In this document: positions 1-64,000 of the stretch, piece after piece | Layout of the letters: the number at the start of each line of letters is the position of its first letter | Position numbering within the stretch: the stretch's first letter is position 1 | DNA from: an uncultured Bacillota bacterium | Lineage (GTDB): Bacteria > Sysuimicrobiota > Sysuimicrobiia > Sysuimicrobiales > Segetimicrobiaceae | Direction: 5' to 3' | Length of the DNA: 64,000 bases | NCBI GenBank assembly: GCA_963804645.1 | Contig: CAWDRG010000015.1 | Span: 305,822 to 369,821, forward strand | The notes under the pieces: model-generated | Told to the model about the DNA's origin: nothing | The model's input: the letters and a program-made list of their open reading frames with translations, nothing else | Databases searched by the model: none | Program-made: the position numbers and the translations under genes

Positions 1-531
1 GACCCGGCCTTTGTGCAGCTGTATTTTGAGATGGCATTGCGGGTCAACTACATGACGTTCGAGCAAATCGAGGACACTCGAGAATCGCTCGAGCGCGACG
101 TTGCGTACTCGGCAGCGCTCAACGCCACGCCGGAAGATATAGGGGCGCTCGAAGATGCGATGCGCCGCGTCTTGGAGGCGAAGAGTGCAGAAGCCGGCGC
201 CGAGGCGGATTACGAATTCCATCTCCACCTGGCGCATGCCACGCATAATCCCGTCATTTCGCTGATCTTGGGGGGACTCTCGTCAGTTCTACATCAGGTC
301 TTTCTTCGTCGGCAGCGTCTCGTCCGAGGAGTGCCGGGTGGCGCCGTGCGTACGAACAACACCCACATCGCCATCCTCGACGCCGTGCGTGACCACAATG
401 CGAACCGCGCGTTGGCCGCCATGGACGAACACTTTTTGGCTTGGAACCGAGAGTCGGCCAGAGCTTCCCTACGTCGACACAAGGCCGGAGTGAGGGAACG
501 GACTCAAAAAAGGGTGCGGTCACTTTCGTGA
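1..531 (+). CDS. GntR/FadR-family transcriptional regulator, C-terminal FCD ligand domain (5' end off-window)
   Basis: The frame is open from base 1 to the stop at 529-531. It shows a helical FCD-type pattern (DYEFHLHLAHATHNPVISLILG, HIAILDAVRDHNANRALAAMDEHF). The wHTH domain would lie upstream of the window. Confidence 0.7.
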   Translation, partial: DPAFVQLYFEMALRVNYMTFEQIEDTRESLERDVAYSAALNATPEDIGALEDAMRRVLEAKSAEAGAEADYEFHLHLAHATHNPVISLILGGLSSVLHQVFLRRQRLVRGVPGGAVRTNNTHIAILDAVRDHNANRALAAMDEHFLAWNRESARASLRRHKAGVRERTQKRVRSLS

Positions 532-621
532 TCGTAGTGCGATCGGACATGCACCGAATGGACGGATACGCTGTGGCTTGTTCGTGGGGGATGCTCGCAT
601 CTACGACCAGGGGAGGCGACG

Positions 622-1917
622 ATGATGGGTGGTCCAGGGTCCGTTAGCGATCGGGCGAGTGCGCGTGTAAGGAATCAGTTCGGGAGGCGGGCATTTGTGC
701 GCGGGGCGGGATTGGCGGCACTCGGCCTGCCGAGCGTCGCTGTCGCCTTGGAAGCGTTGGTCCCTGGCACGGCTGAGGCGGCATTGCAAGAGGTTCGTAT
801 CGGTACCGTCACCTCACTCACGGGTGAACGTGCCGAGAATGGTAAGAGTGAGCAACTGGGAGCGCAGATGGCGGTTGACGAAATCAATCAGGCGGGCGGG
901 GTCGGCGGCAAGTTTCGGCTGAAGTTCGTTGTGTACGATGACGAGACCAAGGTCGAAATTGCGGCGGCCTCGGCACAAAAGCTCGTCGGGGACGGAGTGC
1001 AAATGATGCTCGGCACTCTATTCTCGACCTACGACCTGGCGATTAATCCGATCATCAACAAGGGTAAAGTGCTCATGATTGTGTGGGACAATACCTCGCC
1101 CAAGATCACCCTCCAAAACCCCTACGCCTTTCGAATTCTCTATACGGTACCGATTCAAGGGTACGCCGATGCCGAATTCATGGCGAAAAACCTGAACCTC
1201 ACTAGCATCGCGACCATGACAGATAATGCGAATGAAGGCAACACGGCAACGACCGATCGTGTGGTCAGCGTGTTCACGAAGAAATTCGGGGGCAAGGTCG
1301 TTGCCCAGGAATCGTTTCAGTTGGGCGATAAGGATTTCAAAGCGCAGCTGACGCGCATCAAGCCGACGGCGGCGCCATGTCTCTATATCTCCGGGTCGGT
1401 GCAAGAGGTCGCATTAATCGCGAAGCAATGCCTTGAGATCGGCTACAAGCCCACGTATCTCATGGGCCCAGACTCGTGGGAGGATGCGACGATTTTCACG
1501 CTGGCCGGGAAGGAGATGCAGCAAGATTTCCACTCCTTTTACAGTACGGTCCTTGTGAGCGACGATCCGGACCCGGATTTTCAGCGATGGGCCAAGAGCT
1601 TCACAGCCAAGTATCCCAATTGGGCCCCGGGGCCAGGCGCCTTGGAAGCGTTGTCGTACGACGCCGTCAAGGTCGCCGCGTGGGCGCTCGGCAAAGCGGG
1701 ACGGTACAACGGCGACGCGATGCGTCAGGCGCTGATGACCTTGGTGAACGCACCAGCCGCGAGCGGTATCAAAGGTCTGGTGACGTCGAAGTCGGGACTG
1801 ACGTTCAACAGCACGCGTGACGCCATTACTCCGGTGACGATCGCAGAACTGAAGAACAACAAATTCACGTACTACGCGAAGATTCAGCCGACGGCCGAAA
1901 TGGCGAAATCGTATTGA
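622..1917 (+). CDS. Leu/Ile/Val-family (type 1 periplasmic-binding fold) ABC substrate-binding protein with Tat-like signal
   Basis: GGGGAGG lies 5 nt upstream of ATG 622. Signal peptide GRRAFVRGAGLAALGL...AEA. Family pattern RIGTVTSLTGERAENG, AVDEINQAGGVGG, LSYDAVKVAAWAL. Confidence 0.85.
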   Translation: MMGGPGSVSDRASARVRNQFGRRAFVRGAGLAALGLPSVAVALEALVPGTAEAALQEVRIGTVTSLTGERAENGKSEQLGAQMAVDEINQAGGVGGKFRLKFVVYDDETKVEIAAASAQKLVGDGVQMMLGTLFSTYDLAINPIINKGKVLMIVWDNTSPKITLQNPYAFRILYTVPIQGYADAEFMAKNLNLTSIATMTDNANEGNTATTDRVVSVFTKKFGGKVVAQESFQLGDKDFKAQLTRIKPTAAPCLYISGSVQEVALIAKQCLEIGYKPTYLMGPDSWEDATIFTLAGKEMQQDFHSFYSTVLVSDDPDPDFQRWAKSFTAKYPNWAPGPGALEALSYDAVKVAAWALGKAGRYNGDAMRQALMTLVNAPAASGIKGLVTSKSGLTFNSTRDAITPVTIAELKNNKFTYYAKIQPTAEMAKSY

Positions 1918-2119
1918 CGTCCTGTACGGAGCGTGAGCGGGGGGGTGTGGTTCCACCGCCGGTGAAACGTATCCCGTCATGTCGACTGCTGACGCGGCGG
2001 GGCACGTTCGTTCGCCGCGGCCGAGACAAGTTCGGGCCGGACGGTTCGGGTGCCGTGGGGGGCGCGTTGACCGCCGGCCGCCGTGGGCGCGGCGCCGAGG
2101 GGTAAGTTCGCCGTAGTGC

Positions 2120-3013
2120 ATGGACACGATTCTTCAGCAGCTGGTTAATGGATTTACGTCGGGCGCGACGTACGCGATGCTCGGCCTCGGGCAGGCCATG
2201 GTCTACGGGGTCCTGCGCCTGATTAATTTCGCCCACGGCGACATCTTCATGGTCGGGGTGTTCGTGGGTTGGCTGATCGGCACGTATCTCGTTCAGGCGT
2301 TTGCCTGGCCGCTGCTGCCCACCATGTTTGCGGCGATGGTGACGTGCGCGTTCGCGAACTATTTGGTCGAACGACTCGGGTACCGACCATTGAGAACGGC
2401 TCCGCGCCTGTCGATGTTGTTATCGGCGCTGGCAATTTCTGAGTTTCTCGAGAACGGTACCCAGGCATTGACGGGGACGCAGCTGCATGAATTTCCGAAC
2501 CTGATTCCACCGACCGTGTATCATTGGGGATCAATTTTCGTCGCGAACGCGGATCTTCTGGTTGCGGTTACCACGTTGCTAGCCATGATCGTCGTCGATT
2601 TCATGGTCTATCGCACTCGTATGGGCAAGGCCATGCGCGCGGTGGCGTACAATATGCAGGCCGCGATCCTGATGGGGATTAATGTCAATGCAGTCGTGTC
2701 GTGGGTGTTTGTGGTCGGGGGAGCGCTCGCCGGTCTCGCAGGGATTGTCTACGGCCTCGCCTATCCTGCGATCGACCCGTACATGGGTCTCCTCCCTGGG
2801 TTGAAAGGGTTCGTGGCCGTTGCCATTGGCGGTATTGGCAGCGTCAGGGGCGCCGTGTTGGGCGGCTTTCTTCTGGGGTATGTTGAAACCTTTGCCGGAG
2901 GGTTCCTCCCCAGCGCGTTGAGGGATGCCATTGCGTTCTTCCTGCTGATCGTCATCCTGATGATTCGACCGAGTGGTCTGCTCAACGTGCCCTGGTACAC
3001 GGAGCGCGTCTAG
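2120..3013 (+). CDS. livH: Branched-chain amino acid ABC transporter permease (LivH type)
   Basis: 297-aa polytopic protein with LivH-like motifs (INFAHGDIFMVG, IGGIGSVRGAVLGGFLLG). Confidence 0.9.
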   Translation: MDTILQQLVNGFTSGATYAMLGLGQAMVYGVLRLINFAHGDIFMVGVFVGWLIGTYLVQAFAWPLLPTMFAAMVTCAFANYLVERLGYRPLRTAPRLSMLLSALAISEFLENGTQALTGTQLHEFPNLIPPTVYHWGSIFVANADLLVAVTTLLAMIVVDFMVYRTRMGKAMRAVAYNMQAAILMGINVNAVVSWVFVVGGALAGLAGIVYGLAYPAIDPYMGLLPGLKGFVAVAIGGIGSVRGAVLGGFLLGYVETFAGGFLPSALRDAIAFFLLIVILMIRPSGLLNVPWYTERV

Positions 3014-3022
3014 GCACACGCG

Positions 3023-4027
3023 ATGAACGTCCGCGTTCCGCCGGGGAGACGCGATTTTTATCGAGGCCGCTATGTCGTGGTATGGGCTGCCGTCGCTTTA
3101 GGATTGTTCGTGACCATCTACGTTGAGCAAAGTGGCATTCTTGGCGGCTATGTGGTGCTGCTGCTCCAGATCATGGGCATTTATGCCATTGAAGCGATGG
3201 GCTTGGGCTTGATCAACGGCTTCACCGGGCAGTTTTCGCTGGGTCACGCCACGTTCATGGGGATCGGTGCCTATGCCGCGGCATTGCTGACCAGCAATGT
3301 TGGCCTGCCGTTTCTGCCCACGATGCTCCTTGGAGGACTGGCGGCGGGGGGGGCGGCCCTGCTGTTGGGGATACCGATCTTTCGGTTGCTGGGAGACTAC
3401 GTCGTTGTCATTACCCTTGCGATCAATCTGATCTTTGTCAACCTGCTGAACAATTTCGGCTATGCCGGCGGACCTAGGGGATTTGAAGTCACTCAAGCCT
3501 ATGACACGCTTCCCTGGATCTACGCCTGGGTGGTGATCACCTATGTCGTCCTGCGCAACTTGGTGTTCTCCAGTCACGGGCGCGCAATCTTGGCAGTCAG
3601 AGAAGATGAAACCGCTGCCCCGCTGCTTGGGGTCAATCCGTATAAGTACAAACTGATTGCGTTCTCGCTGGCGTGCTTCTTTGCCGGCGTCGGCGGCGCC
3701 CTGTCGGCGCATACCTTGATGTTCATTGCGCCGCCCGATTTCTCGTATTTGGTCTCCATCGATATCCTTGTCATGACGCTGCTGGGAGGGAGCGGGAGCC
3801 TCTTTGGCGCCATTCTCGGCGCCGTCACATACCGCGTCGTGCTGGAGCTCCTTCGACCCCTTGGGGTCTTGCGCATGTTGGTTACGCCGGTGTTACTGCT
3901 CACCATCATCATGGTGAAGCCAACCGGTTTGTACGGGCAGAGGGAACCGCGGATTTTTCGCGATCACTGGGCGGATGAACCGATCGTGGCTCGTCGTCGC
4001 GGGTTCGGGACGACGGAAGAACAATGA
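3023..4027 (+). CDS. livM: Branched-chain amino acid ABC transporter permease (LivM type)
   Basis: 334-aa polytopic protein with the GQFSLGHATFMGIGAY motif. Its 3' end overlaps the next gene by 4 nt. Confidence 0.9.
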   Translation: MNVRVPPGRRDFYRGRYVVVWAAVALGLFVTIYVEQSGILGGYVVLLLQIMGIYAIEAMGLGLINGFTGQFSLGHATFMGIGAYAAALLTSNVGLPFLPTMLLGGLAAGGAALLLGIPIFRLLGDYVVVITLAINLIFVNLLNNFGYAGGPRGFEVTQAYDTLPWIYAWVVITYVVLRNLVFSSHGRAILAVREDETAAPLLGVNPYKYKLIAFSLACFFAGVGGALSAHTLMFIAPPDFSYLVSIDILVMTLLGGSGSLFGAILGAVTYRVVLELLRPLGVLRMLVTPVLLLTIIMVKPTGLYGQREPRIFRDHWADEPIVARRRGFGTTEEQ

Positions 4028-4800
4028 CGCCCTATCTCCTTGAGGTTCGCGGTGTCTCTAGGCGGTTCGGTGGCGTTCGGGCGCTCACAAATCTGAGCCT
4101 TAATGTGGCGTTCGGCGAAGTCCTCGGCCTCATCGGACCCAACGGCTCGGGAAAGACCACGACATTTAATGTCATCACGGGAGTGTTTGCACCCTCCGAT
4201 GGGGACGTCACATTCATGGGCCGTCGGATATCAGGCTTCCCATCATACGCGATTACCAAGTTGGGTATCGCAAGAACATTCCAGAACATTCGGATGCTCA
4301 AGGGTCTGACCGTGCTCGACAACGTGCTTGTCGCGGCACACCTACACCACAAAGTCCCCCTGTGGCACGCGTTGGTCCGGACCCCGGTCTCTACTGCCGA
4401 GGAGCGACGCCTCCGTCAAGAAGCCCGCGAATTGCTCGATATTTTTGGAGTGTTGGATCGCGCCAGTGAGGTGTCGGGCAGTCTCCCATATGCGACCCAA
4501 CGGCGCGTAGAAATCGCACGCGCATTGGCCACGCACCCCCAATTGCTCCTGCTGGATGAGCCGACGGCCGGCATGAATCCTCGTGAGCAGGATGAGATCA
4601 AGGACCTCATCCGATTCATCCGGGATGAATTTCGGCTGGCAATCATTCTCGTCGAACACAATCTGCGCGTGGTGATGGATCTGTGCCCGCGCATTGTCGC
4701 GATGGATTTCGGTCAGGTCATTGCCGAAGGTGCGCCGGCGGAGATCAAGCGACATCCGAAGGTGATCGAAGCGTATCTTGGATCCGAGGATGAGGCATGA
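4024..4800 (+). CDS. livG: Branched-chain amino acid ABC transporter ATP-binding protein (LivG type)
   Basis: Walker A GPNGSGKTT, Walker B LLLLDEPTAGMNP, LivG-type C-terminal tail. Start/stop overlaps on both sides. Confidence 0.9.
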   Translation: MTPYLLEVRGVSRRFGGVRALTNLSLNVAFGEVLGLIGPNGSGKTTTFNVITGVFAPSDGDVTFMGRRISGFPSYAITKLGIARTFQNIRMLKGLTVLDNVLVAAHLHHKVPLWHALVRTPVSTAEERRLRQEARELLDIFGVLDRASEVSGSLPYATQRRVEIARALATHPQLLLLDEPTAGMNPREQDEIKDLIRFIRDEFRLAIILVEHNLRVVMDLCPRIVAMDFGQVIAEGAPAEIKRHPKVIEAYLGSEDEA

Positions 4801-5519
4801 TGGGCGCGGCGCCACTGCTAGAGGTCATCGACCTCCACGTCCACTACGGGGGGATCGCGGCCCTCAAGGGGATTTCCTTCGAGGTCTACGAGGGTGAAAT
4901 CGTCACGATACTCGGCGCGAACGGCGCCGGCAAGTCGACGACGCTGCGGGCGATCTCGGGATTGGTGAAGCCGACTCGCGGCAGGATTCGGTTCCGCGGG
5001 GACGATGTGCACCAGGTGCCGGGATACCGGTTAGTGCAACGAGGAATCGTGCACGTCCCGGAAGGGCGTCTCATTTTCGCGAATCTGTCTGTGCGAGAGA
5101 ATCTCGATGTGGCGGCATACACGAGAAAGCCCGGCGCGCGGTTGGACGAGGATTACGAGCGGATTTATGAGATGTTCCCGAGGCTACGGGAACGGCTTCA
5201 TCTGCAGGCCAGCGCGCTGTCCGGTGGCGAGCAACAAATGCTCGCTATTGCTCGTGCCCTCATCACCGGGGGGACCCTGATGTTACTAGACGAGCCGTCC
5301 ATGGGACTGGCCCCGATTCTCGTGCGGGACGTGATCGACAAGATCTGCGAAATCAACCGCGCCGGGATGACGGTGCTGCTTGTCGAGCAAAACGCCTCGC
5401 TCGCGCTGAAAATTGCGACGCGTGCCTACGTGCTTGCGGAAGGCGAAATTGTGATGGCGTCCGCCGCCGGAGAGCTCGCATCACGAGAGGACATCCGGCG
5501 GGCATATCTTGGCGACTGA
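4797..5519 (+). CDS. livF: Branched-chain amino acid ABC transporter ATP-binding protein (LivF type)
   Basis: Walker A GANGAGKST, signature LSGGEQQMLAIARAL, Walker B LLDEPSMGLAP. Confidence 0.9.
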   Translation: MMGAAPLLEVIDLHVHYGGIAALKGISFEVYEGEIVTILGANGAGKSTTLRAISGLVKPTRGRIRFRGDDVHQVPGYRLVQRGIVHVPEGRLIFANLSVRENLDVAAYTRKPGARLDEDYERIYEMFPRLRERLHLQASALSGGEQQMLAIARALITGGTLMLLDEPSMGLAPILVRDVIDKICEINRAGMTVLLVEQNASLALKIATRAYVLAEGEIVMASAAGELASREDIRRAYLGD

Positions 5520-5593
5520 GCGTAGCACCGCGCCGTCGGCGATGGTCTACGCGGACGCTGATCGGGGCGCCGGTATGGGGAGGTCGTGGTGCA

Positions 5594-6517
5594 GTGCCGG
5601 GACTCACTGAGCCTGCCAAGACACCATGGTCGTCTGATCGGGTTGCGTTCGTCAACGGTCAGTTTGTCGAAGAGTGTCGTGCGACGCTGTCGATTTTTGA
5701 CCGGGGCGTGCTGTACGGAGATGCGGTATTCGAGGCAGCCTTTGCGTGGGATGGGTATATCTTCAAGCTTGATCGGCACCTGCGTCGAATGGACCAGGCA
5801 CTGAGAGCGGTATGCATAGACCTCCCCGTCTCCCTTGAGGAGCTGAAGGGGTATGTGATCGAAACCGTCCGGCGGAATCGGCTCAGGGACGCGTACATCA
5901 AGTGGATCGTTACACGTGGCGTTGGGCCAGGCATTCTGCTCGATCCCATTGGATGTGTTCCCAGCATCATCGTCATGGCACGCGAGTACCTGTTTTTGAC
6001 CGACCCCCAAAAGGCTCAAACTGGCATCCGGGTAAAGATTGCGCAGGTGAGACGGACGCCGCACGAATGCCTCGATCCGCGGATAAAAAGCGTAGGCTAT
6101 CTCAACCTGATTTTGGCGCGGATCGAGGCGATGAGCGGACGCTACGATGACGCCCTACTGCTGGACATGCAGGGGCGCCTGTGCGAAGCGCCCGGCTACA
6201 ATCTGTTCGTAGCGAGAGAGGGAGTTGTCCGCACCCCCGCCGAGGAGGTGCTGGAAGGCATCACACGCGAGACGGTGCTCGAATTGTGCCGCGAGTTGCA
6301 CATACCTGCCGCGGAGGACGACCTCATGCCCTACGACGCGTATACCGCGGATGAACTTTTTTTGACGAACACGGCCGGAGGCATTGTGCCAGTGATTTCG
6401 GTGGATGGGCGTCGTGTCGGCGCGGGCGTACCCGGACCAATCTGTCAGCGCGTGAGAGATGCCTACCGGTCGCTGATTGAGAGCCGCATTCACGGGACGG
6501 GAGTGTATGGGGCATAG
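5594..6517 (+). CDS. Class IV (fold-type IV PLP) aminotransferase, BCAT/D-amino-acid aminotransferase family
   Basis: FDRGVLYGDAVFE, catalytic-Lys context DPRIKSVGYLNLILA, EAPGYNLF, LEGITRE. GTG start with GGGGAGG upstream. Confidence 0.85.
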   Translation: MPGLTEPAKTPWSSDRVAFVNGQFVEECRATLSIFDRGVLYGDAVFEAAFAWDGYIFKLDRHLRRMDQALRAVCIDLPVSLEELKGYVIETVRRNRLRDAYIKWIVTRGVGPGILLDPIGCVPSIIVMAREYLFLTDPQKAQTGIRVKIAQVRRTPHECLDPRIKSVGYLNLILARIEAMSGRYDDALLLDMQGRLCEAPGYNLFVAREGVVRTPAEEVLEGITRETVLELCRELHIPAAEDDLMPYDAYTADELFLTNTAGGIVPVISVDGRRVGAGVPGPICQRVRDAYRSLIESRIHGTGVYGA

Positions 6518-6573
6518 CCGTCAAGCCAAGCGGCGATGCAACGAGATCGGACAGAACGGGCGGAGGGTGTCCA

Positions 6574-7833
6574 ATGGCGACTGAGCGAGCGCAGGATCGC
6601 ATTCGAGCCACGTATCACATCGAGACCTCGCTGCCCGTCGGGGAGGCCGCGGAAGCCTTAGCGAGAGAACAATCGACCGGCACGTTCGTCAGAGTGCCCG
6701 GGGAGACCGAGGCACTCCGTCAGCGCTTCGCGGCGCGCGTCGAAAGCATCACAGAGTTGGAGGGCGTCGATTGCCCGAGTCTCCCGGGTGCTCGGCGCGC
6801 GAAGGAGAAATACTCTCGTGCCCGGGTGGTCATCTCATTTCCTCTCGAGAATGTTGGGCTTTCCTTGCCAAACCTCCTGACGACCGTTGCGGGAAATCTG
6901 TACGAGCTGGCCGAGCTCTCCGGCGTGCGGTTGCTCGACATTGAGATCCCCGATGCCTTCATGGGAGCGTACCCGGGGCCGCAGTTCGGCATTGACGGAA
7001 CGCGGCAGCTGACCGGCGTATATGAACGTCCAATCGTTGGGACGATTGTCAAGCCAAGTGTGGGATTTTCGCCGCGGGAAACGGCGGCGCTCGTCGAGGT
7101 GCTCGCACAAGCCGGCCTGGACTTTACCAAGGATGACGAATTGATCGCCAATCCCCCGTATTCCCCGCTCGCTGAGCGTGTCAAGGAGGTCATGCCCGTT
7201 ATCAATCGGGCGGCGGATCGGACCGGGAAGAAAATGATGTTCGCGTTCAACATTACCGGTGACGTCGACGATATGTTACGCCATCACGACACCGTGCTTG
7301 ACGCGGGTGGCACCTGCGTGATGGTCAGTCTGCTAAGTGTCGGGTTGGCGGGATTGGCGCATCTCAGGCGCCACTGTCAATTGCCGATTCACGGACATCG
7401 AAATGGGTGGGGAGCGTTGACCCGGGACCCTTACTTGGGCATGGCATTTCGGGCGTACCAGAAGCTGTGGCGTCTCGCGGGGGTTGATCATCTTCATACG
7501 AATGGGTTGCGGAACAAGTTTGCGGAGCCGGATGACTCGGTAATTGCGTCCGTCAAATCTTGTCTGTCCCCGCTGTTCTCGGGGTATCGGGTCATGCCCG
7601 TGCTGTCGTCGGGTCAATGGGCTGGACAGGTTCCAGACACGTACGAGCGCCTTGCGAGCGTGGATCTCATGTACCTCTGTGGTGGAGGGATCATGGGGCA
7701 TCCGGAAGGGGTTGCGGCCGGCGTTGCCAGCGTTCGTCAGGCCTGGGAAGCGGCCTTGCTCGGGAAATCTCTTGAAGACTATGCTCACCAACACGTCGAG
7801 CTTCGGCTGGCTCTCGCCACGTTCGGTCGATGA
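6574..7833 (+). CDS. RuBisCO-like protein (form IV RLP, large-subunit homolog)
   Basis: 419 aa with GGAGGG upstream. RuBisCO large-chain motifs are present: GTIVKPSVG, LDFTKDDE, IHGHRNG, GVDHLHTNGLRNKF, PVLSSGQ, CGGGIMGHPEG. No small-subunit or PRK gene is nearby. Confidence 0.85.
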   Translation: MATERAQDRIRATYHIETSLPVGEAAEALAREQSTGTFVRVPGETEALRQRFAARVESITELEGVDCPSLPGARRAKEKYSRARVVISFPLENVGLSLPNLLTTVAGNLYELAELSGVRLLDIEIPDAFMGAYPGPQFGIDGTRQLTGVYERPIVGTIVKPSVGFSPRETAALVEVLAQAGLDFTKDDELIANPPYSPLAERVKEVMPVINRAADRTGKKMMFAFNITGDVDDMLRHHDTVLDAGGTCVMVSLLSVGLAGLAHLRRHCQLPIHGHRNGWGALTRDPYLGMAFRAYQKLWRLAGVDHLHTNGLRNKFAEPDDSVIASVKSCLSPLFSGYRVMPVLSSGQWAGQVPDTYERLASVDLMYLCGGGIMGHPEGVAAGVASVRQAWEAALLGKSLEDYAHQHVELRLALATFGR

Positions 7834-9185
7834 GCGCGGGTCCTCAACTGCTCGCCACGTTCTATGGGGACGATTTTACGGGGGCCACGGATGCAATGGA
7901 GGCCCTTGCGGTTGCGGGTGTGCCGACGATTCTCTTCCTGGACCCCCCAGATCTCGCAGATTTAAGACAGCGCTTCCCCGATGTCCGTGCCGTAGGCATT
8001 GCGGGGACGAGTCGTGCGCTGACTCCAACAGAAATGGACGTACAGTTGCCCGCTATTTTCGAGAAGATGAATCGCTTGGGCGCTCGGCTGGTTCATTATA
8101 AAGTCTGCTCGACGTTTGATTCGTCCCCGGAGATCGGCAGTATAGGGCGAGCCATCGATGTTGGTCAATCGGTATTTCGGTCACCGTTTGTGGCACTGGT
8201 CGTGGGCGTGCCCGTACTTCGGAGATATTGCGTCTTTGGCAACCTGTTCGCATCCGTGGGAGATCAGACATTTCGTCTGGACCGTCATCCGACGATGAGT
8301 CGCCACCCCGTGACTCCCATGCGTGAGGGCGACTTGCGCGTGCACCTGTCCGATCAGACCGACAAATCCGTCGCCTTGTTCGACATCTTACACTTGACTG
8401 GCACGTCGACGGAAGTGGACCATCGGTTTGCCCGGATGCTCGAAACGCAACCGGACATTGTTTTATTTGATGTTCTGGACGAACCGATGCTTACCGAGGT
8501 CGGCCGGTTGATTTGGCGACAGGCCACATGTGGCACAATGTTCGTGGTAGGTTCCTCGGGTGTCGAATACGCATTGACGAGACAGTGGACGAACGATGGT
8601 ATCCTATCGAACCCTACGCGGTATCCGTTGGTTGGGCCAGCGGATCGTCTCGTCGTGGTAAGCGGTAGCTGTTCGCCGGTTACCGAACAACAGATCAGAT
8701 GGGCGGTCGATCACGGGTTTGCGACGATACCCGTCGATACGGTCAAATTAGTTGACCGGGATCATTCTGCGGCGGAAGGCGCCCTCGCCGTTCGGCAAGC
8801 GCTCGACGCACTCGCGGACGGGCGGAGTGTTGTGCTTCACGCCTGTTTAGGCCCGCACGATCCTCGGCTTGCGGCTGCCCGACTGCGGAGAGCCGAGAAT
8901 GGCTACAATCTGGGCGACCAACTGGGGACAATTCTGAAGACCGTCCTGGAGCACACTGACGTGCGTCGAGCTGTTGTGGTAGGCGGAGATACCTGCGGGC
9001 GCGTCGTCCGGCTCCTGGGGGTATCGGCTCTTGAAATGATCGCTACCACCGAACCGGGCGCTCCCCTATGTCGCGCCTACTCGGCGGACCGGCGGATGGA
9101 CGGCCTTGAACTAATCTTGAAGGGCGGGCAGGTTGGCAGAGCCGGCTACTTTGAGAATGTGCTTGCTGGGACGGCGGGAGAATAG
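7830..9185 (+). CDS. Four-carbon acid-sugar kinase family protein (DUF1537; OtnK/DtnK/OiaK-like)
   Basis: N-terminal FYGDDFTGATDAMEAL signature of DUF1537 and a two-domain length of 451 aa. The start overlaps the RLP stop (ATGA at 7830-7833). Confidence 0.85.
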   Translation: MSAGPQLLATFYGDDFTGATDAMEALAVAGVPTILFLDPPDLADLRQRFPDVRAVGIAGTSRALTPTEMDVQLPAIFEKMNRLGARLVHYKVCSTFDSSPEIGSIGRAIDVGQSVFRSPFVALVVGVPVLRRYCVFGNLFASVGDQTFRLDRHPTMSRHPVTPMREGDLRVHLSDQTDKSVALFDILHLTGTSTEVDHRFARMLETQPDIVLFDVLDEPMLTEVGRLIWRQATCGTMFVVGSSGVEYALTRQWTNDGILSNPTRYPLVGPADRLVVVSGSCSPVTEQQIRWAVDHGFATIPVDTVKLVDRDHSAAEGALAVRQALDALADGRSVVLHACLGPHDPRLAAARLRRAENGYNLGDQLGTILKTVLEHTDVRRAVVVGGDTCGRVVRLLGVSALEMIATTEPGAPLCRAYSADRRMDGLELILKGGQVGRAGYFENVLAGTAGE

Positions 9186-9237
9186 TGTCACCCAGCTATT
9201 GGACGAGTCAGGAGCGGGAGCGTAGCGTGGATCTTCT

Positions 9238-9261
9238 CGCGACGGCACTCCTATCGTCGCG
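9238..9261. terminator. GC-rich hairpin between convergent genes (candidate bidirectional terminator)
   Basis: CGCGACG-gcactcctat-CGTCGCG gives a 7-bp perfect stem, followed by ttgtcc. It sits between the kinase stop (9185) and the BKACE stop (9355). Confidence 0.3.
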
Positions 9262-9354
9262 TTGTCCTGAGTGAAAAAAGTGAAATGAGATTTGCCCCAG
9301 CCCGTTCCAAGTCGGTCCGAACAGTGCGCCGGTCGCTTCAGCAATCCAACGTTC

Positions 9355-10161
9355 TCACGTGTCAACCCCCAAGATCTTTCTGGTCGTCTCTGCAGAGGCG
9401 ATGTTCCGCCCTGCCGCTTCAGCTGCCCGTACCACTTCCTCTACCAATTCGGCATTTGATCTCGCGCGGGTGCCGTCGCTTAGGAATGGTCCATCTTCGT
9501 ATCCAACCCGAGAATGTCCGCCGAGTTCGAACGCAAGGCTGAGGTCTTTGATTCCTCGGGTGTGATAACGGGTCAAGAACCAGACACTATTCTGCGGAAT
9601 CTCCCTCAGATACAATTCCACGTACTCTTGCTTGAAAGGCAACGCATTGGGGACATCGAACACAAAATTAAACAGGTAGGGGGGGGCGATGAGGTGCGCA
9701 TCGGCCAGTAATCCGACGGTTCTCAAGTGGGAGAGATCAAAAACGGTCAGCGTGGGCTTCAGGGTTCGCCGCTTCAGTGCGTTCGCGTAGAAGAATATCT
9801 CGTCGCGCGGGTTTTTAAACACACCGTCGTACATGTTGACTGAGCCTAAATTGAGGGTACCAAGTTCCACGTGTGGGACCAGGAACCCAACACATCGCTC
9901 CCGCAAGCTATGCTCGGGGGCACCTCCCGTGGAGACCTCAATCATGACCCGACAGGTGGCCTTGATCTCCTCGACTTGGACGCGAAATAATCCGTCGTCA
10001 ACGGTTTGTAGTCCGTGAGCATCGCGAACGTGCAGGTGCACTATGGAAGCCCCGCTGTTATACGCCCCTCTGACTTCTTCTACGGTATCGCTGGCTGCGG
10101 GCAGTTTTTCGACTTGTTTCTCGCCCGGGTAGGGCGCCACACAGATGATGAGATCATTCAT
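9355..10161 (-). CDS. Beta-keto acid cleavage enzyme family protein (BKACE/DUF849; 3-keto-5-aminohexanoate cleavage enzyme-like)
   Basis: The start was moved to MNDLIICVAPYPGEK (ATG at 10161) with AAAGGAGAG upstream. BKACE pattern GASIVHLHVRD, EVSTGG, GGHSRVGYEDGPF. Confidence 0.85.
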   Translation of the reverse strand: MNDLIICVAPYPGEKQVEKLPAASDTVEEVRGAYNSGASIVHLHVRDAHGLQTVDDGLFRVQVEEIKATCRVMIEVSTGGAPEHSLRERCVGFLVPHVELGTLNLGSVNMYDGVFKNPRDEIFFYANALKRRTLKPTLTVFDLSHLRTVGLLADAHLIAPPYLFNFVFDVPNALPFKQEYVELYLREIPQNSVWFLTRYHTRGIKDLSLAFELGGHSRVGYEDGPFLSDGTRARSNAELVEEVVRAAEAAGRNIASAETTRKILGVDT

Positions 10162-10479
10162 GCGAGTGTCTCTCCTTTGAAGAAATGCCGACAGTGGGTC
10201 CCGCCCCATATTTGCCGGACACCCCGCGTGGTTCCTCCGCGCGGATTCCGGTGCGACGCCAGCCGGGACGATGCGATCCGTGGCGAGGTCCCCAGTCATG
10301 GGGGTCGCAGTGCACTTGCCCAGTGACGCGGCGTCCTGCTGTGCTATCGGCTATTCGGACGGCGGAAACGGTCGCTCAATCCTAACGCGCTCATGTGGGA
10401 CTTGGAAGGGCGTCGGCGAAGAGGCTGTCGCGCGACGAAACGATCGGCCCGACGGCGTCAGAACGGGAGGGAGGTTGAC

Positions 10480-11427
10480 GTGAGGTCCCCGATGGTCACC
10501 CGGGAAGAGTTCAATCGAATATTCGAGTCGGTGAAAAATTGGGGGAAGTGGGGATGGGACGATTCACTCGGGACACTAAACTATATCTCCGCGAAGAGAA
10601 TTTGCGAGGCGGCGGCTCTGGTGCGGACCGGTCGGCGCGTCTCGATGCAGATCCCGATCAACACGGTCGCGGGCCCGGACAATCGCAATCCGGCGCTTCA
10701 CTTTGTCATGCGAGCTTACGACATCAACGTAGGCTCGAGCGGGGTCAGATTTGCGCTCGATTTTCTCGGCATGGCCTGTCACGGTGACTGTCACACCCAC
10801 GTCGACGCGCTGTGCCACGTGTCCTGCGATGGGCTGACGTACAACGGCAAACCGGCCGAACAGGTCGTGACCTCAATGGGCGCGACTACCCAGGACATCA
10901 CGGCCTATGCGAGCGGCATCGTTGGCCGCGGCGTTCTGCTGGACGTACCGCGCCTGCGTGGGGCCAAGTGGCTTGAGCCTGGCGAGGCGGTGACCGCGAA
11001 CGAATTGGAGGCGTGCGAGAAGGTGGAGGGCGTTCGGTTAGGCGAGGGTGATATCCTTGTGTTTCGCACCGGCCACCACCGCCGCCGCGTAGCGCTCGGA
11101 TCCTGGAACAACGCCGCGCCCCCTGCCGGGATCGGAAAGGCCGGCTTGCATGTGGATGTGATCCCTTGGCTGCACGAGCGAAGGGTCGCCGCCTTTCTGC
11201 CAGACGGTGACGGCGAGACGGTGCCGAGTACTGTCGAGGGCATGAGCCACCCAATCCATCCGCTGATGGTCGTGGCGATGGGGATGTTGGCTTCCGACAG
11301 TCTTCAACTCGAAGACTTAGCCCATGCCTGCGAAGAGGAGGCCCGCTACGAGTTCATGGTGGCCGGTCTGCCGCTGCAGCTGCCGGGCGGGACCGGTTCG
11401 CCCTGGAACCCGATCGCCATCTTCTGA
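10480..11427 (+). CDS. Cyclase-family protein (kynurenine formamidase-like metal hydrolase fold)
   Basis: The HxGTHxDxxxH-like motif is present as CHGDCHTHVDALCH. The GTG at 10480 lies 5 nt after GGGAGGGAGG; the ATG at 10492 is an alternative start. Confidence 0.8.
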   Translation: MRSPMVTREEFNRIFESVKNWGKWGWDDSLGTLNYISAKRICEAAALVRTGRRVSMQIPINTVAGPDNRNPALHFVMRAYDINVGSSGVRFALDFLGMACHGDCHTHVDALCHVSCDGLTYNGKPAEQVVTSMGATTQDITAYASGIVGRGVLLDVPRLRGAKWLEPGEAVTANELEACEKVEGVRLGEGDILVFRTGHHRRRVALGSWNNAAPPAGIGKAGLHVDVIPWLHERRVAAFLPDGDGETVPSTVEGMSHPIHPLMVVAMGMLASDSLQLEDLAHACEEEARYEFMVAGLPLQLPGGTGSPWNPIAIF

Positions 11428-11964
11428 ACCATGCGCAGTTTCGCCGCACGGCCGATGATGTTCGGTGTCGACAACTGTGGCGTGTGGCCGCACGAGATCT
11501 GATCTGATAGCACTCACGATCCCCTCGGTCACAGAGGCGGTCTCGGTACCGAGCGCTTCGATACGAGGAAACCCGATGACGACGATCGTCTGACCTTCTC
11601 GGACTTGGGTGATATCCCCGAGCGGCAACGGCGGAATAGGGAGGGTCGGAATGCTCAATACGGCCACATCGGTGTCTTGGTCACCGCGGACGAGCCGTGC
11701 CGGCACCGGTGGGAAGTTGGGGAACTCGAGGACGATCTCGGTTGCCCCTCGCACGACATGATCGGCCGTGAGGACGAGTTGGTCGGCCACCAAGAACCCC
11801 GTACCCGAGGAGATCCCGTCGGGGCCTTTGGCGAGGATCACGGCTACACTCGGCTTGGCACTCGTCGCAACGGTCTCCACGTCTTGTGAATGCGCAGCAG
11901 GGATGTAGAGACTGCCCAATGCGACCGACGAGACGACCAAGCACGCAACGAGCACGACCCTCAT
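11317..11964 (-). pseudogene. Trypsin-like (S1C/HtrA-like) serine protease, apparently truncated before the catalytic Ser
   Basis: It has a signal peptide, the catalytic His context (LTADHVV) and the Asp context (DTDVAVL). After GIVSAIRS there is no GxSGGP segment in any frame, and the ORF tail runs antisense into the cyclase 3' end with a 111-nt overlap. Confidence 0.5.
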
Positions 11965-12024
11965 CGTGCAGCCTCCGCGCGGTGACGTCTTTGGATCGTT
12001 GGCACTTGTGCGCCCTAACGCCTA

Positions 12025-12185
12025 CGAACGCCGCCGGGGTGGGAAACTGCACCTCGCGACGAATGGTCTCGCGGATGGTCTCTGGTTCCACGCGCGCATA
12101 AATGCGGGTGGTGGCCGGGTTCTTATGACGCAGGTAGTCCTGGATGATCCGCATCAAACGGCTGACGTGGCGGTACGCCGGGCGG
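12025..12185 (-). mobile_element. Tyrosine recombinase (phage-integrase family) C-terminal remnant
   Basis: The minus-strand translation IIQDYLRHKNPATTRIYARV matches the LGHxxxxTTxxYxHV tail carrying the catalytic Tyr. The upstream HxxR box is compressed and no N-terminal domain is present. GC3 is high in this frame. Confidence 0.4.
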
Positions 12186-12746
12186 ATCCAGATCGAGGCG
12201 TTTTTCACATACAAGCCCGAGGCCGTGGCCTTGGAGCTGCTCGACACCGACGTCAGGGCGTTTGGGTTCGGCATCGACCTCCAAATGAGCGATCAGGCGG
12301 CCGGTCGAGCGGAGCGCGTCATGCCGCACCTCCGATACCTCAACGCCCTGGAGGGCCGTCGGCAGGAGAAATGGCAGTTCAAGCGCGCCGTCGAGCCCCT
12401 GCGCGACATCGGGGGCAGCGGCAAGACGCGGTCTCACTTTCATCTCGCGCCGACCGGGTGGGAAGACGTGCCCGGCGGCGCCCAGCGCCTGTGCTACAAT
12501 GAGATCGCGACCAAGCACAACTGGTACTACGTCCAGATCGGGTTCGATCTCGCGACGATGTCGTTCACGAGCTTCCGGTGCAACGATCGGATGTTCGATG
12601 CCACGGGAATCGCCCCGATGCGGTTTCCCGCGATGCCGAACCTGTGGTGCATGCTCAATCCCTTCCTGTTTGTCGAGGCGGACTCCGGAACACGGGCGTT
12701 TCTGTACATCGACTCCGTGCTCATTTCCGCGGAGCTGGACGCGTGA
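12144..12746 (+). CDS. Hypothetical protein (200 aa, no recognisable family)
   Basis: Third-position G/C bias is strong across 12180-12746 in this frame. The composition is protein-like (HNWYYVQIGFDLATMSFTSFRCNDRMFDATG...FLYIDSVLISAE). The start is uncertain. Confidence 0.6.
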   Translation: MIRIKRLTWRYAGRIQIEAFFTYKPEAVALELLDTDVRAFGFGIDLQMSDQAAGRAERVMPHLRYLNALEGRRQEKWQFKRAVEPLRDIGGSGKTRSHFHLAPTGWEDVPGGAQRLCYNEIATKHNWYYVQIGFDLATMSFTSFRCNDRMFDATGIAPMRFPAMPNLWCMLNPFLFVEADSGTRAFLYIDSVLISAELDA

Positions 12747-12988
12747 TCCGCCTCGGCAGTGCCGAAGGAGTAGGCAGCCCGCCCGTGGGTACTTGCGGAC
12801 GGCATGTTGTCTCGCGTCAGTTCGGATAGTCCTTTGGTACTATATCGGCCACGTTTCGTGTCGAAAGTCCCATTGCGGCGCCGGACGTCGGTCCCTAATC
12901 TATGTGACAGGTATGCCCGGTGAGGGCAGCGGAATCGACGAACTGGGCGCGGAAGCGGACGTCGATGGTCCGTGGACCATTGTGAGGG

Positions 12989-13468
12989 GTGGCGCGATTG
13001 CGGAGAAGCCTCGGCTGGGTGGGTCGGATTGCCGGCGGTCAGGAGCGCGGATTCACGATGATCGAACTCGTCGTGGCCACGCTCGTCTTGGCGCTGCTGG
13101 TCGCCCTCGCGCTTCCATCGTATCTCGCCGCGCGCAACAAGGCCGCGATCGATGAGGCGAACCACATGGCGCTTGAGTGGGAATCGCTGGCGTGGGGCTG
13201 CTATCTCCAGAGCCAGAATGCGAACGCGTGCAGCTCGAACACCGCGATCGGGTTCAGCGAGCAAAACGGCCAGTATTGGAACTGGATATCGCCCACGTAT
13301 TGGGTGGGGTCCGTGACCAGCGGCAGCGACCAGGCGTTGGCCGTGTCGTGGTTGGCGACGGGCGCCCGCGGGCTCGAGCTCGGAGAGACGTATACGGTCA
13401 CCCTCTTCGTCAGCAGCTCGACCAATCAGGGACAATCCAGCGCGACCTGTATTCCGCAGGGCTGCTGA
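12989..13468 (+). CDS. Type IV pilin / pseudopilin-like protein with prepilin N-terminal cleavage-methylation motif
   Basis: QERG|FTMIELVVATLVLALLVALALPSYL gives the G/F cleavage site, Glu at +5 and a hydrophobic helix. The C-terminal half has two Cys pairs (WGCYLQSQNANAC and ATCIPQGC). Confidence 0.8.
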   Translation: MARLRRSLGWVGRIAGGQERGFTMIELVVATLVLALLVALALPSYLAARNKAAIDEANHMALEWESLAWGCYLQSQNANACSSNTAIGFSEQNGQYWNWISPTYWVGSVTSGSDQALAVSWLATGARGLELGETYTVTLFVSSSTNQGQSSATCIPQGC

Positions 13469-13475
13469 CCGGGGT

Positions 13476-13497
13476 CGCGCGCGCATCAGCGCGCGCG
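13476..13497. terminator. Perfect 9-bp alternating CG hairpin at a convergent gene junction
   Basis: CGCGCGCGC-atca-GCGCGCGCG, with the loop containing the stop codon of the minus-strand gene. It lies between the pilin stop (13468) and the PPOX-family stop (13486) and has no U-tract. Confidence 0.35.
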
Positions 13498-13932
13498 GGC
13501 GCCGGCAGACGCGGCGACCCAGGACACCGTCCGCCGCGGCACGATCCTTAGTACCGGACGGTCCTCGAGCCGCATCCTCCCGTACTGACGATATTTCCGC
13601 CGGAGCAGCCGCGTGGCGCGAAGATGCTCCGGGGTGCCGGCCGGGATCACCGCCGCGTCGCCCACCACCAGCACGTACCAGAGCCGCCGCCAGTCTTCGC
13701 GGTAGGCGTCCACGACCAGCGCCACCGCCGGGTTCACCTCGATGTTGCGCACGCGGCGAAGACGGCCGGGCGCGACGCGTTTCGGCTTCTCGTCGATCGC
13801 CGAGTAGATCGCGACGCCGTCGAACGCGAAGCAGATCGGGACGACGTGTGGACGCCCGCGCAGGTCTGCGGTAGCCAAGCGGCCGACGCGGGCGGTGCGC
13901 AGGACGGTCTCGCGCGAAAGGCGGCGCGGCAT
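13486..13932 (-). CDS. Pyridoxamine 5'-phosphate oxidase-family protein (PPOX-class, probable F420/FMN-binding split barrel)
   Basis: The start was moved to MPRRLSRETV (ATG at 13932). Family pattern RVGRLATADLRGRPHVVPICFAFDG, NPAVALVVD, WRRLWYVLVVGDA. Confidence 0.8.
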   Translation of the reverse strand: MPRRLSRETVLRTARVGRLATADLRGRPHVVPICFAFDGVAIYSAIDEKPKRVAPGRLRRVRNIEVNPAVALVVDAYREDWRRLWYVLVVGDAAVIPAGTPEHLRATRLLRRKYRQYGRMRLEDRPVLRIVPRRTVSWVAASAGARAR

Positions 13933-14497
13933 TGGCTGCGCTCCTCTGTCCGTTCCGTGTGCCTGCCGGGGAGGCGGTGTGCGCCGCATCGGCGTCTTGG
14001 CCGCCGAGGAGACGTCCGGTGTCGGGATGGGCTCCGACCGCGGTGCGCGGCGCCGGCAGGTCGGTTATCCACATGCTGTTAGCCACATTGTCCAGATTTC
14101 CTCCGAACTGAGTTTCCGGATTGTCGGGTACATCGGGGTGTGATAGAACTGTTACCGGAGGCGCAAATCCTCCGGCAAAGGTAGCCGACTCAAACGCTCG
14201 CGCACGTGGACGCCGAAAGCTGGTCAAGTGTACTTCGGGGGTAACTCCGGAGAACGGCTGACGGGCAGTAGGCACCGGCGGCGAGGGCCGAAGACGGTGA
14301 AACGCCGGTGGGTGAGCGCCTCCCGTTTTGTGTTCATGTGACTGTGGCAGACATCATCACGCGTTCACGCGCCTGCGTTCCTGTACGGTGCGCCTGCGAC
14401 GCGCGGCCGAGGCGGCGCCGTGCCGCCGCCCGCGCCCCGGAGGAGTTCGCACCGACGGCGCGAAAGCGGCTCTAACGCATCGAGGCGGGGTGATCCT

Positions 14498-16054
14498 ATG
14501 CACCGTGCACCGGGATGGCTGATCGTGCTGGGGTTGGCCGGGGCGCTTGCGGTGGCGCCCGTCGGGGTTGGATTGGCGCAGACCGCGTCCGGAACCGGGA
14601 CCGTGCGCGTCGGGCTCGACGTGGACGCGGGCACCGGGGATCCACGCCTCGCGCGCGACACGTCGGCGTTTCGTCTTGAAGAGATGGTCTACGACGGGTT
14701 GGTGTACCTGAACAATCGCGTTGCGCCGCAACCCGCGCTCGCCGCGTCCTGGGACAACCCGACGCCGACGACGTGGGTGTTCCACCTCCGGAAAGGGGTG
14801 GTGTTTCAGGACGGGCAGCCGCTGACGGCGGACGACGTCGTCTATACGTTCCAGAGCATCCTCGATCCGAAGAGTCAGGCGCCGTACCGGGCGCTGTACA
14901 GCCCGATCACCTCCGTCGAGAAAGTGGACGCCGACACCGTGCGGATGACGACCAGCGCGCCGGATGCGCCGCTGCTGTCCTATCTGGATATCGGGATCGT
15001 GCCGAAGCACATCGCGGAGCGGAACGACGGGTCGCTCTCGCAGCACCCCGTCGGCACCGGCCCGTTCCAGTTCGTGTCGTGGGACCGGGGCTCCAAGATC
15101 GTCCTCGCGGCGAACCCGCGGTACTGGGGCGGCGCTCCGAAGGTGTCCGGCGTGGTGCTGAACATCGTCCCCGACAACACGGCGCGCGCGGCGGCGGTGG
15201 AAGCCGGGGATCTCGATCTGATTCACTCGCCGCTGTCGCCGCAGGACCTGCCGCGCCTCCGCCAGTCCAAGACGCTTGAGCTCACGAAGATGACCGGACT
15301 GGGCATCACGTACCTCAACATCAACGAATCGACGTGGCCGCTGAGCGACGTCAAGGTCAGACAGGCGCTGGCGTATCTCACGGACCGCCATGCGATTTCG
15401 GTCGATATCTATCAGGGCATGGACCAGGCGGCGAACTCGATTCTCCTGCCGGGGTCCTGGGCGTATTCGTCGAGCGTGCGCCAGCCCCCGTACGATCCCG
15501 CGAAGGCGCGGCAGTTGCTCTCGGAGGACGGCTTCGCGATGCAGGGCGGGGTGTGGACGAAGGACGGCCGGCCGCTGTCGATCTGGCTCCGCACGCACAG
15601 CGAGGATCCGAACCGCGTGCAGACCGTGGAGTTCCTCCAGAACGTGTGGCAGAAGAACGGCATCCAGGTGAAAGTGTCCACCGACGAGTGGCCCACCTTT
15701 TCGGCCGACGTGTACGCGTCGAAGCACCAGGTCGCGCTGCTCGGATGGCTGTCGATCGTCGACCCGGACCGGCTGATGTACAATCAGTTCCTGACGAGCG
15801 GCGCGCAGAACTGGGAACACTATTCCAACCCGACCGTCGATGCGCTGCTGCAGCGCGGCCGCTTTACGCTTTCCCAGCCGGCGCGCGCCAAGATCTACCA
15901 GCAGGCGGCGCAGATCATCGCGGACGAGCAGCCGTACGACGTGCTGCTGTACCAGGGATACGTGGTGGTGCACACCGTGCAGCTGCGCGGGTTTGTGCCG
16001 AACCCGAGCGGCAGCCTCAAATCGCTCGACGCCGCGACGCTGAGCACGCGGTAG
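14498..16054 (+). CDS. ABC transporter substrate-binding protein, family 5 (peptide/nickel/opine type)
   Basis: The start was moved to MHRAPGWLIVLGLAGALAVAP (signal peptide). SBP_bac_5 pattern TWVFHLRKGVVFQDGQPLTADDVVYTF, NPRYWGGAPK. Confidence 0.9.
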   Translation: MHRAPGWLIVLGLAGALAVAPVGVGLAQTASGTGTVRVGLDVDAGTGDPRLARDTSAFRLEEMVYDGLVYLNNRVAPQPALAASWDNPTPTTWVFHLRKGVVFQDGQPLTADDVVYTFQSILDPKSQAPYRALYSPITSVEKVDADTVRMTTSAPDAPLLSYLDIGIVPKHIAERNDGSLSQHPVGTGPFQFVSWDRGSKIVLAANPRYWGGAPKVSGVVLNIVPDNTARAAAVEAGDLDLIHSPLSPQDLPRLRQSKTLELTKMTGLGITYLNINESTWPLSDVKVRQALAYLTDRHAISVDIYQGMDQAANSILLPGSWAYSSSVRQPPYDPAKARQLLSEDGFAMQGGVWTKDGRPLSIWLRTHSEDPNRVQTVEFLQNVWQKNGIQVKVSTDEWPTFSADVYASKHQVALLGWLSIVDPDRLMYNQFLTSGAQNWEHYSNPTVDALLQRGRFTLSQPARAKIYQQAAQIIADEQPYDVLLYQGYVVVHTVQLRGFVPNPSGSLKSLDAATLSTR

Positions 16055-16157
16055 CACCGGCGCGGGCAGCTCCGGCCGCCTCGGATCTGCGCGGCGCGCG
16101 GCCTGACCGGCGCCGCCGCGACCGCGGGGACGGGCGCCGCCGTCCTGGGATCGTGGC

Positions 16158-17141
16158 ATGCTGCGCTACCTGATCCGCCGTCTGCTGCAGATGATCGTCG
16201 TGCTGCTGGGGATTGCGTTGCTGGTCTTCAGCCTGCTGCACCTCGTACCCGGGGATCCCGCCGCCGTGCTGCTCGGCCAGCAGGCGACGGCGCAGGACAT
16301 CGCGCGCCTCCGGCTGGCGCTGGGGTTGGACCGGCCGCTCTGGTACCAGTTTGTCGAGTACACCGGCCGGGCTCTGCGCGGCGACCTCGGGGCGTCGATC
16401 TCCCTCGGCGGGGAGCGTGTGACCGCGCTCGTCGCGGCGCGCCTGCCGGCGACGCTCGAGCTCGCGGTCGCGGCGATGGCGCTCGCGGTCGCCGTCGGCG
16501 TGCCCGTGGGGGTGCTGTGTGCGGTGCGGCAGTACTCCGTCGTGGACCTCGTGAGCATGTCGGTGACGCAGGTCGGTGTGTCGATGCCGGTGTTCTGGCT
16601 CGGGATCCTGTTCATTCTGCTCTTTTCGCTTGAGCTGCGCTGGTTTCCGACGTTCGGGCGCGGCGATCCGATCACCACCGCGGTCGCGGCGCTGCTCCGC
16701 GGCGATCCGGGACCGTTTGTCGACAGCGTGCGGCACCTCGCGTTGCCCGCGCTGACCCTGGCCTGCACGGCGGTGGTGCTGATCGCGCGGATGGTCCGTT
16801 CGACGATGCTCGAGGTGCTGGGGCAGGACTACATTCGGACGGCCCGGTCGAAGGGCTTGGCCGGCCGCACGGTCACCTACCGGCACGCGCTGCGAAATGC
16901 GCTCCTGCCGGTCATCACGATCATGGGACTGCAGGCGGGGGCGCTGCTCGGCGGCGCGGTGGTGACCGAAACCATCTTTGGATGGCCGGGGCTGGGGCAG
17001 CTGCTGATCAACGCCATCGGGCAGCGTGACTTTCCGGTGATTCAAGGTGCCACGATGGTGATCGCGCTGCTGTTCTCCGCGATCAATTTGACGGTGGACG
17101 TGACGTACGCATGGCTCGACCCCCGGATTCGCTACGAATGA
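16158..17141 (+). CDS. ABC transporter permease (DppB/OppB type)
   Basis: MLRYLIRRLLQMIVVLLGI N-terminus and the EAA-loop region YIRTARSKGL, typical of BPD_transp_1 permeases. Confidence 0.9.
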   Translation: MLRYLIRRLLQMIVVLLGIALLVFSLLHLVPGDPAAVLLGQQATAQDIARLRLALGLDRPLWYQFVEYTGRALRGDLGASISLGGERVTALVAARLPATLELAVAAMALAVAVGVPVGVLCAVRQYSVVDLVSMSVTQVGVSMPVFWLGILFILLFSLELRWFPTFGRGDPITTAVAALLRGDPGPFVDSVRHLALPALTLACTAVVLIARMVRSTMLEVLGQDYIRTARSKGLAGRTVTYRHALRNALLPVITIMGLQAGALLGGAVVTETIFGWPGLGQLLINAIGQRDFPVIQGATMVIALLFSAINLTVDVTYAWLDPRIRYE

Positions 17142-18007
17142 TGGAGGCCGCGCAGATCCGCGTGCCAGGGCGCTGGCTGGCCGCGCGCACGCGCATCGGG
17201 CGCAGCCGCGCGGCGCTGCTGGGCGGCGGCCTCGTGCTGCTGATCGTGGCGGTGGCCGCGGCGGCGCCCTGGCTGACGCCGTACGATCCGTTTCAGATGG
17301 CGATGGGGCATCGGCTGGAGCCTCCGAGCTGGTCGCATCCGCTCGGCACGGACATGTTCGGGCGCGACCTGTGGGCGCGCATGGCGCTCGGGGCGCGCTT
17401 CTCGCTCCTCGTCGCATCCCTCGGGGTGGCGATCGCGTCGGCGCTCGGCGTCTCGCTCGGGCTGCTCGCCGGCTACTATGGGGGCTGGATCGACGCCGTC
17501 ATCAGCCGGATCGTCGACGTGTTTCTTGCCTTTCCGGTCATCTTGCTCGCGCTCGTGCTGATCGCCGCGCTGGGCCCCAGCCCCGTCAACGTGATGATCG
17601 CGATCGGGCTCGTCTACTGGACGACGTACGCGCGGGTCGTGCGCGTCTCGGTCATGGCGGTCCGCCACGAGGAGTACGTCCTGGCGGCGCGCGCGATCGG
17701 GATCCCGGACTTCAGGATCCTGGTCCGGCATCTCCTCCCGAACGTCTCGGCCCCCATCATCGTGATCGGCACACTCGGGATGGGCAGCGCGATCGTGATC
17801 GAGTCGACCCTGAGTTTTCTCGGGGTCGGCGTCCAGCCCCCGGCTCCGTCCTGGGGTTGGACGCTGGCCCTCGGCCTGCGGTACATGCGCCAGGCGCCCC
17901 ACCTGGCCGTCGTACCCGGCGTCGCCATCATGCTGACGGTGTTCGCGTTCAACCTGCTGGGCGACGGGGTTCGGGATCTGGCCGACCCCAGATCGCGCTC
18001 CCGCTGA
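17138..18007 (+). CDS. ABC transporter permease (DppC/OppC type)
   Basis: ATGA overlap with the upstream permease. Pattern HPLGTDMFGRDLWARM and EYVLAARAIG. Confidence 0.9.
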   Translation: MMEAAQIRVPGRWLAARTRIGRSRAALLGGGLVLLIVAVAAAAPWLTPYDPFQMAMGHRLEPPSWSHPLGTDMFGRDLWARMALGARFSLLVASLGVAIASALGVSLGLLAGYYGGWIDAVISRIVDVFLAFPVILLALVLIAALGPSPVNVMIAIGLVYWTTYARVVRVSVMAVRHEEYVLAARAIGIPDFRILVRHLLPNVSAPIIVIGTLGMGSAIVIESTLSFLGVGVQPPAPSWGWTLALGLRYMRQAPHLAVVPGVAIMLTVFAFNLLGDGVRDLADPRSRSR

Positions 18008-18053
18008 CCGCGGGTCGGGCGGCGCACGCGCGCCGTCCCAACGAAGGAGGCTG

Positions 18054-18989
18054 ATGCTCGTGGCGACGACACGGTATGCGGCGGTTCCGGTGGCCACGCT
18101 GGCGAGTGGGATGGAGGTGTCGGTGCCCCTCCACGAAGTTCGCGGCACGGCCGGGGACGGCCCCACGCTCGGTCTCTCTGCGTGTCTCCACGGGGACGAG
18201 CAGGTGTCGACCGAGATCCTGTATCGGTTCGTGCAAGGGCTCGATGTGGGACAGCTCAAGGGCCGAGTGCTCATCGTGCCGGTCGCGAACGCGCTCGCCT
18301 ACGAGTCGATCACGCGGCACACGCCGCTCGACATGCAGAATCTGAACCGGGTGTTTCCCGGGGGCGGAGAGGGGTTCTTTACCCACCGGCTCGCCGGGGT
18401 GCTGGTGCGCGAGTTCCTCGACAAGCTCGACTACTACGTGGATCTGCACGCCGGCGGCGTGTATCCGACGGTCGACTACGTCTACATCACCAACGCGGAA
18501 GCCCTGTCGCGCGCGTTCGGGACGGCGGTGCTGTTTCGTCCGTCGGGCGGCGTCCAGTACGGGGGGTCGACCGCGGCCTACATGCGCGAGCGCAACATCC
18601 CGTCGGTGACGGTGGAGCTCGGCGGCGGGCCGGTCGATCAGGCGGCGTACGTGGCCCGCGGCATCGCCGGCATCCAGAACATCATGCGGACGATCGGGAT
18701 GCTCGCCGGGGACCCCGCGCCCGCACCGCCGCAGACCGTGCTGCGCACCCTGCTGACGCTGCGGCCGACGGCCGGCGGGATGCTGGTCCCCGAGGTCACG
18801 ACGCTGCACACGCGGCTCGGCAAGGGCACGGTGCTGGGCCGGACCGTGAGCCCGTATTCGTTCGACGAGCTCGAGGTGTTTCGCGCGCCGTTCGAGCCGA
18901 GCCTCACGGTGCTGGTCCGCCAAGCCGTCTGCCGGATCGATCCAGGCGATTTTGGCTACATGATCGGTGACCTATCGACCGCCGAGTGA
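18054..18989 (+). CDS. Succinylglutamate desuccinylase/aspartoacylase (AstE/AspA) family zinc deacylase
   Basis: CLHGDEQVS, MQNLNRVFPGG and VDLHAGG match the Zn-ligand and family motifs. Confidence 0.75.
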   Translation: MLVATTRYAAVPVATLASGMEVSVPLHEVRGTAGDGPTLGLSACLHGDEQVSTEILYRFVQGLDVGQLKGRVLIVPVANALAYESITRHTPLDMQNLNRVFPGGGEGFFTHRLAGVLVREFLDKLDYYVDLHAGGVYPTVDYVYITNAEALSRAFGTAVLFRPSGGVQYGGSTAAYMRERNIPSVTVELGGGPVDQAAYVARGIAGIQNIMRTIGMLAGDPAPAPPQTVLRTLLTLRPTAGGMLVPEVTTLHTRLGKGTVLGRTVSPYSFDELEVFRAPFEPSLTVLVRQAVCRIDPGDFGYMIGDLSTAE

Positions 18990-19034
18990 CGGTCGGCCGG
19001 GGCCGGGCTGGAGCGTGCGGCGCGGATCGCGTCC

Positions 19035-20277
19035 GTGTCTGAGCTGGTGGGGGTGCCGCCGCGGTCTCCGTTCGAGTCCCGCGGGTTCGTGCTGCTATCG
19101 ACGGTCCGGCTTGCCTCGGTGCTCGGGGTCCAGGTGCAGTCGATCGGTGTCGCCTGGCTCATCTACACTCTGACCGGGTCGGTGTTGAACCTCGGGTACG
19201 TCGGCCTGGCGCAGTTCGCGCCGACGATCTCCTTGGCCCTGTTTACGGGGCACGCGGCCGACCGCTGGGACCGACGGCGCATCCTCATCGCGTGCTACGC
19301 GGTGCAGCTGGCCTGCGCCGGCGCGTTCCTGGCGCTCGTGCTGCTTCACCGGGCGGCGGCGCCGCCGATGCTGGGCATCCTCGTGGTGTTCGGCGCCGCC
19401 CGCGCCTTTGAGAACCCCGCCGGCCAGTCGCTCCTGCCGAACCTCGTGCCGCGCGCCGTCTACCCGAGGGCGCTGGCCTGGAACGCGTCGGCGCAGCACA
19501 TCGCCACGATCGTCGGCCCCGCGCTGGGGGGCCTGCTGTTCGCCGTAGGGCCCGCGGCGGTGTTCGGGGTCGCGGCCGCGATCTTTGCGATCGCCGCCGT
19601 GCTCACGCTCGCGATTCCGGCGGTCGACCGCCTCGGCCCGCCGGCGACGTTCAGCTGGGCGAGCCTGCTCGCCGGGCTCGGGTTCATTCGCAGCCGGCCC
19701 GAGGTGTTGGGCGCGATCTCGCTCGATCTGTTCGCCGTGCTGCTGGGCGGCGCCACGGCGCTCTTGCCGGCGTACGCCCGAGATATTCTTCACATCGGCC
19801 CGGTGGGGCTCGGCGTGCTGCGCAGCGCCCCGGCGGTGGGCGCGCTCGCGGCGGCGGTCGTCCTCGCGCACCGGCCGCTGGGGGGCCGCGCCGGACGCAC
19901 CATGTTCATCGCGGTCGCGGGCTTCGGCGGCGCCACGATCGTGTTCGGACTGTCGACGAACGTCGTGCTGTCCTTCATCGCGCTCATGGCGCTCGGCGTC
20001 TTCGACACGGTCAGCGTCGTGGTGCGGCTCGATGCTCCTGCAGCTGTCCGCGCCCGACGAGATGCGCGGCCGGGTGGCCGGCGTCAGCGGGATCTTCACC
20101 ACCACGTCGAACCAGCTCGGCGAGTTTGAATCCGGCGTGACGGCCGCGTGGTTCGGGGTGGTGCCGGCGGTCATCCTCGGCGGGGTCGGCACCTTGGTGA
20201 TGACGGTCCTGTGGGCGTGGCGGTGTCCCGCGCTCCGACGGATCGATCGCCTCGAATCCATCGGCGACCGGACGTGA
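19035..20277 (+). pseudogene. MFS transporter (EntS/MFS_3-like) interrupted by a +1 frameshift near 20028
   Basis: Frame A reads ...GVFDTVSVVVR and then turns Arg-rich. Frame B resumes at SMLLQLSAPDEMRGRVAGVSGIF...VILGGVGTLVMTVLW. One extra nt at about 20028 separates the two frames. Confidence 0.75.
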
Positions 20278-20552
20278 GCACGCGGCGCCGAGCGGCCCGG
20301 AGGAGTGGCGTCGCGCGTCGTGGAACCCTGTGCACCGGATGCGTGATCGACGCACCTCCGCTGGCGTGGTTGCCAGTTTCCCTCCGACCGGCACCGACGA
20401 TCCGTCCGCGCTCGTCCCCGACGGCGACCCGTGGCCGTGCCGCGGGCGGAGCGCACCCGATCGATGCCGCGGTGATGAGAGGCCAGGGCGAGGTATGACG
20501 CACACTGAAACGGAGATTACGCTCGCGTCTGGCTCCGGATCGAGTTTGGGCC

Positions 20553-20951
20553 TTGTTGTGGGATTTGGAGCGCGTCGTCCGGTGCCTGCCGGGCTGTCGA
20601 GACGCGAGGACGATCGTGCCGCACGAACGCTACGCGGCCGTCGCCGCGCAGCGGATTGGGCCGTTCAACATGGAGATTCCGCTCGAGATCACCGTGCTGG
20701 AGGCCGAGCCGATGCGCCGGCTGAAAGCGGAGGCGTCGGGCCGAGAGCCGCAGACCGGCAGCGCGCTGCGCGTGGTGTTCGAGTTCCGCCTCTCCGGCGC
20801 TCCGGCCGGAACACGGCTTATGATTCTGTCCGATACCGACGTGCAGGGCACGATGGGCGCGCTGGCACAGAACCTCATCGAGCAGAAGGCGGGCGGTGCG
20901 ATGACGCAGTTCGCCGAGGCGGTCCGGCGCGAGTTGGAGTCTGCCGGGTAG
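20553..20951 (+). CDS. SRPBCC-fold protein, CoxG (carbon monoxide dehydrogenase subunit G)-like
   Basis: The pattern (APDRVWAL)LWDLERVVRCLPGC...GPFNMEIPLEITVLE...QNLIEQKAGGAMTQFAEAV fits the family. Conserved N-terminal residues lie upstream of the first ATG in this frame, and the only nearby ATG (20495) is in another frame. Confidence 0.7.
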   Translation: MLWDLERVVRCLPGCRDARTIVPHERYAAVAAQRIGPFNMEIPLEITVLEAEPMRRLKAEASGREPQTGSALRVVFEFRLSGAPAGTRLMILSDTDVQGTMGALAQNLIEQKAGGAMTQFAEAVRRELESAG

Positions 20952-21008
20952 GCCGGTGGCGGACCGCGACCGTTGTTCGGAGGTGCTCCGACCCGCTGGG
21001 GTCCCGCG

Positions 21009-22083
21009 ATGATCTACGCGCGGGTGGTCAAGCCGCTGTTGTTCCGGTTGGACCCCGAACGGAGTCACGACCTCGCGCTGACATCGCTCGCCGTCGCGGG
21101 TCGCGTGTGGACCCGCGTCGGGGCGGCGCCGCCGACCGCGGACTCGCGCGTGGCGGTCGAACTGTGCGGCATGCGGTTTCCGACCCCGGTCGGCGTGGCC
21201 GGGGGATGCGATAAGGCGGCCCGGGCGCTGTGGGCCTGGCCCTACCTGGGATTCGGGTTTGTCGAGGTCGGCACCGTGACGCCTCGCCCGCAGCCCGGCA
21301 ACCCGCGCCCGCGCCTGTTCCGGCTGCCCGAGGACGACGCGCTGATCAATCGCCTCGGCTTCAACTCGCCCGGCGCGGACGTGGTCGCGGCGCGTTTGGC
21401 CGCGGTGCGGCGGCGCGGCGGCTATCCCGTGCCGATCGCGGCCAACCTCGGGAAGAACGCGGCGACCCCGCTCGAGGCCGCGGCCGATGACTACGTGAGC
21501 GTGCTCGATCGGCTGCACGCATACGTGGATTTCATCGTGGCCAACGTATCGTCACCGAACACCCCCGGTCTCCGCACGCTCCAACTGGGCGAGACCGTGG
21601 TCTCGCTGCTCGACGCCCTGGCGGCGCGAAATCGGAGTTTGGGCGAGAAGCCGCTGTTGATCAAAGTCGCGCCGGACTTGACGCGGGAAGAACTGGAAGC
21701 GGTCGCGGACGCCGTCCGGGGGCGCGCGCATGGGCTCGTGGCCACCAATGCGACGGTGCGGCGCGAGGGCCTCCGAAGTCCGCGCGGGAGCGGAGGCCGG
21801 CGGGTTGAGCGGCGTGCCGGTCCGTCAGATGGCCACCGATGCGATCCGCGTGCTGTCGCGCGCGACCGGCGGCCGCATCCCGATCATCGGTGTCGGGGGG
21901 ATCATGACGGCCGACGACGCGTACGAGAAGATCAGGGCCGGCGCCTCGCTGGTGGAAGTGTACACCGGGTTCGTGTACGGCGGGCCGGGAATGCCGCGAC
22001 GCGTGACCGAGGGGCTGGTCCGGCTGCTGGAGCGCGACGGGTTCCGGACGCTGGCCGACGCGGTCGGCGTCGACAATCGCTAG
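21009..22083 (+). pseudogene. pyrD: Dihydroorotate dehydrogenase (quinone), class 2, with a frameshift near 21780-21792
   Basis: Canonical motifs are present: NRLGFNSPG, ANLGKN, NVSSPNTPGLR, IKVAPDL, ATNATV. The frame then changes, and EAGGLSGVPV, IIGVGGIMTADDA and SLVEVYTGFVYGGPG continue in the +1 frame (ORF 21730..22083). Confidence 0.8.
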
Positions 22084-22095
22084 GGGAGGCGAGCC

Positions 22096-23328
22096 GTGAC
22101 GACATCGATCGTGTTCCGGAACGCGAGCATCGTGGACGGCACCCGGGCCGACCGCCGTGAGGGTCAGCACGTGCTCGTCGAGGACGGTGTGATCCGCGAG
22201 GTCAGCGACCGTCCGATCCGCGCCGCCTCCGCGGAGTCGTACGACCTCGCGGGACGCACGCTGATGCCCGGGCTGATCGATTGTCACGTGCACGTGCTCG
22301 CCGCGGACGTAAATCTCAGCCGGATCGTGTCCGACTCCCTGGCCACGCTGCGCGCGCTCCCGATCATGCGCGCGATGCTTGACCGCGGATTCACCACGGT
22401 GCGCGATGCCGGTGGAGCGGACTACGGGCTCGCGCTGGCGGTGCAGCAGGGCTTGGCGGTCGGTCCACGGCTGTTTGTCTCCGGCCGGGCGCTGAGTCAG
22501 ACGGGCGGCCACGGGGACCAGCGAGGCCGGTTCGACGGCTCGGGAGTGCCGGCGCGCGGCTATTCGGGCGGCGTGTCGAGAATCGCCGACGGCGTCGAGG
22601 CCGTGCGGCTCGCGGCGCGCGAGGAACTGCGCGCGGGGGCGCACCAGATCAAAGTGATGGTCTCGGGCGGGGTGGCGTCGCCGACCGATCCGATCGCCAA
22701 CACGCAGTATTCCCGCGACGAACTGGCGGCGGTCGTCGCCGAGGCGGAGGCGGCCCAAACCTACGTGATGGCGCACGCATACACCGCCAAGGCGGCGCGC
22801 CGGGCGGTCGAGTGTGGCATTCGCACGATCGAGCACGGGAACCTGGTCGACGACGAGACCGCGGCGCTGATGGCGAGGGCCGGAGCCTACGCGGTGCCGA
22901 CGCTCGTCACCTACGACGCGCTGGCGGAGGAGGGCGCCGCGCTCGGCCTGCTGCCCGAGAGCGTCGCCAAGATCGCGGACGTCCGAGAATCGGGCCTGCG
23001 CTCGCTGGAGACCTTCCAACGCGCCGGCGTCAAGATGGCGTATGGCACCGATCTGCTGGGCGAGATGCAGCGGCACCAATCAACCGAGTTCACCATCCGC
23101 GCGCGCGTCCTGCCGCCGTTCGAGGTGATCCGGAGCGCGACCACCGTGGCCGCGGAGGTGCTGCGCCAGGAGGGACGGCTGGGCGTCGTGGCGCCCGGCG
23201 CCGTCGCCGATCTGCTGGTCGTGGACGGCGATCCGCTCAAGGATCTCGGAACGCTGCTCGATCAGGGCGCCCACCTGCGCGCGATCATGCAGGCGGGCCG
23301 CTTCTACAAGAATCAACTGGCAGCCTGA
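22096..23328 (+). CDS. Amidohydrolase-family metal-dependent hydrolase
   Basis: LMPGLIDCHVHV metal motif, KVMVSGGV, AHAYT, IEHGN, YGTDL. This is the typical amidohydrolase_1 ligand series. Confidence 0.8.
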   Translation: MTTSIVFRNASIVDGTRADRREGQHVLVEDGVIREVSDRPIRAASAESYDLAGRTLMPGLIDCHVHVLAADVNLSRIVSDSLATLRALPIMRAMLDRGFTTVRDAGGADYGLALAVQQGLAVGPRLFVSGRALSQTGGHGDQRGRFDGSGVPARGYSGGVSRIADGVEAVRLAAREELRAGAHQIKVMVSGGVASPTDPIANTQYSRDELAAVVAEAEAAQTYVMAHAYTAKAARRAVECGIRTIEHGNLVDDETAALMARAGAYAVPTLVTYDALAEEGAALGLLPESVAKIADVRESGLRSLETFQRAGVKMAYGTDLLGEMQRHQSTEFTIRARVLPPFEVIRSATTVAAEVLRQEGRLGVVAPGAVADLLVVDGDPLKDLGTLLDQGAHLRAIMQAGRFYKNQLAA

Positions 23329-23425
23329 GGGCGCGGCGCCGAACGCGACGAGGCCGGGGCGCCGCACGCCCCGGCCTCGTCGCTCGCTCGCGGCCCGTCG
23401 TGTCAGGCCGCGCACGGCGCTTGAG

Positions 23426-24760
23426 TCACCTTCCCTGCGAGCACGACTGGTCTTGCGAGCCGCGGCCGCACTGCCGCTGGTCATTGCCGCGTCCGTTGCC
23501 CGTCCCGCCGCCCATCCGGCCGGGATTCTGGAAGTTGTTGAAGAGAGAACCTCCGCGTGTGGGCGCCGTCTGGGTGCCGCCGCGCTGATACTGCGGCTGG
23601 ATCTGGGTCGGTCCGCGGTAGGCGGGTGCCGGCTGGGCGTTCGGCCGCTGATACTGCGGCTGGGTCTGGGTCGGTCCGCGGTAGGCGGGCGCCGGCTGGG
23701 TGCCGCCGCGCTGGTACTGGGACGGCTGCGTCTGGGTCGGCCCGCGGTAGGCGGGTGCCGGCTGGGTGTTCGGCCGCTGATACTGCGGCTGGGTCTGGGT
23801 CGGTCCGCGGTAGGCGGGTGCCGGCTGGGCGTTCGGCCGCTGATACTGCGGCTGGGTCTGGGTCGGCCCGCGGTAGGCGGGCGCCGGCTGGGCGTTCGGC
23901 CGCTGATACTGCGGCTGGGTCTGGGTCGGTCCGCGGTAGGCGGGCGCCGGCTGGGCGTTCGGCCGCTGATACTGTGTCTGCGGGTTACCGTTCCAGTGGG
24001 GATCACCCTGCCGGACGGGCGCGTTGTTCCATGTTCCGTTGTACGGCGCGCCGCCGTAGGGCCGGAACTCAGGTCGACTGCCGTAGTACCCTCGGTAGGG
24101 TCCATAGTACGGGTACCGGTAATAGTGACCGGCGGCGTCATGCGAGAGGATGTAGGCGAGGCCGCCCACGATCACCGTGCCGAGCACCACGCCGGCGATC
24201 ACCGCGGGCACCGTGATAACCGGCGCAATCACCGGCACGACGCCGACGAACGGCTGGTAGTACGGCCGGTAATAGTATTGGTAGTACGCGCCGTAATAGG
24301 GGTACCGGTAGTATCCGCCGTCGGGCCCGTGCACGAGGAGATAGGTGAGACTGCCCGCGACGACGGTGCCCAACACCACGCCGTCAACCGGGAGCGGTGA
24401 GACGTCCGCCGCGGGGGCCGGCGAGGCCGGCGGGGCAGGCGGCGCCTGGCCGGCGACCTCCAGCCGCGCGACTTCGAAGGTGTCTCCGTCGGCCACGAGC
24501 CACGCGTTGATGGTGGTGCCGGTGTAGTCGTCGAGCGAGCACAGCGGGGTGCTCGTCGAGTTGACGAGGACGGTCCCGTACGGCGCCACGTCGATTGTAT
24601 TCGGTCCGTTGCCGGTATCGATCGTGACCGTGCCGTTTTCGCAATCGACGGACTGCAGGACGCCCTGGATCTGCACGGTGGACTGGGCTTGTCCTATTGC
24701 GGGGACTCCGAGGAGCGGCAACAGCACGCTAAGCAGGATTGCGACTCCCGTTCGCATCAT
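23426..24760 (-). CDS. Secreted/membrane Tyr- and Gln/Pro-rich repeat protein (no recognisable family)
   Basis: The start was moved to MMRTGVAILLSVLLPLLGVPAIGQAQ (signal peptide), with GGGAGG just upstream. It has a beta-rich N-domain and two hydrophobic segments, each followed by YYRYPYYG. The C-terminus is 6-7 copies of PQYQRPNAQPAPAYRGPTQTQ. Confidence 0.7.
   Translation of the reverse strand: MMRTGVAILLSVLLPLLGVPAIGQAQSTVQIQGVLQSVDCENGTVTIDTGNGPNTIDVAPYGTVLVNSTSTPLCSLDDYTGTTINAWLVADGDTFEVARLEVAGQAPPAPPASPAPAADVSPLPVDGVVLGTVVAGSLTYLLVHGPDGGYYRYPYYGAYYQYYYRPYYQPFVGVVPVIAPVITVPAVIAGVVLGTVIVGGLAYILSHDAAGHYYRYPYYGPYRGYYGSRPEFRPYGGAPYNGTWNNAPVRQGDPHWNGNPQTQYQRPNAQPAPAYRGPTQTQPQYQRPNAQPAPAYRGPTQTQPQYQRPNAQPAPAYRGPTQTQPQYQRPNTQPAPAYRGPTQTQPSQYQRGGTQPAPAYRGPTQTQPQYQRPNAQPAPAYRGPTQIQPQYQRGGTQTAPTRGGSLFNNFQNPGRMGGGTGNGRGNDQRQCGRGSQDQSCSQGR
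23583..23975. repeat. Tandem 63-bp direct repeat array (6 full units, one of them 66 bp, plus degenerate flanks), in-frame inside the CDS
   Basis: Units start at 23583, 23646, 23709, 23775, 23838 and 23901, with a partial unit at 23964. Consensus on the + strand: cgctgatactgcggctgggtctgggtcggtccgcggtaggcgggtgccggctgggcgttcggc. Confidence 0.9.
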
Positions 24761-25094
24761 AGCCTCCCGTGCCCGCCCCCCGACGAGCATTTCCAATCTC
24801 GGGACGACGTTTGAGATCCTGTCGTCCACTATGATTACTGTACCCTGGAGTCTTGAAGAACTCATGAAGGTGCGGAGACTCGCGCGGATCTTCATAAGTG
24901 TGAACTGCGCATCTGCGCTTACGTGTCGGCCGGGATCCGGCTGATTCGGTATGCGTTGCTCGGATCCGTGAAGACGAACGCCGAGCGCCGCGCGCGCGAG
25001 ACGCCGTCCGAGCCGGGGACAGCCGTGCTCTGGCGGGCGTGCCGCCGTTCGTTGCCTTATACGCCGCTGTGCGACCGGGGCCGGTCGGGACCGG

Positions 25095-26801
25095 TTACTC
25101 CAGCCCGAGCACGTTTCCGTGCTCGTCGACATCCATGCGCTCGGCCGCCGGATGTGACGACAGCCCGGGCATCGTCCGCATATCGCCGCAGATCGGGTAG
25201 ATGAACCCCGCGCCCACCGAGGCGCGCACCTCGCGCACCGGCAGCGTCCATCCCGTGGGCGCGCCCTTCAGCGACGGGTCGGACGAGAGGGAGAGATGCG
25301 TCTTCGCCACGCAGATCGGCAGGCGGCCGAAGCCGTTCCGTTCGTAGCTGTCCAGCTGGCGGTTCGCGGCCGGGGAGAACGAGACGCCGGCCGCGCCGTA
25401 CACCCGCGTGGCGATCGTCTTGATCTTGTCGCGCAGCGGCATCTCGTCCGGGTACAGGAACTGAAAGTCACTTGGGGTGCGCGTCGCCTCGGCGACCGCC
25501 TCGGCGAGCTCGACGGCGCCCTTGCCTCCGTCCGCGAAATGCGTGCACACGCACGCCCGCGTGCCGAGGGAGGCCGCGATCTCCTGGATCACCGCGTGTT
25601 CGGACGGAAAATCTCCGGGGAACGCGTTGATCGCGATGATCGGCTTGACGCCGTGCATCTGCACGTTCTCGATCTGCTTCCGGAGGTTGGCGCCGCCGGC
25701 CTGCACGTCGTCGGGGTTTTCCTTGAGGAGGTCGGGCGGGAGCGGGCGCCCAGCGACGATCCGGTACCGCCCGGAATGCGCCTTCAGCGCCCGCACGGTC
25801 GTGACGACGACCGCGGCGTCCGGTCGGAGGCCCGACGTGCGGCACTTGATGTTGAAGAACTTCTCCGCGCCGATGTCGGCGCCAAACCCGGCCTCGGTAA
25901 TGAGAAAGTCGCCGCAGTGGATGCCGATCAGATCGGCCACCACCGAGGAGTTGCCGTGGGCGATGTTGGCGAACGGACCGGCGTGCACGAGCACCGGGGT
26001 CTGCTCGAGCGTCTGCAGGATGTTCGGCTTGAGCGCGTCCCGCATGATGACGGTCATCGCTCCCGCCGTCTGCAGCTGCTCCGCGGTCACGGGCGCGCCC
26101 CCGCGCGTGTACGCGACCACCGTGCGCCCCAGACGGGCGCGCAGGTCCTTGAGCGATCCGGCGAGGGCGAGAATCGCCATCACCTCGGACGCCGCGGTGA
26201 TGTCGAATCCGGTTTGGCGGGGGACCCCGTCCTCCTTGCTCCCCAGTCCGACCACGATGTTGCGCAGCACGCGGTCGTTGACGTCCAGGACGCGCCGCCA
26301 CGTGATGTTGGCCGGGTCGATGTCGAGCGTGTTGTTCTGGAACAGGTGGTTGTCGATCATCGCGGCCAGCAGATTGTGCGCGGCGGTGACCGCGTGGAAG
26401 TCGCCGGTGAGGTGCAGGTTCACGGTCTCGAACGGCACCACCTGACTGTACCCGCCTCCCGCCGCGCCTCCTTTGATGCCGAAGGTCGGACCCATCGAGG
26501 CCTGGCGGAGCGCGATCGTCGCGCGTTTCCCGATGTGGGCGAACGCCTGCCCGAGTCCGACGGTCGTGGTCGTCTTGCCTTCTCCGAGCGGCGTCGGCGT
26601 CACCGCGGTGACGACGACGTACTTGGCCGGCGGCCGCCCGGCGAGGTCATCGATCGCCTCGAGCTTCACTTTGGCGGCGTGCTCGCCGTACGGCTCCAGC
26701 CACCGGCGGGAGATTCCCATCAGATCGGCGATCTCAGCGATCGGCTTCAGACGCGCCTGGCGTGCGATCTCAAGCGCCGAGGGCATGCTGGATCCCGTCA
26801 T
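25095..26801 (-). CDS. fhs: Formate--tetrahydrofolate ligase
   Basis: Full-length match to the FTHFS pattern (TPLGEGKTTTTVGL, GDFHAVTAAHNLLAA, PVLVHAGPFANIAHG). Confidence 0.95.
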   Translation of the reverse strand: MTGSSMPSALEIARQARLKPIAEIADLMGISRRWLEPYGEHAAKVKLEAIDDLAGRPPAKYVVVTAVTPTPLGEGKTTTTVGLGQAFAHIGKRATIALRQASMGPTFGIKGGAAGGGYSQVVPFETVNLHLTGDFHAVTAAHNLLAAMIDNHLFQNNTLDIDPANITWRRVLDVNDRVLRNIVVGLGSKEDGVPRQTGFDITAASEVMAILALAGSLKDLRARLGRTVVAYTRGGAPVTAEQLQTAGAMTVIMRDALKPNILQTLEQTPVLVHAGPFANIAHGNSSVVADLIGIHCGDFLITEAGFGADIGAEKFFNIKCRTSGLRPDAAVVVTTVRALKAHSGRYRIVAGRPLPPDLLKENPDDVQAGGANLRKQIENVQMHGVKPIIAINAFPGDFPSEHAVIQEIAASLGTRACVCTHFADGGKGAVELAEAVAEATRTPSDFQFLYPDEMPLRDKIKTIATRVYGAAGVSFSPAANRQLDSYERNGFGRLPICVAKTHLSLSSDPSLKGAPTGWTLPVREVRASVGAGFIYPICGDMRTMPGLSSHPAAERMDVDEHGNVLGLE

Positions 26802-26950
26802 CGTGTGTTCCTCCGAATAGTGCGTTTGGGGCGCCGCGGGCCGCCATGCGCTATAGTAGCATCTAGCATGATCCGTCGGGCCGCGAGACGGGCCGGACCG
26901 GCGCTCGCGCGGCCGTGCCGGTTCGTCGCGCGGGTCCGGAGGGAGAGTGG

Positions 26951-27565
26951 ATGTCGACGGACAGTCTTCAGGAGCGGAAGGCGCGGCTGCGGGCGGAGGC
27001 GCGGACCCGCCGCGACGCGCTTCCGGCCGGAGAGCGGGCCAGCATGTCCGAGCTGGCCGCGGCTCGGCTGCTCGACCTCATCCATCGGGCCGGCCCCCGC
27101 ATCGTCATGCTGTTCGCGTCGTTCGGCTCGGAGATCGACACCCAGGGGGTCCTCGAGTCGCTCGATCGGGTGGGGCGCCGCCTCGCGCTCCCGGTCGTCG
27201 CCGGACTGGACCTTCGGGCCGTGGTCTACCGGCCCGGGGATTCGGTGCAGACGGCGCGGTACGGCGCTGTCGAGCCGCGTGCCGCCGAGGAGGTGCGGCC
27301 GAATGCGATCGACGTCGTGGTCGTTCCGGGCCTCGCGTTTGACCGGCAGGGCTACCGCATCGGCTACGGTCGCGGCTACTACGATCGGTTCTTGATCCAC
27401 ACGCGCCCGGATGCGCGGCGCGTCGGGTTCGCATTCTCGATGCAGACGGTTCCGCACGTGCCGCACGGGCCCTCGGACCATCCGGTCGATTATCTCGTGA
27501 CGGAGGTCGAGACGATCTCCTGTCGGGCCGAGCGCACGCGGGCCTCCAACGCGTCGGACACGTAG
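26951..27565 (+). CDS. 5-formyltetrahydrofolate cyclo-ligase
   Basis: The start was moved to MSTDSLQERKARLR, with GGAGGGAGAG upstream. Pattern VVVPGLAFDRQGYRIGYGRGYYDRFL. Divergent from fhs. Confidence 0.85.
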   Translation: MSTDSLQERKARLRAEARTRRDALPAGERASMSELAAARLLDLIHRAGPRIVMLFASFGSEIDTQGVLESLDRVGRRLALPVVAGLDLRAVVYRPGDSVQTARYGAVEPRAAEEVRPNAIDVVVVPGLAFDRQGYRIGYGRGYYDRFLIHTRPDARRVGFAFSMQTVPHVPHGPSDHPVDYLVTEVETISCRAERTRASNASDT

Positions 27566-27584
27566 CGCGCCCGCGCCGACGCAC

Positions 27585-28538
27585 TTATCCCCGCCCCGCG
27601 TTCTTGCTCTCGTACAGCCGGGCATCCGCCACAGCGATCAGGGTTCCGCAGGTCCCCCCGTCCCGGGGATAGACCGCGAGCCCCCACGATAGCGACAGCC
27701 GGTGCACCGCGGCGACGCGCCCCGCCGTGACGGTGATCTCGCGCAGGGGCTCGAGGATCCGCGCCGCGCCGCGCTCGTCGGTCTGCGGGAGCAGGACGAT
27801 AAACTCGTCGCCGCCGAACCGCCCCACGATGTCGTGCGGCCGGATGCCCCGCTGCAGCGCCGCGGCGGTCTGGACCAGCACGGCGTCGCCGTGGACGTGG
27901 CCGAGGCGGTCGTTGAGGTGCTTGAAGCGGTCGACATCGACCAGCGCAAGCACGCAGGCGCGGTGCGTCTCCTGATGGCGGACGATGGCGCGGTCGCACG
28001 CTTCCAGCACCGCGCGGCGGTCCAGCACGCCGGTGAGCGCGTCGGTTACCGCCTGGACGAGCACCTGCTCGTGCAGGCGCGCCGCCGCGAACGCGCCGCC
28101 GAGATACTGCGCGACGACGCTGAGGACGTGCAGGTCGACCTGCGTGAAGGCGTTGACTTCGCGGCGATGCGCGCTCAACACACCGATCGGGCGGCCGTCC
28201 ACGACCAGCGGCGCGAAGATCCCGGAGCCCACATCGTCGTAGTGCACGAACTGACGGCGCTCATGGCGCATGTCGGGGACGTGCAGCGGCGCATTCTGTT
28301 CGATGACCAGCCAGTTGAGACCGCGCCCCCGCGGAATCCGCAGCCCCCTGGCGTCGCGCCGCAGCCCCGCCGTGCCGACGAGGACCAGCGCATCCGGATC
28401 CTGCTCGTCGATCAGGCCGATCGTGCACGACTCGAACCCCACCTCATGCTCAAGGCCGTTGACGACACGCTCGATGAGGTCCGTCATCTTGAGGACCGCG
28501 GTAAACTCGTTCGCGAGGTGTGCCAGAAACGCCAGCAC
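27585..28538 (-). CDS. GAF domain-containing diguanylate cyclase (GGDEF)
   Basis: DALTGVLDRR, RFGGDEFIVLL and ADARLYESK define the GGDEF domain, preceded by a GAF-like segment. The start is uncertain. I chose the GTG at 28538 because the Arg-rich upstream extension of the 449-aa ORF is not protein-like. Confidence 0.8.
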   Translation of the reverse strand: MLAFLAHLANEFTAVLKMTDLIERVVNGLEHEVGFESCTIGLIDEQDPDALVLVGTAGLRRDARGLRIPRGRGLNWLVIEQNAPLHVPDMRHERRQFVHYDDVGSGIFAPLVVDGRPIGVLSAHRREVNAFTQVDLHVLSVVAQYLGGAFAAARLHEQVLVQAVTDALTGVLDRRAVLEACDRAIVRHQETHRACVLALVDVDRFKHLNDRLGHVHGDAVLVQTAAALQRGIRPHDIVGRFGGDEFIVLLPQTDERGAARILEPLREITVTAGRVAAVHRLSLSWGLAVYPRDGGTCGTLIAVADARLYESKNAGRG

Positions 28539-29029
28539 CTTCTTGGGCTCAGGGCGGCGCTGCCTGGCCGGGACGCCTCGCGCCGGCTCGGCACGCGGCG
28601 GGCGGGGCGTCCGGCTCACCCGCACCGCTGCGCCTCGCGTGCGCGCGCCGCGTCTCGATCGACGCCGCGCGGAGCGGCGGGGGCGCGCATCAGCGCCCGA
28701 TCGGGGGAAATACCACCGTGGCCATGTCGTTCTGCTACGTAGTTGGCGGTCATTCGGATCGCTCCGTGCCGGCGCGGTCCAGATCAGGATCGCCCGGCTG
28801 CGAGGGGCGCGTGAGCCGCGGCGCGGACGTGGCACTGACCCTGAACTGCCGGCGCGCCAGACAAGAATGTGTCCGGAGTTCTTCGCCCCGCGGGGCGAGT
28901 CTCCTGGGGCGCGGACCACAGGACCCGGCCGCACGCGCCGCGAAGATGGGAGAGCGGAGGCGGCCGGGAGTACGTCGGCCGCTTGTGTGTTCTCGCATCG
29001 GGCAGCCCGCGCGGCCGGGGAGGTGTGAT

Positions 29030-29866
29030 GTGGACGGCGAGCAGGTCGACCCGCTCGAACAGTTGGCGCAGACCGCCCGCATCGTGTGTTTCGCGGGACT
29101 CCCGGGGACCGGGAAGAGCTTCTTTGGACGCAAGCTCGCGGAGTTGGGGAGCGCCCGGGGCCGAAATATTCACCGGCTGCAGTGGGATGTGGTGCGTCCG
29201 GTGTTCGAAGCGAGCCCGTCGGGGCGCCGCTATCCGATGCAGGCCGGGGTGACGCACCCGATGATCCGCAAGGCCGCCGGGGTGTGGGTGCGCCAGGCCG
29301 TCCTGGCGTGGCACGAGCTGCACCCCGCGGAGATGAACCTGCTCATCGGGGAGACGCCGCTCGTCGGCAACCGCTTTGTCGAGTTGATCCGGCGCCACAA
29401 CGATCGGAGCGAGGCGCTGCTCGCCAGCGAGGTCTGCGTGTTTGCGGTGCCGGTGCCGTCGGCGGCCGTGCGCCGCGAGCTGGAGCAGGCGCGGGCGAAG
29501 CGCTCGGCCGCGGACGGCCATGACCGCGGGGGCGCGGTGCCGGCCGTGCTCGAGGCCGCGTGGGACGAGCTCGTCGAGGTCTCGCGAAAGCTCGGGATTC
29601 CGGGTACCGGGGCCGGCTCCCTGCCGTACGACCCGGTTCTCTACGAGCGGGTGTACCGGCGGATTCTGGCGAACCGGCGCCGGCACGTGTTCCACGTCGA
29701 TCAGCTCGAGCTGGTGTCCGTGGCGGCCGGCGGCCCGCCCAAGTTCACGATGCACCCGGTCGTGCCGACCCCGGATGAAGCCGAGCTTACGATCCGGGAA
29801 ACGGAGGCCCGATACCGGCGCCCCGCGGCACTCGAGCGTGAGATGGAGAACTGGTACGTCGTCTAG
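29030..29866 (+). CDS. P-loop NTPase/kinase-like protein of unknown function
   Basis: The GTG at 29030 lies 6 nt after GGGGAGG. Walker A is FAGLPGTGKS. The rest has no family motif I recognise. Confidence 0.55.
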   Translation: MDGEQVDPLEQLAQTARIVCFAGLPGTGKSFFGRKLAELGSARGRNIHRLQWDVVRPVFEASPSGRRYPMQAGVTHPMIRKAAGVWVRQAVLAWHELHPAEMNLLIGETPLVGNRFVELIRRHNDRSEALLASEVCVFAVPVPSAAVRRELEQARAKRSAADGHDRGGAVPAVLEAAWDELVEVSRKLGIPGTGAGSLPYDPVLYERVYRRILANRRRHVFHVDQLELVSVAAGGPPKFTMHPVVPTPDEAELTIRETEARYRRPAALEREMENWYVV

Positions 29867-31077
29867 GCGGAGGGCGTCGCGGTCCGGTTGGAGCCCGCCG
29901 CCGCCGGCTCTTCGCTGAGGGCCGCGTTGAGGCGGGCGAACCCCGCGTCGAGGTCCGCGATGAGATCCTCGAGCGCTTCCAGTCCGATGTGGAGGCGGAT
30001 CAGTGTCCCCGGCTCGCTGCGCGGCCGCACGACGCGCGTCGGGGTGGCCGGGAGAATCAGGCTTTCGAAGCCCCCGAAGCTGGCGCCGATCTTGAACAGC
30101 TGGAGGCCGTCCATCAGCGCGGCGACGGCCCGCGGCGAGCCGGTCGCCAGCTGGACACCGAACAGGCTCGAGGACCCCAGGAAGTCGCGCTGCCACAGCG
30201 CGTGCCCGGGGTCGTCGGGCAGGGCGGGGTGGAGAACGCGCGACACCTCGGGACGGCGCGCGAGCCACTGCGCCACCTCGAGCGCTGCGCGCTCGTGGTG
30301 GCGCATCCGCACGGCGAGCGTGCGCAGGCCGCGGAGTACGGTGTAGCAGAGGTCGGGCGCGACGCAGTCCCCGAACTCGGACACGCCGTCCTTGACGATC
30401 CGGAACAGCTCCTCGTTGCGCGCCGCGATCACGCCCATCATCAAGTCCGAATGCCCGCCGAGGTACTTGGTCGCCGCCTGGACCTCGACATCCACCCCGT
30501 GCTCGAACGCGCGAAAGTTGAGCGGCGTCGCCCACGTGTTGTCGAACACGACGACCGCGCCCCGTTCATGCGCCGCCTGCGCGATCGCCGGAACGTCCTG
30601 CACCTCGAACGTCTGCGACCCCGGGGATTCCGCGAACACGATCTTTGTGGTTGGCCGCATCAGCTCGCCGATGGCGGCGCCGGCATGGGGATCGTAGAAC
30701 GTCGTCTCGACGCCAAAGCGCGCGAGCGTGTCGGTGCAGAACGCGCGCGTCGGCGCGTACACCGTGTCGGCGACGAGCAGATGATCCCCCTGGCGCAGGA
30801 ACGGTACCAGCGCGAGCGTGATCGCCGAGTACCCCGACGAGGTGACCACCGCCCGGTGCGCGCCCGACAGCTCCGCGAGCGCGTCCGTCAGGTCGAGGGT
30901 CGTCGGGGTGCCCTGAATGCCATACGAGAATCCCGTGTACTTGCGCTCGCCTCGGCGCTGGAACTCCTCCATTGTCGGGAAGAGCACCGTGGAGGCCCGA
31001 TACACCGGCGGATTGACGATGCCGAAGTGCTTCTCCGGATCTCGCCCCGCGTGGATCAGCCGAGTCTCACGCTTCAT
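29863..31077 (-). CDS. metC: Cystathionine beta-lyase / Cys-Met-metabolism PLP enzyme
   Basis: TRLIHAGRDP, NPPVYRASTVLF and the PLP-Lys context ATKYLGGHSDLMMG. Confidence 0.85.
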   Translation of the reverse strand: MKRETRLIHAGRDPEKHFGIVNPPVYRASTVLFPTMEEFQRRGERKYTGFSYGIQGTPTTLDLTDALAELSGAHRAVVTSSGYSAITLALVPFLRQGDHLLVADTVYAPTRAFCTDTLARFGVETTFYDPHAGAAIGELMRPTTKIVFAESPGSQTFEVQDVPAIAQAAHERGAVVVFDNTWATPLNFRAFEHGVDVEVQAATKYLGGHSDLMMGVIAARNEELFRIVKDGVSEFGDCVAPDLCYTVLRGLRTLAVRMRHHERAALEVAQWLARRPEVSRVLHPALPDDPGHALWQRDFLGSSSLFGVQLATGSPRAVAALMDGLQLFKIGASFGGFESLILPATPTRVVRPRSEPGTLIRLHIGLEALEDLIADLDAGFARLNAALSEEPAAAGSNRTATPSA

Positions 31078-31144
31078 CGCGCGCCCCCGTTCCGACGATC
31101 TCGACTGTGACCTCGGTCGCGACCGCGACCGTGCGATAGAGCGG

Positions 31145-31498
31145 TCAGCGTTCCTGCCAGACTCCCACGAGCCGCTCGGCTTCGCGCTGTCCCACCCCGT
31201 GGATCTGGAAGCGCACGGCGATGGTGCGGAAGCGCGCGGGCTCGGCTTGGGCCCGGGTCCCCGAGATCTCGACCTCCATGCCGGAGACTGGGACGTTCGC
31301 GCCCTGGGCGTACTTCTCGATCAGGGTCACGCCGCAGGACGAGATGCCCGCGAGGAACGCTTCGCTGTTGGTCAGCCCGTCGCCAGGGCCGGAAGAGGAG
31401 TCCAGCACGAACTGGTGCATTCGGGCGCGATTGAGCGCGCGCCCGGGATCGCCGATCGAACGGGTGTGGACGGTGTCGATCTTCACCGCATCGCTCAT
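31145..31498 (-). CDS. OsmC-family peroxiredoxin-like protein
   Basis: The start was moved to MSDAVKID, with GGGAGG 7 nt upstream. OsmC pattern with the conserved Cys context FLAGISSCGV. Confidence 0.8.
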   Translation of the reverse strand: MSDAVKIDTVHTRSIGDPGRALNRARMHQFVLDSSSGPGDGLTNSEAFLAGISSCGVTLIEKYAQGANVPVSGMEVEISGTRAQAEPARFRTIAVRFQIHGVGQREAERLVGVWQER

Positions 31499-31661
31499 GG
31501 AGAGACCTCCCGTCGGCCAGAGCAGGGCTGTCTTCGCGGATCGCACGCGCCTTCTCCTTCCGCATCAGCGGCCACTCGGGCGCGCGTAAGAGGCCTGGGG
31601 CCGGACGGGGCGAAGATACGGGCGGACGGGAGCGCCCGTCGGATTAGAACGCGACCGGGGG

Positions 31662-32792
31662 GTGGGCATGGTGACCGGCCAGCCAGCGGCGGCGGACACG
31701 CGGACGAAGTTGCGCGACGTGCTGATCGTGGACGCGGACGTCCATATCGACGATCATCCGGCCGCGCTCGCGCCGTACTGCGACATGCCGTGGCGTCGGT
31801 CGCTTGAGCTCCAGGGCACCCTGCCGCAGCGCTACCTCAGCGCCGCCGGCTACTCACCGCAGCTCGGGCTCGACCCGCCATTTCCCGGCGGGCTCAACGC
31901 GCGGCACACGTCGACCGCGGCGCAGATGCGGGAGGAGCTCGACGCGCTCTCCATCGACGTCGGGATCGTCTTTCCCGACCACCTGCTGCTGATGGCCCAG
32001 CTGCCGCGGGCCGATTACGCGGCGGCGCTGGCCCGCGCCTACAACCGCTGGCTGCTCGAGCGCTGGCTCACCGTGGAGCCGTCGCTGTACGGCGCGCTCG
32101 TCGCGGCGCCCCAGGATCCCGAGGACGCCGCGCGCGAGATCGAGCGGTACGCGTCCCATCCCAACGTCGTGGCGGTGTACCTGCCGACCTCCGCCGTCTA
32201 CCCGCTGTGGGGCCACCGGAAGTACGATCCGATCTACGCCGCCGCGGAAGCCGCCGGGCTGCCCGTGATGCTGCACAGCGTCTCCGCGGTGTTTCCGGCG
32301 TTCCCGTTCAACCTCGAGCAGTTCGACACCGCCCTCGCGCGCCACACGATCTCGCACACGTTCGCGATGATGGCGAACATGATCAGCATGGTGACGACCG
32401 GGGTGCCCGTGCGGTTTCCACGGCTGAAGATCGCGTTTACCGAGGCGGGCATTTCCTGGGTGCCGTTCATGATGTGGCGGCTCGACAAGGAATACAACGA
32501 GATGCGGCGCGAGGTGCCCTTCCTGGAAGACCGCCCGAGCCGGTACGTGCGGCAGATGTACTTTGCGACGCAGCCCGTCGAGGAGCCCGAGAACCCCCGG
32601 CACCTCACGGCGACGATCGACGTCATCGGGGACGACCACGTCCTGTTCGCCTCCGACTGGCCGCACCACGATTTCGACCACCCGCGCCAAGTGTTCGACC
32701 TCCCGCTGCCGCTCGAGACGAAGCGCCGGATCATGGGGGAAAACGCCCTGCGGCTGTTCAACATCCCGGCCCCGACTCGGGCCAAGACGTAA
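31662..32792 (+). CDS. Amidohydrolase_2-family protein (ACMSD/LigW/gamma-resorcylate decarboxylase-type TIM barrel)
   Basis: VDADVHIDDHP N-terminal metal motif, MLHSV, and FASDWPHHDFDHP C-terminal motif. Confidence 0.8.
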   Translation: MGMVTGQPAAADTRTKLRDVLIVDADVHIDDHPAALAPYCDMPWRRSLELQGTLPQRYLSAAGYSPQLGLDPPFPGGLNARHTSTAAQMREELDALSIDVGIVFPDHLLLMAQLPRADYAAALARAYNRWLLERWLTVEPSLYGALVAAPQDPEDAAREIERYASHPNVVAVYLPTSAVYPLWGHRKYDPIYAAAEAAGLPVMLHSVSAVFPAFPFNLEQFDTALARHTISHTFAMMANMISMVTTGVPVRFPRLKIAFTEAGISWVPFMMWRLDKEYNEMRREVPFLEDRPSRYVRQMYFATQPVEEPENPRHLTATIDVIGDDHVLFASDWPHHDFDHPRQVFDLPLPLETKRRIMGENALRLFNIPAPTRAKT

Positions 32793-33148
32793 TGGCCGAC
32801 GTCGCCGTCGCGCGCGTCGGCGAGCTGCCTCCCGGTGCGAGCCGGGTCGTGCGCAGCGGCCGGATCGAGGTGGGCGTGTTCAACGTCGGGGGACGGTACT
32901 ATGCGCTGCCGAACGTGTGCGCGCATCAGTTCGGGCCGCTGTGCGAGGGTCCCGTCACGGGGACGCTGATCTGCACCGCGGAGACGCGCTGGAAGCTGGC
33001 GTGGGTGCGCGAGGGGAGCATTGTGGTGTGCCCGTGGCACTCCCTGGAGTACGACATCACGACGGGACGCTGCTTGGCGTATCCGGGGATCAAGCTCCGG
33101 CAGTACCCGGTCCGCGTCGAGGGAGAGCAGATCATCGTGTCGGTGTAG
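32792..33148 (+). CDS. Rieske [2Fe-2S] ferredoxin-type small protein
   Basis: The cluster ligands are CAHQFGPL ... CPWHSLEY. The ATG overlaps the upstream stop (TAATG at 32790-32794). Confidence 0.8.
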   Translation: MADVAVARVGELPPGASRVVRSGRIEVGVFNVGGRYYALPNVCAHQFGPLCEGPVTGTLICTAETRWKLAWVREGSIVVCPWHSLEYDITTGRCLAYPGIKLRQYPVRVEGEQIIVSV

Positions 33149-33157
33149 GGCCCGGAC

Positions 33158-33361
33158 GTGGTGTATCTCGTTCGTTGTGCGGAGTGCGACCAGGCATTCT
33201 GGCTTCCAGCCACGAACGCGCCGGTGCCGCTGCACCCCGGGTGGGACCGCCGGACCACTCCGTCGCCGGCCGGCGCCGCGTGCGGGGGAGGCGGCGTCGC
33301 CGGCCACTGGGTCATCGAGAGCGCGGATCCCGCGCCCACGATCTCGCGCGGCGGCCGGTAG
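33158..33361 (+). CDS. Possible small Cys-containing protein (67 aa)
   Basis: GTG start 10 nt after the Rieske stop, high third-position GC, and a CAEC motif. No family is recognised. It could be non-coding. Confidence 0.3.
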   Translation: MVYLVRCAECDQAFWLPATNAPVPLHPGWDRRTTPSPAGAACGGGGVAGHWVIESADPAPTISRGGR

Positions 33362-33457
33362 CGCCCGAGATGGCAGGAGTCCACGGCCACAGCCGGAACC
33401 GGCCGGTACCCGGCCACGCGTGCGGGCGCCGACCTGCCGGATGACACGACCCGGGAG

Positions 33458-33796
33458 ATGCCGATGCCGCTGGTCACCGCGTTCAATTTGAGAACAGACG
33501 ATCGACTGTCGGACATCGAAGCGGCCGTGAGAGAGGCCTTGGTCAGCATGCCCGAACTCCACATCAACGAGTGGGAGATTGATCTCGTCCCTGTCTACAA
33601 GCCGGAACGCTTCCACGGCACGGTCACCAGAATCAATATCGATCTCTGGGAGAGACACGAGCGCACAAAAGCGGCGCTGCAGGAACTGGCCACACGAGTG
33701 GCCCGCGCGTTTCAGCGCGTGGCCGGCAGCGAGAGAAACGTCAAGGTGGTCATCCGCCCCTACGACGTGGAGCGGAGCGGGTGGGTATCGTTCTGA
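33458..33796 (+). CDS. Small tautomerase-superfamily-like protein (DUF1904-like), tentative
   Basis: It has an N-terminal Met-Pro (MPMPLVTAF), is about 110 aa long, and the pattern INIDLWERHERTK...NVKVVIRPYD...GWVSF recalls the DUF1904/4-OT fold. Assignment is by eye only. Confidence 0.45.
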   Translation: MPMPLVTAFNLRTDDRLSDIEAAVREALVSMPELHINEWEIDLVPVYKPERFHGTVTRINIDLWERHERTKAALQELATRVARAFQRVAGSERNVKVVIRPYDVERSGWVSF

Positions 33797-33855
33797 GCGT
33801 CTCGTAACTCAGTGCCCGGTGTCTGGCGGCGCGGACGCCGCCGGCCCGAGCGCCG

Positions 33856-34452
33856 TCACCGTTCCGCCGGTCCGCCCGCGTCGTCGTCGGGCCGCGGCGC
33901 CCCGGCCCATCGCCGGAACAGCGCGTGGTCGACGCCAAGCTGGTCCAGGATCTTGCCGACCGTGTGGTCGACGAGATCGTCGATGGTCTTGGGGGCGTGA
34001 TAAAACGCGGGCACCGGCGGCAGGATCACGGCGCCGATCTCGGCCGCGCGGACCAGGTTGCGCAGATGTCCGAGATGGAGCGGCGTCTCGCGCGGCACGA
34101 GCACGAGCTTCCGCCCTTCCTTCAACGTCACATCGGCGGCGCGCGTCAGGAGATCGCCCGAGAACGAGTGGGCGATCGCCGCGAGGGTCTTCATGGAGCA
34201 CGGCGCGACGACCATCCCATCGGTGCGAAACGACCCGCTGGAAATCGGCGCCGCCATGTCCTGGACGTCATGGACGGTGTGTGCGAGCGCCCGTACTGCG
34301 TCCACCGTCCGTCCCGTCTCCAGTCCGATCGTCCGCTGCGCCCCCGCCGAGATCACGAGATGCGTCTCGACCCCCGCGGCCGCGAGCGCCTCGAGGGTGC
34401 GCACCCCGTAGATGGGGCCCGACGAGCCGGAGATCCCGATGACGATCCGCAT
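33856..34452 (-). CDS. ubiX: Flavin prenyltransferase UbiX
   Basis: The start was moved to MRIVIGISGSSGPIYGVR (ATG at 34452). Pattern VVAPCSMKTLAAIAHSFSGDLLTRAADVTLKEGRKLVLVPRETPL. Confidence 0.9.
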   Translation of the reverse strand: MRIVIGISGSSGPIYGVRTLEALAAAGVETHLVISAGAQRTIGLETGRTVDAVRALAHTVHDVQDMAAPISSGSFRTDGMVVAPCSMKTLAAIAHSFSGDLLTRAADVTLKEGRKLVLVPRETPLHLGHLRNLVRAAEIGAVILPPVPAFYHAPKTIDDLVDHTVGKILDQLGVDHALFRRWAGAPRPDDDAGGPAER

Positions 34453-34838
34453 GTGCGGCCCCTTGCGGCCCGTGCCGTTCACCGTTCCGTTCGTGCCGGC
34501 GGGACCCGCAGGCGCGTGGAGCTGGAATCCGGTCGGCACACCGTGCCGGTCGGGTTCCGTTCGCGGCGCCCGTTTCCTGCCGTCGCGCGGGAGTCGACGG
34601 CGGCCCCGTGGTCGGGTCGCCTCACAGGACCCCGCCGGCGCGAGCGTCGAAGGGAACTCGGAGCGTCGGACCGGCGCCGTCGCGCATCGGGTCCCGACGC
34701 GCTGCGCGTGGGGGTCGGGACGGAGGAACGCATGGCCGAGTGGGTACTCGCAGGTCTGGTGGTCGGCGCCGCGCGAACCGGCGCCGGCGCCGGAGCGGAC
34801 GGCTGAGCGGCGCCGCGCGGCCGCTGGCCGCGCCGGAT

Positions 34839-36227
34839 GTGCAGCAGCGCGTCGCGCTAATCGTGGCGACGTGTTCCTCATTTCTGAGTCCGTACATGGG
34901 GACCTCGGTCAACGTGGCGCTGCCCGCGATCGGCACCCAGTTCCATCTCGATGCGTTCACGCTCAGCTGGGTCACGACCGCGTACCTGCTCGCGTCGGTT
35001 GTGTGCATGGTGCCGCTCGGCCGCGTCGCGGATCTGTACGGACGCAAGCGCGTCTTCTTGATCAGCCTGTGGGTCTACGCGGTCGCGTCGCTGCTGTGCG
35101 CGTTCGCGCCGTCCGCGTTCCTGCTTATTCTGTCGCGGATCGCCCAGGGGATCGGCGGGGCGATGATCTTCGTGACGAGCACCGCGATCGTCGTCTCGGT
35201 CTACCCGCAGGCCGAGCGGGGCCGCGTGCTCGGGCTCGTGATCACGTCCGTGTACTGCGGGATGTCGCTCGGCCCGGTGCTCGGCGGGCTGCTCGCGGAG
35301 CATTTTGGCTGGCGCTCGATCTTCCTCACGACCGTCCCCGTCGCGGCGGCGACGATTGCGCTCGTATGGTGGCGCCTTCGCGGGGAGTGGGTCGCCGACG
35401 AGCGCGAGCCGTTCGACCTGTTGGGGGCCGCGCTGTACGGGAGTATGTATATCGCGTTGATCTTCGGACTGACGCTGCTGCCCGCTCCGCTCGGCGCGGT
35501 GTGGCTGCTCGCCGGCGCCGGAGGCGTGGCGCTGTTCGTCTGGCGCGAGAGCGCCGCGGCGCATCCGCTCCTCGACGTCCGCCTGTTTCGCAGCAACCGG
35601 GTGTTCGCGCTGTCGAACCTCGCTGCGCTGATCAATTACAGCGCGACGTACGCGGTGGCGTTTCTGCTCAGCCTGTATCTCCAGATCGTGCGGGGCATGT
35701 CGCCGGATCACGCGGGGCTGATCATCCTCGCGCAGCCCGCGATGCAGGCGCTCTCGTCGCCGTTTGCCGGGCGCCTGGCGGATCGGGTCGACGCGCGCGG
35801 CCCGGCCTCGATCGGCATGGCGATGACCGCGGCGGGTCTGCTGCTGCTCGGGACGATCCACGACGCGACGAGCACGGTGTTCATCGTCGGGTGTCTCCTC
35901 GTGGTCGGATTGGGGTTTGGGCTGTTTTCGTCGCCCAACACGCACGCGGTGATGAGCGCGGTGGAGCCGCGGATTTACGGCGTCGCGTCCAGCACGGTGA
36001 GCGCGATGCGTGTGACGGGGCAGATGCTCAGCATGGGGATCGTGACGCTGATCCTCAACGTGTTCATCGGCGGCGCCGCGATCACCCCGGCGCTGCGCGA
36101 TCCGTTCGTGCAGGCGACCCGCACCGCGTTTCTTGTCTTCGGGCTCCTGTGCGCGGCCGGGATCCTCGCGTCGCTCGCGCGGGGCGGGGCGCAGCCGCAC
36201 GGCGCCCCGGAGCGCGGCATCGCTTGA
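34839..36227 (+). CDS. MFS transporter, DHA2 (EmrB/QacA)-like
   Basis: I chose the GTG at 34839, just before the first TM segment. Polytopic, with motif-A-like LGRVADLYGRKRVF and about 14 hydrophobic segments. Confidence 0.8.
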   Translation: MQQRVALIVATCSSFLSPYMGTSVNVALPAIGTQFHLDAFTLSWVTTAYLLASVVCMVPLGRVADLYGRKRVFLISLWVYAVASLLCAFAPSAFLLILSRIAQGIGGAMIFVTSTAIVVSVYPQAERGRVLGLVITSVYCGMSLGPVLGGLLAEHFGWRSIFLTTVPVAAATIALVWWRLRGEWVADEREPFDLLGAALYGSMYIALIFGLTLLPAPLGAVWLLAGAGGVALFVWRESAAAHPLLDVRLFRSNRVFALSNLAALINYSATYAVAFLLSLYLQIVRGMSPDHAGLIILAQPAMQALSSPFAGRLADRVDARGPASIGMAMTAAGLLLLGTIHDATSTVFIVGCLLVVGLGFGLFSSPNTHAVMSAVEPRIYGVASSTVSAMRVTGQMLSMGIVTLILNVFIGGAAITPALRDPFVQATRTAFLVFGLLCAAGILASLARGGAQPHGAPERGIA

Positions 36228-36296
36228 CGGCGCTCCGAGCCGATGGGACCATACCGATGCGGCGGCGACCGCGATGCCCCTGATGGGAGGCTACGG

Positions 36297-37001
36297 ATGG
36301 TGGGCGATCGGCGGACGTTCTTGCGGGCGCTCGCGGGCGCGTGTCTGGTGGCGCTCGGCGCCGGACCCGGATGGGCGGCCGCGCCGGGGGTGCTGACGGT
36401 CATGCTGGGAGGGCTGCTGCCCAGCGGGGTGATGCGGGGCCTCTACGCCAGCTGCGTTCCGTCGGCGGACGGCCACGTCGCGCCCGGGCCGGATCGGAAT
36501 CCCGAGGTGCGGTGGTCGGCGGGACCGTCCGGCACTCAGTCGTATGCGATCATTACCTCTGATCCCGACGCGCCGTCGAGGGTTCCCGGCGCGAACACCG
36601 AGGGCCAGACGATCCCGGCCGATCTGCCCCGCGGCGTCTTCTACCACTGGGTGTTGGTGGATGTGCCGGCGAGCGCCACGGAGATCGCGGAGGGCGCTGA
36701 CTCGAACGGGCCGGCCCCCAAGCCGCCGGGACCGACCCCGCACGGCCTGCGCGGGGTCAACGGGATGGGTCCAGGTCCGCATGGAGGCTACGACGGTCCG
36801 TGCCCGCCGTGGAACGACGAGCGCGTGCACCACTACCACTTCGCCGTGTACGCGCTCGACGTCGCGCATCTCGCGGTCACAGGGAACTTCACCGGGCCGG
36901 AGGTCATCGCCGCGATGCAGGGACATATCCTGGCTCAGGGCGAGGCTGTGGGACTCTACTCGACCAATCCCACGGTGCTCAGCCGCCTCGGGGTCCACTG
37001 A
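36297..37001 (+). CDS. YbhB/YbcL-family (PEBP/Raf-kinase-inhibitor-like) protein with Tat signal
   Basis: GGGAGG lies 6 nt upstream of ATG 36297. Signal DRRTFLRALAGA. PEBP motifs DPDAP, YHWVLVD, GYDGPCPP, HHYHFAVYALD. Confidence 0.8.
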   Translation: MVGDRRTFLRALAGACLVALGAGPGWAAAPGVLTVMLGGLLPSGVMRGLYASCVPSADGHVAPGPDRNPEVRWSAGPSGTQSYAIITSDPDAPSRVPGANTEGQTIPADLPRGVFYHWVLVDVPASATEIAEGADSNGPAPKPPGPTPHGLRGVNGMGPGPHGGYDGPCPPWNDERVHHYHFAVYALDVAHLAVTGNFTGPEVIAAMQGHILAQGEAVGLYSTNPTVLSRLGVH

Positions 37002-37074
37002 GCCGCCGCCGCGCCGTGCGTTGAGCGTTCCTCGTGCGCCCGCGCGATCTGCGAAGGAAGGATACATGTCCGAA

Positions 37075-37128
37075 CGAATTGTATATTGTATGCAAGATCG
37101 CGACCCGTGCGCGGGGCGCGGTCGCGAT
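37075..37128. promoter_or_regulatory. AT-rich patch plus 9-bp inverted repeat upstream of the 16-gene array (candidate promoter/operator, or terminator of the upstream gene)
   Basis: gaattgtatattgtatgcaag is locally AT-rich and contains a ttgtat direct repeat. It is followed by ATCGCGACC-n14-GGTCGCGAT (37097-37128), 138 nt before the ATG at 37266. Confidence 0.3.
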
Positions 37129-37265
37129 TATCCGACGGTCCTTCCGTTGGGGACGACGTGAGGACGGGGTGCCGAGGCGTTCCGGCGCTCCGCGGGCCGC
37201 GCGAGCCGTAGGACGGGCACTGCCGTCGATGTGGTGATCGACGGGTTAGATAGAGGGGGCTCCGG

Positions 37266-38399
37266 ATGCGGTATCAGCGGCAAGTCACCGGACTGGAGTA
37301 CGGGAAGAGTCACTACCCGGTGTACGACTCCGCGGATCTGGGATTTCGCGGGTACTGGTATCCCATCGCATTCTCGAAGCGTCTTCGGAAGACCCCGCTC
37401 GCGGTGACGCTGCTCGGCGAGGAATTGTGCCTGGTGCGGGACGTCGACGGCACGGCGTACTGCGTCGCCGACCGGTGTCCGCACCGCGGCATCCCGCTGT
37501 CCGAGGGGCAGCAGGACTTTCCCGGCACGATTACCTGTCCCTACCACGGGTTCACGTTTCGGCTGCGGTCCGGCGAGCTCGTCGGGGTGCTGACGGACGG
37601 GCCGGACTCGCCGCTGTGCGGGAAGCTGCGCGTGCGCGCGTATCCGGTCGAGGAGCGCGCCGGGTTGGTCTGGGTGTACATCGGCGACGACACACCGCAG
37701 CCGGTCGAGGCCGACATCCCTCAGGAGTTTCTCACCGAGCACGCCGTGGTGCAGGGCCGTATCACGGAGCGGGAGGGCGACTGGCGCCACGCGGCGGAGA
37801 ACGGGTTTGATGAGGGGCACGCGAAGTATCTGCATCGGAGCTCGTGGTTTCTGGCGTTCCGCCGCGTGCCGGCGTGGAGCCGGACCCGCGTCGTCACGGA
37901 CGACGCCGGCGTCTGGATCTCGCGAGTGCAGGATCAGATGGGGTGGGAGACAGATTATCCGGGCCTCGGGCGGTGGCCGCGATTCCGGGTGTGGCATCGC
38001 CGCGGCGGGGGACCGAGCACGGCGATCCGGCTCCCGGGGTTGCTGCGCGTCGGCTATCCGGACTGGGTCGACTTCGAGTGGTACATTCCGACGGTCCCGG
38101 GCCGGCACCTCTACGTGCAGATGGCGGTGGCCCAACGCACGGGGCTCGGCGCGCTCCTCTACCGGCTGAAGTACTGGGCGTACCTGCGGCCGGTGTTTCA
38201 CGGCCAGTTCAACGATCAGGACACGTGGATGGTCAGGCTGATGCGGACCCCGCCGGAGCGGCTCTATCGCCCCGACGTGTCCATCATCGCCTGGCGCAAG
38301 CTGGCAGAGACCGCGCGCGCCCTGCCTCCCGACGAGCGCGCCTCGGTGGCGAGCCTCTACACGACCGAAGACGAGCTTCGCGAAGAATCGCGGGCGTAA
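37266..38399 (+). CDS. Rieske non-heme iron oxygenase, catalytic (alpha-type) subunit
   Basis: The Rieske ligands are CPHRGIPL...CPYHGFTF. The mononuclear Fe motif is ENGFDEGHAKYLH (D-x2-H-x4-H). Confidence 0.8.
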   Translation: MRYQRQVTGLEYGKSHYPVYDSADLGFRGYWYPIAFSKRLRKTPLAVTLLGEELCLVRDVDGTAYCVADRCPHRGIPLSEGQQDFPGTITCPYHGFTFRLRSGELVGVLTDGPDSPLCGKLRVRAYPVEERAGLVWVYIGDDTPQPVEADIPQEFLTEHAVVQGRITEREGDWRHAAENGFDEGHAKYLHRSSWFLAFRRVPAWSRTRVVTDDAGVWISRVQDQMGWETDYPGLGRWPRFRVWHRRGGGPSTAIRLPGLLRVGYPDWVDFEWYIPTVPGRHLYVQMAVAQRTGLGALLYRLKYWAYLRPVFHGQFNDQDTWMVRLMRTPPERLYRPDVSIIAWRKLAETARALPPDERASVASLYTTEDELREESRA

Positions 38400-38411
38400 C
38401 GGGGGGATCCG

Positions 38412-39251
38412 GTGGACCGTTCGGGCGGCACGGAACCGGCGGGGACGTTCGTGCAGGCGGGCGGCGTGCGCCTGCACTATCACGAGGTCGGTGACGGCGA
38501 TCCGCTGATTTGTCTGCACGGCGCGGGGCCCGGGGCCAGCGCGTGGAGCAATTTCAAGTCCAACGTCGGCGCGTTCGCGTCGAAGCACCGGGTCTTCCTC
38601 GTCGACCTGCCCCAATACGGGCGGTCGGAGAAGGTCGCGATCACCGGGGGACGCCTCACGTTCACGGCCCGCGTCCTCGACGCGTTCATGGAAGCGGTCG
38701 GCCTCACGTCGGCGCACGTGCTGGGGAACTCGATGGGCGGCCAGGTGGCGCTGAAGATGGCGATCGAGACCCCGCAGCGCGTCAAGCGGATCGCGGTGCT
38801 CGGCGCGTCGCCCATTTCGTTCAGCGCGCTGACGCCGCTGCCGGTGGAGGGCGTGCGCCTGATCCAGACCTACTACCGGGGCGCGGAGGGTCCCACCCGT
38901 GCCAAGATGCGGGCGCTGATGGAGACGCTCGTGGCGACGCCCGGGATCGTGACGGACGAGATGGTCGAGGAGCGGTACGCGGCGAGCGCCGATCCCGAGG
39001 TCGTGGCGCTGTTCACGAAGACGCCCCCCCAAAACGAGGATTTGTTCGCCGATCTCGGCAAGGTGGCCGCGCCGACGCTCGTGCTGTGGGGCCAGGACGA
39101 TCGATTCGGCGCGCTGGAAATCGGGCTGCTCTTGTTGAAGCGGCTTCAGAACGCCCGGATGGTCCTGTTTCCGCGATGCGGGCACTGGGCGCACGTCGAG
39201 CGCGCCGAGGAATTCAACCACCTGGTGCTCGATTTCTTCGCCGGCGGGTGA
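38412..39251 (+). CDS. Alpha/beta hydrolase, meta-cleavage-product (C-C bond) hydrolase-like (BphD/MhpC type)
   Basis: LHGAGPGASAWSNF, nucleophile elbow GNSMGG, C-terminal CGHWAHVE. Confidence 0.85.
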   Translation: MDRSGGTEPAGTFVQAGGVRLHYHEVGDGDPLICLHGAGPGASAWSNFKSNVGAFASKHRVFLVDLPQYGRSEKVAITGGRLTFTARVLDAFMEAVGLTSAHVLGNSMGGQVALKMAIETPQRVKRIAVLGASPISFSALTPLPVEGVRLIQTYYRGAEGPTRAKMRALMETLVATPGIVTDEMVEERYAASADPEVVALFTKTPPQNEDLFADLGKVAAPTLVLWGQDDRFGALEIGLLLLKRLQNARMVLFPRCGHWAHVERAEEFNHLVLDFFAGG

Positions 39252-39282
39252 TGGACGCGTCAATGCGACGGGAGGGAGTGCG

Positions 39283-39549
39283 ATGGCCCAATACGATGTG
39301 AACCGCGTGCTGTTCGATTTGATCCGGAAGCCCGACCGGGCGGAGATCCTGAAGAACCTCGGGCCGTTTCTCGAAGGCTACCGGCTCAGCGACGCGGAGA
39401 AGGCCGCGCTGCTGGACCCTGGATACGGACAGCTCCTGGCGCTCGGCGCCCTGCCGAATCTTGTCTTCAAGTATTATCTCTGGCACGGCCTGCCCCCCGG
39501 CGAGTACGCGGCCAGAGCGGCAGTGAATGCGCCGAAGTCGGGATCGTGA
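39283..39549 (+). CDS. LigA-like small subunit of class III extradiol dioxygenase
   Basis: 88 aa, sitting immediately upstream of a LigB-type gene. LSDAEKAALL and LVFKYYLWHG are reminiscent of the LigA domain. Confidence 0.65.
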   Translation: MAQYDVNRVLFDLIRKPDRAEILKNLGPFLEGYRLSDAEKAALLDPGYGQLLALGALPNLVFKYYLWHGLPPGEYAARAAVNAPKSGS

Positions 39550-39583
39550 ATCCGGTCTGAGTCTGTAGAGGGGGTGGAGCATC

Positions 39584-40402
39584 GTGGCGGAGTTGGTCCT
39601 CGGTCTTGCCACGTCGCACGTCGCATTCATCACGCAGTCCCCGGAGATGGGCAGTCCGGCACAGGTCGAAGGCTTCCGCAACGGATACCGGCGGCTCGGC
39701 CAGGCGCTGCGGGACGCGCGCGCCGACGTCGCGGTCGTCATCTCGGGCGAACATCTCAACTACTTCTTCATCGACAACATGCCGGCGTTCTGCATCGGCG
39801 TGGCCGACGGGTTTGAGGGCCCGACGGAGCGCGGGGCGGGGATCCCGTACCGGCGCATTCCGGCGTCGGTCGAGCTCGCGAACTTCTTGCTGACGAGCGG
39901 CCTCGACCAGGGCGTGGACTGGGCGCGCACCGAGGGGTGGGAGCTCGACCACGGCATCATGGTCCCCCTGTACATGATCGACCAGGAGGCGCGCGTGCCG
40001 ATCGTGCCGGTGTTCATCAACTGCGCGGCGCCGCCGTGTCCGACCGCCCGCCGCTGCTACGCGTTTGGGGAGTGGCTGCGCGACGCGATCGCGCGGTGGG
40101 ACCCGTCGAAGCGCGTGGCGATCATCGCGACCGGCGGCCTCTCGCACTCGGTCGGCACGGAACGGATGGGATGGATCGACGAGGCGTTCGACCGGAAGTT
40201 CATCGCCGATTTCATCGGCAGCGACCGCCGGAAGATCACGACCCTGACCGACGAGCAGATCGCGGCGGCCGGGAACTCCACGAGCGAGATCCGTTCGTGG
40301 ATCGCCCTCGGCGGGGCGTTCGATCGCCGGCCGGCGGAGCTCGTCTTCTACGAGCCGATCGCGGGGTTCGCGACCGGATGCGGGCAGGTCTTGATGCGAT
40401 AG
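39584..40402 (+). CDS. Class III extradiol ring-cleavage dioxygenase, LigB-type catalytic subunit
   Basis: LGLATSHV, VVISGEHLNYFF, DHGIMVPL, GGLSHS. This is the LigB-family metal and acid-base pattern. Confidence 0.8.
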   Translation: MAELVLGLATSHVAFITQSPEMGSPAQVEGFRNGYRRLGQALRDARADVAVVISGEHLNYFFIDNMPAFCIGVADGFEGPTERGAGIPYRRIPASVELANFLLTSGLDQGVDWARTEGWELDHGIMVPLYMIDQEARVPIVPVFINCAAPPCPTARRCYAFGEWLRDAIARWDPSKRVAIIATGGLSHSVGTERMGWIDEAFDRKFIADFIGSDRRKITTLTDEQIAAAGNSTSEIRSWIALGGAFDRRPAELVFYEPIAGFATGCGQVLMR

Positions 40403-40448
40403 CCGTGCATCCCGCGGCATCTCATCCCGACCGGATCGACGAGGGTCC

Positions 40449-42713
40449 ATGACGCCGCGGCGCGCTGCGGGGACGGAGGCGCCGGCGCGTCCGCCGGCGC
40501 ACGCGGCGAGCCCCCGCCGGTTCGAGGACCGGGAACTCCTGCGCGGCGACGGCCGTTACGTCGACGACATCCGTCTGCCCGGCATGCTTCATGCGGCGAT
40601 CCTGCGCAGCCCGATGGCGCACGCGGTGCTCCGCCGCGTCGACCTCACGGGGGCGCGCGGCATCCCCGGGGTCGCCGCGGCGATCGCGTTCGCGGATCTG
40701 CCTCAGCCGGTCCCCGCGCTGCCGAACCTGCGGCCGCACGCGACCCTGCGCGCGCGCACGGCGTTTCCGCTCGCGCGCGATCGGGTGCGCCACGTCGGGG
40801 AAGCCGTCGCGCTCGTCGTGGCGACGAGCCGGTACCTTGCCGAGGACGCGCTCGACCGCATCGAGGTCGAGTACGAGGCGCTGCCGGCGGTCGGCGACCT
40901 CCGGGATGCGGTCGACGGCCGCCCCGCGCTGGTGCACGAGGACCTCGACTCCAATGTCGCGGCGCGGATCCGCCAGGAGATTGGCGACGTGCCGCTCGCG
41001 TTCGCGCAGGCCGACCTGGTCTTGCAGCATACGTGGTATATCTCGCGGGGCGCCGGTCAGGCGATGGAGACGCGCGGGATCGCGGCGGTCGAGGATCCCG
41101 ACTCCGGCGTGCTCACCGTATGGGCATCGTGCCAGCGCCCGCATCAGAACCGCCGGCACATCGCCGCGATGCTGGGCCTGCCCGACGCCCGCGTCCGCGT
41201 GATCGCGCCCCACGTCGGGGGCGGGTTCGGGCCGAAGGGGCGGTTCTACCAGGAAGACTATCTGATCCCGTACGTCGCGCGGATGCTCGGCCGCCCGGTG
41301 AAGTGGATCGAGGATCGGCGGGAGCATCTGCTGACGACCACGCAGGAGCGGGAGCAGATTCACGAGGTGTCGGTCGCGGTGGCGCGCGACGGCACCATCC
41401 TCGGCGTCCGCGACCGGTTCGTCCACGACATGGGCGCGTATGTGTCCGCGGGGCTCGTGGTCCCGTTCAACACGCTGTCGCTGCTCCCGGGGCCGTACCG
41501 GATTCCCGCGGTCGAGGTCGAGGCGACGTGTGTGTACACGAATCGGGTCACCGCCTCGCCGGTGCGTGGGGCCGGCCAGCCGGAGGCCGCGTACGTGATG
41601 GAGCATATCATGGACCTGGCCGCGACCGCGCTCGACCTCGACCCCGCCGAGGTGCGGACCCGCAACCTCATCGCGTCGGACGCGTTCCCGTACCGCGGAG
41701 GGATGCGCGACATGGACGGCCAGCCCATTGTGTACGACAGCGGCGACTATCGGCAGTGCCTGGCGAAAGCGCTCGAGGCGGTGGGCTACGCGTCGGCCCG
41801 CGCGGATCAGGCGCGCCTGCGGCGCGAGGGCGTCTATCGAGGCATCGGGCTCGCGTGCTACGTGGAGCTCACGGGGGTCGGCCCGCAGGAGGAAGCGATC
41901 GTCCGCGTCGACGACGGCCGGGTGCAGGTCATCGTCGGGTGCGGCGCCCAAGGCCAGGGCCACCGCACGATCCTCGCCCAGCTGTTCGCGGCCGAACTCG
42001 GCGTGCGCGCCGCCGACGTGGAGGTCCTGGAGGGCGACACGCAGCCGTCCGGGGTATCGATGGGCACGTACGGGAGCCGGACGGCCGTCGTCGCCGGCTC
42101 CGCGGTGATCGCGGCGGCCCGCGTGCTGCGGGAGAAGCTCTTCGCCGAGCGGCCGGACCTCGCGCGCGGGAACGGACCGGCGGCGCGCCGGGCGCAGGCA
42201 GAGGCGCTGGGGGAGCTCCACGGCCTCGAGGCCCGGGCCACGTTCTTGCCCTCGGCCCCGACGGTGAGCAGCGGCGTCCACGCAGCGATCGTCGAAGTGA
42301 CGCCGGAGTCGGGGGAGATGAACATCCTCCGGTACGTGATCGTGCACGACTGCGGCCGCATGATCAACCCGGTGCTCGTCGAAGGCCAGGTGGTGGGCGG
42401 CTTCGTGCACGGCCTCGGCGAGACGCTGTACGAGCGCCTCGTTTACGACGGCGATGGCCAGCCGCTGGCGACGACGTTGATGGACTACCTGCTGCCGACG
42501 GCGGCCGAGGTGCCGGAGGTGGTGCTGCAGCACGTCGAGGTGCCGTCGCCGCTCAACGTGCTCGGCGCCAAGGGCGCCGGTGAGGGCGGGGTGATTCCCG
42601 TCTCCGCCGCGCTGTCGCTGGCGGTGCAGGACGCGCTGCGTCCGTTCGGCGTCGCGATCGACCGGGTGCCTCTGATCCCGGAGATGCTGTGGCGAACGGA
42701 AGCGGGCCGGTAG
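40449..42713 (+). CDS. Xanthine dehydrogenase-family molybdopterin-binding large subunit (aldehyde oxidase/CoxL-like)
   Basis: 754 aa with RGDGRYVDDIRLPGMLHAAILRSP, GGGFG, SPVRGAGQPEA and GAKGAGEGG motifs. Confidence 0.9.
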   Translation: MTPRRAAGTEAPARPPAHAASPRRFEDRELLRGDGRYVDDIRLPGMLHAAILRSPMAHAVLRRVDLTGARGIPGVAAAIAFADLPQPVPALPNLRPHATLRARTAFPLARDRVRHVGEAVALVVATSRYLAEDALDRIEVEYEALPAVGDLRDAVDGRPALVHEDLDSNVAARIRQEIGDVPLAFAQADLVLQHTWYISRGAGQAMETRGIAAVEDPDSGVLTVWASCQRPHQNRRHIAAMLGLPDARVRVIAPHVGGGFGPKGRFYQEDYLIPYVARMLGRPVKWIEDRREHLLTTTQEREQIHEVSVAVARDGTILGVRDRFVHDMGAYVSAGLVVPFNTLSLLPGPYRIPAVEVEATCVYTNRVTASPVRGAGQPEAAYVMEHIMDLAATALDLDPAEVRTRNLIASDAFPYRGGMRDMDGQPIVYDSGDYRQCLAKALEAVGYASARADQARLRREGVYRGIGLACYVELTGVGPQEEAIVRVDDGRVQVIVGCGAQGQGHRTILAQLFAAELGVRAADVEVLEGDTQPSGVSMGTYGSRTAVVAGSAVIAAARVLREKLFAERPDLARGNGPAARRAQAEALGELHGLEARATFLPSAPTVSSGVHAAIVEVTPESGEMNILRYVIVHDCGRMINPVLVEGQVVGGFVHGLGETLYERLVYDGDGQPLATTLMDYLLPTAAEVPEVVLQHVEVPSPLNVLGAKGAGEGGVIPVSAALSLAVQDALRPFGVAIDRVPLIPEMLWRTEAGR

Positions 42714-42738
42714 CGAGTCGGTCGGAGCGATCGGGGCG

Positions 42739-44076
42739 GTGTCCGCGGTGGGAGACGGCGTGAACCTCACGGGAGAGCAGCGGCAGTGGGTCGAGGCCGC
42801 CTGGGCGAGCATCGACCGGGACGATGTTGCACGCCTCTTGGTCGAGATGGTCAATATCCCGAGTCCGCCCGGCGAGGAGCGGCCGCTGGCCGAGTTCATC
42901 GCGGCGCATCTCTCGGAGCGCGGGGTGCGCGCCCGCTGCCAGCTCCTCGACGACCGGCAGGCCAACGCGGTCGGCGTCTACCCCGGGCAGGGCGGCGGCG
43001 GAGATCTCCTCCTGTACGCCCCGATCGACACCGCGTTCACCGGCACCGAGGCTGACGATCTGCCGTGGACCGGCCCGCGCCTGCGGGCCGATCTCGTCCC
43101 CGTGGCGGCGGTGCAGGACGGGTTCGTGGTCGGGCTCGGCGCGGAGAATCCGAAAGGGTACGCGGCCTGCGTCATCGCGGCCGCGGAGGCGATCGCCCGC
43201 GCCGGCGTGCCGCTCCGGGGTGACCTGCTGGTCGGGCTCGGCGCGGGCGGGATGCCCGCGAACGCGCCGGCCGGCGGCCGCGGCCGCCGCAACGTCGCCC
43301 AGGGGGTCGGCTGCGCCCACATGCTGGAACAGGGCGTGCGCGGCGATTTCGCCGTGATCGCGAAGCCGGGCTGGACGGTGTCGTGGGAGGAGGTCGGCCT
43401 CTGCTGGTTCCGGGTCGACGTGAAGGGGGTCCTGGCGTACACCGGGATGCGACACATCCTGCCCTATCGCAGCGCGATCGTGGCCGCCGGCGAGGTGGCG
43501 CAGGCGCTCGAGCGGTGGTTCCCCGAGTACGCCGCCCGCAACACGTCCGGGTACGTCGCCCCGCAGGGCAGCATCGGTGCGATCGTCGGGGGATGGCCGC
43601 ACAAGCCGGCGTTCGCGCCGGCCGTCTGCCAGCTGTACGTCGATCTGCGCGTCAGCCCGCGCACGAGCCCGTCGGACGTGAAGGCGCAGTTCGCGGACGC
43701 GATCGAGGGGATCCGCCGCGCGCATCCGCACGTGGAGCTCGACTGGGAGATGATCCTCGGGATCCCCGGCTCCCATTCGGATCCCGACGACTGGATCGTG
43801 CGGTCCGCGATCCGAGGGTGGGAGGCGCTCGAGGGCCGTCCCCACGTGGCCGAACGAGGCAAGAGCGGCGCGACCGACGCGAACATCCTGCGCCAGTGGG
43901 GGGTCCCCACCGCGCGCATCGGGATGCCGCGGCCCACGCGTCCCGCCCCGTTCGCGGGACAGTTTTCGATGGGGGTCGCGGATTTGGAAAGCGCGCACAC
44001 GCTCATCCGGCTGCTCGTCCAGGTCGCGGTCGATACCTGCACCCGGCCGCGCGGCGAGCTGGGGTTGGAGTCCTGA
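42739..44076 (+). CDS. M20 (ArgE/DapE/CPG2)-fold protein, canonical metal ligands apparently substituted
   Basis: M20 pattern LLVEMVNIPSPPGEE...LLLYAPIDTAF...GLGAENPKG...GATDANI. In-frame GTGs at 42748 and 42760 are alternative starts. Confidence 0.75.
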   Translation: MSAVGDGVNLTGEQRQWVEAAWASIDRDDVARLLVEMVNIPSPPGEERPLAEFIAAHLSERGVRARCQLLDDRQANAVGVYPGQGGGGDLLLYAPIDTAFTGTEADDLPWTGPRLRADLVPVAAVQDGFVVGLGAENPKGYAACVIAAAEAIARAGVPLRGDLLVGLGAGGMPANAPAGGRGRRNVAQGVGCAHMLEQGVRGDFAVIAKPGWTVSWEEVGLCWFRVDVKGVLAYTGMRHILPYRSAIVAAGEVAQALERWFPEYAARNTSGYVAPQGSIGAIVGGWPHKPAFAPAVCQLYVDLRVSPRTSPSDVKAQFADAIEGIRRAHPHVELDWEMILGIPGSHSDPDDWIVRSAIRGWEALEGRPHVAERGKSGATDANILRQWGVPTARIGMPRPTRPAPFAGQFSMGVADLESAHTLIRLLVQVAVDTCTRPRGELGLES

Positions 44077-44657
44077 TGGCGAGGGAGCGCCGGCCGGCCG
44101 TTCCACGCCCCTCGGCCGCCGCACCGGGGCCGGCGGCGACCGACCCGGGCGAGGGGAGCGCCGCCCACGACGCGTACGCCGCGCTCCGGAGCGCGGGCGT
44201 GGACTTCGCGGTCTACCTGCCCGACAGCGTGCTGCATCAGGTGGCGGGCCTGCTCGAGGCGGACCCCGAGGTCCGCACCGTGGTGTGTTCGCGCGAGGAC
44301 GAGGGCGTGGCGCTCGCGGTGGGCGCGTCGCTCGCGGGACGGCTGCCCGTCGTCCTGATGGAAGGCTCGGGCATGGGCTACTGCGGGTTGATTTTGGCGA
44401 GGGCGCTCCTGCAGCGCACCGCCATGCTGATCCTGGCCAGCCACAACCGCGTCCTCGGCGAACGGTTCGACTATCACGGGGCCACCCGGATCGTCGGCGA
44501 GGGGACCGCGGAGGGCCTCGGTCTCCCGCGCCTCGTCGTGCACGATCGCGCGATGCTCCGCACCGCGATTCGCGGCGCTGTCCAAACGATCCAGGGACAA
44601 AAGGTGCCCGTCTGCCTGTTCATCCCCGGGTACGTCATGCTCGGAGGCGCCCCGTGA
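44076..44657 (+). CDS. ThDP-dependent 2-oxoacid decarboxylase alpha subunit (sulfopyruvate/phosphonopyruvate decarboxylase ComD-like, PYR domain)
   Basis: TGATG overlap with the M20 gene. Pattern GVDFAVYLPDSVL, SREDEGVALAVGASLAG, VVLMEGSGMG. Confidence 0.75.
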   Translation: MARERRPAVPRPSAAAPGPAATDPGEGSAAHDAYAALRSAGVDFAVYLPDSVLHQVAGLLEADPEVRTVVCSREDEGVALAVGASLAGRLPVVLMEGSGMGYCGLILARALLQRTAMLILASHNRVLGERFDYHGATRIVGEGTAEGLGLPRLVVHDRAMLRTAIRGAVQTIQGQKVPVCLFIPGYVMLGGAP

Positions 44658-45274
44658 CGTACCAAGACGTGCTCGAGGCGCTCGCCGCGTCGCGCGGCGC
44701 GGCCCCCGCGGTCGCCGGACCGGGCCTGTTGTCGCGCCTGCTGTGGGCGACCGAGCGCGCGCACGTGAGCCTCTACCAGATGGAGCTCGGCTACCCCACC
44801 GCCGTCGCGCTCGGACTCGCGCTCGCGATGCCCGGCGAGCGCGTCGTCGCGGTCGAGGGGGACGGGTCGATGCTCGCCGGCGTCGGCGTGCTGGCGACGG
44901 TCGCGCGCTATCACGCGCCGAACCTGGTCGTGCTGGTGTGCGACAACGGCGTCTATGGGACGGTCGGCGCCGGCACCATGGAGAGCGCGACGCGGCACGG
45001 CGCGGACCTGGCCGCGCTCGCGCGCGCCAGCGGATGGGACTCCGGCAAGGTGATCGCGGTGGAGACGGCCCGGGAGACCGCCGACGCGCTGTCGCGCGCG
45101 TTCCGGGACCCCGGACCGTGGTGCATCGTGGCGCGCGTCGCGCACACGCCGAACGAGCGCGCGGGCGGCGCCGGACAGATTCCCCTCGACGTCGTCGAGG
45201 GCGCGATGGCGTTCCGCCGCGAGATGCTGCAGCGGCGTGCGGCCGCCGGCCCGGGCGCCGGAGGCGCGCGATGA
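44654..45274 (+). CDS. ThDP-dependent decarboxylase beta subunit (ComE-like, PP domain)
   Basis: GTGA overlap with the alpha subunit. The ThDP-binding motif is VEGDGSMLAGVGVLATV...VLVCDNGVYG. Confidence 0.75.
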   Translation: MTYQDVLEALAASRGAAPAVAGPGLLSRLLWATERAHVSLYQMELGYPTAVALGLALAMPGERVVAVEGDGSMLAGVGVLATVARYHAPNLVVLVCDNGVYGTVGAGTMESATRHGADLAALARASGWDSGKVIAVETARETADALSRAFRDPGPWCIVARVAHTPNERAGGAGQIPLDVVEGAMAFRREMLQRRAAAGPGAGGAR

Positions 45275-46353
45275 ACGCGTACCGGACGCTCGTGCGGCCC
45301 GCCGCGTTTCTTCTGCCGCCGGAGACCGCCCACCGCGTGGCGCTGTGGACGCTGCGGCGCGCCCGGATGTGGGAGGCGCTCCGCCCCGCGTTCACCTTCA
45401 CCGATCCCGCGCTGCGCCAGCGCATCGGCGGGCTGGAGTTCCACAATCCGGTGGGCGTTGCGCCCGGGTTCGACAAAGACGGCGAGGCCCTGCGCGGGCT
45501 CGCCTGCCTCGGCTTCGGCTTTCTCGAGAGCGGTACCGTGCTGCCGCTGCCGCGCGCGGGCAATCCCGGCCCGCGCCTGCTACGGTATCCCGAGCAGGAA
45601 GCGCTCGCGAACTGCCTCGGGCTCCCGGGCCGCGGCGTCCACGGGTGCGCCGAGCTGCTGCGGCGCTGGCGGGCGCGCGGGCCTGCCGGGGTCCCGGTGA
45701 TCGTGAGCTTCATGGGCTTCACCCTGGACGAGTACGTGCGGGTGTTCAGCGAGCTGCAGCCGTGGGCCGACGCGCTCGAGGTCGCGCTCCGGTGTCCCAA
45801 CACCCCGGACGAGCGGAACTTTGTCGACCGCGACGAGTTCGGAACGCTGCTCGCCGCGTTGATGGAGTACAAACGGAAGCCGGTCTGGGTGAAGCTGCCG
45901 TCGCTCGACGTGGAGGTGGATCGCCAGCACCTCGCCGACCTGGTGGAGATCGGCCTCCGCCACGGCGTGGACGGCTTCATGGTGTCGGGCACGCGGCCCA
46001 TCGACGAGCCGCGTCTGTCCCGCGGGCGCGGCAGCCTGAGCGGACGCCCCGTGCTGGGGCGCACCCTGGAGGCCGTCGGCGTCGTGTATCGAGCGACGCG
46101 CGGGCGCGCGCCGATCGTCGCGCAGGGCGGGATCAGCTCGGGCGCGGACGCCTTGGCCGCGATCGCGTCCGGCGCCAACGCCGTGAGTGTCTATACGCAG
46201 TTCGTGTACGACGGGCCCGGGCTCGCGAGCCGAATCAATCGGGAGTTGGTGGCGTTGATGCGCGCCCGCGGGGCCGGATCGATCCAAGACCTGTGCGGGT
46301 GCGGGCCGCTGAGCGTCGATCCTGCCGTGCGGGAGACGGCGTCCACTGGCTGA
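45271..46353 (+). CDS. Dihydroorotate dehydrogenase-like FMN oxidoreductase, divergent paralog
   Basis: ATGA overlap with the upstream gene. It has the DHOD scaffold (FHNPVGVAPGFDKDGE, GFGFLESGTV, VWVKLP, GSLSGRPV, AQGGISSG, VSVYTQFVYDGPG), but the active-site loops differ from the canonical copy at 21009-22083. Confidence 0.8.
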   Translation: MNAYRTLVRPAAFLLPPETAHRVALWTLRRARMWEALRPAFTFTDPALRQRIGGLEFHNPVGVAPGFDKDGEALRGLACLGFGFLESGTVLPLPRAGNPGPRLLRYPEQEALANCLGLPGRGVHGCAELLRRWRARGPAGVPVIVSFMGFTLDEYVRVFSELQPWADALEVALRCPNTPDERNFVDRDEFGTLLAALMEYKRKPVWVKLPSLDVEVDRQHLADLVEIGLRHGVDGFMVSGTRPIDEPRLSRGRGSLSGRPVLGRTLEAVGVVYRATRGRAPIVAQGGISSGADALAAIASGANAVSVYTQFVYDGPGLASRINRELVALMRARGAGSIQDLCGCGPLSVDPAVRETASTG

Positions 46354-46387
46354 CCGCCGGCAGGGGGAGTCCGAAGGGAGGCTGATC

Positions 46388-47944
46388 GTGATGCGCACCG
46401 CCGCTCGCGTCGTCGTCGTCCTGCTCGTCGCGCTGCTCGTCGCGGTACCGCCCGCGCTCGGGCCAGCGCAGGCCGCCGGGCCCGCTCCGTCCCGCGGCCG
46501 CACGCTGACCTACGCCGCGTCCGCGGACGTAGACAACCTCGACCCGGCGCAGCGCGGAGGCACCATCTCCGCGGCCGTCAAGGATCTGCTGTACAGCAGT
46601 CTCGTCGACGAAACGCCGAGCCGGGAGATCGCTCCGGACTTGGCGATGTCCTGGAAGGCCGACGGGACCGTCTGGACGCTCGCGCTGCGGCGGGGCGTCA
46701 AGTTCCAGGACGGGACCCCGTTCAATGCCCAGGCGGTCAAGGCGCACTACGACCGCCTGTTCAGCGCGGAGAACCCACAGCGGTCGAGCGACTGGAAACC
46801 GTACCTGGATCGCGTCGAAGTGGTCGACGACAACACGATCCGGTTCGTGACGAAATACCCGGACCCGTTCTTTCTTCTTCGGCTGGCCGCGTCCTCGCAG
46901 ATCGAGAGCCCGACGGCCTTCAAGAAGTACGGGAAGGACATCGCGCGGAATCCCGTGGGCGCGGGTCCGTTCCGGCTCCAGGAGTGGACCCCGGACGTAC
47001 GCGTCGTCGTCGTCCGCTACGATGACTACTGGGGGGACAAAGCGTACCTCGACCAGGTGATCATCCGCCCGGTGCCGGAGCCCGGGGCCCGTGCGATCGC
47101 GCTCGAATCCGGCGACGTGCAGCTCGCGGACCTGATCTCGCCCGAAGACATGCCGCGGCTGCGCGCCAATCCGAATCTCCGGCTCGATTCCGTCTCCACC
47201 GTCCGGCAGCTCACGGTCGGCATGAACAACACGAAGAAGCCCTTTACCGACGTCCGGGTGCGCCAAGCCCTGAACTACGCGGTCGACCGTCCGGCGATCG
47301 CGAAAGGCATCTTCGTGGGGCTCGCCGAGGTCTTGCCGGGCGCGGTGCCGACGCTGGCCAGCGGCTACGCGGTCGTGGACAGCTTCCCGTCTGACCCCGA
47401 CAAAGCGCGGCAGCTGCTTGCGGACGCGGGGTATCCGCACGGGTTCACCGCCACGCTGACGGGGACGAAGGGCAGGTATTTCAAGGACTTCGAGATGATG
47501 CAGGCCGTGCAGCAGATGCTCAAGCGCGTGGGCGTCACCACGAACATTCAGGTCGTCGAGTGGGCACGCTACCTCGAGCTCGTCAACATCCCGCCCGACA
47601 AGAGCCCCCTCGAGATGTGGCTCGACGGGTGGTCCAGCGACAGCGCGACGGACATCCTCCAGCAGCGCTTCGGCTGTGAGTTCATGCGCCCGCACGGCGT
47701 CAATCTTCACGGGTACTGCAACCGGGATCTCGACGCGCTCGTCAACCAGGCGGCGCGCACGATGGACGACACCCAGCGCAACACGTACCTGAAGCTGGCG
47801 CAGCAGTTGATTCAGAAGGACGCGCCGAGCATCTGGGGGCTCGAGACCAAGTCCACCGCCGGGATGAACAAGAAGCTGCACGGCGTGCTCCACTACTACG
47901 ACGAGACCCTGACCGTCGACGAGCACACCTGGCTGGAACCCTGA
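46388..47944 (+). CDS. ABC transporter substrate-binding protein, family 5
   Basis: AAGGGAGG lies 6 nt upstream. It has a signal peptide and the SBP_bac_5 pattern (WTLALRRGVKFQDGTPFNAQAV, DDYWGDKAY). Confidence 0.9.
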   Translation: MMRTAARVVVVLLVALLVAVPPALGPAQAAGPAPSRGRTLTYAASADVDNLDPAQRGGTISAAVKDLLYSSLVDETPSREIAPDLAMSWKADGTVWTLALRRGVKFQDGTPFNAQAVKAHYDRLFSAENPQRSSDWKPYLDRVEVVDDNTIRFVTKYPDPFFLLRLAASSQIESPTAFKKYGKDIARNPVGAGPFRLQEWTPDVRVVVVRYDDYWGDKAYLDQVIIRPVPEPGARAIALESGDVQLADLISPEDMPRLRANPNLRLDSVSTVRQLTVGMNNTKKPFTDVRVRQALNYAVDRPAIAKGIFVGLAEVLPGAVPTLASGYAVVDSFPSDPDKARQLLADAGYPHGFTATLTGTKGRYFKDFEMMQAVQQMLKRVGVTTNIQVVEWARYLELVNIPPDKSPLEMWLDGWSSDSATDILQQRFGCEFMRPHGVNLHGYCNRDLDALVNQAARTMDDTQRNTYLKLAQQLIQKDAPSIWGLETKSTAGMNKKLHGVLHYYDETLTVDEHTWLEP

Positions 47945-47967
47945 CCGGGTCGGCCGCGAAGGGAGCG

Positions 47968-49341
47968 ATGACGATGCAGGTGTTGCGGGGGACGTTCATC
48001 GACGGCACCGGCCGGGGGCCTGTCCCGGACGGCGTGCTGCACGTCGACGGCAAGCGGATCGCCTTCGCGGGACCGGCGAACGCCGCGCCGCCGGTGCCGC
48101 CGTCCGCGGAGGTGCTCGATCTCCGGCCGCGCACGCTGCTGCCGGGGTTGATCGACTGCCACGCCCATCCCGTGCCGGGTGTCACGGGGGACGGCGACGC
48201 GGCGCTGCCCTGGGCCGACGAGCTGCGCGTGCTGCACGCCACGGAGCTGATGCAGCGGGCGCTGCGCTCGGGCGTGACCACCATCCGCAACGTCGGCGCG
48301 CCGCGCTACACCGCGTACTCCGTCAAGGAGGCGGTCGAGCGCGAGTTCGTGTTCGGGCCCCGGCTGCTGGTCTCCGGGCCGATCATCTGCCCGACCGGCG
48401 GCCACGGACATGCGGGCGGCGGCGCGGCCGATGGACCCGACGGCGTACGCCGCCAGGCGCGTACGTACTTCCGCGACGGCGCCGACTTCCTCAAGCTCTC
48501 GGCGACCGGCGGCGGAACGGCCCGCACGGTCCGGCACCGCTCGACCTACACCGTCGAGGAGATCCACGCCGCGGTGGACGAGGCGATCCAGCACGAAAGC
48601 TACGCCACGGCGCACGTCCACGGGACGGAGGGCATCGTCCGGTGCCTGGACGCCGGGATGCCGATGCTGGAGCACGTGACGTTTGTCGGGCCCGACAACG
48701 TGGAGCACTTCGACCGCGACGTGGCCTCGCGCATCCGAGACACTCATGTGATCGTCGTCCCGACCGTCCAGGTGTACGGCCGGTGGGCCGAGACGAGCCC
48801 GGGCCGTCTCGATTCCCTGAGCGCCGACGACCTCGATGCGTGGCAGGCGCGGTACGAGAGCCTGCCGTACATGCTGCACCCGTTTCCGCGGCTCGATCGG
48901 ATCGGCGCGCGCGAGCTCGTGACCTGGCACCACCGGTTCGACAGCTTCTTCAAGCGGGTGGAGATCGTGGGGCGGCTCCACGAGATGGGGGTCGTGCTGC
49001 TGATGGGCTCGGACGGAGGCGGCCGGCCGGCGCCGATCGATGACCTCGGCCACGGCATTGCGCTGCACGTGCGCGCGGGGGTGCCGCCGCTCGACGCGAT
49101 CTCTTCCGCGACCGGGCTCGCGGCCAAGTGGATCCGCCTCGACGACGTGACCGGGACGCTCGAGGCCGGGAAAGAGGCCGATATCATAGCGGTGGATGGC
49201 GATCCGTTGACCGACATTACCGCCCTGTCGCGCGTGGCATTCGTGATGGCCCGCGGGCGCGTCGCGAAGGCGCCGCCGCTCGAGGCGCCGGACCCGGGAC
49301 GCCGGGCCACGCGGGCGGCGTCGCAGGCCTCGTCGCACTAG
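47968..49341 (+). CDS. Amidohydrolase-family metal-dependent hydrolase
   Basis: LLPGLIDCHAHP, DFLKLSATGG, AHVHG, LEHV and GSDGG give the amidohydrolase_1 ligand series. Confidence 0.8.
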   Translation: MTMQVLRGTFIDGTGRGPVPDGVLHVDGKRIAFAGPANAAPPVPPSAEVLDLRPRTLLPGLIDCHAHPVPGVTGDGDAALPWADELRVLHATELMQRALRSGVTTIRNVGAPRYTAYSVKEAVEREFVFGPRLLVSGPIICPTGGHGHAGGGAADGPDGVRRQARTYFRDGADFLKLSATGGGTARTVRHRSTYTVEEIHAAVDEAIQHESYATAHVHGTEGIVRCLDAGMPMLEHVTFVGPDNVEHFDRDVASRIRDTHVIVVPTVQVYGRWAETSPGRLDSLSADDLDAWQARYESLPYMLHPFPRLDRIGARELVTWHHRFDSFFKRVEIVGRLHEMGVVLLMGSDGGGRPAPIDDLGHGIALHVRAGVPPLDAISSATGLAAKWIRLDDVTGTLEAGKEADIIAVDGDPLTDITALSRVAFVMARGRVAKAPPLEAPDPGRRATRAASQASSH

Positions 49342-49384
49342 CGAGCCCGGCCCCGCGTCGGGCGGGCGGGCTCACAGGGCCGAG

Positions 49385-50311
49385 ATGCTGCGCTACGCGC
49401 TGAGGCGGATCCTCCTCCTCGTCCCGGTCCTGCTGGGCGTGTCGCTCGCGTCATTCCTGCTGCTGCACCTAATCCCCGGGGATCCGGCGGTCATCCTCGC
49501 GGGCGAAGACGCGTCCCCGGCGCAGCTGGCCGCCATCCGCACCGAGTTCGGCCTCAACGCCCCGCTCGCAGTCCAGTACGTGCGCTACATCGGGCGGGCG
49601 CTTCGGGGCAACCTCGGCATCTCCATGCAGACCCGCGCGCCCATCACCCAGACGTTGATCGCCCGCATGAGGTTCACCGTGCAGCTCACGCTGTGGAGCC
49701 TGGCGCTCGCGGTGACGGTCGGGGTCGCCGTCGGCGTCCTCGCCGCCACCCACCAGAACTCGTGGCTGGACGGCGGGCTGATGCTCATGGCGCTCATCGG
49801 CCTGTCGATGCCGAGCTTCTGGCTCGGCTTGCTGCTGCTGCTGGTGTTCGCGGGTATGCTGCACTGGCTGCCGTCCGGCGGGAGCGGCGGCCTCCAGTAC
49901 CTCATCCTGCCCGCCGTCGTGCTCGGGATGTCGGGCGCGCCGGTGATCGCCCGTCTGGTCCGCGCCTCGATGCTGGAGGTGATCCGCCAGGACTACATCC
50001 GCGCGCTCCGCGCGCACGGCGTGCCGGAGCGGCGGGTCATCTACCGCCACGCCCTGCGGAACGCGCTCAACCCGGTGATCACCGTCGTCGGGCTGCAGTT
50101 CGGCTTCCTGATGGCGGGCGCCGTGATCGTGGAGACGGTGTTCGCGCTGCCGGGCGTCGGGCGCCTCATGGTGACGGCGATCTTCTCCCGGGATTACCCG
50201 GTGATCCAGGGCGGGCTGCTGCTGATCGCCGTGGCGTTCGTCGCCGTCAATCTGTTGATCGACCTCGCGTACGCGTGGATCAATCCCAGGATTCGGTACG
50301 GGCGGGCATGA
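49385..50311 (+). CDS. ABC transporter permease (DppB type)
   Basis: MLRYALRRILLLVPVLLGVS N-terminus and EAA region YIRALRAHGV. Confidence 0.9.
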   Translation: MLRYALRRILLLVPVLLGVSLASFLLLHLIPGDPAVILAGEDASPAQLAAIRTEFGLNAPLAVQYVRYIGRALRGNLGISMQTRAPITQTLIARMRFTVQLTLWSLALAVTVGVAVGVLAATHQNSWLDGGLMLMALIGLSMPSFWLGLLLLLVFAGMLHWLPSGGSGGLQYLILPAVVLGMSGAPVIARLVRASMLEVIRQDYIRALRAHGVPERRVIYRHALRNALNPVITVVGLQFGFLMAGAVIVETVFALPGVGRLMVTAIFSRDYPVIQGGLLLIAVAFVAVNLLIDLAYAWINPRIRYGRA

Positions 50312-51204
50312 GCGGAGCGGTCGTGAACGCGGTTGACCCGGAACCGGCGGCGGCCCCGGCCGGCCCGGGAGAGGCCGACGGGACGTGGCGCCGGCTCAGA
50401 CGGCACCGCGGCGCCGTCGTTGGGATGGTGATCGTTGGGCTGTACGCCGCGGTGGCGCTGCTCGCCAACGTGCTCGCGCCGTACGATCCCACGGACGGCG
50501 ACGTGCTGGCGCGCCTGCAGCCGCCGAGCGCGCAGCACCTGCTCGGGACCGACGAGCTCGGGCGCGACATCCTGAGCCGCCTCGTGGTCGGCGCCCGCAC
50601 GTCGCTCGTGATCCAGGTCACGGCGGCGGCGCTCGCGATGGTCGTCGGGGTCGTCTGGGGGCTCGGGGCCGGATATTTCGGCGGGTGGGTCGATGAGATC
50701 AGCATGCGGGCGATCGATGTGCTCCTCGCGTTTCCCAGCATCTTGCTGGCGATCGCCATCGTGGCGATCGTCGGCACCGGACTGGAGAACATCATCGTCG
50801 CGGTGGGGATCGCGTCGGTGCCCCAGTTCGCCCGCCTCGTCCGCGGCGTGGTGCTGGACCTGCGCCACGCGGAGTTTGTCGAGGCGGCCCGGGCGATCGG
50901 CGAACCGGATGCGTCCATCATGTTCCGGTACATCATGCCGGGGACGCTCGCGCCGGTCATCGTCCTGACGAGCCTGCGCATGGCGACGGTCCTCCTCGCG
51001 GCGGCCGGCCTCAACTTTCTCGGCCTGGGGGTGCAGCCGCCGACGCCCGAGTGGGGGGCGATGCTGTCCAACGCCCGCGACTACATGTTCGCCGCGCCGT
51101 TCGTGACGACGTTCCCGGGGCTCGCGATCACGCTCGTCGTCATCGGCTTCAATCTCCTTGGGGACGGCCTGCGGGATGCGCTCGATCCGCGGATGCGGGA
51201 CTGA
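50308..51204 (+). CDS. ABC transporter permease (DppC type)
   Basis: ATGA overlap with the upstream permease. Pattern HLLGTDELGRDILSRL and EFVEAARAIG. Confidence 0.9.
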   Translation: MSGAVVNAVDPEPAAAPAGPGEADGTWRRLRRHRGAVVGMVIVGLYAAVALLANVLAPYDPTDGDVLARLQPPSAQHLLGTDELGRDILSRLVVGARTSLVIQVTAAALAMVVGVVWGLGAGYFGGWVDEISMRAIDVLLAFPSILLAIAIVAIVGTGLENIIVAVGIASVPQFARLVRGVVLDLRHAEFVEAARAIGEPDASIMFRYIMPGTLAPVIVLTSLRMATVLLAAAGLNFLGLGVQPPTPEWGAMLSNARDYMFAAPFVTTFPGLAITLVVIGFNLLGDGLRDALDPRMRD

Positions 51205-52166
51205 TGGACGGGCCTCTGCTGTCGGTCCGGGATCTCACCGTCCACTTCACCTCCGGCGGGCAGGTCAGCCGGGCGCTCGACGGCGTCGATCTCGAGATCC
51301 GATCGGGCGAGACGGTGGGGCTCGTGGGGGAGACCGGCTGCGGCAAGAGCGCCACGGCACTGGCCATCATGGGCCTCATCCCGTCGCCCCCCGGACGCGT
51401 GGTCGCGGGCCAAGTGCTCTTTGAAGGTGAGGACCTGCTGACGAAGAGCGGCGCCGACCTCCGGCGCCTCCGCGGCACCGGGATCTCGATGGTGTTTCAG
51501 GAGCCGATGACGTCGCTCGACCCGTCGTTTACGATCGGGAGCCAGCTCGCGGAGGTGCTGGAAGTGCACCGCGGCCTCGGCGGCCGCTCGGCTCGCCGCG
51601 AAGCGCTCGAACTGCTCGACGGGGTTCGGCTGCCGCACCCGGAGCGCGTGCTGGCGCAGTACCCGTTTCAACTCAGCGGCGGCATGCGGCAGCGCGTGAT
51701 GATCGCGCTCGCGCTGTCGTGCCGGCCGCGCCTGCTGATCGCCGACGAGCCGACGTCGGCGCTGGACGTGACGGTCCAGGCCCAAATTTTTGCGCTGCTG
51801 CGGGACCTGCAGGCGCGCCTCGGTACGGCCATCCTGTTGATCACGCACGACCTGGCCGTCGTCGCCGAGAACTGCGGCCGGGCGTACGTGATGTACGCGG
51901 GGCGCATCGCGGAGGCGGCGCCGGTGGCGGCGCTGTTCGGGCGGCCGCGGCATCCGTACACCCAAGGGCTCCTCGCGGCGGTCCCGGGCGCGGGGACCGG
52001 CATGCGGGTGATCCCCGGCGAGGTCCCAAACGCGGCCGGGTACCCGTCCGGCTGCCGCTTCTGGCCGCGCTGCGCACACGCGATGGACCGCTGCCGGGAC
52101 GCGCACCCGCCGATGAGCGAGCCGGACCCCGGGCATCGCGTGGCGTGCTACCTCTACGGCCCATGA
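51204..52166 (+). CDS. ABC transporter ATP-binding protein (DppD/OppD type)
   Basis: TGATG overlap with the upstream permease. Walker [30 protein letters not shown], and an oligopeptide-type C-terminal domain. Confidence 0.9.
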
Positions 52167-53140
52167 TGGCCCCGCTGCTCGAGGCGCGAGGGGTCGCGAA
52201 GTACTTTCCGGTCCGCGAGGGCCTCTTCGGCACGGTACCGCTCCGCGCGGTCGATGGGGTGGACGTCGCCGTGGAGGAGGCCGAGACGCTGGGGCTCGTC
52301 GGTGAATCGGGGTGCGGGAAGTCCACGCTCGCGCGGCTGCTCGTGGGGCTGGTCGTCCCGACCGCCGGCGAGGTGCGGTTCCGGGGGGAGCCGCTCGCGG
52401 CGCCGACGACGGCGCGCGGGCGGCGCCAGCGCCGCGACCTGCAGATCGTGTTTCAGGACCCGTACGGGTCGCTCAACCCGCGCATGGCGGCCGGCGAGAT
52501 CGTCGGGCGGGCGCTCGCGGTGCACCGGATGGGAAGCGCGGCCGACCGGAGGCGCCGCGTCGCCGAGCTGTTTGAGGACGTGGGGCTGCGTCCCGAATAC
52601 ACCGGACGCTACCCGCACGAGTTCTCCGGAGGCCAGCGGCAGCGGATCGCGATCGCGCGCGCGATCGCGACCTCCCCGCGCCTCGTCGTGCTCGACGAAC
52701 CAACATCGGCGCTCGACGTGTCGGTGCAGGCGAAGATCCTCACGCTTTTGAAGGGCCTCCAGGCGGAGATGGGGTTGACCTATGTGTTCGTGTCGCACAA
52801 CATCGGCGTGATCCGTGAGATGGCCAACCGCGTGGCGGTCATGTACCTTGGGAAGTTCGTCGAGGTCGCCGCGACCCCGACGGTGTTTTCGACCCCGCTC
52901 CACCCCTACACGCGCGCGCTCGTCTCTGCGGTCCCGAGCCTCGCCGCCGGCGCGGCGCCGTCCCGTCCGCTGATTGAGGGCGATCCGCCGAGCGCGCTCC
53001 GGCCGCCGGCCGGATGCCGGTTTCACACCCGGTGCCCGTGGGCGCGGGAGCGGTGCCGCGTGGAGGAGCCGGCGCTGCGGCCGATCGGGTCCGAACGACT
53101 GGTGGCGTGCCATTTTGCCGAGGCGCTCGCTGCGGGGTGA
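52163..53140 (+). CDS. ABC transporter ATP-binding protein (DppF/OppF type)
   Basis: ATGA overlap with the upstream ATPase. Walker [31 protein letters not shown]. Confidence 0.9.
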   Translation: MMAPLLEARGVAKYFPVREGLFGTVPLRAVDGVDVAVEEAETLGLVGESGCGKSTLARLLVGLVVPTAGEVRFRGEPLAAPTTARGRRQRRDLQIVFQDPYGSLNPRMAAGEIVGRALAVHRMGSAADRRRRVAELFEDVGLRPEYTGRYPHEFSGGQRQRIAIARAIATSPRLVVLDEPTSALDVSVQAKILTLLKGLQAEMGLTYVFVSHNIGVIREMANRVAVMYLGKFVEVAATPTVFSTPLHPYTRALVSAVPSLAAGAAPSRPLIEGDPPSALRPPAGCRFHTRCPWARERCRVEEPALRPIGSERLVACHFAEALAAG

Positions 53141-53259
53141 GCCGTCGGGGGCCACCCACGGGCCTCCCCCAACCGACGGCGACGAGCGGCGAGCGAGGTG
53201 CCCTCATTGCCCAGCGGGAAGTCATGGGCGCGAGAATCGCCACAGCGACGGAGGGGATC

Positions 53260-53598
53260 ATGGCCACATTCCTGGCGTTTCAGACGTCGTCGCTCGGCCC
53301 GGGCATTCACGTTTCCCCGCACCAGGTCACCCTGGGCGTCGTGGACGTCAGCCCGTACGCGCAGATCCGGGTCGTGGCGTCCCTCGGCCCTTCGTCGCCG
53401 TCGGGCGTGACGTTTACGCTCACCATCACGGAAGGCGGGTTGTTGATCGCGCACCTGGATCAACTCCAGCTCGCGCCGGGCGTCGCGGTGACGAACGTGT
53501 ACGAGGCGCCCGGCACAGCGCTGACGCTGCTCGCGGAAGCCACGTCGAGCGCCGGCGCGACCCAGTTTGTGGCGCTGATCTATGGCTCCACCGAATGA
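53260..53598 (+). CDS. Hypothetical small beta-rich protein (112 aa)
   Basis: GGAGGGG lies 4 nt upstream of ATG 53260. No family is recognised. Confidence 0.45.
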   Translation: MATFLAFQTSSLGPGIHVSPHQVTLGVVDVSPYAQIRVVASLGPSSPSGVTFTLTITEGGLLIAHLDQLQLAPGVAVTNVYEAPGTALTLLAEATSSAGATQFVALIYGSTE

Positions 53599-53747
53599 CC
53601 GGAGGAAGATGCCCTCGCCGCGCGCCCGCCCGGGGTTCACGCGGTCCTCGGCGCGCGGGCTTCGGCGTGCGACCGATCAGACGCGGTCCGATGATGCGGA
53701 CCGGACCGCACGGGTGCGAGATCCCAGCCGCGTGAGGAGGCCGTGAC

Positions 53748-54695
53748 ATGATGCCGCTGACGGGGAGCGTGCGCGCTTCCATTCTCGACACGATCGGCGG
53801 CACCCCGGTCGTGTCGCTCAACAAGATCGTCCCGCCGGGCAGCGCTCACGTCCTCGTGAAACTGGAGTACTTCAACCCGACAGGATCGTACAAGGATCGC
53901 ATGGCCCTGGCCATGATTGAGGAGGCGGAAGCCAGGGGAGATCTTCGTCCGGGGATGACGGTCGTGGAGTATACGGGAGGCAGCACCGGGTCGTCGCTGG
54001 CGTTCGTCTGCGCCGTCAAGGGGTACCGGTTCAAAGTCGTGTCGTCCGACGCGTTTGCCAGCGAGAAACTGCAGACGATGCGGGCGTTCGGCGCGGACCT
54101 CGACCTGGTGCCGAGTGAAGGCGGACAGATCACCAAAGCATTGATCGAAGAGATGATCGCCAGGGCGAGAGCGTTCGCGGCCTCACCGGATGTCTACTGG
54201 ACCGACCAGTTCCGGAGCACCGACTCGGTGAAGGGCTATGAGGGGATTGGACGGGAGCTCGTGCAGCAGGTGGGCGGCCCGATTGACGCGTTTTGCGGCG
54301 GCGTTGGTACGGCGGGCATGCTGATGGGGGTCGCGCGGGCGCTCCGCGCGTCGGGCAGCGGGGCGCGGATTGTCGCTCTTGAACCGGCCTCCTCAGCCGT
54401 GATATCCACCGGGGTCAGCGGGGCGCACCGGATCGAGGGGACCGGAGTCGGATTCGTCCCGCCGCTTCTCAACCGCGAGTTTTACGACGAGGCCCGGGGC
54501 ATCGATGAGGCGGAGGCGCGCCGCACCGCCCGACGGCTGGCGCGGGATGAGGGGATTTTTGCGGGCACCTCGAGCGGGATGAACGTCGCCGGTGCGCTGC
54601 AGTTGGCCAAGGTACTGGGCCCGGGCCGTGTCGTGGCGACGGTCGCGGTCGATTCCGGCCTCAAGTATCTCGCGGGGGATCTGTTTGAGACGTAA
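53748..54695 (+). CDS. Cysteine synthase-family (fold-type II PLP, CysK/CysM-like) enzyme
   Basis: TPVVSLNK, PLP-Lys context NPTGSYKDR, GGSTGSSLA, GVGTAGM. Confidence 0.8.
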   Translation: MMPLTGSVRASILDTIGGTPVVSLNKIVPPGSAHVLVKLEYFNPTGSYKDRMALAMIEEAEARGDLRPGMTVVEYTGGSTGSSLAFVCAVKGYRFKVVSSDAFASEKLQTMRAFGADLDLVPSEGGQITKALIEEMIARARAFAASPDVYWTDQFRSTDSVKGYEGIGRELVQQVGGPIDAFCGGVGTAGMLMGVARALRASGSGARIVALEPASSAVISTGVSGAHRIEGTGVGFVPPLLNREFYDEARGIDEAEARRTARRLARDEGIFAGTSSGMNVAGALQLAKVLGPGRVVATVAVDSGLKYLAGDLFET

Positions 54696-54895
54696 GACCG
54701 GCAGTCCTCGATCGGGCGGGGAGGGTCGGGGGGCGTCGTTGTGCTAGCGATCTGTGCAAAGATCCGCGGCGGTCTTCACTCTTATAACTCTGTACAAGAA
54801 GCACGGTACAATGGAGGGGATGGTTTCCGCCCCCGTTGGGCGGGAGATCGCGGCCGGGGAGTCGGGGAACCGCGCCGCGCGTGCGGAGGGGTACG

Positions 54896-55747
54896 ATGAC
54901 GCGTCGGCGCTCCATCCGACTGGCGGTGTCCGTCGTCATCGCGGCGGTGGGTCTCCTGGGGCTGCCGGCACCCGCGGCACACGCGCAATTGTTCGGAATG
55001 AGCGAGCAGCAGGAGATTCAGATCGGCCGCTCCATCGAGCAGCAGCTCGCGAAGAATCCGGGCTTCGTTGACGACCCCGAGCAGACGCAATACGTCACCG
55101 ATCTCGGCCTCCAGCTGGCGAAGGTGTCCGAACGGCCGAACCTCCCGTGGACGTACCATATTATTAAGGACGACGTTCCCGACGCCGTGGCCGCGCCGGG
55201 GGGCTTCATTTTCGTGACGAGCGGGTTGCTGCAGTTCGTGCAGTCGAAGGATGAGCTGGCATTTGTCCTCGGCCATGAGACGACCCACGTGGCGCACCGG
55301 CACGCCGTGCAGCTCGCCGAGACGGACATGATGATGCAGGTCGGCGCGCTGCTGGTGGCGCAGTTCGTGTTCCCCGGCAACTACGGAGCCTACGAAGCCA
55401 GCCAGCTCACTCGGCAGTTGGTCGACGCCCGGTACTCGCGCGCGAAGGAGGCCGAGGCAGATCACTGGGGCGTCATTTACGCGCAGCGCGCGGGGTACGA
55501 TCCGACGGCGTCGCTGATGTTCTTTGAGCGGCTCGAGACGACCGAGAAAACCGAGTCGAACGTTATCACGCACGCGTTTGAGGACCACCCGAATACACCC
55601 GCACGCGTCGCCGCATTGGAGATCGAATTGCGCCAGATGGGGTACGACGTGCCGGCCCCCACGACCGCCCCTGCGACAATGGGGGCCGGCGCCGCGCCGG
55701 CAATGCCGCCCGGATCGTCGGCGGGGTCGGGTCCGCAGAATCGGTAA
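54896..55747 (+). CDS. M48-family zinc metallopeptidase with signal peptide
   Basis: GGAGGGG lies upstream of ATG 54896. The zinc motif HExxH appears as VLGHETTHVAHRH, with AEADHWG downstream. Confidence 0.85.
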   Translation: MTRRRSIRLAVSVVIAAVGLLGLPAPAAHAQLFGMSEQQEIQIGRSIEQQLAKNPGFVDDPEQTQYVTDLGLQLAKVSERPNLPWTYHIIKDDVPDAVAAPGGFIFVTSGLLQFVQSKDELAFVLGHETTHVAHRHAVQLAETDMMMQVGALLVAQFVFPGNYGAYEASQLTRQLVDARYSRAKEAEADHWGVIYAQRAGYDPTASLMFFERLETTEKTESNVITHAFEDHPNTPARVAALEIELRQMGYDVPAPTTAPATMGAGAAPAMPPGSSAGSGPQNR

Positions 55748-55797
55748 TCAGCGTCGACGATGGTAGGGCCCTGAGGTTCAATAGACAGGGCTCATGA

Positions 55798-56290
55798 GGA
55801 AAGCCTTGTGCTGGTGGGCGCGATGATGTCCTGCGGCGGGTCGAAACAGAGGTCCAGAGTCTCTACAGCCACGTCCCGAAAACGATCCGTCTGAAGGAAG
55901 CCGAGCTGGCCGCGGAAGAACGGCGGCTTGGGAATTTCGTCGACTCTACCGGAGAAGGACGCGGCAGTCGTACGCTGGCGCAGGCCCTGGTCGACACGGC
56001 GCACAAGGTCGAAGCGCTCAAGCAAGAACTAGCGGGCCGTCCATGAGGCCGTGGGACGAGCCCGCAGCGGCGATGAGCGGCGGGAACTCCAGCACCACAT
56101 CGCCCCCGCACGAAGCTTTGACCATGGACCTACCAACGTCCAAACCCAGCTTGTGCATGCTGCAAGGTGGACCGACTCGAGGTGACCTGGGAGGGGACCC
56201 GACACGCCGGCGGGGGTCGATCTTGGGCTCCCCGACGGCAGGAATGCGAGACTGAGTATCGGAAAATCTTCATGCTCCTCGGTCCGATGC
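55798..56290 (+). mobile_element. Large serine recombinase C-terminal (coiled-coil/tail) remnant, multiply frameshifted
   Basis: The + frame reads ...DDVLRRVETEVQSLYSH..IRLKEAELAAEERRLGNFVDSTGEGRGSRTLAQALVDTAHKVEALKQELA and then stops. Downstream pieces (ERRELQHHIA, RLEVTWEG) lie in other frames. No catalytic N-domain is present. Confidence 0.4.
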
Positions 56291-56359
56291 AATGATTGAT
56301 CGGAAGACCGAATGACGGTTCGAGGAACGCGTACCTGTCTCAGCCATCAGGAGGGTCGC

Positions 56360-57328
56360 ATGCGCGAACCATCGTCGAGCGACATTCGGAGGCAGAGGGG
56401 TCGGGGGCGTTCGACGACAGCACGAGCGCGTCTCCTTGTCGCGACTCTCGGCGCGGCCGTGGTGGCGGCCGCGCCCGCGGCGGGCGCTTTTTCCTCACCT
56501 GCTCTTACCATGATCGATGGTCCGGGCGCGACCGAGACTCAGGCCAAAGGGATCAACAACGCCGGGCAGATCGTGGGCTATTTCACGGACACAAACCACC
56601 GCACCCGCGGCTTTTTGCGGACCTCCGGGGGCGCCTTCACCACCATCGATGCCCCGGGCGCGGCCACGACCGAAGCCGAAGGGATCAACCGCGCCGGGCA
56701 GATCGTGGGCATGTTCGGGGACACGACGCTCCGCGTCGAGCAGACGGTAGGCCACTTCGGGACCCCGAGCCGCCACGGGCGCGCCTTTTTGCGTACCGCC
56801 GGCGGTACCTTCACCACGATCGATGTGCCGGGCGCGACGGGGGACACCTATCCCGAAGGGATCAATAGCGGCGGGCAGATCGTGGGCTACTTCCAGGGCG
56901 CAGACGGCAAGGTGCGCGGCTTCCTACGGACCTCCGGGGGCACGTTCACGGTGTTCGATGCTCCGGCCTGGAACGAAAACAATGCCCTCGGAATCAACGA
57001 CGCCGGGCAGATCGTGGGCGACTTCGTGGACACGCGCGGTCACAGCCACGGCTACGTGCGCACCTCGGGAGGCGCCTTCACCACGATCGACGTCCCGGGT
57101 GCGACTAATACCGTTGCCAGCGCGATTAACAGCGCGGGGCAGATCGTAGGCGTGTTCCTGGACGCGAGCGGCGGCGGCCACTCCTTCTTGCGCACGTTGC
57201 AAGGTACCTTCATCATGATCGATGCTCCGCGCGCGATCAATACCCGCAACGGGATCAACGCCAATGGAATCAACGATGCCGGGGAGATCGTGGGCACCTT
57301 AGGGCCCCATGGTTTTCTGATGCGCTAA
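56360..57328 (+). CDS. Secreted HAF-family extracellular repeat protein
   Basis: AGGAGGG lies upstream of ATG 56360. It has a signal peptide followed by about 6 repeats of GINxAGQIVGxF......GFLRTSGGxFTTIDxPGA. Confidence 0.75.
   Translation: MREPSSSDIRRQRGRGRSTTARARLLVATLGAAVVAAAPAAGAFSSPALTMIDGPGATETQAKGINNAGQIVGYFTDTNHRTRGFLRTSGGAFTTIDAPGAATTEAEGINRAGQIVGMFGDTTLRVEQTVGHFGTPSRHGRAFLRTAGGTFTTIDVPGATGDTYPEGINSGGQIVGYFQGADGKVRGFLRTSGGTFTVFDAPAWNENNALGINDAGQIVGDFVDTRGHSHGYVRTSGGAFTTIDVPGATNTVASAINSAGQIVGVFLDASGGGHSFLRTLQGTFIMIDAPRAINTRNGINANGINDAGEIVGTLGPHGFLMR
56500..57300. repeat. Imperfect 130-150-bp coding repeats (HAF units)
   Basis: DNA strings recur throughout, namely gggatcaac..gccgggcagatcgtgggc and ggcgccttcaccac(c/g)atcgat. 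Confidence 0.6.
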
Positions 57329-57394
57329 GGCCCATTTTTGCTGGCCCGGGCGGCGCGGAGACATCCTGAGCGCCGCGCGACGCAGGAGCCCGTT

Positions 57395-57640
57395 GTGCCC
57401 GAGCTGTCGTTCCTGACGGTGTTGAGCGAGAATCTGAGGCGGCAGGTCCAGGGCCGCGAAATCCGGGATGTTCTCGTCCACAGCGTGTCGGTGCTCAAAA
57501 CGGTCGATCCGCCATTGAATCCAGACGAAGAGATCTGGTCTGACGGAGGTGATAGGGGCGCTAAAGCGGAACCCTCTGGTGCTCGGGATCGGCGTGCTGG
57601 CGGGTATTGGAGTATGTCGCTGGCCAGCGCTGGATCGGTG
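57395..57640 (+). pseudogene. Fpg/Nei-family DNA glycosylase N-terminal fragment
   Basis: The GTG-initiated sequence VPELSFLTVLSENLRRQVQGREIRDVLVHSVSVLKTVDPPL matches the MPELPDVTVY...LRTVDPPL type N-terminus (Pro2/Glu3). The frame then breaks, and the H2TH and zinc-finger parts are absent. Confidence 0.4.
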
Positions 57641-57683
57641 CCGGGGTAAGTTGGTCTTAGTCACGGCTTGGGAGGGGTTTGCC

Positions 57684-59288
57684 GTGGGCCGTTCAATTAC
57701 CCGTCGTCGTTTTCTCCGTTCGTTCGCGCTTGGGTCAACCGGGATGCTTCTTGCCGCGCGCTCGGCGGGCGCCGCCGCAACGGCGGCAAAGACCGGGGGA
57801 ACGTTGATCTGCGGTTGGGAGGCGGAGCCCGGCGCCTTCGACAACGATCTCGATCGCGGGGCAGTAACACGTACATTATTGCACAACATTTATGACCGTC
57901 TCGTCGACCGCGACATGACCGTCAAGTCGAACCAACCACTGGTCGGCAATCTCGCCACCTCGTGGGAGATTTCATCCGACGCGCGGATCTACACTTTCAA
58001 GCTGCGTCAGGGTGTCCGGTTTCACGATGGCACGCCGTTCGACGCCGAGGCCGTAAAGTTCAACATCGATCGCGACTCGGATCCGAGCCACAAGTACTAC
58101 AACCAGGCCGGGGCCGGGAGTCTGAAGCTCGGTTACGGCGACCTCGCCAGCGTCACTGTGGTCGACAAGTACACGATTCGCATTGTGCACAAAGATCCGT
58201 TTGCCGATTTCCTGCCGGCTTTGGCATTTGGCACCTATTCGATCGCGAGCCCGACCGCCATTCAGAAGTACGGCAACGCGGAGTATCCCAACCATCCCGT
58301 TGGAACCGGGCCGTTCAAGTACGTCGACCGCGAGAAGGGTGTGAAGGTGACCTTCGAGCGCAATCCGGACTATTGGGCGGGTGCGCCGGCACTCGACGGG
58401 TTCATCGTCCGTCCTCTGCCCGAGGCGGTTACTCGGGTGACGGCGCTCCAGACCGGTGAAGTCGATTGGATAAACGCGGTCAACCCAGACAGCATCGACA
58501 GCGTGAAAGCAGATCCGAATCTCGTGTTTGCGTTCGCGCAGCTGCCGAATACATGGGGGTACATCCCGAACCATAAGTATCCGCCGACGACGAAGCTCGC
58601 GTTGCGCCGGGCGATGAGTTGGGCGATCGACCGCGAGACGCTGGCGCGTGACGTCATGAAGGGGCTGGCGGTGCCGGCGAAAGGCACGCACGCCGCCGGC
58701 ACGCCCGGCTACGATCCGGACATCACCGGCTACGGCTACGACCCGAGGAAGGCCAAGCAGCTCCTGGCCGACGCTGGGTTTCCGAATGGCCTGCCACTGG
58801 AGATCTGGATTCCAGCAGGCGGGGCCGGCTCGCCGTTTGGCATCCAGATGAACGAGTTCATTCAGCAGAACTTCAAGGACGTCGGGATCGACGCGAAGTT
58901 TGACCAGCAAGAATTTCAGACCTTCCAGAACAACATGGCGAACGGCGTGCAGCAGGGCGTGAACGCGATTCAGGTGGGATTCAGCGTCGACGAGTTCGTC
59001 AATTTGCAGCGGATGTTTCGGACCGACCTCCAGCCGCCCAACGGGAACACAAATCCGGGCTGGTACAGCAACGCCGCGGTGGATACGTTGTTGCGAAAGG
59101 CGCTCCAGACGACAAACGACGACCAACGCAAACGGCTCTATTATCAAGTCGAGCAGGCGGTCGTCGACGATGCGGCGTGGATTTTTGTCGTGAATCAGAA
59201 GGCGGCCCGGGCCTGGAACAAGCGGGTGAAAGGCTTCGTGAACCCGGACTCGTACATGTTCACCTTCCGGACGGTATCGATGGCCTGA
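57684..59288 (+). CDS. ABC transporter substrate-binding protein, family 5, Tat signal
   Basis: The GTG at 57684 lies 6 nt after GGGAGGGG. Tat signal SITRRRFLRSFALGS. Pattern YTFKLRQGVRFHDGTPFDAEAV and NPDYWAGAP. Confidence 0.9.
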   Translation: MGRSITRRRFLRSFALGSTGMLLAARSAGAAATAAKTGGTLICGWEAEPGAFDNDLDRGAVTRTLLHNIYDRLVDRDMTVKSNQPLVGNLATSWEISSDARIYTFKLRQGVRFHDGTPFDAEAVKFNIDRDSDPSHKYYNQAGAGSLKLGYGDLASVTVVDKYTIRIVHKDPFADFLPALAFGTYSIASPTAIQKYGNAEYPNHPVGTGPFKYVDREKGVKVTFERNPDYWAGAPALDGFIVRPLPEAVTRVTALQTGEVDWINAVNPDSIDSVKADPNLVFAFAQLPNTWGYIPNHKYPPTTKLALRRAMSWAIDRETLARDVMKGLAVPAKGTHAAGTPGYDPDITGYGYDPRKAKQLLADAGFPNGLPLEIWIPAGGAGSPFGIQMNEFIQQNFKDVGIDAKFDQQEFQTFQNNMANGVQQGVNAIQVGFSVDEFVNLQRMFRTDLQPPNGNTNPGWYSNAAVDTLLRKALQTTNDDQRKRLYYQVEQAVVDDAAWIFVVNQKAARAWNKRVKGFVNPDSYMFTFRTVSMA

Positions 59289-59289
59289 G

Positions 59290-60243
59290 ATGTTTCGTTT
59301 CATCGTCGCGCGGTGCATCGCGACGATTCCGGTGCTGATCGGTGTCTCGCTGGTGGTCTTCGGGACGGTGAAAATCATCCCCGGAGACGCTGCCGAGGTG
59401 CTGGCGGGACCACAGGCCACGAAGGATCAGGTCGAGTTGATCCGGCAGAGCCTCGGGCTGAATCGACCACTCGACGTCCAGTACGTCATGTGGTTGAGCC
59501 GGGCGGTACGGGGAGATCTCGGGCGCTCGATTCAGCTGGACGCGCCGGTCACGGAGATGGTGTTCGATCGGTTCACGAACACGCTGGTGCTCGCCCTCGC
59601 CAGCGCGCTGCTCGCGGTCGCGATCGGAGTGCCGGCGGGGGTGCTCTCGGCCACGCATCAATCCTCGGCCGTTGACCGCGGGTCCGTGTTGCTCGCGTTG
59701 TTCGGGAACAGCATGCCGACCTTCTGGCTGGGGTTGGTGTTCATCTTAGTCTTCTCGCTGCACTTTCGGCTGTTCCCGTCCAACGGCATGTACTCGTTGC
59801 GGGGTCCGGGTGGACTCCCCGATCTATTATGGCATCTCACCCTGCCAGCGCTGACACTCTGCGGTGTACCTGCGGCAGTGTTGGCCCGGGTGACAAGATC
59901 CAGCCTGCTGGAAGCCCTGCATGATGACTATGTGCGGACGGCGCGCGCGAAGGGTCTCACAGAGGTGCGAGTCATCATGCGCCACGCGCTGGGCAATGCG
60001 CTACTGCCGGTGTTGACCCTCATGGGCATTCAGGCGGGCTATCTCCTCGGCGGTTCGATTCTCGTCGAAACGGTGTTCTCGTGGCCGGGGCTTGGCCTGC
60101 AGCTGTATGATGCGATAGGCGCGCGCGATCTGCCGCTGGTGCAGGGTGGGACGTTGCTTGTCGCCACTGTGTTCGTCTTCATCAATCTCTTGGTCGATGC
60201 GCTGTACGCTGTGGTTGATCCGCGCATTCGGTACCATTCGTGA
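59290..60243 (+). CDS. ABC transporter permease (DppB type)
   Basis: The start lies 1 nt after the SBP stop. N-terminus MFRFIVARCIATIPVLIGVS and EAA region YVRTARAKGL. Confidence 0.9.
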   Translation: MFRFIVARCIATIPVLIGVSLVVFGTVKIIPGDAAEVLAGPQATKDQVELIRQSLGLNRPLDVQYVMWLSRAVRGDLGRSIQLDAPVTEMVFDRFTNTLVLALASALLAVAIGVPAGVLSATHQSSAVDRGSVLLALFGNSMPTFWLGLVFILVFSLHFRLFPSNGMYSLRGPGGLPDLLWHLTLPALTLCGVPAAVLARVTRSSLLEALHDDYVRTARAKGLTEVRVIMRHALGNALLPVLTLMGIQAGYLLGGSILVETVFSWPGLGLQLYDAIGARDLPLVQGGTLLVATVFVFINLLVDALYAVVDPRIRYHS

Positions 60244-61151
60244 ACGCGCACAAGTCGGGCGTGGGGATGTCGGCGGCCCCCGACGTGTCCGGCTTGCGTG
60301 GCGACGCGCGTGGACTCGGGGCGCTCGTGCTGAGGCAGTTACGTCGGGACCCGGTGCTGCTTGCGGCGCTTGCGGCCATCCTGGCGGTCGTCAGCGCAGC
60401 CGTGCTGGCCCCGCTACTTGCTCCGCACGATCCGACGCGGGTTGATCCCCGGATTCGCCTCGCCCCCCCGGGAACCGTTGGATATATCCTCGGCACGGAT
60501 CAGCTGGGTCGCGATGTCCTCAGCCGGATCTTGTGGGGCGGCCGGATCTCGTTGATCGTCGGCATTGTGCCGGTCGTGCTCTCGGCAGTCGGCGGCACCG
60601 CGGTCGGATTGATCGCCGGCTACTCCGGAGGCATCGTGGACCAAATAATAACGCGGGTGCTCGACGTGCTGTTCGCCTTTCCGGCGATTTTGCTTGCGCT
60701 CGCGATTGTCTCGGCGCTAGGGCCGTCGATTTACAATGCGATGATGGCGATCACAGTCGTCGCGATTCCTAGTTTCGCCCGCCTGGTGCGGTCCTCGGTG
60801 CTCATCGTACGAGAGCGGTTGTTTGTTGAGGCAGCGCGATCGCTGGGGGCGAACCCTCAACGGATCATCGTCCAGCACATCCTTCCTAACACGGTGTCGC
60901 CGGTGATCGTCTACGGCACGCTGGAAACCGGCAAGACGATCATCTTCGCCGCGGCGCTGAGCTTTTTGGGTCTCGGGGTGCAGCCGCCTACGGCGGAATG
61001 GGGAGCCATGCTCAGTGAGGGACGGACTGTGCTCGCAACCGCCTGGGCGGTCGCGACCGTGCCCGGCATCATGATCTTTTTGGTCAGCCTGAGCTTCAAC
61101 ATCCTGGGAGATGGGCTGCGCGACGCACTGGACCCGCACCGGGCACCGTGA
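60240..61151 (+). CDS. ABC transporter permease (DppC type)
   Basis: GTGA overlap with the upstream permease. Pattern YILGTDQLGRDVLSRI and LFVEAARSLG. No ATPase gene follows. Confidence 0.9.
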   Translation: MNAHKSGVGMSAAPDVSGLRGDARGLGALVLRQLRRDPVLLAALAAILAVVSAAVLAPLLAPHDPTRVDPRIRLAPPGTVGYILGTDQLGRDVLSRILWGGRISLIVGIVPVVLSAVGGTAVGLIAGYSGGIVDQIITRVLDVLFAFPAILLALAIVSALGPSIYNAMMAITVVAIPSFARLVRSSVLIVRERLFVEAARSLGANPQRIIVQHILPNTVSPVIVYGTLETGKTIIFAAALSFLGLGVQPPTAEWGAMLSEGRTVLATAWAVATVPGIMIFLVSLSFNILGDGLRDALDPHRAP

Positions 61152-61258
61152 GGGGAAAATGGCCCGGTAGAACGTACGATCCCGATACAAGGCCCGCTCG
61201 TCCGCGTTAGGCCAGATGGCAAGCCGTTGAGCCCGGGCAGGGGCAGCGCCGGCTCAGG

Positions 61259-62137
61259 TCAGCCGAGCGCCTCGAGCGCGCGGGCGACGACGTACCCGAT
61301 GTCGGATGTGGCCCGAGAGAACGCCGCCGCGGCGTCCTGATAGAACCGCATGGCTGCCAAGGGGCGGGCGGGTGCGACCCCGGGATCCCGGTGATCCCGG
61401 ACTGGGAGCGCCCAGAGCTCCCGCCGTAGCACCTCACGGGTGACCTGAAACTCGTCGCACGTGTCGACCGCTTGGGCGATCAGGACCATCCCCAGGTCGA
61501 GGAGAGCGGCACGCCCGCACCCGTCGGGCTCGACAAGCGAACTGACATGTTCCCACCCATGACGCGCGCAGCACACCAGACACCAGGATTTGTCTCGAGG
61601 AAGACCCACGCACCGGGGGGACCGCGACCGGGTGGGCGGTAGCGAGAGGATCGTCCCCGTGGGGTCGACCGCGAAGGACCCGCCGATCGGCAGGGGCGGT
61701 GGATCCACGGGGAGCTGGAAGCTGGCGAGCGCGTGGAGCGCGTCCGGAAACGCGCGCGGCGTGTTGAGCGCGCGACCCACGGCCACGAGCGTCTCGAGCG
61801 GGCGGGTGAGGTTGTTGCCGAGCGTACCCGCGCGGAGATGGGTAAACGCGACCGAGAACGCATGCCACGCTCGCTTCCAGTCCGTGCACGTGGGGGAGAC
61901 AGCCGCGAGGGTAACGCGGACGAAGTCCTCGAGTGTAGCCAACCCCGCGCGAGCAACCCCCACGGAAATAGTCTCGACTGTATGATAGCGTCCGTGAAAC
62001 GCGCACTTGAGGACGACGGGGCCGGTGACGCCGGGGACGATCCCCTGCACCGCGTCCGCACCCGGCAGGGGAGCGGGACTCAGCGCACCGGTGTCGGGAT
62101 GAATATAGGCGAAGGTGTCATCGAGACGCTTCCGCAT
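61259..62137 (-). CDS. Hypothetical protein (292 aa), co-oriented downstream of the RES gene
   Basis: High-GC3 minus-strand ORF that is Cys/His-rich in places (KCAFHGRYH, WCLVCCARHGWEH). No family is recognised. Confidence 0.55.
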   Translation of the reverse strand: MRKRLDDTFAYIHPDTGALSPAPLPGADAVQGIVPGVTGPVVLKCAFHGRYHTVETISVGVARAGLATLEDFVRVTLAAVSPTCTDWKRAWHAFSVAFTHLRAGTLGNNLTRPLETLVAVGRALNTPRAFPDALHALASFQLPVDPPPLPIGGSFAVDPTGTILSLPPTRSRSPRCVGLPRDKSWCLVCCARHGWEHVSSLVEPDGCGRAALLDLGMVLIAQAVDTCDEFQVTREVLRRELWALPVRDHRDPGVAPARPLAAMRFYQDAAAAFSRATSDIGYVVARALEALG

Positions 62138-62200
62138 ACAACCCGATCCGCCGGCACGCGCCGGCGCCTTGGGGGTGAGGGTGAGTTCGACCGACTGACC

Positions 62201-62742
62201 TCATGGGGACGCAGCGTCGCCAACGACGGTCTCAGTGTCGAACGTGCCGCTCACGATTGTGGCACGCGCAGCCTCAAAGACGCACACGCGGGCTGCCGAT
62301 CCTCGCAGCGATGGCGCGCGAACCGCATCGGCGCCCACGCGGAAGGCTGCCCCGCCGATTACGGCACCACGCCGAAGGGCCAGCGGCGTGTCATCCAGGC
62401 ATCGGGCAAGCCTGCCAGGCAATCGGGCCACGACCTCGAGATTCATCAGATCAAGTAGCTGGGGAATGACAACGGTAAACTCGCGGACCTCCAGCACAAA
62501 TGCCGCCCGGTCGGCAAGCGGTAGCGTACTTCCGCTACGGCCGTCGCACGGTCCTCTGCGGTATAGAGCGCCGGGGTTACGCGTGGGTCGTGCCAGCGAC
62601 CAGCGTACGACATGATGGCGCTCACGTCACGCGCATCGCGGCCGTTGAGGACGGCACGCCAAACGGTAAGATGTGCGGGCACAAGAGGCACAGTGGCCAA
62701 AGCCGTGGCGGCGTAGCCGGCCGCACGGGGGGACGAGGTCAC
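62201..62742 (-). pseudogene. RES-domain toxin (MbcT/ParT family) split by a frameshift near 62510-62520
   Basis: The N-terminal ORF contains YAGRWHDPRVTPALYTAEDRATAVAEV (the Arg and Glu of the RES triad). The C-terminal ORF contains VIPQLLDL...GADAVRAPSLRGS..RVCVFE (the Ser of the triad). The two parts join only across a frame change. Confidence 0.7.
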
Positions 62743-62748
62743 GGCAGA

Positions 62749-63108
62749 CTAGCCGACGGTTTCGAGTTGACCGACCAGTTCGCGGATGAGGTAGTTACTG
62801 CCGCCCGGGCCAGAGAGCATGATGTCACGGGGCGTCTTCCTGCGGTGAGGCAGCGGTCGGAGTGCCCAAGCGCGAGCTTCAGGGTAGGACATCCGGCCCA
62901 CGTGCTCCAGTAACGTCCGGAACACGGCGAGACGCTTCACCACGCCCGGGCGCCGGTCGGCGGAGTTCCCGGCTTCAATGCGCGCCCACGTGCTGCGGGA
63001 CAAACCGGTCGCCTCGACCTCATCGAGCGTCAGCCGGAAGAGATCGCGCACATCCCCCAGGACCGCGGCATCTGTGTAGGAGGTAACCGTCGCCATCGTC
63101 ATTGTCAT
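62749..63108 (-). CDS. Xre-type HTH antitoxin with DUF2384 (MbcA/ParS) toxin-binding domain
   Basis: The start was moved to the MTMTM cluster (63096-63108). HTH LTLDEVEATGLSRSTWARIEAG. C-terminal pattern EARAWALRPLPHRRKTPRDIMLSGPGGSNYLIRELVGQLE. Its stop lies 6 nt before the RES start. Confidence 0.75.
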   Translation of the reverse strand: MTMTMATVTSYTDAAVLGDVRDLFRLTLDEVEATGLSRSTWARIEAGNSADRRPGVVKRLAVFRTLLEHVGRMSYPEARAWALRPLPHRRKTPRDIMLSGPGGSNYLIRELVGQLETVG

Positions 63109-63421
63109 TATCCCATGCGAGACGAATCGTGTCAAAGAGGAACCGGGATAAGAGATAAGGCCCTCAAAAACTCTAACGAAAGGTCTCGAAAAGATGGCTG
63201 GACATCGGAACGCACATACATAGCTGCCTTGGGCTCTAATTGTTACTTTGAAAGATCCGGTCGGGACGAACGCTCTCTTATTCTTACAGCGAATGGGCCG
63301 AAAAAGCTCGGAGCGGTTACTATGCTCTTGCGACACTGGACGGTAGGACAGACTCTTTGTGTTGCGCTTGTGGGAGGCATTGGGTTCAGCTTGAGATTTT
63401 ACAGGATTGCGGTCGATCTAC

Positions 63422-63958
63422 TCATGTTTGATCTGGGAAGCGGGCAGAGCCGCCTTTTCCAGAAGATGCGCTAGGTCGCTTCAGGCCCTTCACCAGCTTG
63501 CGTAGCCCCGCAGGATAGCAGAGCTTCCCGAAATCGACATAATTCTTGTCCATGAGGAACGGCTTCAGATCCCTCTGCGCACGACTGACTGGGAACCTGG
63601 GCGCGGTCCACCGGTGGTCTCGCGAGATCACTAAGATCTTCTCTGGGTTTTCATCGACCTGCTTCTCTATCTCTTTGAGCACGCCGTCTCTTCGCAATGA
63701 CGCAACTGAGGCAACAAGAAGCTTCTTATCATTGGTCTGCCGCATTTGATCAATTTCAGCCCATGTCCGCTCGCCCGCTGTGGAATCCAAACCGTACATC
63801 CAACACGATACTCCCCGGGACAACAAGTCTTTCCGTAGTTGTGTCGCGAAAACTTTGTCTGGGACTCCATACGGAGTGTGTGCTAAGCTTCGTTGAGAAT
63901 TAGGGGAGCGACCGCCGGCATGGTGAATGGAGTGTTTGCGGACAAACCAACACACCAT
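63422..63958 (-). CDS. TIR-domain-like protein (178 aa)
   Basis: The pattern SLAHTPYGVPDKVFATQLRKDLLSRGVSCWMYGLD...KKLLVASVASLRRDGVLKEIEKQV follows the TIR beta-alpha layout (FxSH..D..FA..L...L...G..CW). The gene is about 53% GC and its upstream spacer is about 48% GC. The N-terminus is close to the window edge. Confidence 0.6.
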   Translation of the reverse strand: MVCWFVRKHSIHHAGGRSPNSQRSLAHTPYGVPDKVFATQLRKDLLSRGVSCWMYGLDSTAGERTWAEIDQMRQTNDKKLLVASVASLRRDGVLKEIEKQVDENPEKILVISRDHRWTAPRFPVSRAQRDLKPFLMDKNYVDFGKLCYPAGLRKLVKGLKRPSASSGKGGSARFPDQT

Positions 63959-64000
63959 GCTGAGGAGGACGCTCCGTGTCTAGGGTACATTTCCTAATTC

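Follow-up and report, generated by a model that had tools for sequence, protein, structure and literature searches.

A rare operon that may feed an imported amino acid into an apionate-type kinase and RuBisCO-like protein module

The operon at the beginning of the window, that is, of the whole 64-kb stretch of DNA analysed here, points to a so far undescribed route that brings a hydroxy-amino acid into central metabolism. In the reading that we prefer, to which we give a probability of about one half, it is a mobile, self-contained cassette in which an imported amino acid undergoes a transamination that replaces a dehydrogenase step and feeds a kinase and RuBisCO-like protein (RLP) module of the 3-oxo-isoapionate type. 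Judged by their sequences, the RLP and the kinase do not represent a new type of enzyme but are nested deep in the radiation of RLPs and kinases from apiose and apionate clusters. The novelty is what feeds this module, and not the module itself.

Nine co-directional genes occupy the + strand, each at the position given by a sequence-only reading of this DNA and each backed by Pfam. The first (1..531) is the 3' part of a gene for an FCD-family (GntR-type) regulator (Pfam FCD 2.9e-22); the FCD domain is seen, and the wHTH domain is not visible because the window begins inside the gene. Full-length GntR+FCD orthologues hold the same position in the related contigs L001, L089 and L090. Next come a Liv/Peripla_BP_6-type periplasmic binding protein with a Tat signal (RRAF; 622..1917; Peripla_BP_6 1.8e-47), permeases of the LivH type (2120..3013; BPD_transp_2 2.3e-41) and the LivM type (3023..4027; BPD_transp_2 3.2e-38), and ATPases of the LivG type (4024..4800; ABC_tran and BCA_ABC_TP_C) and the LivF type (4797..5519; ABC_tran 6.4e-33). 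They are followed by a non-canonical class IV (fold-type IV) aminotransferase (5594..6517; Aminotran_4, PF01063, 8e-51), the RLP (6574..7833; RuBisCO_large_N and RuBisCO_large) and an OiaK-like DUF1537 kinase of the four-carbon-acid-sugar type (7830..9185; SBD_N and NBD_C). The overlap of the RLP stop with the kinase ATG, which had also been claimed, can be read in the sequence as ATGA at 7830-7833. LivM/LivG and LivG/LivF overlap by 4 nt each, and the remaining intergenic gaps in the run measure 10-200 nt. The aminotransferase gene starts with GTG, with GGGGAGG 10 nt upstream. Beyond the nine genes, and convergent with the kinase gene, a gene on the - strand (9355..10161) for a BKACE-family (DUF849) Zn enzyme (PF05853, 1.8e-57) is a further member of the conserved set.

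All these genes lie in a low-GC block (1..13000; GC about 0.58-0.63, about 59% overall; GC3 0.63-0.75) beside host DNA with a GC of ~0.70 and a GC3 of ~0.89-0.91. The same contrast is seen in L001, an 84%-identical relative, the composition of the cluster being uniform and foreign in two hosts. In L086, two integrase genes follow the aminotransferase gene at a distance of ~7-9 kb downstream, on the side that faces away from the operon. The operon is rare and was probably acquired horizontally. Neither the BKACE gene nor this island of composition had been noted in the sequence-only reading.

The regulator, the Liv ABC importer, the class IV aminotransferase, the RLP, the kinase and the BKACE-family enzyme recur in three other metagenomic lineages, L001/L002, L089 (with L086) and L090 (with L087). 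In the window and L001/L002 the order is FCD, five Liv genes, aminotransferase, RLP and kinase, with the BKACE gene on the opposite strand. In L089 and L090 it is the aminotransferase gene that lies on the opposite strand, followed by FCD, a lipoyl-E1ab-AT3 block, five Liv genes, BKACE and RLP; L089 runs on with DAO and the kinase after the RLP, and the L090 contig ends just past the RLP. The four-contig set comprises two sub-lineages with rearranged gene order, and since only these two independently carry the arrangement, its apparent conservation is inflated by shared ancestry. DAO, AT3 and E1ab occur in L089/L090 but not in what can be seen of the window, which means that the two may use different pathways. 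The RLPs and the kinases of the set form exclusive clades (bootstraps 98/100 and 92/100, respectively), that of the RLPs nested among RLPs from apionate contexts.

These clades were compared with 80 genome loci carrying related RLPs. No class IV aminotransferase, BKACE or Liv gene was found nearby (0/80 for each); a PGDH_C-like gene was found in 50/80, a DUF1537 gene in 76/80, a lactonase in 25/80 and a GFO gene in 23/80. The PGDH_C-like gene is the probable D-apionate oxidoisomerase. Given also the recurrence of the set in other lineages, its arrangement goes beyond coincidence. When the whole 64 kb were searched by phmmer with the apionate lactonase, GFO_IDH_MocA, apiosidase and PGDH_C-like proteins of a genuine apiose cluster, no match was returned, and the apionate-cluster genes, including the PGDH_C-like one, were also not found in L001, L089 and L090. 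The locus does not have the co-located apiose dehydrogenase, apionolactonase and oxidoisomerase of a D-apionate cluster; the upstream enzymes of apionate breakdown could be encoded elsewhere in the genome, beyond the 64-kb window. The earlier statement that a sugar-acid dehydrogenase, an oxidoisomerase and a sugar transporter are all missing holds across these 64 kb. The sequence-only reading had also said that its pathway would fall if the RLP and the kinase lay within the apionate clades and the aminotransferase and Liv genes were not conserved neighbours. The former is what we find and the latter is not, as both neighbours recur beside this RLP/kinase lineage in four contigs.

The RLP belongs to form IV of the RuBisCO large-subunit superfamily, with both domains present (PF00016 1.7e-75, PF02788 1.1e-9) and with neither a small subunit nor PRK in its context; in the set of annotated genes, no CBB genes were detected. 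Its catalytic residues K160, K186, D188, E189, H275, R276, H308 and K315 are all retained. The score on the OiaX model NF042437 is 529 bits, below the equivalog cut-off of 700, and on that model the RLPs that genuine apiose clusters of the same radiation encode reach only 478-523 bits. Identity is only 48-51% to PGAP-named OiaX proteins, 73% to the RLP of an unmistakable apiose cluster, and 70% to P0039, whose submitter's label is the sole hint of OiaT. The RLP is assigned to the non-OiaX and perhaps OiaT-like radiation of apionate clusters. The kinase carries both DUF1537 domains (PF07005, SBD_N, 2.3e-53; PF17042, NBD_C, 4.7e-31) and scores 517 bits on the OiaK model NF042436 and 188 on that of OtnK, the 3-oxo-tetronate kinase. 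The OiaK equivalog cut-off of 700 leaves out the whole radiation, since the kinase of apiose cluster L003, 59% identical to ours, also reaches only 545 bits. Alignment with apiose-cluster enzymes revealed no clade-specific change in the sugar-binding domain. The notion that the pair is a separate functional class is therefore not borne out, as both proteins lie inside the apionate-context radiation with active site and sugar domain unchanged; for the same reason their intermediate should be 3-oxo-isoapionate-like.

In the lower module of the oxidative D-apiose/D-apionate pathway, as PMC6302742 and PMC11747546 cite it from Carter et al. 2018, the 3-oxo-isoapionate kinase OiaK works with an RLP, which is the decarboxylase OiaX in Agrobacterium radiobacter K84 and the transcarboxylase/hydrolase OiaT in Xanthobacter autotrophicus. 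There as here the RLP and the DUF1537 kinase are translationally coupled, and the catalytic residues and the FCD regulator are common to both. OiaX and OiaK are the best NCBIfam models for the window pair, albeit below both equivalog cut-offs, and its 73% and 59% identities are to the pair of an apiosidase/lactonase/transketolase cluster. Unlike apionate clusters, the window has neither an apiose dehydrogenase, an apionolactonase or a PGDH_C-like gene nor a sugar or TRAP transporter, but instead the Liv ABC importer, the class IV aminotransferase and the BKACE-family enzyme.

The importer and aminotransferase resemble the LIV-I (LivJ/K-HMGF) plus IlvE system in their five-component architecture, whereas all window components score well under the E. 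coli equivalog cut-offs; the LivH-type permease, for example, reaches 201 bits against a cut-off of 379. The nearest solved structures to the binding protein are the amino-acid binders 3td9, 4gnr and LivJ. The Ser/Thr/acidic main-chain triad of LivJ, S79, T102 and E226, which anchors the carboxylate and ammonium groups of an alpha-amino acid, is kept as S135, T158 and D284 and is conserved in 4/4 orthologues, although the alignment, at ~25-30% identity, is suggestive and not proof. The hydrophobic pocket that confers LIV specificity is not kept: N73, G206 (in an NEGN stretch) and S259 stand for Y18, Y150 and Y202, and G/N, S/F and N occur at the sites of Y150, Y202 and A101, respectively. By these residues, the protein looks like an alpha-amino-acid binder without a Leu/Ile/Val pocket.

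The aminotransferase is likewise an atypical member of its family. It scores 237.3 bits on the ilvE_I model (TIGR01122; cut-off 245.55), and at the positions of E. coli K159, E193, F36 and Y164 it carries K, E, F and Y, as in fold-type IV enzymes. In canonical BCATs the carboxylate sites of the P-pocket are formed by R40 and the GTAA beta-turn, and by Y95 polarised by R97 (PMC8320979). The window enzyme shares Y31, F36, Y95, K159, Y164 and E193 with IlvE but not the R40, R97 and GTAA turn of the BCAT carboxylate site, which are replaced by F, K and TAGG; G38 is replaced by A. It sits in a small clade (P0121-P0130), members of which pair elsewhere with E1ab and lipoyl modules (L088, L089), that is, with 2-oxo-acid chemistry. 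The closest outgroup aminotransferases (69-72% identity) adjoin ilvD/ilvC-like genes that pass NCBIfam cut-offs, so it might yet act as a plain BCAT. The BCAA:KMTB aminotransferase 8ioz is also among its relatives in the PDB. Methionine salvage, with MtnW and a BCAT-type KMTB transaminase, likewise unites an RLP and a class IV aminotransferase in one pathway; however, the window RLP belongs to neither the YkrW nor the DeepYkr type, a DUF1537 protein takes the place of MtnK as kinase, and no other salvage genes are present here.

The BKACE-family protein has a true length of 268 residues (from P0247) and orthologues in L001, L089 and L090. It matches the Pfam family over its full length and shares the HxH and E metal motifs of known members (here HLH and YED). 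It scores 200 bits against a cut-off of 382 for the Kce equivalog, the 3-keto-5-aminohexanoate cleavage enzyme, which is also of this family. The constant partner of the window type is an OiaK-like kinase: homologues with 59-60% identity adjoin such kinases in L174-L179, in two unrelated contexts, and these loci also have no PGDH_C-like gene. Another family member is the 2-deoxy-3-keto-ribonate cleavage enzyme of the oxidative deoxyribonate pathway (bioRxiv 10.1101/205583), a similar sugar-acid-type context in which a beta-keto acid is expected. The 3-oxo-isoapionate expected here has a quaternary C2, so a classical acetyl-CoA Claisen mechanism would not apply.

Because the aminotransferase and Liv genes are conserved, the apionate genes are missing and the binder is amino-acid-like, the sequence from imported amino acid through oxo-acid to kinase and RLP is the best reading of the locus; the general scheme of the sequence-only reading stands, and what falls is the novelty of the module enzymes. 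The FCD regulator would control the operon, and the Tat-exported binding protein with LivHMGF would import the amino acid. The class IV aminotransferase would convert it to a 2-oxo acid, a transamination standing in for the NAD-dependent oxidation by the (probable) D-apionate oxidoisomerase of ordinary clusters. The oxo acid would become, or already be, a 3-oxo-isoapionate-type beta-keto acid, HOCH2-CO-C(OH)(R)-COO-. This explanation needs an extra postulated rearrangement from 2-oxo to 3-oxo acid. The BKACE-family enzyme is a candidate for that step, a role to our knowledge without precedent in the family, and might alternatively decarboxylate the beta-keto acid. By homology, the OiaK-like kinase would phosphorylate the terminal CH2OH and the OiaT/OiaX-like RLP would split or decarboxylate the phospho-beta-keto acid, yielding 3-phosphoglycerate and glycolate, or erythrulose-1-phosphate and CO2. 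The substrate would be an alpha-amino acid with a polar side chain, probably polyhydroxylated and possibly branched. For the favoured class, a 2-amino analogue of D-apionate, the oxo acid would correspond to a trihydroxy form of the intermediate of ketol-acid reductoisomerase; we know of no such natural product. Only tentatively do we propose that the operon serves the catabolism of an unrecognised natural polyhydroxy branched amino acid, this analogue or a relative, with the aminotransferase, possibly together with a BKACE-family ketol isomerase, replacing the apionate oxidoisomerase and feeding a C-C cleaving RLP. BKACE would then be a non-Claisen partner of OiaK-like kinases.

The locus might instead hold two unrelated modules juxtaposed on one island, one for uptake of an amino acid (branched-chain or other) with a BCAT, and the other a D-apionate lower module (OiaK, OiaT/X and BKACE) with its upstream enzymes elsewhere and no metabolic link. 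This would agree with RLP and kinase functional sites indistinguishable from those of apiose-cluster enzymes, with the ilvD/ilvC-like neighbours of the nearest aminotransferase outgroups, with FCD regulators, which are also usual in apionate clusters, and with the pairing of BKACE and kinase without Liv or aminotransferase genes in L174-L179. We nevertheless regard it as unlikely. Liv, aminotransferase, RLP, kinase and BKACE genes stay together in two sub-lineages despite changes in order and strand, while Liv and the aminotransferase are absent from all other RLP loci compared, and the normally adjacent oxidoisomerase-like gene has been lost in every clade member. The tight spacing (56-74 nt gaps and 4-nt overlaps), a binding pocket that is not LIV-like and an aminotransferase without the BCAT R40 and GTAA also argue for a link, and a mobile cassette that encoded only half of a pathway would hardly be useful.

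Other substrates would keep that link. With 4-hydroxy-threonine, which the sequence-only reading had already named, or a similar C4 hydroxy-amino acid, transamination would give 2-oxo-tetronate and isomerisation 3-oxo-tetronate, which, once phosphorylated, the RLP would decarboxylate to dihydroxyacetone phosphate. In favour of this, 4-hydroxy-L-threonine is known to occur naturally as a toxic amino acid that a DUF1537 member phosphorylates (PMC10971088), the shift from 2-oxo to 3-oxo via an enediol is chemically easy, and L174 combines BKACE and an OiaK-like kinase with the C4-tetrose-type genes RpiB, Dak1/2 and AP_endonuc_2. The catabolism of L-threonate and D-erythronate by OtnK, OtnI, OtnC, DtnK and DenK (Zhang et al. 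2016, as cited in PMC10971088) follows the same logic of isomerisation, phosphorylation and decarboxylation, its DUF1537 kinases also acting on a terminal CH2OH beside a keto or hydroxy acid. The window kinase, however, is in the OiaK and not the OtnK branch, as its scores on the two models indicate; the decarboxylase is an RLP and not a class II aldolase-type OtnC; and the locus has no Hyi-type isomerase. With kinase and RLP so close to the apiose-cluster enzymes and the sugar sites unchanged, a C4 substrate appears improbable. Very improbable is a route in which L- or D-serine gives hydroxypyruvate and a thiamine-diphosphate enzyme joins two of these, in acetolactate-synthase fashion, into 3-oxo-isoapionate and CO2, from which kinase and RLP would form 3-phosphoglycerate and glycolate. 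3-Oxo-isoapionate (dihydroxy-acetolactate) would formally be the homo-ligation product of hydroxypyruvate, and the polar binding pocket, a PDH-E1-like E1ab with a lipoyl protein in the L089/L090 operon and a split transketolase after the aminotransferase gene in L087 are in keeping with this route, but no ThDP enzyme was found in the window cluster or L001, no class IV enzyme of this sort is known to transaminate serine, and the route would be wasteful beside hydroxypyruvate reductase and glycerate kinase.

Few functions of RLPs have been established, and with much effort, and every additional context has brought new chemistry to light. Were the link between importer, aminotransferase and module not real, the locus would be an ordinary apionate lower module beside an amino-acid transporter. 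If it is real, it would provide a new entry to the 3-oxo-isoapionate node, predict that soils contain a natural amino acid as yet unrecognised, suggest a role open to testing for the BKACE subfamily regularly paired with OiaK-like kinases, and be a clear example of how a pathway evolves by exchanging a dehydrogenase step for a transaminase.

The nine co-directional genes that the sequence-only reading had described at 1-9185 (+ strand) are all present there, and every one is confirmed by Pfam. They encode an FCD-domain regulator, whose gene is interrupted by the window edge, a Peripla_BP_6 binding protein, two BPD_transp_2 permeases, two ABC ATPases, one of which carries a BCA_ABC_TP_C tail, an Aminotran_4 class IV aminotransferase (AT), a two-domain RuBisCO-like protein (RLP) and a two-domain DUF1537 kinase. 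A tenth gene of the cluster encodes a 268-aa protein of the BKACE family and lies on the minus strand at 9355-10161, convergent with the kinase gene. The overlap of the RLP stop codon with the kinase ATG is seen in the sequence as ATGA at 7830-7833. Overlaps of 4 nt join LivM to LivG and LivG to LivF, and gaps of 74 nt and 56 nt separate LivF from the AT gene and the AT gene from the RLP gene. Scans for consensus promoters and terminators gave matches at or below shuffle expectation and are therefore uninformative. The whole 64-kb window contains no tRNA gene and no Rfam family at the gathering threshold.

The conservation of this neighbourhood was compared across genomes. Around P0002, an RLP 84% identical to that of the window, the genes are arranged as in the window (L001/L002), and around P0010 and P0020, two RLPs with 71% identity, the cluster occurs in a rearranged order (L089/L086 and L090/L087). 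In the rearranged version the AT gene and a GntR/FCD regulator gene point away from each other, and the latter is followed by genes for a 79-aa lipoyl protein, PDH-type E1 alpha and beta subunits, a HemL-like class III aminotransferase, the orthologous binding protein, LivHMGF, BKACE and the RLP. On the 3' side of the RLP gene, L089 has genes for a DAO-family oxidase and the kinase, and the L090 contig ends just past the RLP gene. In a neighbour-joining analysis of 200 RLPs, the four form an exclusive clade (98/100 bootstraps), which sits several nodes inside a group of RLPs from loci with lactonase, GFO and PGDH_C-like genes; the kinases co-diverge with the RLPs (kinase clade 92/100). Nesting in this apionate context speaks against a separate enzyme class, while the neighbours are conserved in a clade-specific manner. 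Of the 80 species-representative genome loci compared, all with RLPs of 55-67% identity, 76 have a DUF1537 gene as a neighbour, 50 a PGDH_C-like gene, 25 a lactonase gene and 23 a GFO gene; none has a neighbouring gene for a class IV aminotransferase, BKACE or a Liv-type binding protein or permease. The wiring of the RLP and kinase to an amino-acid importer and an AT is conserved, but it is specific to one small and rare clade.

In the cluster block, from position 1 to about 13 kb, GC content is about 0.59 (0.57-0.63) and GC3 0.63-0.75, and a sharp step leads to about 0.70 (0.69-0.72) and about 0.89-0.91, respectively, in the next 40 kb (16000-56000); at 56-64 kb GC goes down again to about 0.63. 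These steps suggest genomic islands in a high-GC host. The 84% relative, L001, displays the same GC contrast, and the contig of L086/L089 harbors a pair of integrase genes, located downstream of the AT gene at a distance of about 7-9 kb and on the far side from the operon. From the low-GC block, its counterpart in the relative and these integrases, we conclude that the cluster behaves as one horizontally acquired unit. The low-GC block also contains a Cyclase-family (kynurenine-formamidase-like) gene at 10393-11427 (+), divergent from the BKACE gene, and a trypsin-like peptidase ORF (11317-11964, -) that overlaps the 3' end of the Cyclase-family gene. A DUF6772 fragment at 12144-12746 (+) covers model positions 93-283 only, so truncation or a frameshift is possible. 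The region 14420-20129 encodes an Opp/Dpp-type ABC system (SBP_bac_5, two BPD_transp_1 permeases) and, after it, an AstE/AspA-family deacylase and an MFS_3 transporter; further ABC ATPase genes are found at 50697-53137.

The best NCBIfam models for the RLP and the kinase are the D-apionate-pathway decarboxylase OiaX (529 bits) and kinase OiaK (517 bits), both scores being under the equivalog cut-offs of 700 bits each. The RLP and kinase of L003, an apiose cluster with genes for apiosidases, apionate lactonase, GFO_IDH_MocA, FGGY kinase, split transketolase and AP_endonuc_2, score 523 and 545 bits on the same models. Since these genuine apiose-cluster enzymes score equally, a sub-cut-off score is no sign of a new function, and this argument was ruled out. 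The window RLP and kinase are 73% and 59% identical to their L003 counterparts. Identity of the RLP to PGAP-named OiaX from rhizobial plasmids is only 48-51%, which places it in a large non-OiaX branch whose members bear generic PGAP names. One cluster of this branch, from Cupriavidus pinatubonensis, comprises an SDR, a hydrolase, the RLP, the kinase, a TRAP transporter, NanR and a PGDH_C-domain protein. A 70%-identical RLP was labelled transcarboxylase/hydrolase by one submitter, a hint that the window RLP may be of this type (OiaT). According to PMC6302742, the RLP of A. radiobacter K84 is a decarboxylase and that of X. autotrophicus a transcarboxylase/hydrolase.

The window RLP keeps the RuBisCO-type catalytic residues K160, K186, D188, E189, H275, R276, H308 and K315 as well as the GGG phosphate loop, and K177 is replaced by Ser. 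Just two positions fixed in the clade are rare elsewhere, V327 and A317; the latter is located beside K315 of loop 6, and other RLPs have C, W, S or F there. Five kinase positions are clade-specific, all in the C-terminal nucleotide-binding domain, and comparison with other kinases revealed none in SBD_N. The search for clade-specific residues thus gave no sign of altered specificity in the pair. With these sites unchanged, the default substrate would still be 3-oxo-isoapionate(-4-phosphate) or a very similar compound. By sequence, both enzymes are members of known apionate-type families. An analogy with methionine salvage was ruled out, as it involves the wrong RLP clade and the wrong kinase family.

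The binding protein bears a twin-arginine signal (RRAF), and its closest solved structures are the amino-acid binders 3td9, 4gnr and Brucella and E. coli LivJ/LivK. In LivJ, a triad formed by Ser79, Thr102 and Glu226 holds the carboxylate and ammonium of the ligand. All four orthologous binding proteins keep Ser79, Thr102 and Glu226(Asp), in well-aligned motifs. Elsewhere in the pocket, the G of an N-x-G-N stretch takes the place of Y150, S or F that of Y202 and N that of A101; in the window protein, Y18 is also replaced by N and A100 by D. This pocket fits a predicted alpha-amino acid ligand with a polar, non-LIV side chain. A metagenome scan with the binding protein returned no match above 35% identity and no further contexts; its orthologues are very rare.

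The AT belongs to a clade of ten clusters (58-88% identity), with generic relatives set apart at about 55%. Compared within the E. coli BCAT scheme (PMC8320979) and its numbering, it keeps Y31, F36, Y95, K159, Y164 and E193 and is devoid of both polarising elements of the alpha-carboxylate site, with R40 replaced by F (and G38 by A), R97 by K and GTAA by TAGG. In the archaeal BCATs, which are its best canonical matches in the PDB, the corresponding sequences are FEGIR, YIR and GTAA. The clade has residues of its own, among them an Arg where E. coli has H27 (O-pocket floor), a Glu in the loop between the domains and, three residues ahead of the catalytic Lys, another Arg. Judged by its missing carboxylate-site elements, the AT is not a textbook BCAT. 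In L088 (866-15976), genes for a small lipoyl protein and E1 alpha/beta occur twice, each time near a class IV AT and an ABC importer; this AT and E1 module is repeated without a full E2, and an arginase gene is also present. The position of a clade member beside two lipoyl-E1 sets implies that the AT clade makes 2-oxo acids. An (R)-amine or beta-amino substrate, prompted by the TAGG turn and the lost R40, is disfavoured because of this E1 pairing and the alpha-amino-acid triad of the binding protein. Another locus with a same-clade AT, L085 (4624-20737; GCA_030157205.1, an NCBI MAG), is a hybrid cluster with ilvC-like and ilvD-like genes, an SBP_bac_3 ABC system, a DAO oxidase, a HemL-like class III aminotransferase, a DHDPS-like protein and a DoeB-like deacetylase. 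Its dehydratases comprise two enolase-superfamily members and one arabinonate-dehydratase-like IlvD/Edd protein, and it looks like a cluster for catabolism of an amino sugar-acid or an N-acyl hydroxy-amino acid.

The PGDH_C-like gene usually lies directly 3' of the kinase gene, has PDB relatives 5T57 and 3C24, and has no model in NCBIfam. This F420_oxidored/PGDH_C-domain gene (about 276 aa, generically named) is found at 12653-13483 of L003, at 15543-16373 of locus L180 and in the 50 genome loci counted among L005-L084. It probably encodes the D-apionate oxidoisomerase, as we infer from the fact that every other conserved gene of the five-gene apionate clusters has an assignment. Neither the window as a whole nor L001, L089 or L090 contains it.

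Every cluster of this type has a BKACE orthologue (identities of 83%, 56% and 54%). Homologues (59-60%) occur in two further sampled contexts (L174-L179), and in both they adjoin an OiaK-like kinase (405-416 bits on the OiaK model), as at L177 7080-11519 and L174 6919-10444. One context has the order FCD-BKACE-RLP-kinase, with a YkrW/MtnW-like RLP 33% identical to that of the window and FGGY, AP_endonuc_2 and split-transketolase genes close by, resembling an apiose-transketolase pathway. In the other (L174), BKACE lies 3' of an aldo-keto reductase gene, and RpiB, Dak1/2 and AP_endonuc_2 belong to the same cluster. None of the L174-L179 loci has a PGDH_C-like gene; in the sampled loci, BKACE and the PGDH_C-like gene never accompany the same OiaK-like kinase. 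The pattern points to a BKACE subfamily, so far uncharacterised, that would serve kinase-linked beta-keto sugar acids. 3-Oxo-isoapionate falls outside the classical BKACE mechanism because its C2 is quaternary, so we tentatively propose for this subfamily a 2-oxo to 3-oxo ketol shift or a beta-keto acid decarboxylation. OiaC may be a BKACE, which was not counted as evidence. A plasmid search with BKACE gave no match. BKACE enzymes participate in sugar-acid catabolism, for instance through 2-deoxy-3-keto-ribonate cleavage (bioRxiv 10.1101/205583), and the NetSyn BKACE paper mentions neither RLP nor DUF1537.

In chemical terms, the oxidoisomerase reaction is equivalent to two steps, an oxidation at C2 of D-apionate and then a ketol rearrangement of the acetolactate type. 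A 2-amino analogue of D-apionate and a transaminase would reach the identical 2-oxo intermediate, the trihydroxy analogue of 3-hydroxy-3-methyl-2-oxobutanoate. In the proposed pathway, an imported alpha-amino acid would be transaminated by the AT to a 2-oxo acid, and in the L089 variant may be oxidised by the DAO enzyme as well. The 2-oxo acid would then enter the 3-oxo-isoapionate node, to be phosphorylated by the kinase and cleaved or decarboxylated by the RLP.

The main rival is that an amino-acid uptake/BCAT module is merely juxtaposed with an apionate lower module. It is favoured by the closest AT outgroup members (72% and 69%), which sit directly 3' of an ilvD-like gene barely above the TIGR00110 cut-off, with an ilvC-like gene alongside in L085, but a cluster acquired as a single unit would more plausibly carry an entire pathway (importer, enzymes and regulator) than half a pathway, and we consider juxtaposition unlikely. 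A C4 route with 4-hydroxythreonine as substrate appears distinctly less probable, and serine, through ThDP ligation of two hydroxypyruvates to what is formally 3-oxo-isoapionate, is very improbable.

The interpretation drawn from the sequence alone thus stands for the conserved wiring to importer and AT and falls for the enzymes, which belong to known apionate-type families. A literature search for RLP, DUF1537 and aminotransferase together found no description of such a cluster; what is new is the importer/AT wiring, undescribed in the searchable literature.

Follow-up and report, generated by a model that had tools for sequence, protein, structure and literature searches.

What does a second homologue of dihydroorotate dehydrogenase (DHOD) do when its gene overlaps that of a split ThDP enzyme? 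The question is raised by a 64,000-nucleotide stretch of DNA from an uncultured Bacillota bacterium (hereafter the window; contig CAWDRG010000015.1), which encodes a quinone-dependent pyrD at 21009–22083 and a paralog at 45271–46353, both, like every other window gene described below, on the forward (+) strand. Although automatic annotation would label the paralog a dihydroorotate dehydrogenase, its sequence places it in a cysteine-type branch of the DHOD family that has not been described before. In uncultured soil bacteria it neighbors the split ThDP enzyme in a probable cluster for degradation of a nitrogen-containing aromatic compound, and the enzyme probably readies a ring carboxylic acid for decarboxylation rather than serving pyrimidine synthesis.

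The pyrD copy was used for comparison. An earlier note on this DNA had listed five canonical motifs for it, all of which are present but spread over two frames, with NRLGFNSPG, ANLGKN, NVSSPNTPGLR, and LVATNATV in one and EAGGLSGVPV in the next, a frameshift that the note did not mention. Removal of one G near 21786–21788 restores read-through, and the frame-repaired protein is a solid PyrD (NF003652, 424 bits versus a cut-off of 267). The single-base frameshift may be an assembly error in a gene that is otherwise intact and high-scoring. The translation of 45271–46353, which is 37% identical to this PyrD, contains each of the five motifs previously read in it: ANCLGLPGRG, VSFMGFT, ALRCPNTPDERN, FMVSGTRPI, and RGSLSGRPV. 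The FMN barrel and class-2-like N-terminal extension that had been claimed are borne out by a Pfam DHO_dh match (E=1e-52) and by an AF2 model (pLDDT 95.4) that superimposes on class 2 DHODH from human and from M. tuberculosis with TM 0.82–0.87 over ~360 columns, the N-terminal helices included. The quinone-site Arg is kept, with P101-R102 invariant, and the product is probably a membrane-associated, quinone-linked, FMN-dependent dehydrogenase. It scores 213.7 bits against TIGR01036 (cut-off 200), below the cut-off of all ten PRK05286 sub-models, and 22.7 bits against the PreA profile; its relatives in loci L016 and L012 are themselves under the TIGR01036 cut-off.

Alignment to E. coli PyrD (E. 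coli numbering) showed that K66, N111, N177, T178, and K217 are retained and that N172 is replaced by Ala, S174 by Arg, S175 by Cys, and N246 by Gly. The Cys said to occupy the base position is thus the counterpart of S175. The reported loss of the orotate-binding Asn residues holds for two of the four (N172 and N246), but N111 of the N-R-x-G-F-N-N stretch persists as A-N-C and N177 is likewise restored by the alignment. A Cys base works in class 1 DHODs, and Cys is also found at the base/acid position of DPD/PreA. The active-site pattern K/N/A/R/C/N/T/G occurs in 11 of 12 subfamily members, the window included, and one member (P0011) has Trp where the others carry the active-site Arg. These changes are conserved in the subfamily, and a role as the housekeeping DHOD is very improbable for the paralog. 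Placed in a phylogeny, as had been suggested, the Cys-type homologues are monophyletic (55 of 55), with no Ser-type sequence among them. The Lys of GKN is absent, as stated before, but its loss is clade-wide and extends to the SISG-type sister group, which retains the Ser/Thr base and both Asn, and is therefore no evidence for a changed substrate. The subfamily is rare: it makes up a single 50%-identity cluster out of 1.84 billion representatives, occurs in one of 185,579 species-representative genomes, and is carried by no cultured organism.

Upstream of the paralog are genes for an M20 (ArgE/DapE-like) amidohydrolase (42739–44076) and for the alpha (PYR domain, 44076–44657) and beta (PP domain, GTG start, 44654–45274) subunits of the ThDP enzyme. 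Successive genes overlap by TGATG (44074–44078), GTGA (44654–44657), and ATGA (45271–45274), and the four form a translationally coupled block. The M20 protein scores just over the Peptidase_M20 cut-off (25.3 versus 24.6 bits), just under that of M20_dimer (20.1 versus 21), and under that of NCBIfam ArgE/DapE (68 bits), and orthologues with 69–78% identity occupy the equivalent position in L001, L002, and L003. The alpha subunit matches TPP_enzyme_N, with its catalytic Glu in an invariant C-S/T-R-E-D-E motif, and its REDE, EGS (MEGSG/TEGSG), and LGE motifs are invariant among 10 aligned orthologues. The beta subunit matches TPP_enzyme_C (E=5e-19) and has a GDGS...DNG diphosphate-binding motif, and G69-D70-G71 and N98 are invariant across 29 homologues. 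The earlier description of a ComDE-like two-subunit ThDP decarboxylase therefore stands as to domains and ATGA overlap, but the proteins fall below every ComDE/Ppd cut-off. Their best-named profile matches are sulfopyruvate and phosphonopyruvate decarboxylases, all well under cut-off: alpha scores 57 bits against TIGR03845 (cut-off 148), and beta is under the cut-off of all NCBIfam equivalogs (PRK06163, 86.5 versus 240; ComE, 82 versus 221.5; Ppd, 77 versus 312.5), with weak matches to IolD (32.6 bits) and, for the enzyme, to the solved putative phosphonopyruvate decarboxylase 9iz3. As previously reported, neither a PEP mutase nor a sulfolactate gene is nearby: the motif EDKx5NS is absent from every frame of the window, and no sulfolactate or CoM genes were found.

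The block is not self-standing but lies within a cluster of ~16 kb, absent from the earlier note, that we interpret as one for N-heteroaromatic degradation. The cluster opens with a CarAa/OxoO-type Rieske non-haem iron oxygenase, a predicted homotrimeric ring hydroxylase (37266–38399; Pfam Rieske and Aromatic_hydrox), whose closest relatives of solved structure are carbazole 1,9a-dioxygenase CarAa (E=2e-49) and 2-oxoquinoline 8-monooxygenase (E=1e-34) and which is conserved in L001, L005, L007, L009, L012, and L016. It is followed by a BphD/HsaD/CarC-like alpha/beta hydrolase of the meta-cleavage-product (C-C) type (38412–39251; Abhydrolase_1; HsaD, 248 bits, and BphD, 208 bits, both under the NCBIfam cut-off), conserved in L001, L009, L005, and L016. 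A class III extradiol dioxygenase is encoded by a LigA-like small-subunit gene (39283–39549), whose Pfam LigA match is weak and below cut-off (E=3e-4) and which recurs with the same position and Pfam assignment in L001, the P0012 locus, and L016, and by a LigB catalytic-subunit gene (39584–40402; E=3e-37) present throughout the related clusters. The large subunit of a molybdenum hydroxylase of the xanthine oxidase/CoxL family (40449–42713; Ald_Xan_dh_C, MoCoBD_1, and MoCoBD_2) precedes the coupled block; the FAD (M) and 2Fe-2S (S) partner subunits that it needs are absent from the window and are encoded adjacently in L001, L016, and L019. Downstream are a family 5 (Opp/Dpp-type) ABC substrate-binding protein (46388–47944; SBP_bac_5, E=2e-89), in place of which related clusters have an NMT1-type protein, an amidohydrolase-superfamily metallohydrolase (47968–49341; Amidohydro_1 and Amidohydro_3) with two similar genes in the P0012 locus, and two permeases and two ATPases of Opp/Dpp type (49385–53140; BPD_transp_1, OppC_N, ABC_tran, and oligo_HPY).

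This gene order is repeated in L001 (62% identity), L002 (75%), L003, and the P0012 loci (51%). In five further clusters, from three Cys-type subfamilies and different lineages, the DHOD-like gene occurs with the same partners, namely the split ThDP enzyme, the xanthine-oxidase-type Mo hydroxylase, the CarAa-like Rieske oxygenase, and the LigAB dioxygenase, joined in four of the five by the meta-cleavage hydrolase. The association is rearranged in the GLICPNT subfamily (Rokubacteria loci L005, L007, L009, and L012) and the ALRCPNR subfamily (L016 and L019), each locus of which has ThDP alpha/beta, Mo hydroxylase, and LigB genes. The Rieske gene is found in L005, L007, L009, L012, and L016 and not in L019, whose contig portion read stops at LigB, and the alpha/beta hydrolase gene is found in L005, L009, and L016. 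Adjacency does not settle the order of the reactions, and the DHOD-like and ThDP genes are 3–8 kb apart in L005, L007, L009, L012, and L019. In L012, a UbiD-family (hetero)aromatic acid decarboxylase is encoded directly upstream of the DHOD-like gene. Four short or partial loci (L004, L006, L008, and L020) have no ThDP gene near the Cys-type homologue. Conversely, ThDP alpha/beta orthologues adjoin Mo hydroxylases without a DHOD-like gene, as in Beijerinckia (L017), which fits a decarboxylate-then-hydroxylate pair.

The evidence consists of folds, sequence motifs, the structure of the clade, and conserved gene order; what each enzyme catalyzes, in which sequence, and on what kind of substrate is inferred from it. 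We tentatively favor a route in which a cyclic acid resembling dihydroorotate is desaturated by the flavoenzyme and its product is decarboxylated directly by the ThDP enzyme; with similar reserve, the target of the cluster may be a nitrogen-heteroaromatic compound that also bears a carbocyclic ring. The compound would be imported by the ABC transporter and trimmed or ring-closed by the amidohydrolases (M20 and Amidohydro_1) to yield a cyclic acid that contains N-CH(COO-)-CH2-C(=O), the motif found in dihydroorotate. Cys175 of the DHOD-like enzyme would abstract a proton while FMN accepts a hydride from the carbon that bears the carboxylate, and the product would be a 2-carboxylate conjugated with the ring. 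In the homologue's own numbering, the carboxylate and reaction-center ligands K69, N114, N177, T178, and K208 are retained; Ala172 and Gly240 stand in place of the two Asn that recognize orotate at its ureido edge, and position 174 has gained an Arg. The far side of the substrate would therefore be something other than a urea, perhaps a fused ring. ThDP alpha/beta would then decarboxylate a cyclic enamino/imino acid, as LumK/LumL does 3-oxo-quinoxaline-2-carboxylate, the freed CH=N carbon would be hydroxylated to a lactam by the Mo hydroxylase, and the carbocyclic ring would be opened and cleaved by the CarAa-like Rieske oxygenase, LigAB dioxygenase, and C-C hydrolase. DHOD chemistry gives a C=C, whereas LumK/LumL acts on a substrate with a ring C=N, so that tautomerization or an aromatic product is needed for the two steps to couple.

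The earlier note had proposed oxidation of a cyclic acid other than dihydroorotate, which fits the synteny, followed by decarboxylation of a 2-oxo acid, which fits less well given that LumK/LumL takes an alpha-imino-type carboxylate. A free 2-oxo acid, hydrolyzed from the product of a cyclic or open-chain dihydro acid and converted to an aldehyde by a ComDE/Ppd-type enzyme, is unlikely: the named profiles and 9iz3 point that way and the flanking M20 and amidohydrolase genes could liberate such an acid, but the scores are far under the ComD (57 against 148), ComE, and Ppd cut-offs, genes for PEP mutase, sulfolactate, and CoM metabolism are absent, no aldehyde dehydrogenase is conserved beside the module, and the recurrent Mo hydroxylase acts on heteroaromatic C-H rather than on small-2-oxo-acid aldehydes, even if some family members oxidize aldehydes. 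Less probable still is reductive operation in the manner of dihydropyrimidine dehydrogenase, in which a C=C in a uracil- or pyridone-like ring would be saturated, the ring opened by the amidohydrolase, and a carbamoyl or acyl group removed by M20. Such a reductive-pyrimidine-type triad would accommodate the Cys as well as the Amidohydro_1 and one or two M20 genes, these being the families of dihydropyrimidinase and some beta-ureidopropionases. Against it are the class 2 quinone-domain fold, the lack of a PreT-like Fe-S/NAD partner, the negligible PreA similarity, and redox potentials, from which a quinol would be too weak to reduce such a C=C; the ThDP enzyme would also be left unexplained. 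It is highly improbable that the ThDP enzyme is a ring C-C hydrolase/lyase (cyclohexane-1,2-dione hydrolase (CDH)- or IolD-like) or a carboligase, with a vicinal dicarbonyl from the flavoenzyme or Mo hydroxylase as its substrate. The superfamily includes such activities, IolD is among the weak beta-subunit matches, and lumichrome-type degradation proceeds via quinoxaline-2,3-diones, but known CDH and IolD are single chains of about 600 aa with a middle domain, and the characterized split enzymes (ComDE, Ppd, and LumK/LumL) are all decarboxylases (PMC12746152). Least probable is a working DHOD, possibly the sole one given the interrupted pyrD, since the TIGR01036 score, the retained residues, and the precedent of a Cys base are outweighed by the subfamily-wide Asn replacements and Arg beside the base, the PRK05286 and relatives' TIGR01036 shortfalls, the catabolic context, and a one-base frameshift that may be an assembly error.

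Among functional precedents for a two-subunit ThDP enzyme that is encoded with a Mo hydroxylase, a ring-opening Rieske oxygenase, and an extradiol dioxygenase, LumK/LumL is the closest. In the lumichrome pathway of Nocardioides simplex, reconstituted in 2025, LumK/LumL decarboxylates a heterocyclic carboxylate, the heteroaromatic alpha-imino-type 3-oxo-quinoxaline-2-carboxylate rather than a free 2-oxo acid, just before the Mo hydroxylase step, after which a Rieske dioxygenase opens the ring and an extradiol dioxygenase acts (PMC12746152). The likeness is one of size and gene context, the window subunits having 193 and 206 aa and LumK/LumL about 20 and 23 kDa; the xanthine-oxidase-type hydroxylase, ring-opening Rieske oxygenase, extradiol dioxygenase, and several amidohydrolases are shared, and some relatives of the window cluster likewise have isochorismatase and FAA-hydrolase genes. 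Unlike the window, the lum cluster has a P450, an alpha/beta-type Rieske enzyme, and a Mo enzyme of one 140-kDa chain, and it lacks a DHOD-like gene (PMC12746152), so the analogy leaves that gene itself unexplained. ComDE and the split phosphonopyruvate decarboxylases share the alpha (PYR) and beta (PP) division, but the window proteins score well under their cut-offs and CoM, sulfolactate, and PEP mutase genes are lacking. Class 2 PyrD (TIGR01036; PDB 1F76 and 1D3G) shares with the homologue its full-length fold, N-terminal helical domain included, the FMN-binding Lys residues, carboxylate-binding loop, N111, N177, and quinone-site Arg, whereas the homologue has Cys for the Ser base and the N172, N246, and S174 replacements (Ala, Gly, and Arg), forms a separate clade, is very rare, and lies among catabolic genes. 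Class 1A DHOD and DPD/PreA also have Cys at the proton-transfer position, and the N-x-x-G-L-P and S-x-x-G loops of the homologue resemble class 1, but in class 1 the N-terminal domain is missing and all four Asn are present. The carbazole genes carAa-carC-carBa-carBb have four enzyme families in common with the window, in what we take to be the same order as in Nocardioides aromaticivorans IC177. Among proteins of solved structure, CarAa matches the Rieske protein best, yet the similarity is remote (E about 1e-49, 330 residues), and the scanned part of the window yielded no CarAc/CarAd electron-transfer genes. To these carbazole-type genes the window joins those of a Mo hydroxylase, the ThDP enzyme, and the DHOD-like enzyme.

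On the forward strand, positions 42739–46353 hold four genes, the stop codon of each overlapping the start of the next. The first of these encodes an M20 amidohydrolase (42739–44076) and ends in a TGA at 44074–44076 that overlaps the ATG, at 44076, of the ThDP alpha gene (44076–44657), whose 193-amino-acid product corresponds to the N-terminal (PYR) domain and matches Pfam TPP_enzyme_N. The ThDP beta subunit (206 amino acids, C-terminal or PP domain, Pfam TPP_enzyme_C, E=5e-19) begins with a GTG at 44654 in a GTGA overlap, and the DHOD homologue (the paralog, 360 amino acids, Pfam DHO_dh, E=1e-52) begins at 45271, where the ATGA overlap described in the earlier note was confirmed. All of the paralog motif strings quoted in that note were found in the translation of 45271–46353. 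Scans of the whole window with Rfam and for tRNAs gave no matches.

An AlphaFold2 model of the paralog, built with 118 homologues (mean pLDDT 95.4, pTM 0.93), places helices at residues 3–12, 17–28 and 31–41 and was matched by Foldseek to the human, rat and M. tuberculosis DHODHs with TM scores of 0.82–0.87 over about 360 columns. The three N-terminal helices and the full-length superposition bear out the claim that the paralog has a class 2-like N-terminal extension, and in the model both the TIM-barrel FMN domain and an N-terminal helical quinone domain are present. A Pro-Arg pair is invariant in the alignment, and its Arg is the quinone/inhibitor-site residue of human DHODH. Given the class 2 fold of the model and this invariant pair, the paralog would be expected to carry out quinone-linked oxidation and not reduction. 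With 213.7 bits the paralog lies narrowly above the cut-off of 200 for TIGR01036, one curated PyrD threshold, and would be annotated as pyrD; it is below the cut-off for NF003652 (255 bits, cut-off 267) and for nine other PRK05286 models. Two other members with a Cys in the base position fell under the cut-off on all class 2 models, TIGR01036 included.

The active site was examined by aligning the paralog and its relatives with E. coli PyrD and L. lactis DHODA, two reference sequences whose lengths and published residue numbers (K66, N111, N172, S175, N177, K217, N246; K43, N67, N127, C130, N132, K164, N193) were as expected. In E. coli numbering the paralog retains K66, N111, N177, T178 and K217 and carries the substitutions N172A, S174R, S175C and N246G. 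The Cys that the earlier note had read in the base position is thus supported by alignment to E. coli PyrD; the catalytic Ser175 is absent, and Cys175 is invariant in the window subfamily and in all 55 members of the clade described below. Loss of the orotate-binding Asn residues, also claimed, proved correct for N172 and N246 and incorrect for N111 and N177, so that two of the four ligands (N111, N172, N177, N246) are kept. In the structures of DHODA and the E. coli enzyme these four Asn bind orotate, and the two that are missing here, Asn172 and Asn246, contact its N3-H/C=O edge. Because K66, N111, N177, T178 and K217 are kept, the ligands of the carboxylate and of the reacting C-C bond are retained in the paralog. 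Two details of the original claim did not survive: the conserved ligand is not the Asn of GFNN but an Asn three residues earlier, present in the paralog as A-N-C, and loss of the Lys of GKN is seen as well in the neighbouring S-I-S-G group, which has a Ser/Thr base and both Asn. Eleven close homologues (proteins P0015, P0022 and P0024 among them) have Thr for Ser at the base and keep all of the Asn residues (N-S-T-N).

The Cys base is shared with class 1 DHODs and DPD/PreA proteins. These enzymes are without the N-terminal quinone domain and keep the four Asn residues, whereas the paralog has the domain and is missing two of the four. Class 1B DHODs and DPD also have a PyrK or PreT partner, whereas no PyrK- or PreT-like gene was found in any of the DHOD-like clusters; the paralog scored 22.7 bits against the PreA profile. 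Neighbour joining of 133 sequences places every Cys-type protein (55 of 55) in one clade that holds no Ser-type sequence and has the S-I-S-G Ser/Thr-type group as its sister, and the paralog, whose phylogenetic placement had been suggested in the earlier note, falls within it. Subfamilies of this clade are recognized by the motifs A-L-R-C-P-N-T...S-G-T (that of the window), A-L-R-C-P-N-R...G-N-W, G-L-I-C-P-N-T, S-x-C and G-Q-C. A Cys without Asn at 246 occurs in 45 of the 118 closest database proteins, and the signature of Cys with neither N172 nor N246 offers a simple rule by which about 40% of the nearest homologues in the databases can be told apart from true DHODs. The window subfamily itself is rare: among 1.84 billion representatives it fills a single cluster at 50% identity, its metagenomic members number about a dozen (51–98% identity), and of 185,579 species-representative genomes one, an Armatimonadota MAG, has it. 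The Chloroflexi MAG JACQUR01 (loci L004, L006 and L008) has four or more DHOD-like genes of the Cys type, among them a tandem pair.

The canonical pyrD of the window (21009–22083, +), used in the earlier note as the canonical copy for comparison, is not a single open frame. Its N-terminal 260 residues, through LVATNATVRREGLRSPRG, lie in one frame and the sequence from AEAGGLSGVPV onward in the next; deletion of one G near 21786–21788 gives a 357-amino-acid PyrD that reads through. Repaired in this way, the protein scores 424 bits with NF003652 (cut-off 267) and 377 bits with TIGR01036 (cut-off 200), and the paralog is 37% identical to it. The frameshift may be a fault of the assembly or a real lesion that makes the gene a pseudogene; among the other large genes of the window, those that were checked align with their Pfam models over the full length. 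A CoxG-like gene (20499–20951) lies just upstream.

The earlier note had labelled the ThDP enzyme ComDE-like, an assignment that fails on both equivalog scores, which are far under their cut-offs (57.1 against 147.95 for TIGR03845 and 82.1 against 221.5 for TIGR03846), and on context, as no CoM or sulfolactate genes occur among the neighbours of the ThDP genes. The Ppd model TIGR03297 fares no better, giving 34.8 and 76.9 with the two subunits (cut-off 312.5). The PEP mutase motif EDKx5NS is absent from the six frames of the window, in agreement with the remark that no PEP mutase gene is nearby. Invariant in the alpha subunits are C-S/T-R-E-D-E, which includes the cofactor-activating Glu, the EGS within M/T-E-G-S-G, and L-G-E; the beta subunits have G-D-G...N in common, which in the window reads GDGS...DNG. 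A profile search with 29 beta sequences returned 1,441 matches at E<=1e-6. In some loci, such as L017 of Beijerinckia, alpha and beta orthologues adjoin a Mo hydroxylase and no DHOD-like gene is present, and more distant beta homologues (Rhizobium L013, L014/L015, Phytohabitans L018) lie in loci that also have no DHOD-like gene.

Upstream of the coupled block, the window encodes a Rieske oxygenase of the CarAa/OxoO type (its closest match of solved structure is carbazole 1,9a-dioxygenase, E=2e-49), a BphD/HsaD-like C-C hydrolase, LigA- and LigB-type extradiol dioxygenase subunits, and the large subunit of a Mo hydroxylase; downstream come the genes of an Opp-type ABC transporter, with one for an amidohydrolase lying among them. 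This gene order is repeated in L001 (DHOD-like protein 62% identical), L002 (75%), L003 and the two P0012 contigs (51%); all of these loci also have a further M20 gene and an ABC transporter of the NMT1 type, and some have isochorismatase, creatininase or formamidase genes. The same partner genes, in rearranged clusters, accompany two further Cys-type subfamilies. In Rokubacteria/Methylomirabilota, the loci L005, L007, L009 and L012 each combine the DHOD-like gene with genes for a Rieske oxygenase, Mo hydroxylase, ThDP alpha and beta, and LigB, and an alpha/beta hydrolase was detected in L005 and L009. L016 encodes M20, hydrolase, Rieske, LigA, LigB, ABC transporter, isochorismatase, DHOD-like, ThDP alpha/beta, Mo hydroxylase M/S/L, SDR and FAA hydrolase proteins. 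L019 encodes Mo hydroxylase S/M/L, a DHOD-like protein, an NMT1 ABC transporter, ThDP beta/alpha, an FAA hydrolase and LigB; the stretch of this contig that was read, which ends at the LigB gene, showed neither a Rieske nor a hydrolase gene. The ThDP genes lie within 10 kb of the Cys-type gene in 12 of the 16 loci inspected, the window included, and the four loci without them (L004, L006, L008 and L020) are all short or partial. The finding is real, and is more interesting within its cluster than as an isolated DHOD-like/ThDP pair.

Several features of these loci stand apart. In L006 and L020 the partner of the Cys-type gene is an NMT1-type binding protein, and neither locus shows a ThDP enzyme. 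In L012 a 919-amino-acid UbiD-family decarboxylase with an extra N-terminal region (7165–9924) is encoded directly 5' of the Cys-type gene; a GMC oxidoreductase and a small subunit of the gluconate-2-dehydrogenase type follow it. The 64 kb contain no gene for an FAD or 2Fe-2S partner of the Mo hydroxylase large subunit (40449–42713); L002 shares this lone large subunit, and the FAD/2Fe-2S subunits adjoin it in L001, L016 and L019. Folate genes at 25–27.5 kb (FTHFS and 5-FTHF cyclo-ligase) were excluded from the cluster because they are conserved in no related locus. When the paralog and the ThDP beta protein were searched against plasmid records, they returned only ordinary pyrD and remote ThDP proteins (30–50% identity, partial), placing the module on no catabolic plasmid. 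Elsewhere in the window, 622–11427 has a lower GC content (0.57–0.62 against 0.70–0.74) and encodes a Liv-type ABC transporter, a class IV aminotransferase, a RuBisCO-like protein, an acid-sugar kinase, a BKACE enzyme and a cyclase; the RuBisCO-like gene (6574–7833) runs directly into that of the SBD_N/NBD_C kinase (7830–9185), a pairing that recalls acid-sugar catabolic clusters. Long reading frames with high GC3 and no Pfam match occur at 23426–25132 (-, 568 amino acids) and 28520–29866 (+, 448 amino acids).

From the folds, motifs, clade structure and synteny observed here we infer the chemistry of a whole route. The DHOD-like enzyme would desaturate a cyclic acid with the dihydroorotate core N-CH(COO-)-CH2-C(=O) and a far side other than urea, the ThDP enzyme would take the carboxylate off the conjugated ring acid formed in this step, the Mo hydroxylase would oxidise the carbon so exposed, and the Car-like trio would dispose of the carbocyclic ring. 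We tentatively propose, while regarding it as rather unlikely, that the Cys-type DHOD homologues are a new family aromatising benzo- or ring-fused dihydroorotate analogues, and that their desaturation and the decarboxylation by a LumK/LumL-like ThDP enzyme make up a route of two steps ('desaturate then decarboxylate') feeding quinoline-, quinoxaline- or carboline-type 2-carboxylates into a Mo hydroxylase and angular dioxygenase pathway. One candidate substrate of the Cys-type homologues, 4-oxo-1,2,3,4-tetrahydroquinoline-2-carboxylate, has the same N-CH(COO-)-CH2-C(=O) motif; lumichrome and other alloxazines, kynurenate, quinoline-4-carboxylate, tetrahydro-beta-carboline-3-carboxylate and pterin-6-carboxylate were also considered, and the evidence singles out none of these compounds. 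Literature searches on dihydroorotate dehydrogenase-like catabolic clusters, on angular dioxygenase with molybdenum and thiamine, on kynurenate catabolic clusters, on the PDB entry 9U8Q and on what the DHODH Asn residues do yielded nothing usable. So far the proposed pathway is found only in uncultured soil lineages (the Armatimonadota MAG, Rokubacteria/Methylomirabilota MAGs and unbinned metagenome contigs), and it points to an unstudied route of N-heterocycle degradation whose enzymes can be expressed and assayed directly.

The known system closest in kind is lumichrome catabolism, reconstituted in Nocardioides simplex in 2025, in which hydrolases first open the pyrimidine ring and the two-subunit ThDP enzyme LumK/LumL (20 + 23 kDa) then decarboxylates 3-oxo-3,4-dihydroquinoxaline-2-carboxylate, a heterocycle decarboxylation that its authors describe as new ThDP chemistry (PMC12746152). 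The freed carbon is hydroxylated by a xanthine-oxidase-type enzyme, after which a Rieske dioxygenase opens the N-ring and an extradiol dioxygenase cleaves the catechol (PMC12746152). The lum operon differs in having a P450 and no DHOD-like gene ('dihydroorotate' does not occur in the text of PMC12746152), and homology searches, including one with a profile of 29 ThDP beta sequences, recovered no Nocardioides simplex protein. If the proposed coupling is true, ThDP-dependent heterocycle decarboxylation, first reported in 2025, would reach beyond one actinobacterial operon, and a role would be suggested for the widespread, unassigned split ThDP proteins. Like LumK/LumL, the ThDP enzyme of the window has two subunits, and it keeps REDE, with the catalytic Glu, and GDGS...DNG. 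The trio of xanthine-oxidase-type hydroxylase, ring-opening Rieske enzyme and extradiol dioxygenase is incomplete in L019 (hydroxylase and LigB, the stretch that was read containing no Rieske gene) and in L017 (Mo hydroxylase only), and is present in full in the window and in L001, L005, L007, L009, L012 and L016. In architecture and context, as distinct from demonstrated orthology, the enzyme families and logic of the lumichrome pathway closely match the window cluster.

Follow-up and report, generated by a model that had tools for sequence, protein, structure and literature searches.

A TIR-domain open reading frame in a low-GC locus is very probably a gene remnant joined to the left end of an IS256-family element

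At the end of the 64,000-nt stretch of DNA analysed here (hereafter the window) lies a 178-aa open reading frame (ORF) with homology to TIR domains. Sequence comparisons indicate that this ORF is very probably what remains, at the 3′ end, of a larger multi-domain gene, which would have been cut within strand βA of its TIR domain by the insertion of an IS256-family element. We regard the locus as decaying, horizontally acquired DNA rather than as a working TIR system, and the 178-aa ORF as an accidental chimera; the probability that we attach to this reading is about 0.85.

RESULTS

A TIR-like ORF composed of two parts

The ORF occupies positions 63422–63958 of the minus strand in the ORF list of the window. 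An earlier reading of this DNA, made from the sequence alone, had described it as a 178-aa TIR-like gene. Profile searches bear out the TIR homology: Pfam TIR_2 (PF13676) matches residues 32–145 over profile positions 7–110 with 33.4 bits, the gathering cut-off being 28 bits, and a subfamily HMM built from the relatives of the protein scores 182 bits. The ORF and its homology therefore stand. The notion of an intact stand-alone gene does not, because codons 1–28, with the ATG among them, correspond to the antisense strand of an IS256-family left end, and family homology is found only from residue 29 onwards.

The ThsB_TIR family (PF08937) gave no match to the ORF at E ≤ 1, and no Thoeris or ThsB model matched it in a PADLOC scan, the only matches being weak ones to pAgo-associated TIR models, at model positions 14–138 of 443, which correspond to the TIR part only. 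The 178-aa product was not on record in an exact look-up. A word-indexed protein search with the ORF retrieved only two near-identical fragments, both called from M54, and the gene callers used on metagenome contigs predicted only products of 125 aa and 102 aa, which also start at M54. No Shine–Dalgarno sequence was found at a usable distance before the ATG, nor any promoter-like site in the 42 nt available upstream of the ORF. The sequence CCTCCTC upstream of the ATG was considered as a Shine–Dalgarno sequence and rejected, since it is the complement of the ribosome-binding site of the insertion sequence (IS).

The left end of an IS256-family element

The segment 63874–63988, read on the plus strand, is the left end of an IS256-family IS, with an inverted repeat (GAGTGTGTGCTAAGCTTCGTTGAGAATT...), a leader, the ribosome-binding site GAGGAGG and a GTG start codon at 63976–63978. 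In all, 115 nt of the element are left in the window, and the remainder of the transposase there amounts to four codons, V-S-R-V, that is, the GTG start and three more.

Four metagenome contigs (L001–L004) carry DNA of the locus. Up to 63988, the three JGI contigs L001, L002 and L003 share 99.9% identity with the window; beyond this point, L001 and L002 continue into an opposite-strand IS256 transposase gene. The L002 transposase scores 196 bits with the NCBIfam model transpos_IS256, for which the equivalog cut-off is 150 bits, and 94.9 bits with Pfam Transposase_mut. In peat metagenome runs, depth climbs from ~3 to 14–60 over 63904–63987; the peat contigs that match 63874–63988 diverge before 63874 into unrelated high-GC DNA, and the same contigs enter an IS256-like interior after 63982 or 63988. 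Over its full length, the segment also aligns with left ends of IS copies in metagenome-assembled genomes of NC10, Nitrospirota and Acidobacteriota; 11 copies from genomes other than this one entered the alignment. The aligned features comprise the terminal repeat (GxGTGTGCyA..CTTAGTTGA.AATTG), the leader, an AGGAG ribosome-binding site and the start codon, and in every copy the DNA outside the terminal repeat is unrelated. The likeness to the IS256 family is thus seen both in the L002 transposase, which passes the cut-off, and in a left-end architecture and inverted repeat conserved with multi-copy elements; unlike complete IS256 elements, the window copy is cut at 63988/63989 by a different sequence. 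The identity of the IS end and its boundary at 63873/63874 are firmly established.

Relatives of the transposase were found at 184 places in GTDB genomes. Across the copies collected (L005–L084), the leader of ~100 nt that separates inverted repeat and start codon is strongly conserved over several phyla (NC10/Methylomirabilota, Nitrospirota, Acidobacteriota and Gemmatimonadota), and a single Latescibacterota chromosome holds more than 30 near-identical copies. The second end of the element occurs in none of the retrieved contigs, and no other IS256 or IS110 copies were found in the window.

TIR homology starts at the IS boundary

A phmmer/HMMER search against 1.84 billion representatives returned 510 hits, 46 of them below 1e-30, whose homology is limited to query residues ~28–162; the alignment starts at residue 28 or 29 in 72 of the 106 tabulated hits. 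In the 104 hits whose alignment takes in the TIR part completely, the median number of residues is 224 before the TIR domain and 3 after it, and only 8 of these relatives have 30 residues or fewer in front. Most relatives are 320–420 aa long, with ~220 aa preceding a C-terminal TIR domain. TIR_2 was present in all 61 relatives that were fetched, 28 of which carry N-terminal pentapeptide repeats; the other N-terminal domains include TPR, reverse transcriptase, Schlafen/AlbA_2 and histidine-kinase ATPase (HATPase) domains. The length and domain content of these N-terminal parts imply that the TIR subfamily is normally the effector end of multi-domain proteins. Relatives such as P0005, P0007 and P0009 (for example, pentapeptide-repeat–TIR proteins) are 45–55% identical to the window ORF over residues 29–162 and have in common with it the motifs YGxPD, SCWLY, LCS, GVLKEIExQIDE, RDLKPFL and NYADF. 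Whereas pentapeptide–TIR relatives reach 320–420 aa, nothing but the TIR part, lacking βA, is retained in the window.

As regards the subfamily itself, the relatives collected (P0003–P0152) belong to a widespread group of TIR_2 proteins, comprising 510 representative clusters. The TIR of this group has its nearest counterpart in SPARTA TIR-APAZ, and a conserved linker, '...AGVPxELLxxLPxIxxEVKYYSCFISYG', stands before the domain. A literature search for pentapeptide–TIR proteins found no paper on this subfamily.

The family HMM includes 46 positions upstream of the TIR domain, which cover the linker '...AGVPxELLxxLPxIxxEVKYYSCFI' and βA. Its 182-bit match to the window spans profile positions 47–181, from 'sYGepD' onward; positions 1–46, that is, the linker and βA, have no match in any frame of the window, L002 or L004, and a search of all 64 kb did not find the missing N-terminal part elsewhere. 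Where the relatives have the nearly invariant βA consensus 'CF[IV]', the aligned window sequence has an IS-coded 'AHT'. The 178-aa ORF hence does not encode a complete flavodoxin-like fold with its central βA.

The 3′ remnant of the TIR-family gene extends over 63422–63873 of the minus strand (codons 29–178 and the stop codon), from the 'YGxPD' loop after βA to the C-terminus, and keeps Glu96. The ATG and the first 28 codons of the ORF, at 63874–63958 of the same strand, are unrelated to TIR proteins, with no homology of codons 1–28 to TIR relatives in any hit, HMM or alignment. Since the IS boundary coincides with codon 29, where TIR homology starts, the ATG (63958) and the 28 codons are to be read as antisense IS leader.

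Conserved residues and predicted fold

In the alignment, the remnant keeps 15 of the 15 invariant columns of the TIR subfamily. E96, within the motif 'GVLKE', is invariant among 30 aligned sequences and aligns with position 77 of the SPARTA TIR-APAZ chains, where Glu77 is catalytic and the E77A substitution abolishes NADase activity (PMC9097488). The catalytic glutamate, whose presence the sequence-only reading had proposed to verify, is thus conserved, yet a function of the 178-aa product appears unlikely to us. The nearly invariant F27 and C83 are replaced by H and A, respectively, in the window ORF, and in L001–L003 a G>A change at the position equivalent to 63765 gives T65I at the nearly invariant Thr65. 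Taken with the ATG of the ORF, which reads ACG in L004, these substitutions are consistent with relaxed constraint.

The AlphaFold model of the ORF has a mean pLDDT of 78.6 and predicts a TIR-like fold for residues 34–165, which are confident; pLDDT ranges from 33 to 52 over residues 1–31 and stays below 50 for residues 7–31. A weak strand (pLDDT ~52) is predicted at the IS-coded residues 3–7 (VCWFV). The top Foldseek match is 8qlo_A (probability 1.00, 30% identity), followed by MyD88, MAL, BtTir and AbTir. By sequence profile, too, SPARTA TIR-APAZ is the closest solved relative (E 2.6e-07), so that the SPARTA proteins (PDB 8qlo, 8fex, 8j7s), with which the window ORF shares the 'GVLKE' motif, are closest to it in both profile and fold. 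The window ORF differs from them in lacking βA as well as APAZ, since it ends ~15 residues after the TIR domain, and the ORF list of the window shows no Argonaute ORF near it. Moreover, its relatives carry pentapeptide repeats or other domains at the N-terminus, whereas SPARTA carries APAZ at the C-terminus.

These data bear on an alternative that we consider unlikely, namely that the ORF encodes a functional, chimeric stand-alone TIR protein with NADase activity, for which the IS would provide the start codon and possibly an outward promoter, and VCWFV a substitute for βA. Such a protein would fit the 178 open codons, the retention of all 15 invariant residues including E96, the confident modelling of residues 34–165 and the presence of TIR domains at the top of the Foldseek matches, and the strand predicted at residues 3–7 could in principle replace βA. 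Stand-alone forms of the subfamily do exist, as the 8 short relatives among 104 indicate, and together with the open frame, the invariant residues and the predicted strand they count against a pseudogene. The model, however, gives little credit to residues 1–31, and the ORF has neither a Shine–Dalgarno sequence at a usable distance nor a promoter-like site in the 42 nt available upstream. The IS-derived segment varies between copies, even at the start codon in L004, the changes at F27, C83 and Thr65 affect nearly invariant positions, and the relatives use the TIR domain as the effector end of multi-domain proteins. The more specific proposal that the IS256 insertion converted the end of a multi-domain effector into a free-standing TIR NADase, with the ATG supplied by the IS and VCWFV standing in for the central strand, seems to us very unlikely; if true, a transposon would here have domesticated a TIR that lacks a sensor.

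The second junction and the sequence beyond it

The gene remnant and the IS end are followed, at 63989–64000, by the start of a different sequence, which interrupts the IS256 element after its fourth codon. All 12 bases match L004 (12/12) and differ from L001 and L002. L004, an ENA contig, is 97% identical to the window over 63239–64000 and contains an IS110-family Transposase_20 gene (63.7 bits) that ends 79 nt before the 63988/63989 junction. The break of the IS256 element at 63988/63989 is certain, and from the 12 bases and L004 we infer that the element was probably interrupted by an IS110-family element, which would lie beyond 64000. In the 290 nt of DNA upstream of the IS110 element of L004, tblastn found no match to the rest of IS256. 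Rfam searches of 62700–64000 and of L004 revealed no RNA family, and none for the IS110 element.

In three peat runs, 63988/63989 is spanned by contigs that show no difference from the window, and this junction is therefore not a misjoin peculiar to the window. The same observation weighs on the possibility that both junctions are artefacts of assembly, that is, that a contig chimera arose at repeated IS sequence and that the real genome has an intact gene. The window does come from a metagenome-like source, and 63874–63988, being multi-copy in the community, is a typical site for misjoins. The 63873/63874 junction, however, was found in four contigs that are independent of one another and stem from different samples, as well as in Logan contigs, the 63988/63989 junction recurs in L004, and no contig shows an alternative upstream continuation of 63874 that encodes the missing part of the TIR domain. 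An assembly artefact thus appears highly improbable.

The window and L004 differ at 20 positions between 63239 and 63988 (1835–2585 in L004), all of which fall within 63266–63388, 63493–63525 and 63932–63983. The 406-nt core at 63526–63931 contains none of the 20 differences, which by our own arithmetic would happen by chance with a probability of ~1e-5 to 1e-7 if they were evenly spread. The cluster at 63932–63983 is multi-copy IS sequence; for the rest of the pattern, recombination, a recent transfer of the core and assembly consensus effects are conceivable causes. In L004, the transposase genes of IS110 type and ISL3 type (290–1755, 2590–3903) are split into several frames. These broken frames and a TIR frameshift at 63493 in L004 were rejected as evidence of decay and regarded as possible long-read errors, since the contig, to judge by its name, may be a long-read assembly, and such assemblies are prone to indel errors.

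Flanking genes and the RES/Xre module

On its 3′ side, the TIR remnant is followed by a low-GC flank at 63239–63421 that travels with it. L004 has this flank too, as far as the point where an ISL3 element is inserted in that contig; the similarity ends at 63238/63239, where the ISL3 transposase ends. Neither genome and metagenome contigs searched with the TIR protein nor metagenome contigs searched with a 32-nt core pattern extended the locus. The flank genes are IS256, IS110-type and ISL3 transposases, those beyond 64000 being read from related contigs only, and no defence-type gene, be it SIR2, SLOG, Macro, Argonaute or another, was found in any flank seen.

That the TIR ORF adjoins a RES/Xre module, as the sequence-only reading had noticed, is confirmed by ORF order and profile matches. 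In the antitoxin position, upstream of RES and on the same (minus) strand, an Xre-type helix-turn-helix gene at 62749–63108 appears intact. Its 119-aa product scores 22.8 bits with HTH_31, below the cut-off of 27; no DUF2384-type or C-terminal toxin-binding domain was detected in it, nor any NCBIfam match. The RES-domain toxin gene (62201–62742, minus strand) carries a frameshift near 62500–62520 and is encoded as two ORFs, 62446–62742 and 62201–62497, which overlap each other. The former covers only positions 2–54 of the RES profile, and the remainder lies in the other frame; reading through the frameshift recovers positions 2–137 with 49.9 bits, and it is only in this way, not as an intact toxin ORF, that the domain is obtained. 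L001 and L002, which are independent assemblies, have the same frameshift and show no indel against the window over this region, which marks the frameshift as a genuine feature of the population. A programmed frameshift was also considered, and no evidence for it was found. In its gene order, with a helix-turn-helix gene preceding the RES-domain gene and both on one strand, the locus resembles RES–Xre modules of the ParST/MbcTA type, whose RES toxins target NAD+; the window differs from such modules in the frameshifted RES gene and in an antitoxin that falls below the Pfam and NCBIfam cut-offs. Directly downstream of RES, a 292-aa ORF at 61259–62137 (minus strand) has no Pfam, NCBIfam or PADLOC match.

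The low-GC patch in which the remnant lies had been recognized in the sequence-only reading as having the lowest GC content of the window, and this is indeed the case: the spacer at 63109–63421 has 49.2% GC and the ORF 53.6%, as against 67.1% for the whole window, and the lowest-GC intervals of 313, 537 and 892 nt in the 64 kb all begin at ~63030–63150. The patch is consistent with a foreign origin; the sequence-only reading had taken it as consistent with recent acquisition.

The part of the low-GC spacer upstream of the antitoxin gene, at 63109–63238, contains a promoter-like site and short repeats. A putative sigma-70-like promoter directed towards the antitoxin gene lies at 63107–63135 on the minus strand (−35 TTGACA, 17-nt spacer, TG-extended −10 GATAAT, 11/12 matches) and is bracketed by a 7-nt inverted repeat, TTATCCC (63108–63114) and GGGATAA (63145–63151). 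The end of the promoter (63107) falls at the first ATG codons of the antitoxin gene, a position which suggests that the antitoxin mRNA may be leaderless, or have a very short leader, and may be translated from a downstream ATG (MATVTSY...). A direct repeat, GATAAGaGATAAG, which had been placed one base away, was found at 63147–63159 on the plus strand, 12 nt upstream of the −35 box, and the second arm of the inverted repeat (GGGATAA) overlaps it. The exact 13-mer GATAAGaGATAAG would be expected 0.05 times in the window; by our own arithmetic, a hexamer of any sequence that recurs 7 nt further on would be expected ~16 times in the 64 kb and ~0.08 times in the spacer. The GATAAG repeat is weak evidence, not significant as an after-the-fact pattern, and it is a candidate operator element at most; a role of the repeats as operator for the Xre protein is nonetheless plausible.

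Against this background can be judged the proposal that the ORF is a short ThsB-like TIR gene in a defence or abortive-infection islet shared with RES. The resemblance to Thoeris ThsB consists in a short ORF with a TIR domain, together with the NADase or signal-generating chemistry that serves as the general model for TIR proteins; the differences are that the ORF has no PF08937 or PADLOC ThsB match and that no ThsA is seen in any flank. Instead of an adjacent ThsA (SIR2/Macro–SLOG), there are Xre and RES on one side and, in the related contigs, IS256 and IS110 transposases on the other. The stand-alone ThsB-like TIR is therefore replaced by a 3′ remnant cut in βA, and the defence partner suggested beyond 64000 by an IS256 transposase in L001 and L002 and by one of IS110 type in L004. 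The defence islet fails as well, within the limits of the flank that could be seen: that flank shows no defence-type partner, a finding that the sequence-only reading had itself named as refuting it, and RES is frameshifted. An intact ThsB-like gene with a ThsA-like (SIR2/SLOG) partner just past 64000 would be in line with the TIR_2 match above the cut-off, the neighbouring RES/Xre module and the low GC content, but it is already contradicted by the IS junction, which places the first 28 codons within the IS and leaves the domain without βA, and with a transposase as the upstream flank in near-identical contigs, a frameshifted RES and no ThsB_TIR or Thoeris match we give it next to no credence.

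DISCUSSION

The order of events at this locus and the loss of function of the remnant are matters that we infer. The ancestral gene may have encoded a multi-domain protein which ended in a SPARTA-like TIR NADase domain and had an N-terminal part, which in the relatives is ~220 aa long and most often made up of pentapeptide repeats. An IS256-family element would then have inserted exactly within the codons of βA, leaving in the window the last 150 codons of the gene (63422–63873) with the low-GC flank on their 3′ side, and the initial 115 nt of the IS (63874–63988). By chance, the antisense of the IS leader would provide an in-frame ATG and 28 codons, thereby creating a 178-aa chimera that resembles a short stand-alone TIR protein. 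The IS256 element would later have been cut after its fourth codon, probably by an IS110-family element, and the RES toxin gene would have decayed by frameshift.

A TIR pseudogene and an IS256 insertion are ordinary, both being of known kinds. The main value of the analysis lies in a correction, namely that an ORF which passes a TIR profile search is a transposon-made chimera devoid of the core strand of the domain. An annotator would probably take such an ORF for a TIR-domain protein belonging to a defence islet. Domain matches at the edges of contigs consequently need two checks, one of the point at which homology starts and the other of the presence of an IS end. As a by-product, the comparisons brought to light a widespread SPARTA-like TIR subfamily with pentapeptide repeats or other variable N-termini, which is apparently undescribed. 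The locus as a whole fits a common pattern, in which horizontally acquired, toxic NAD+-degrading genes are inactivated by IS insertion and frameshifts.
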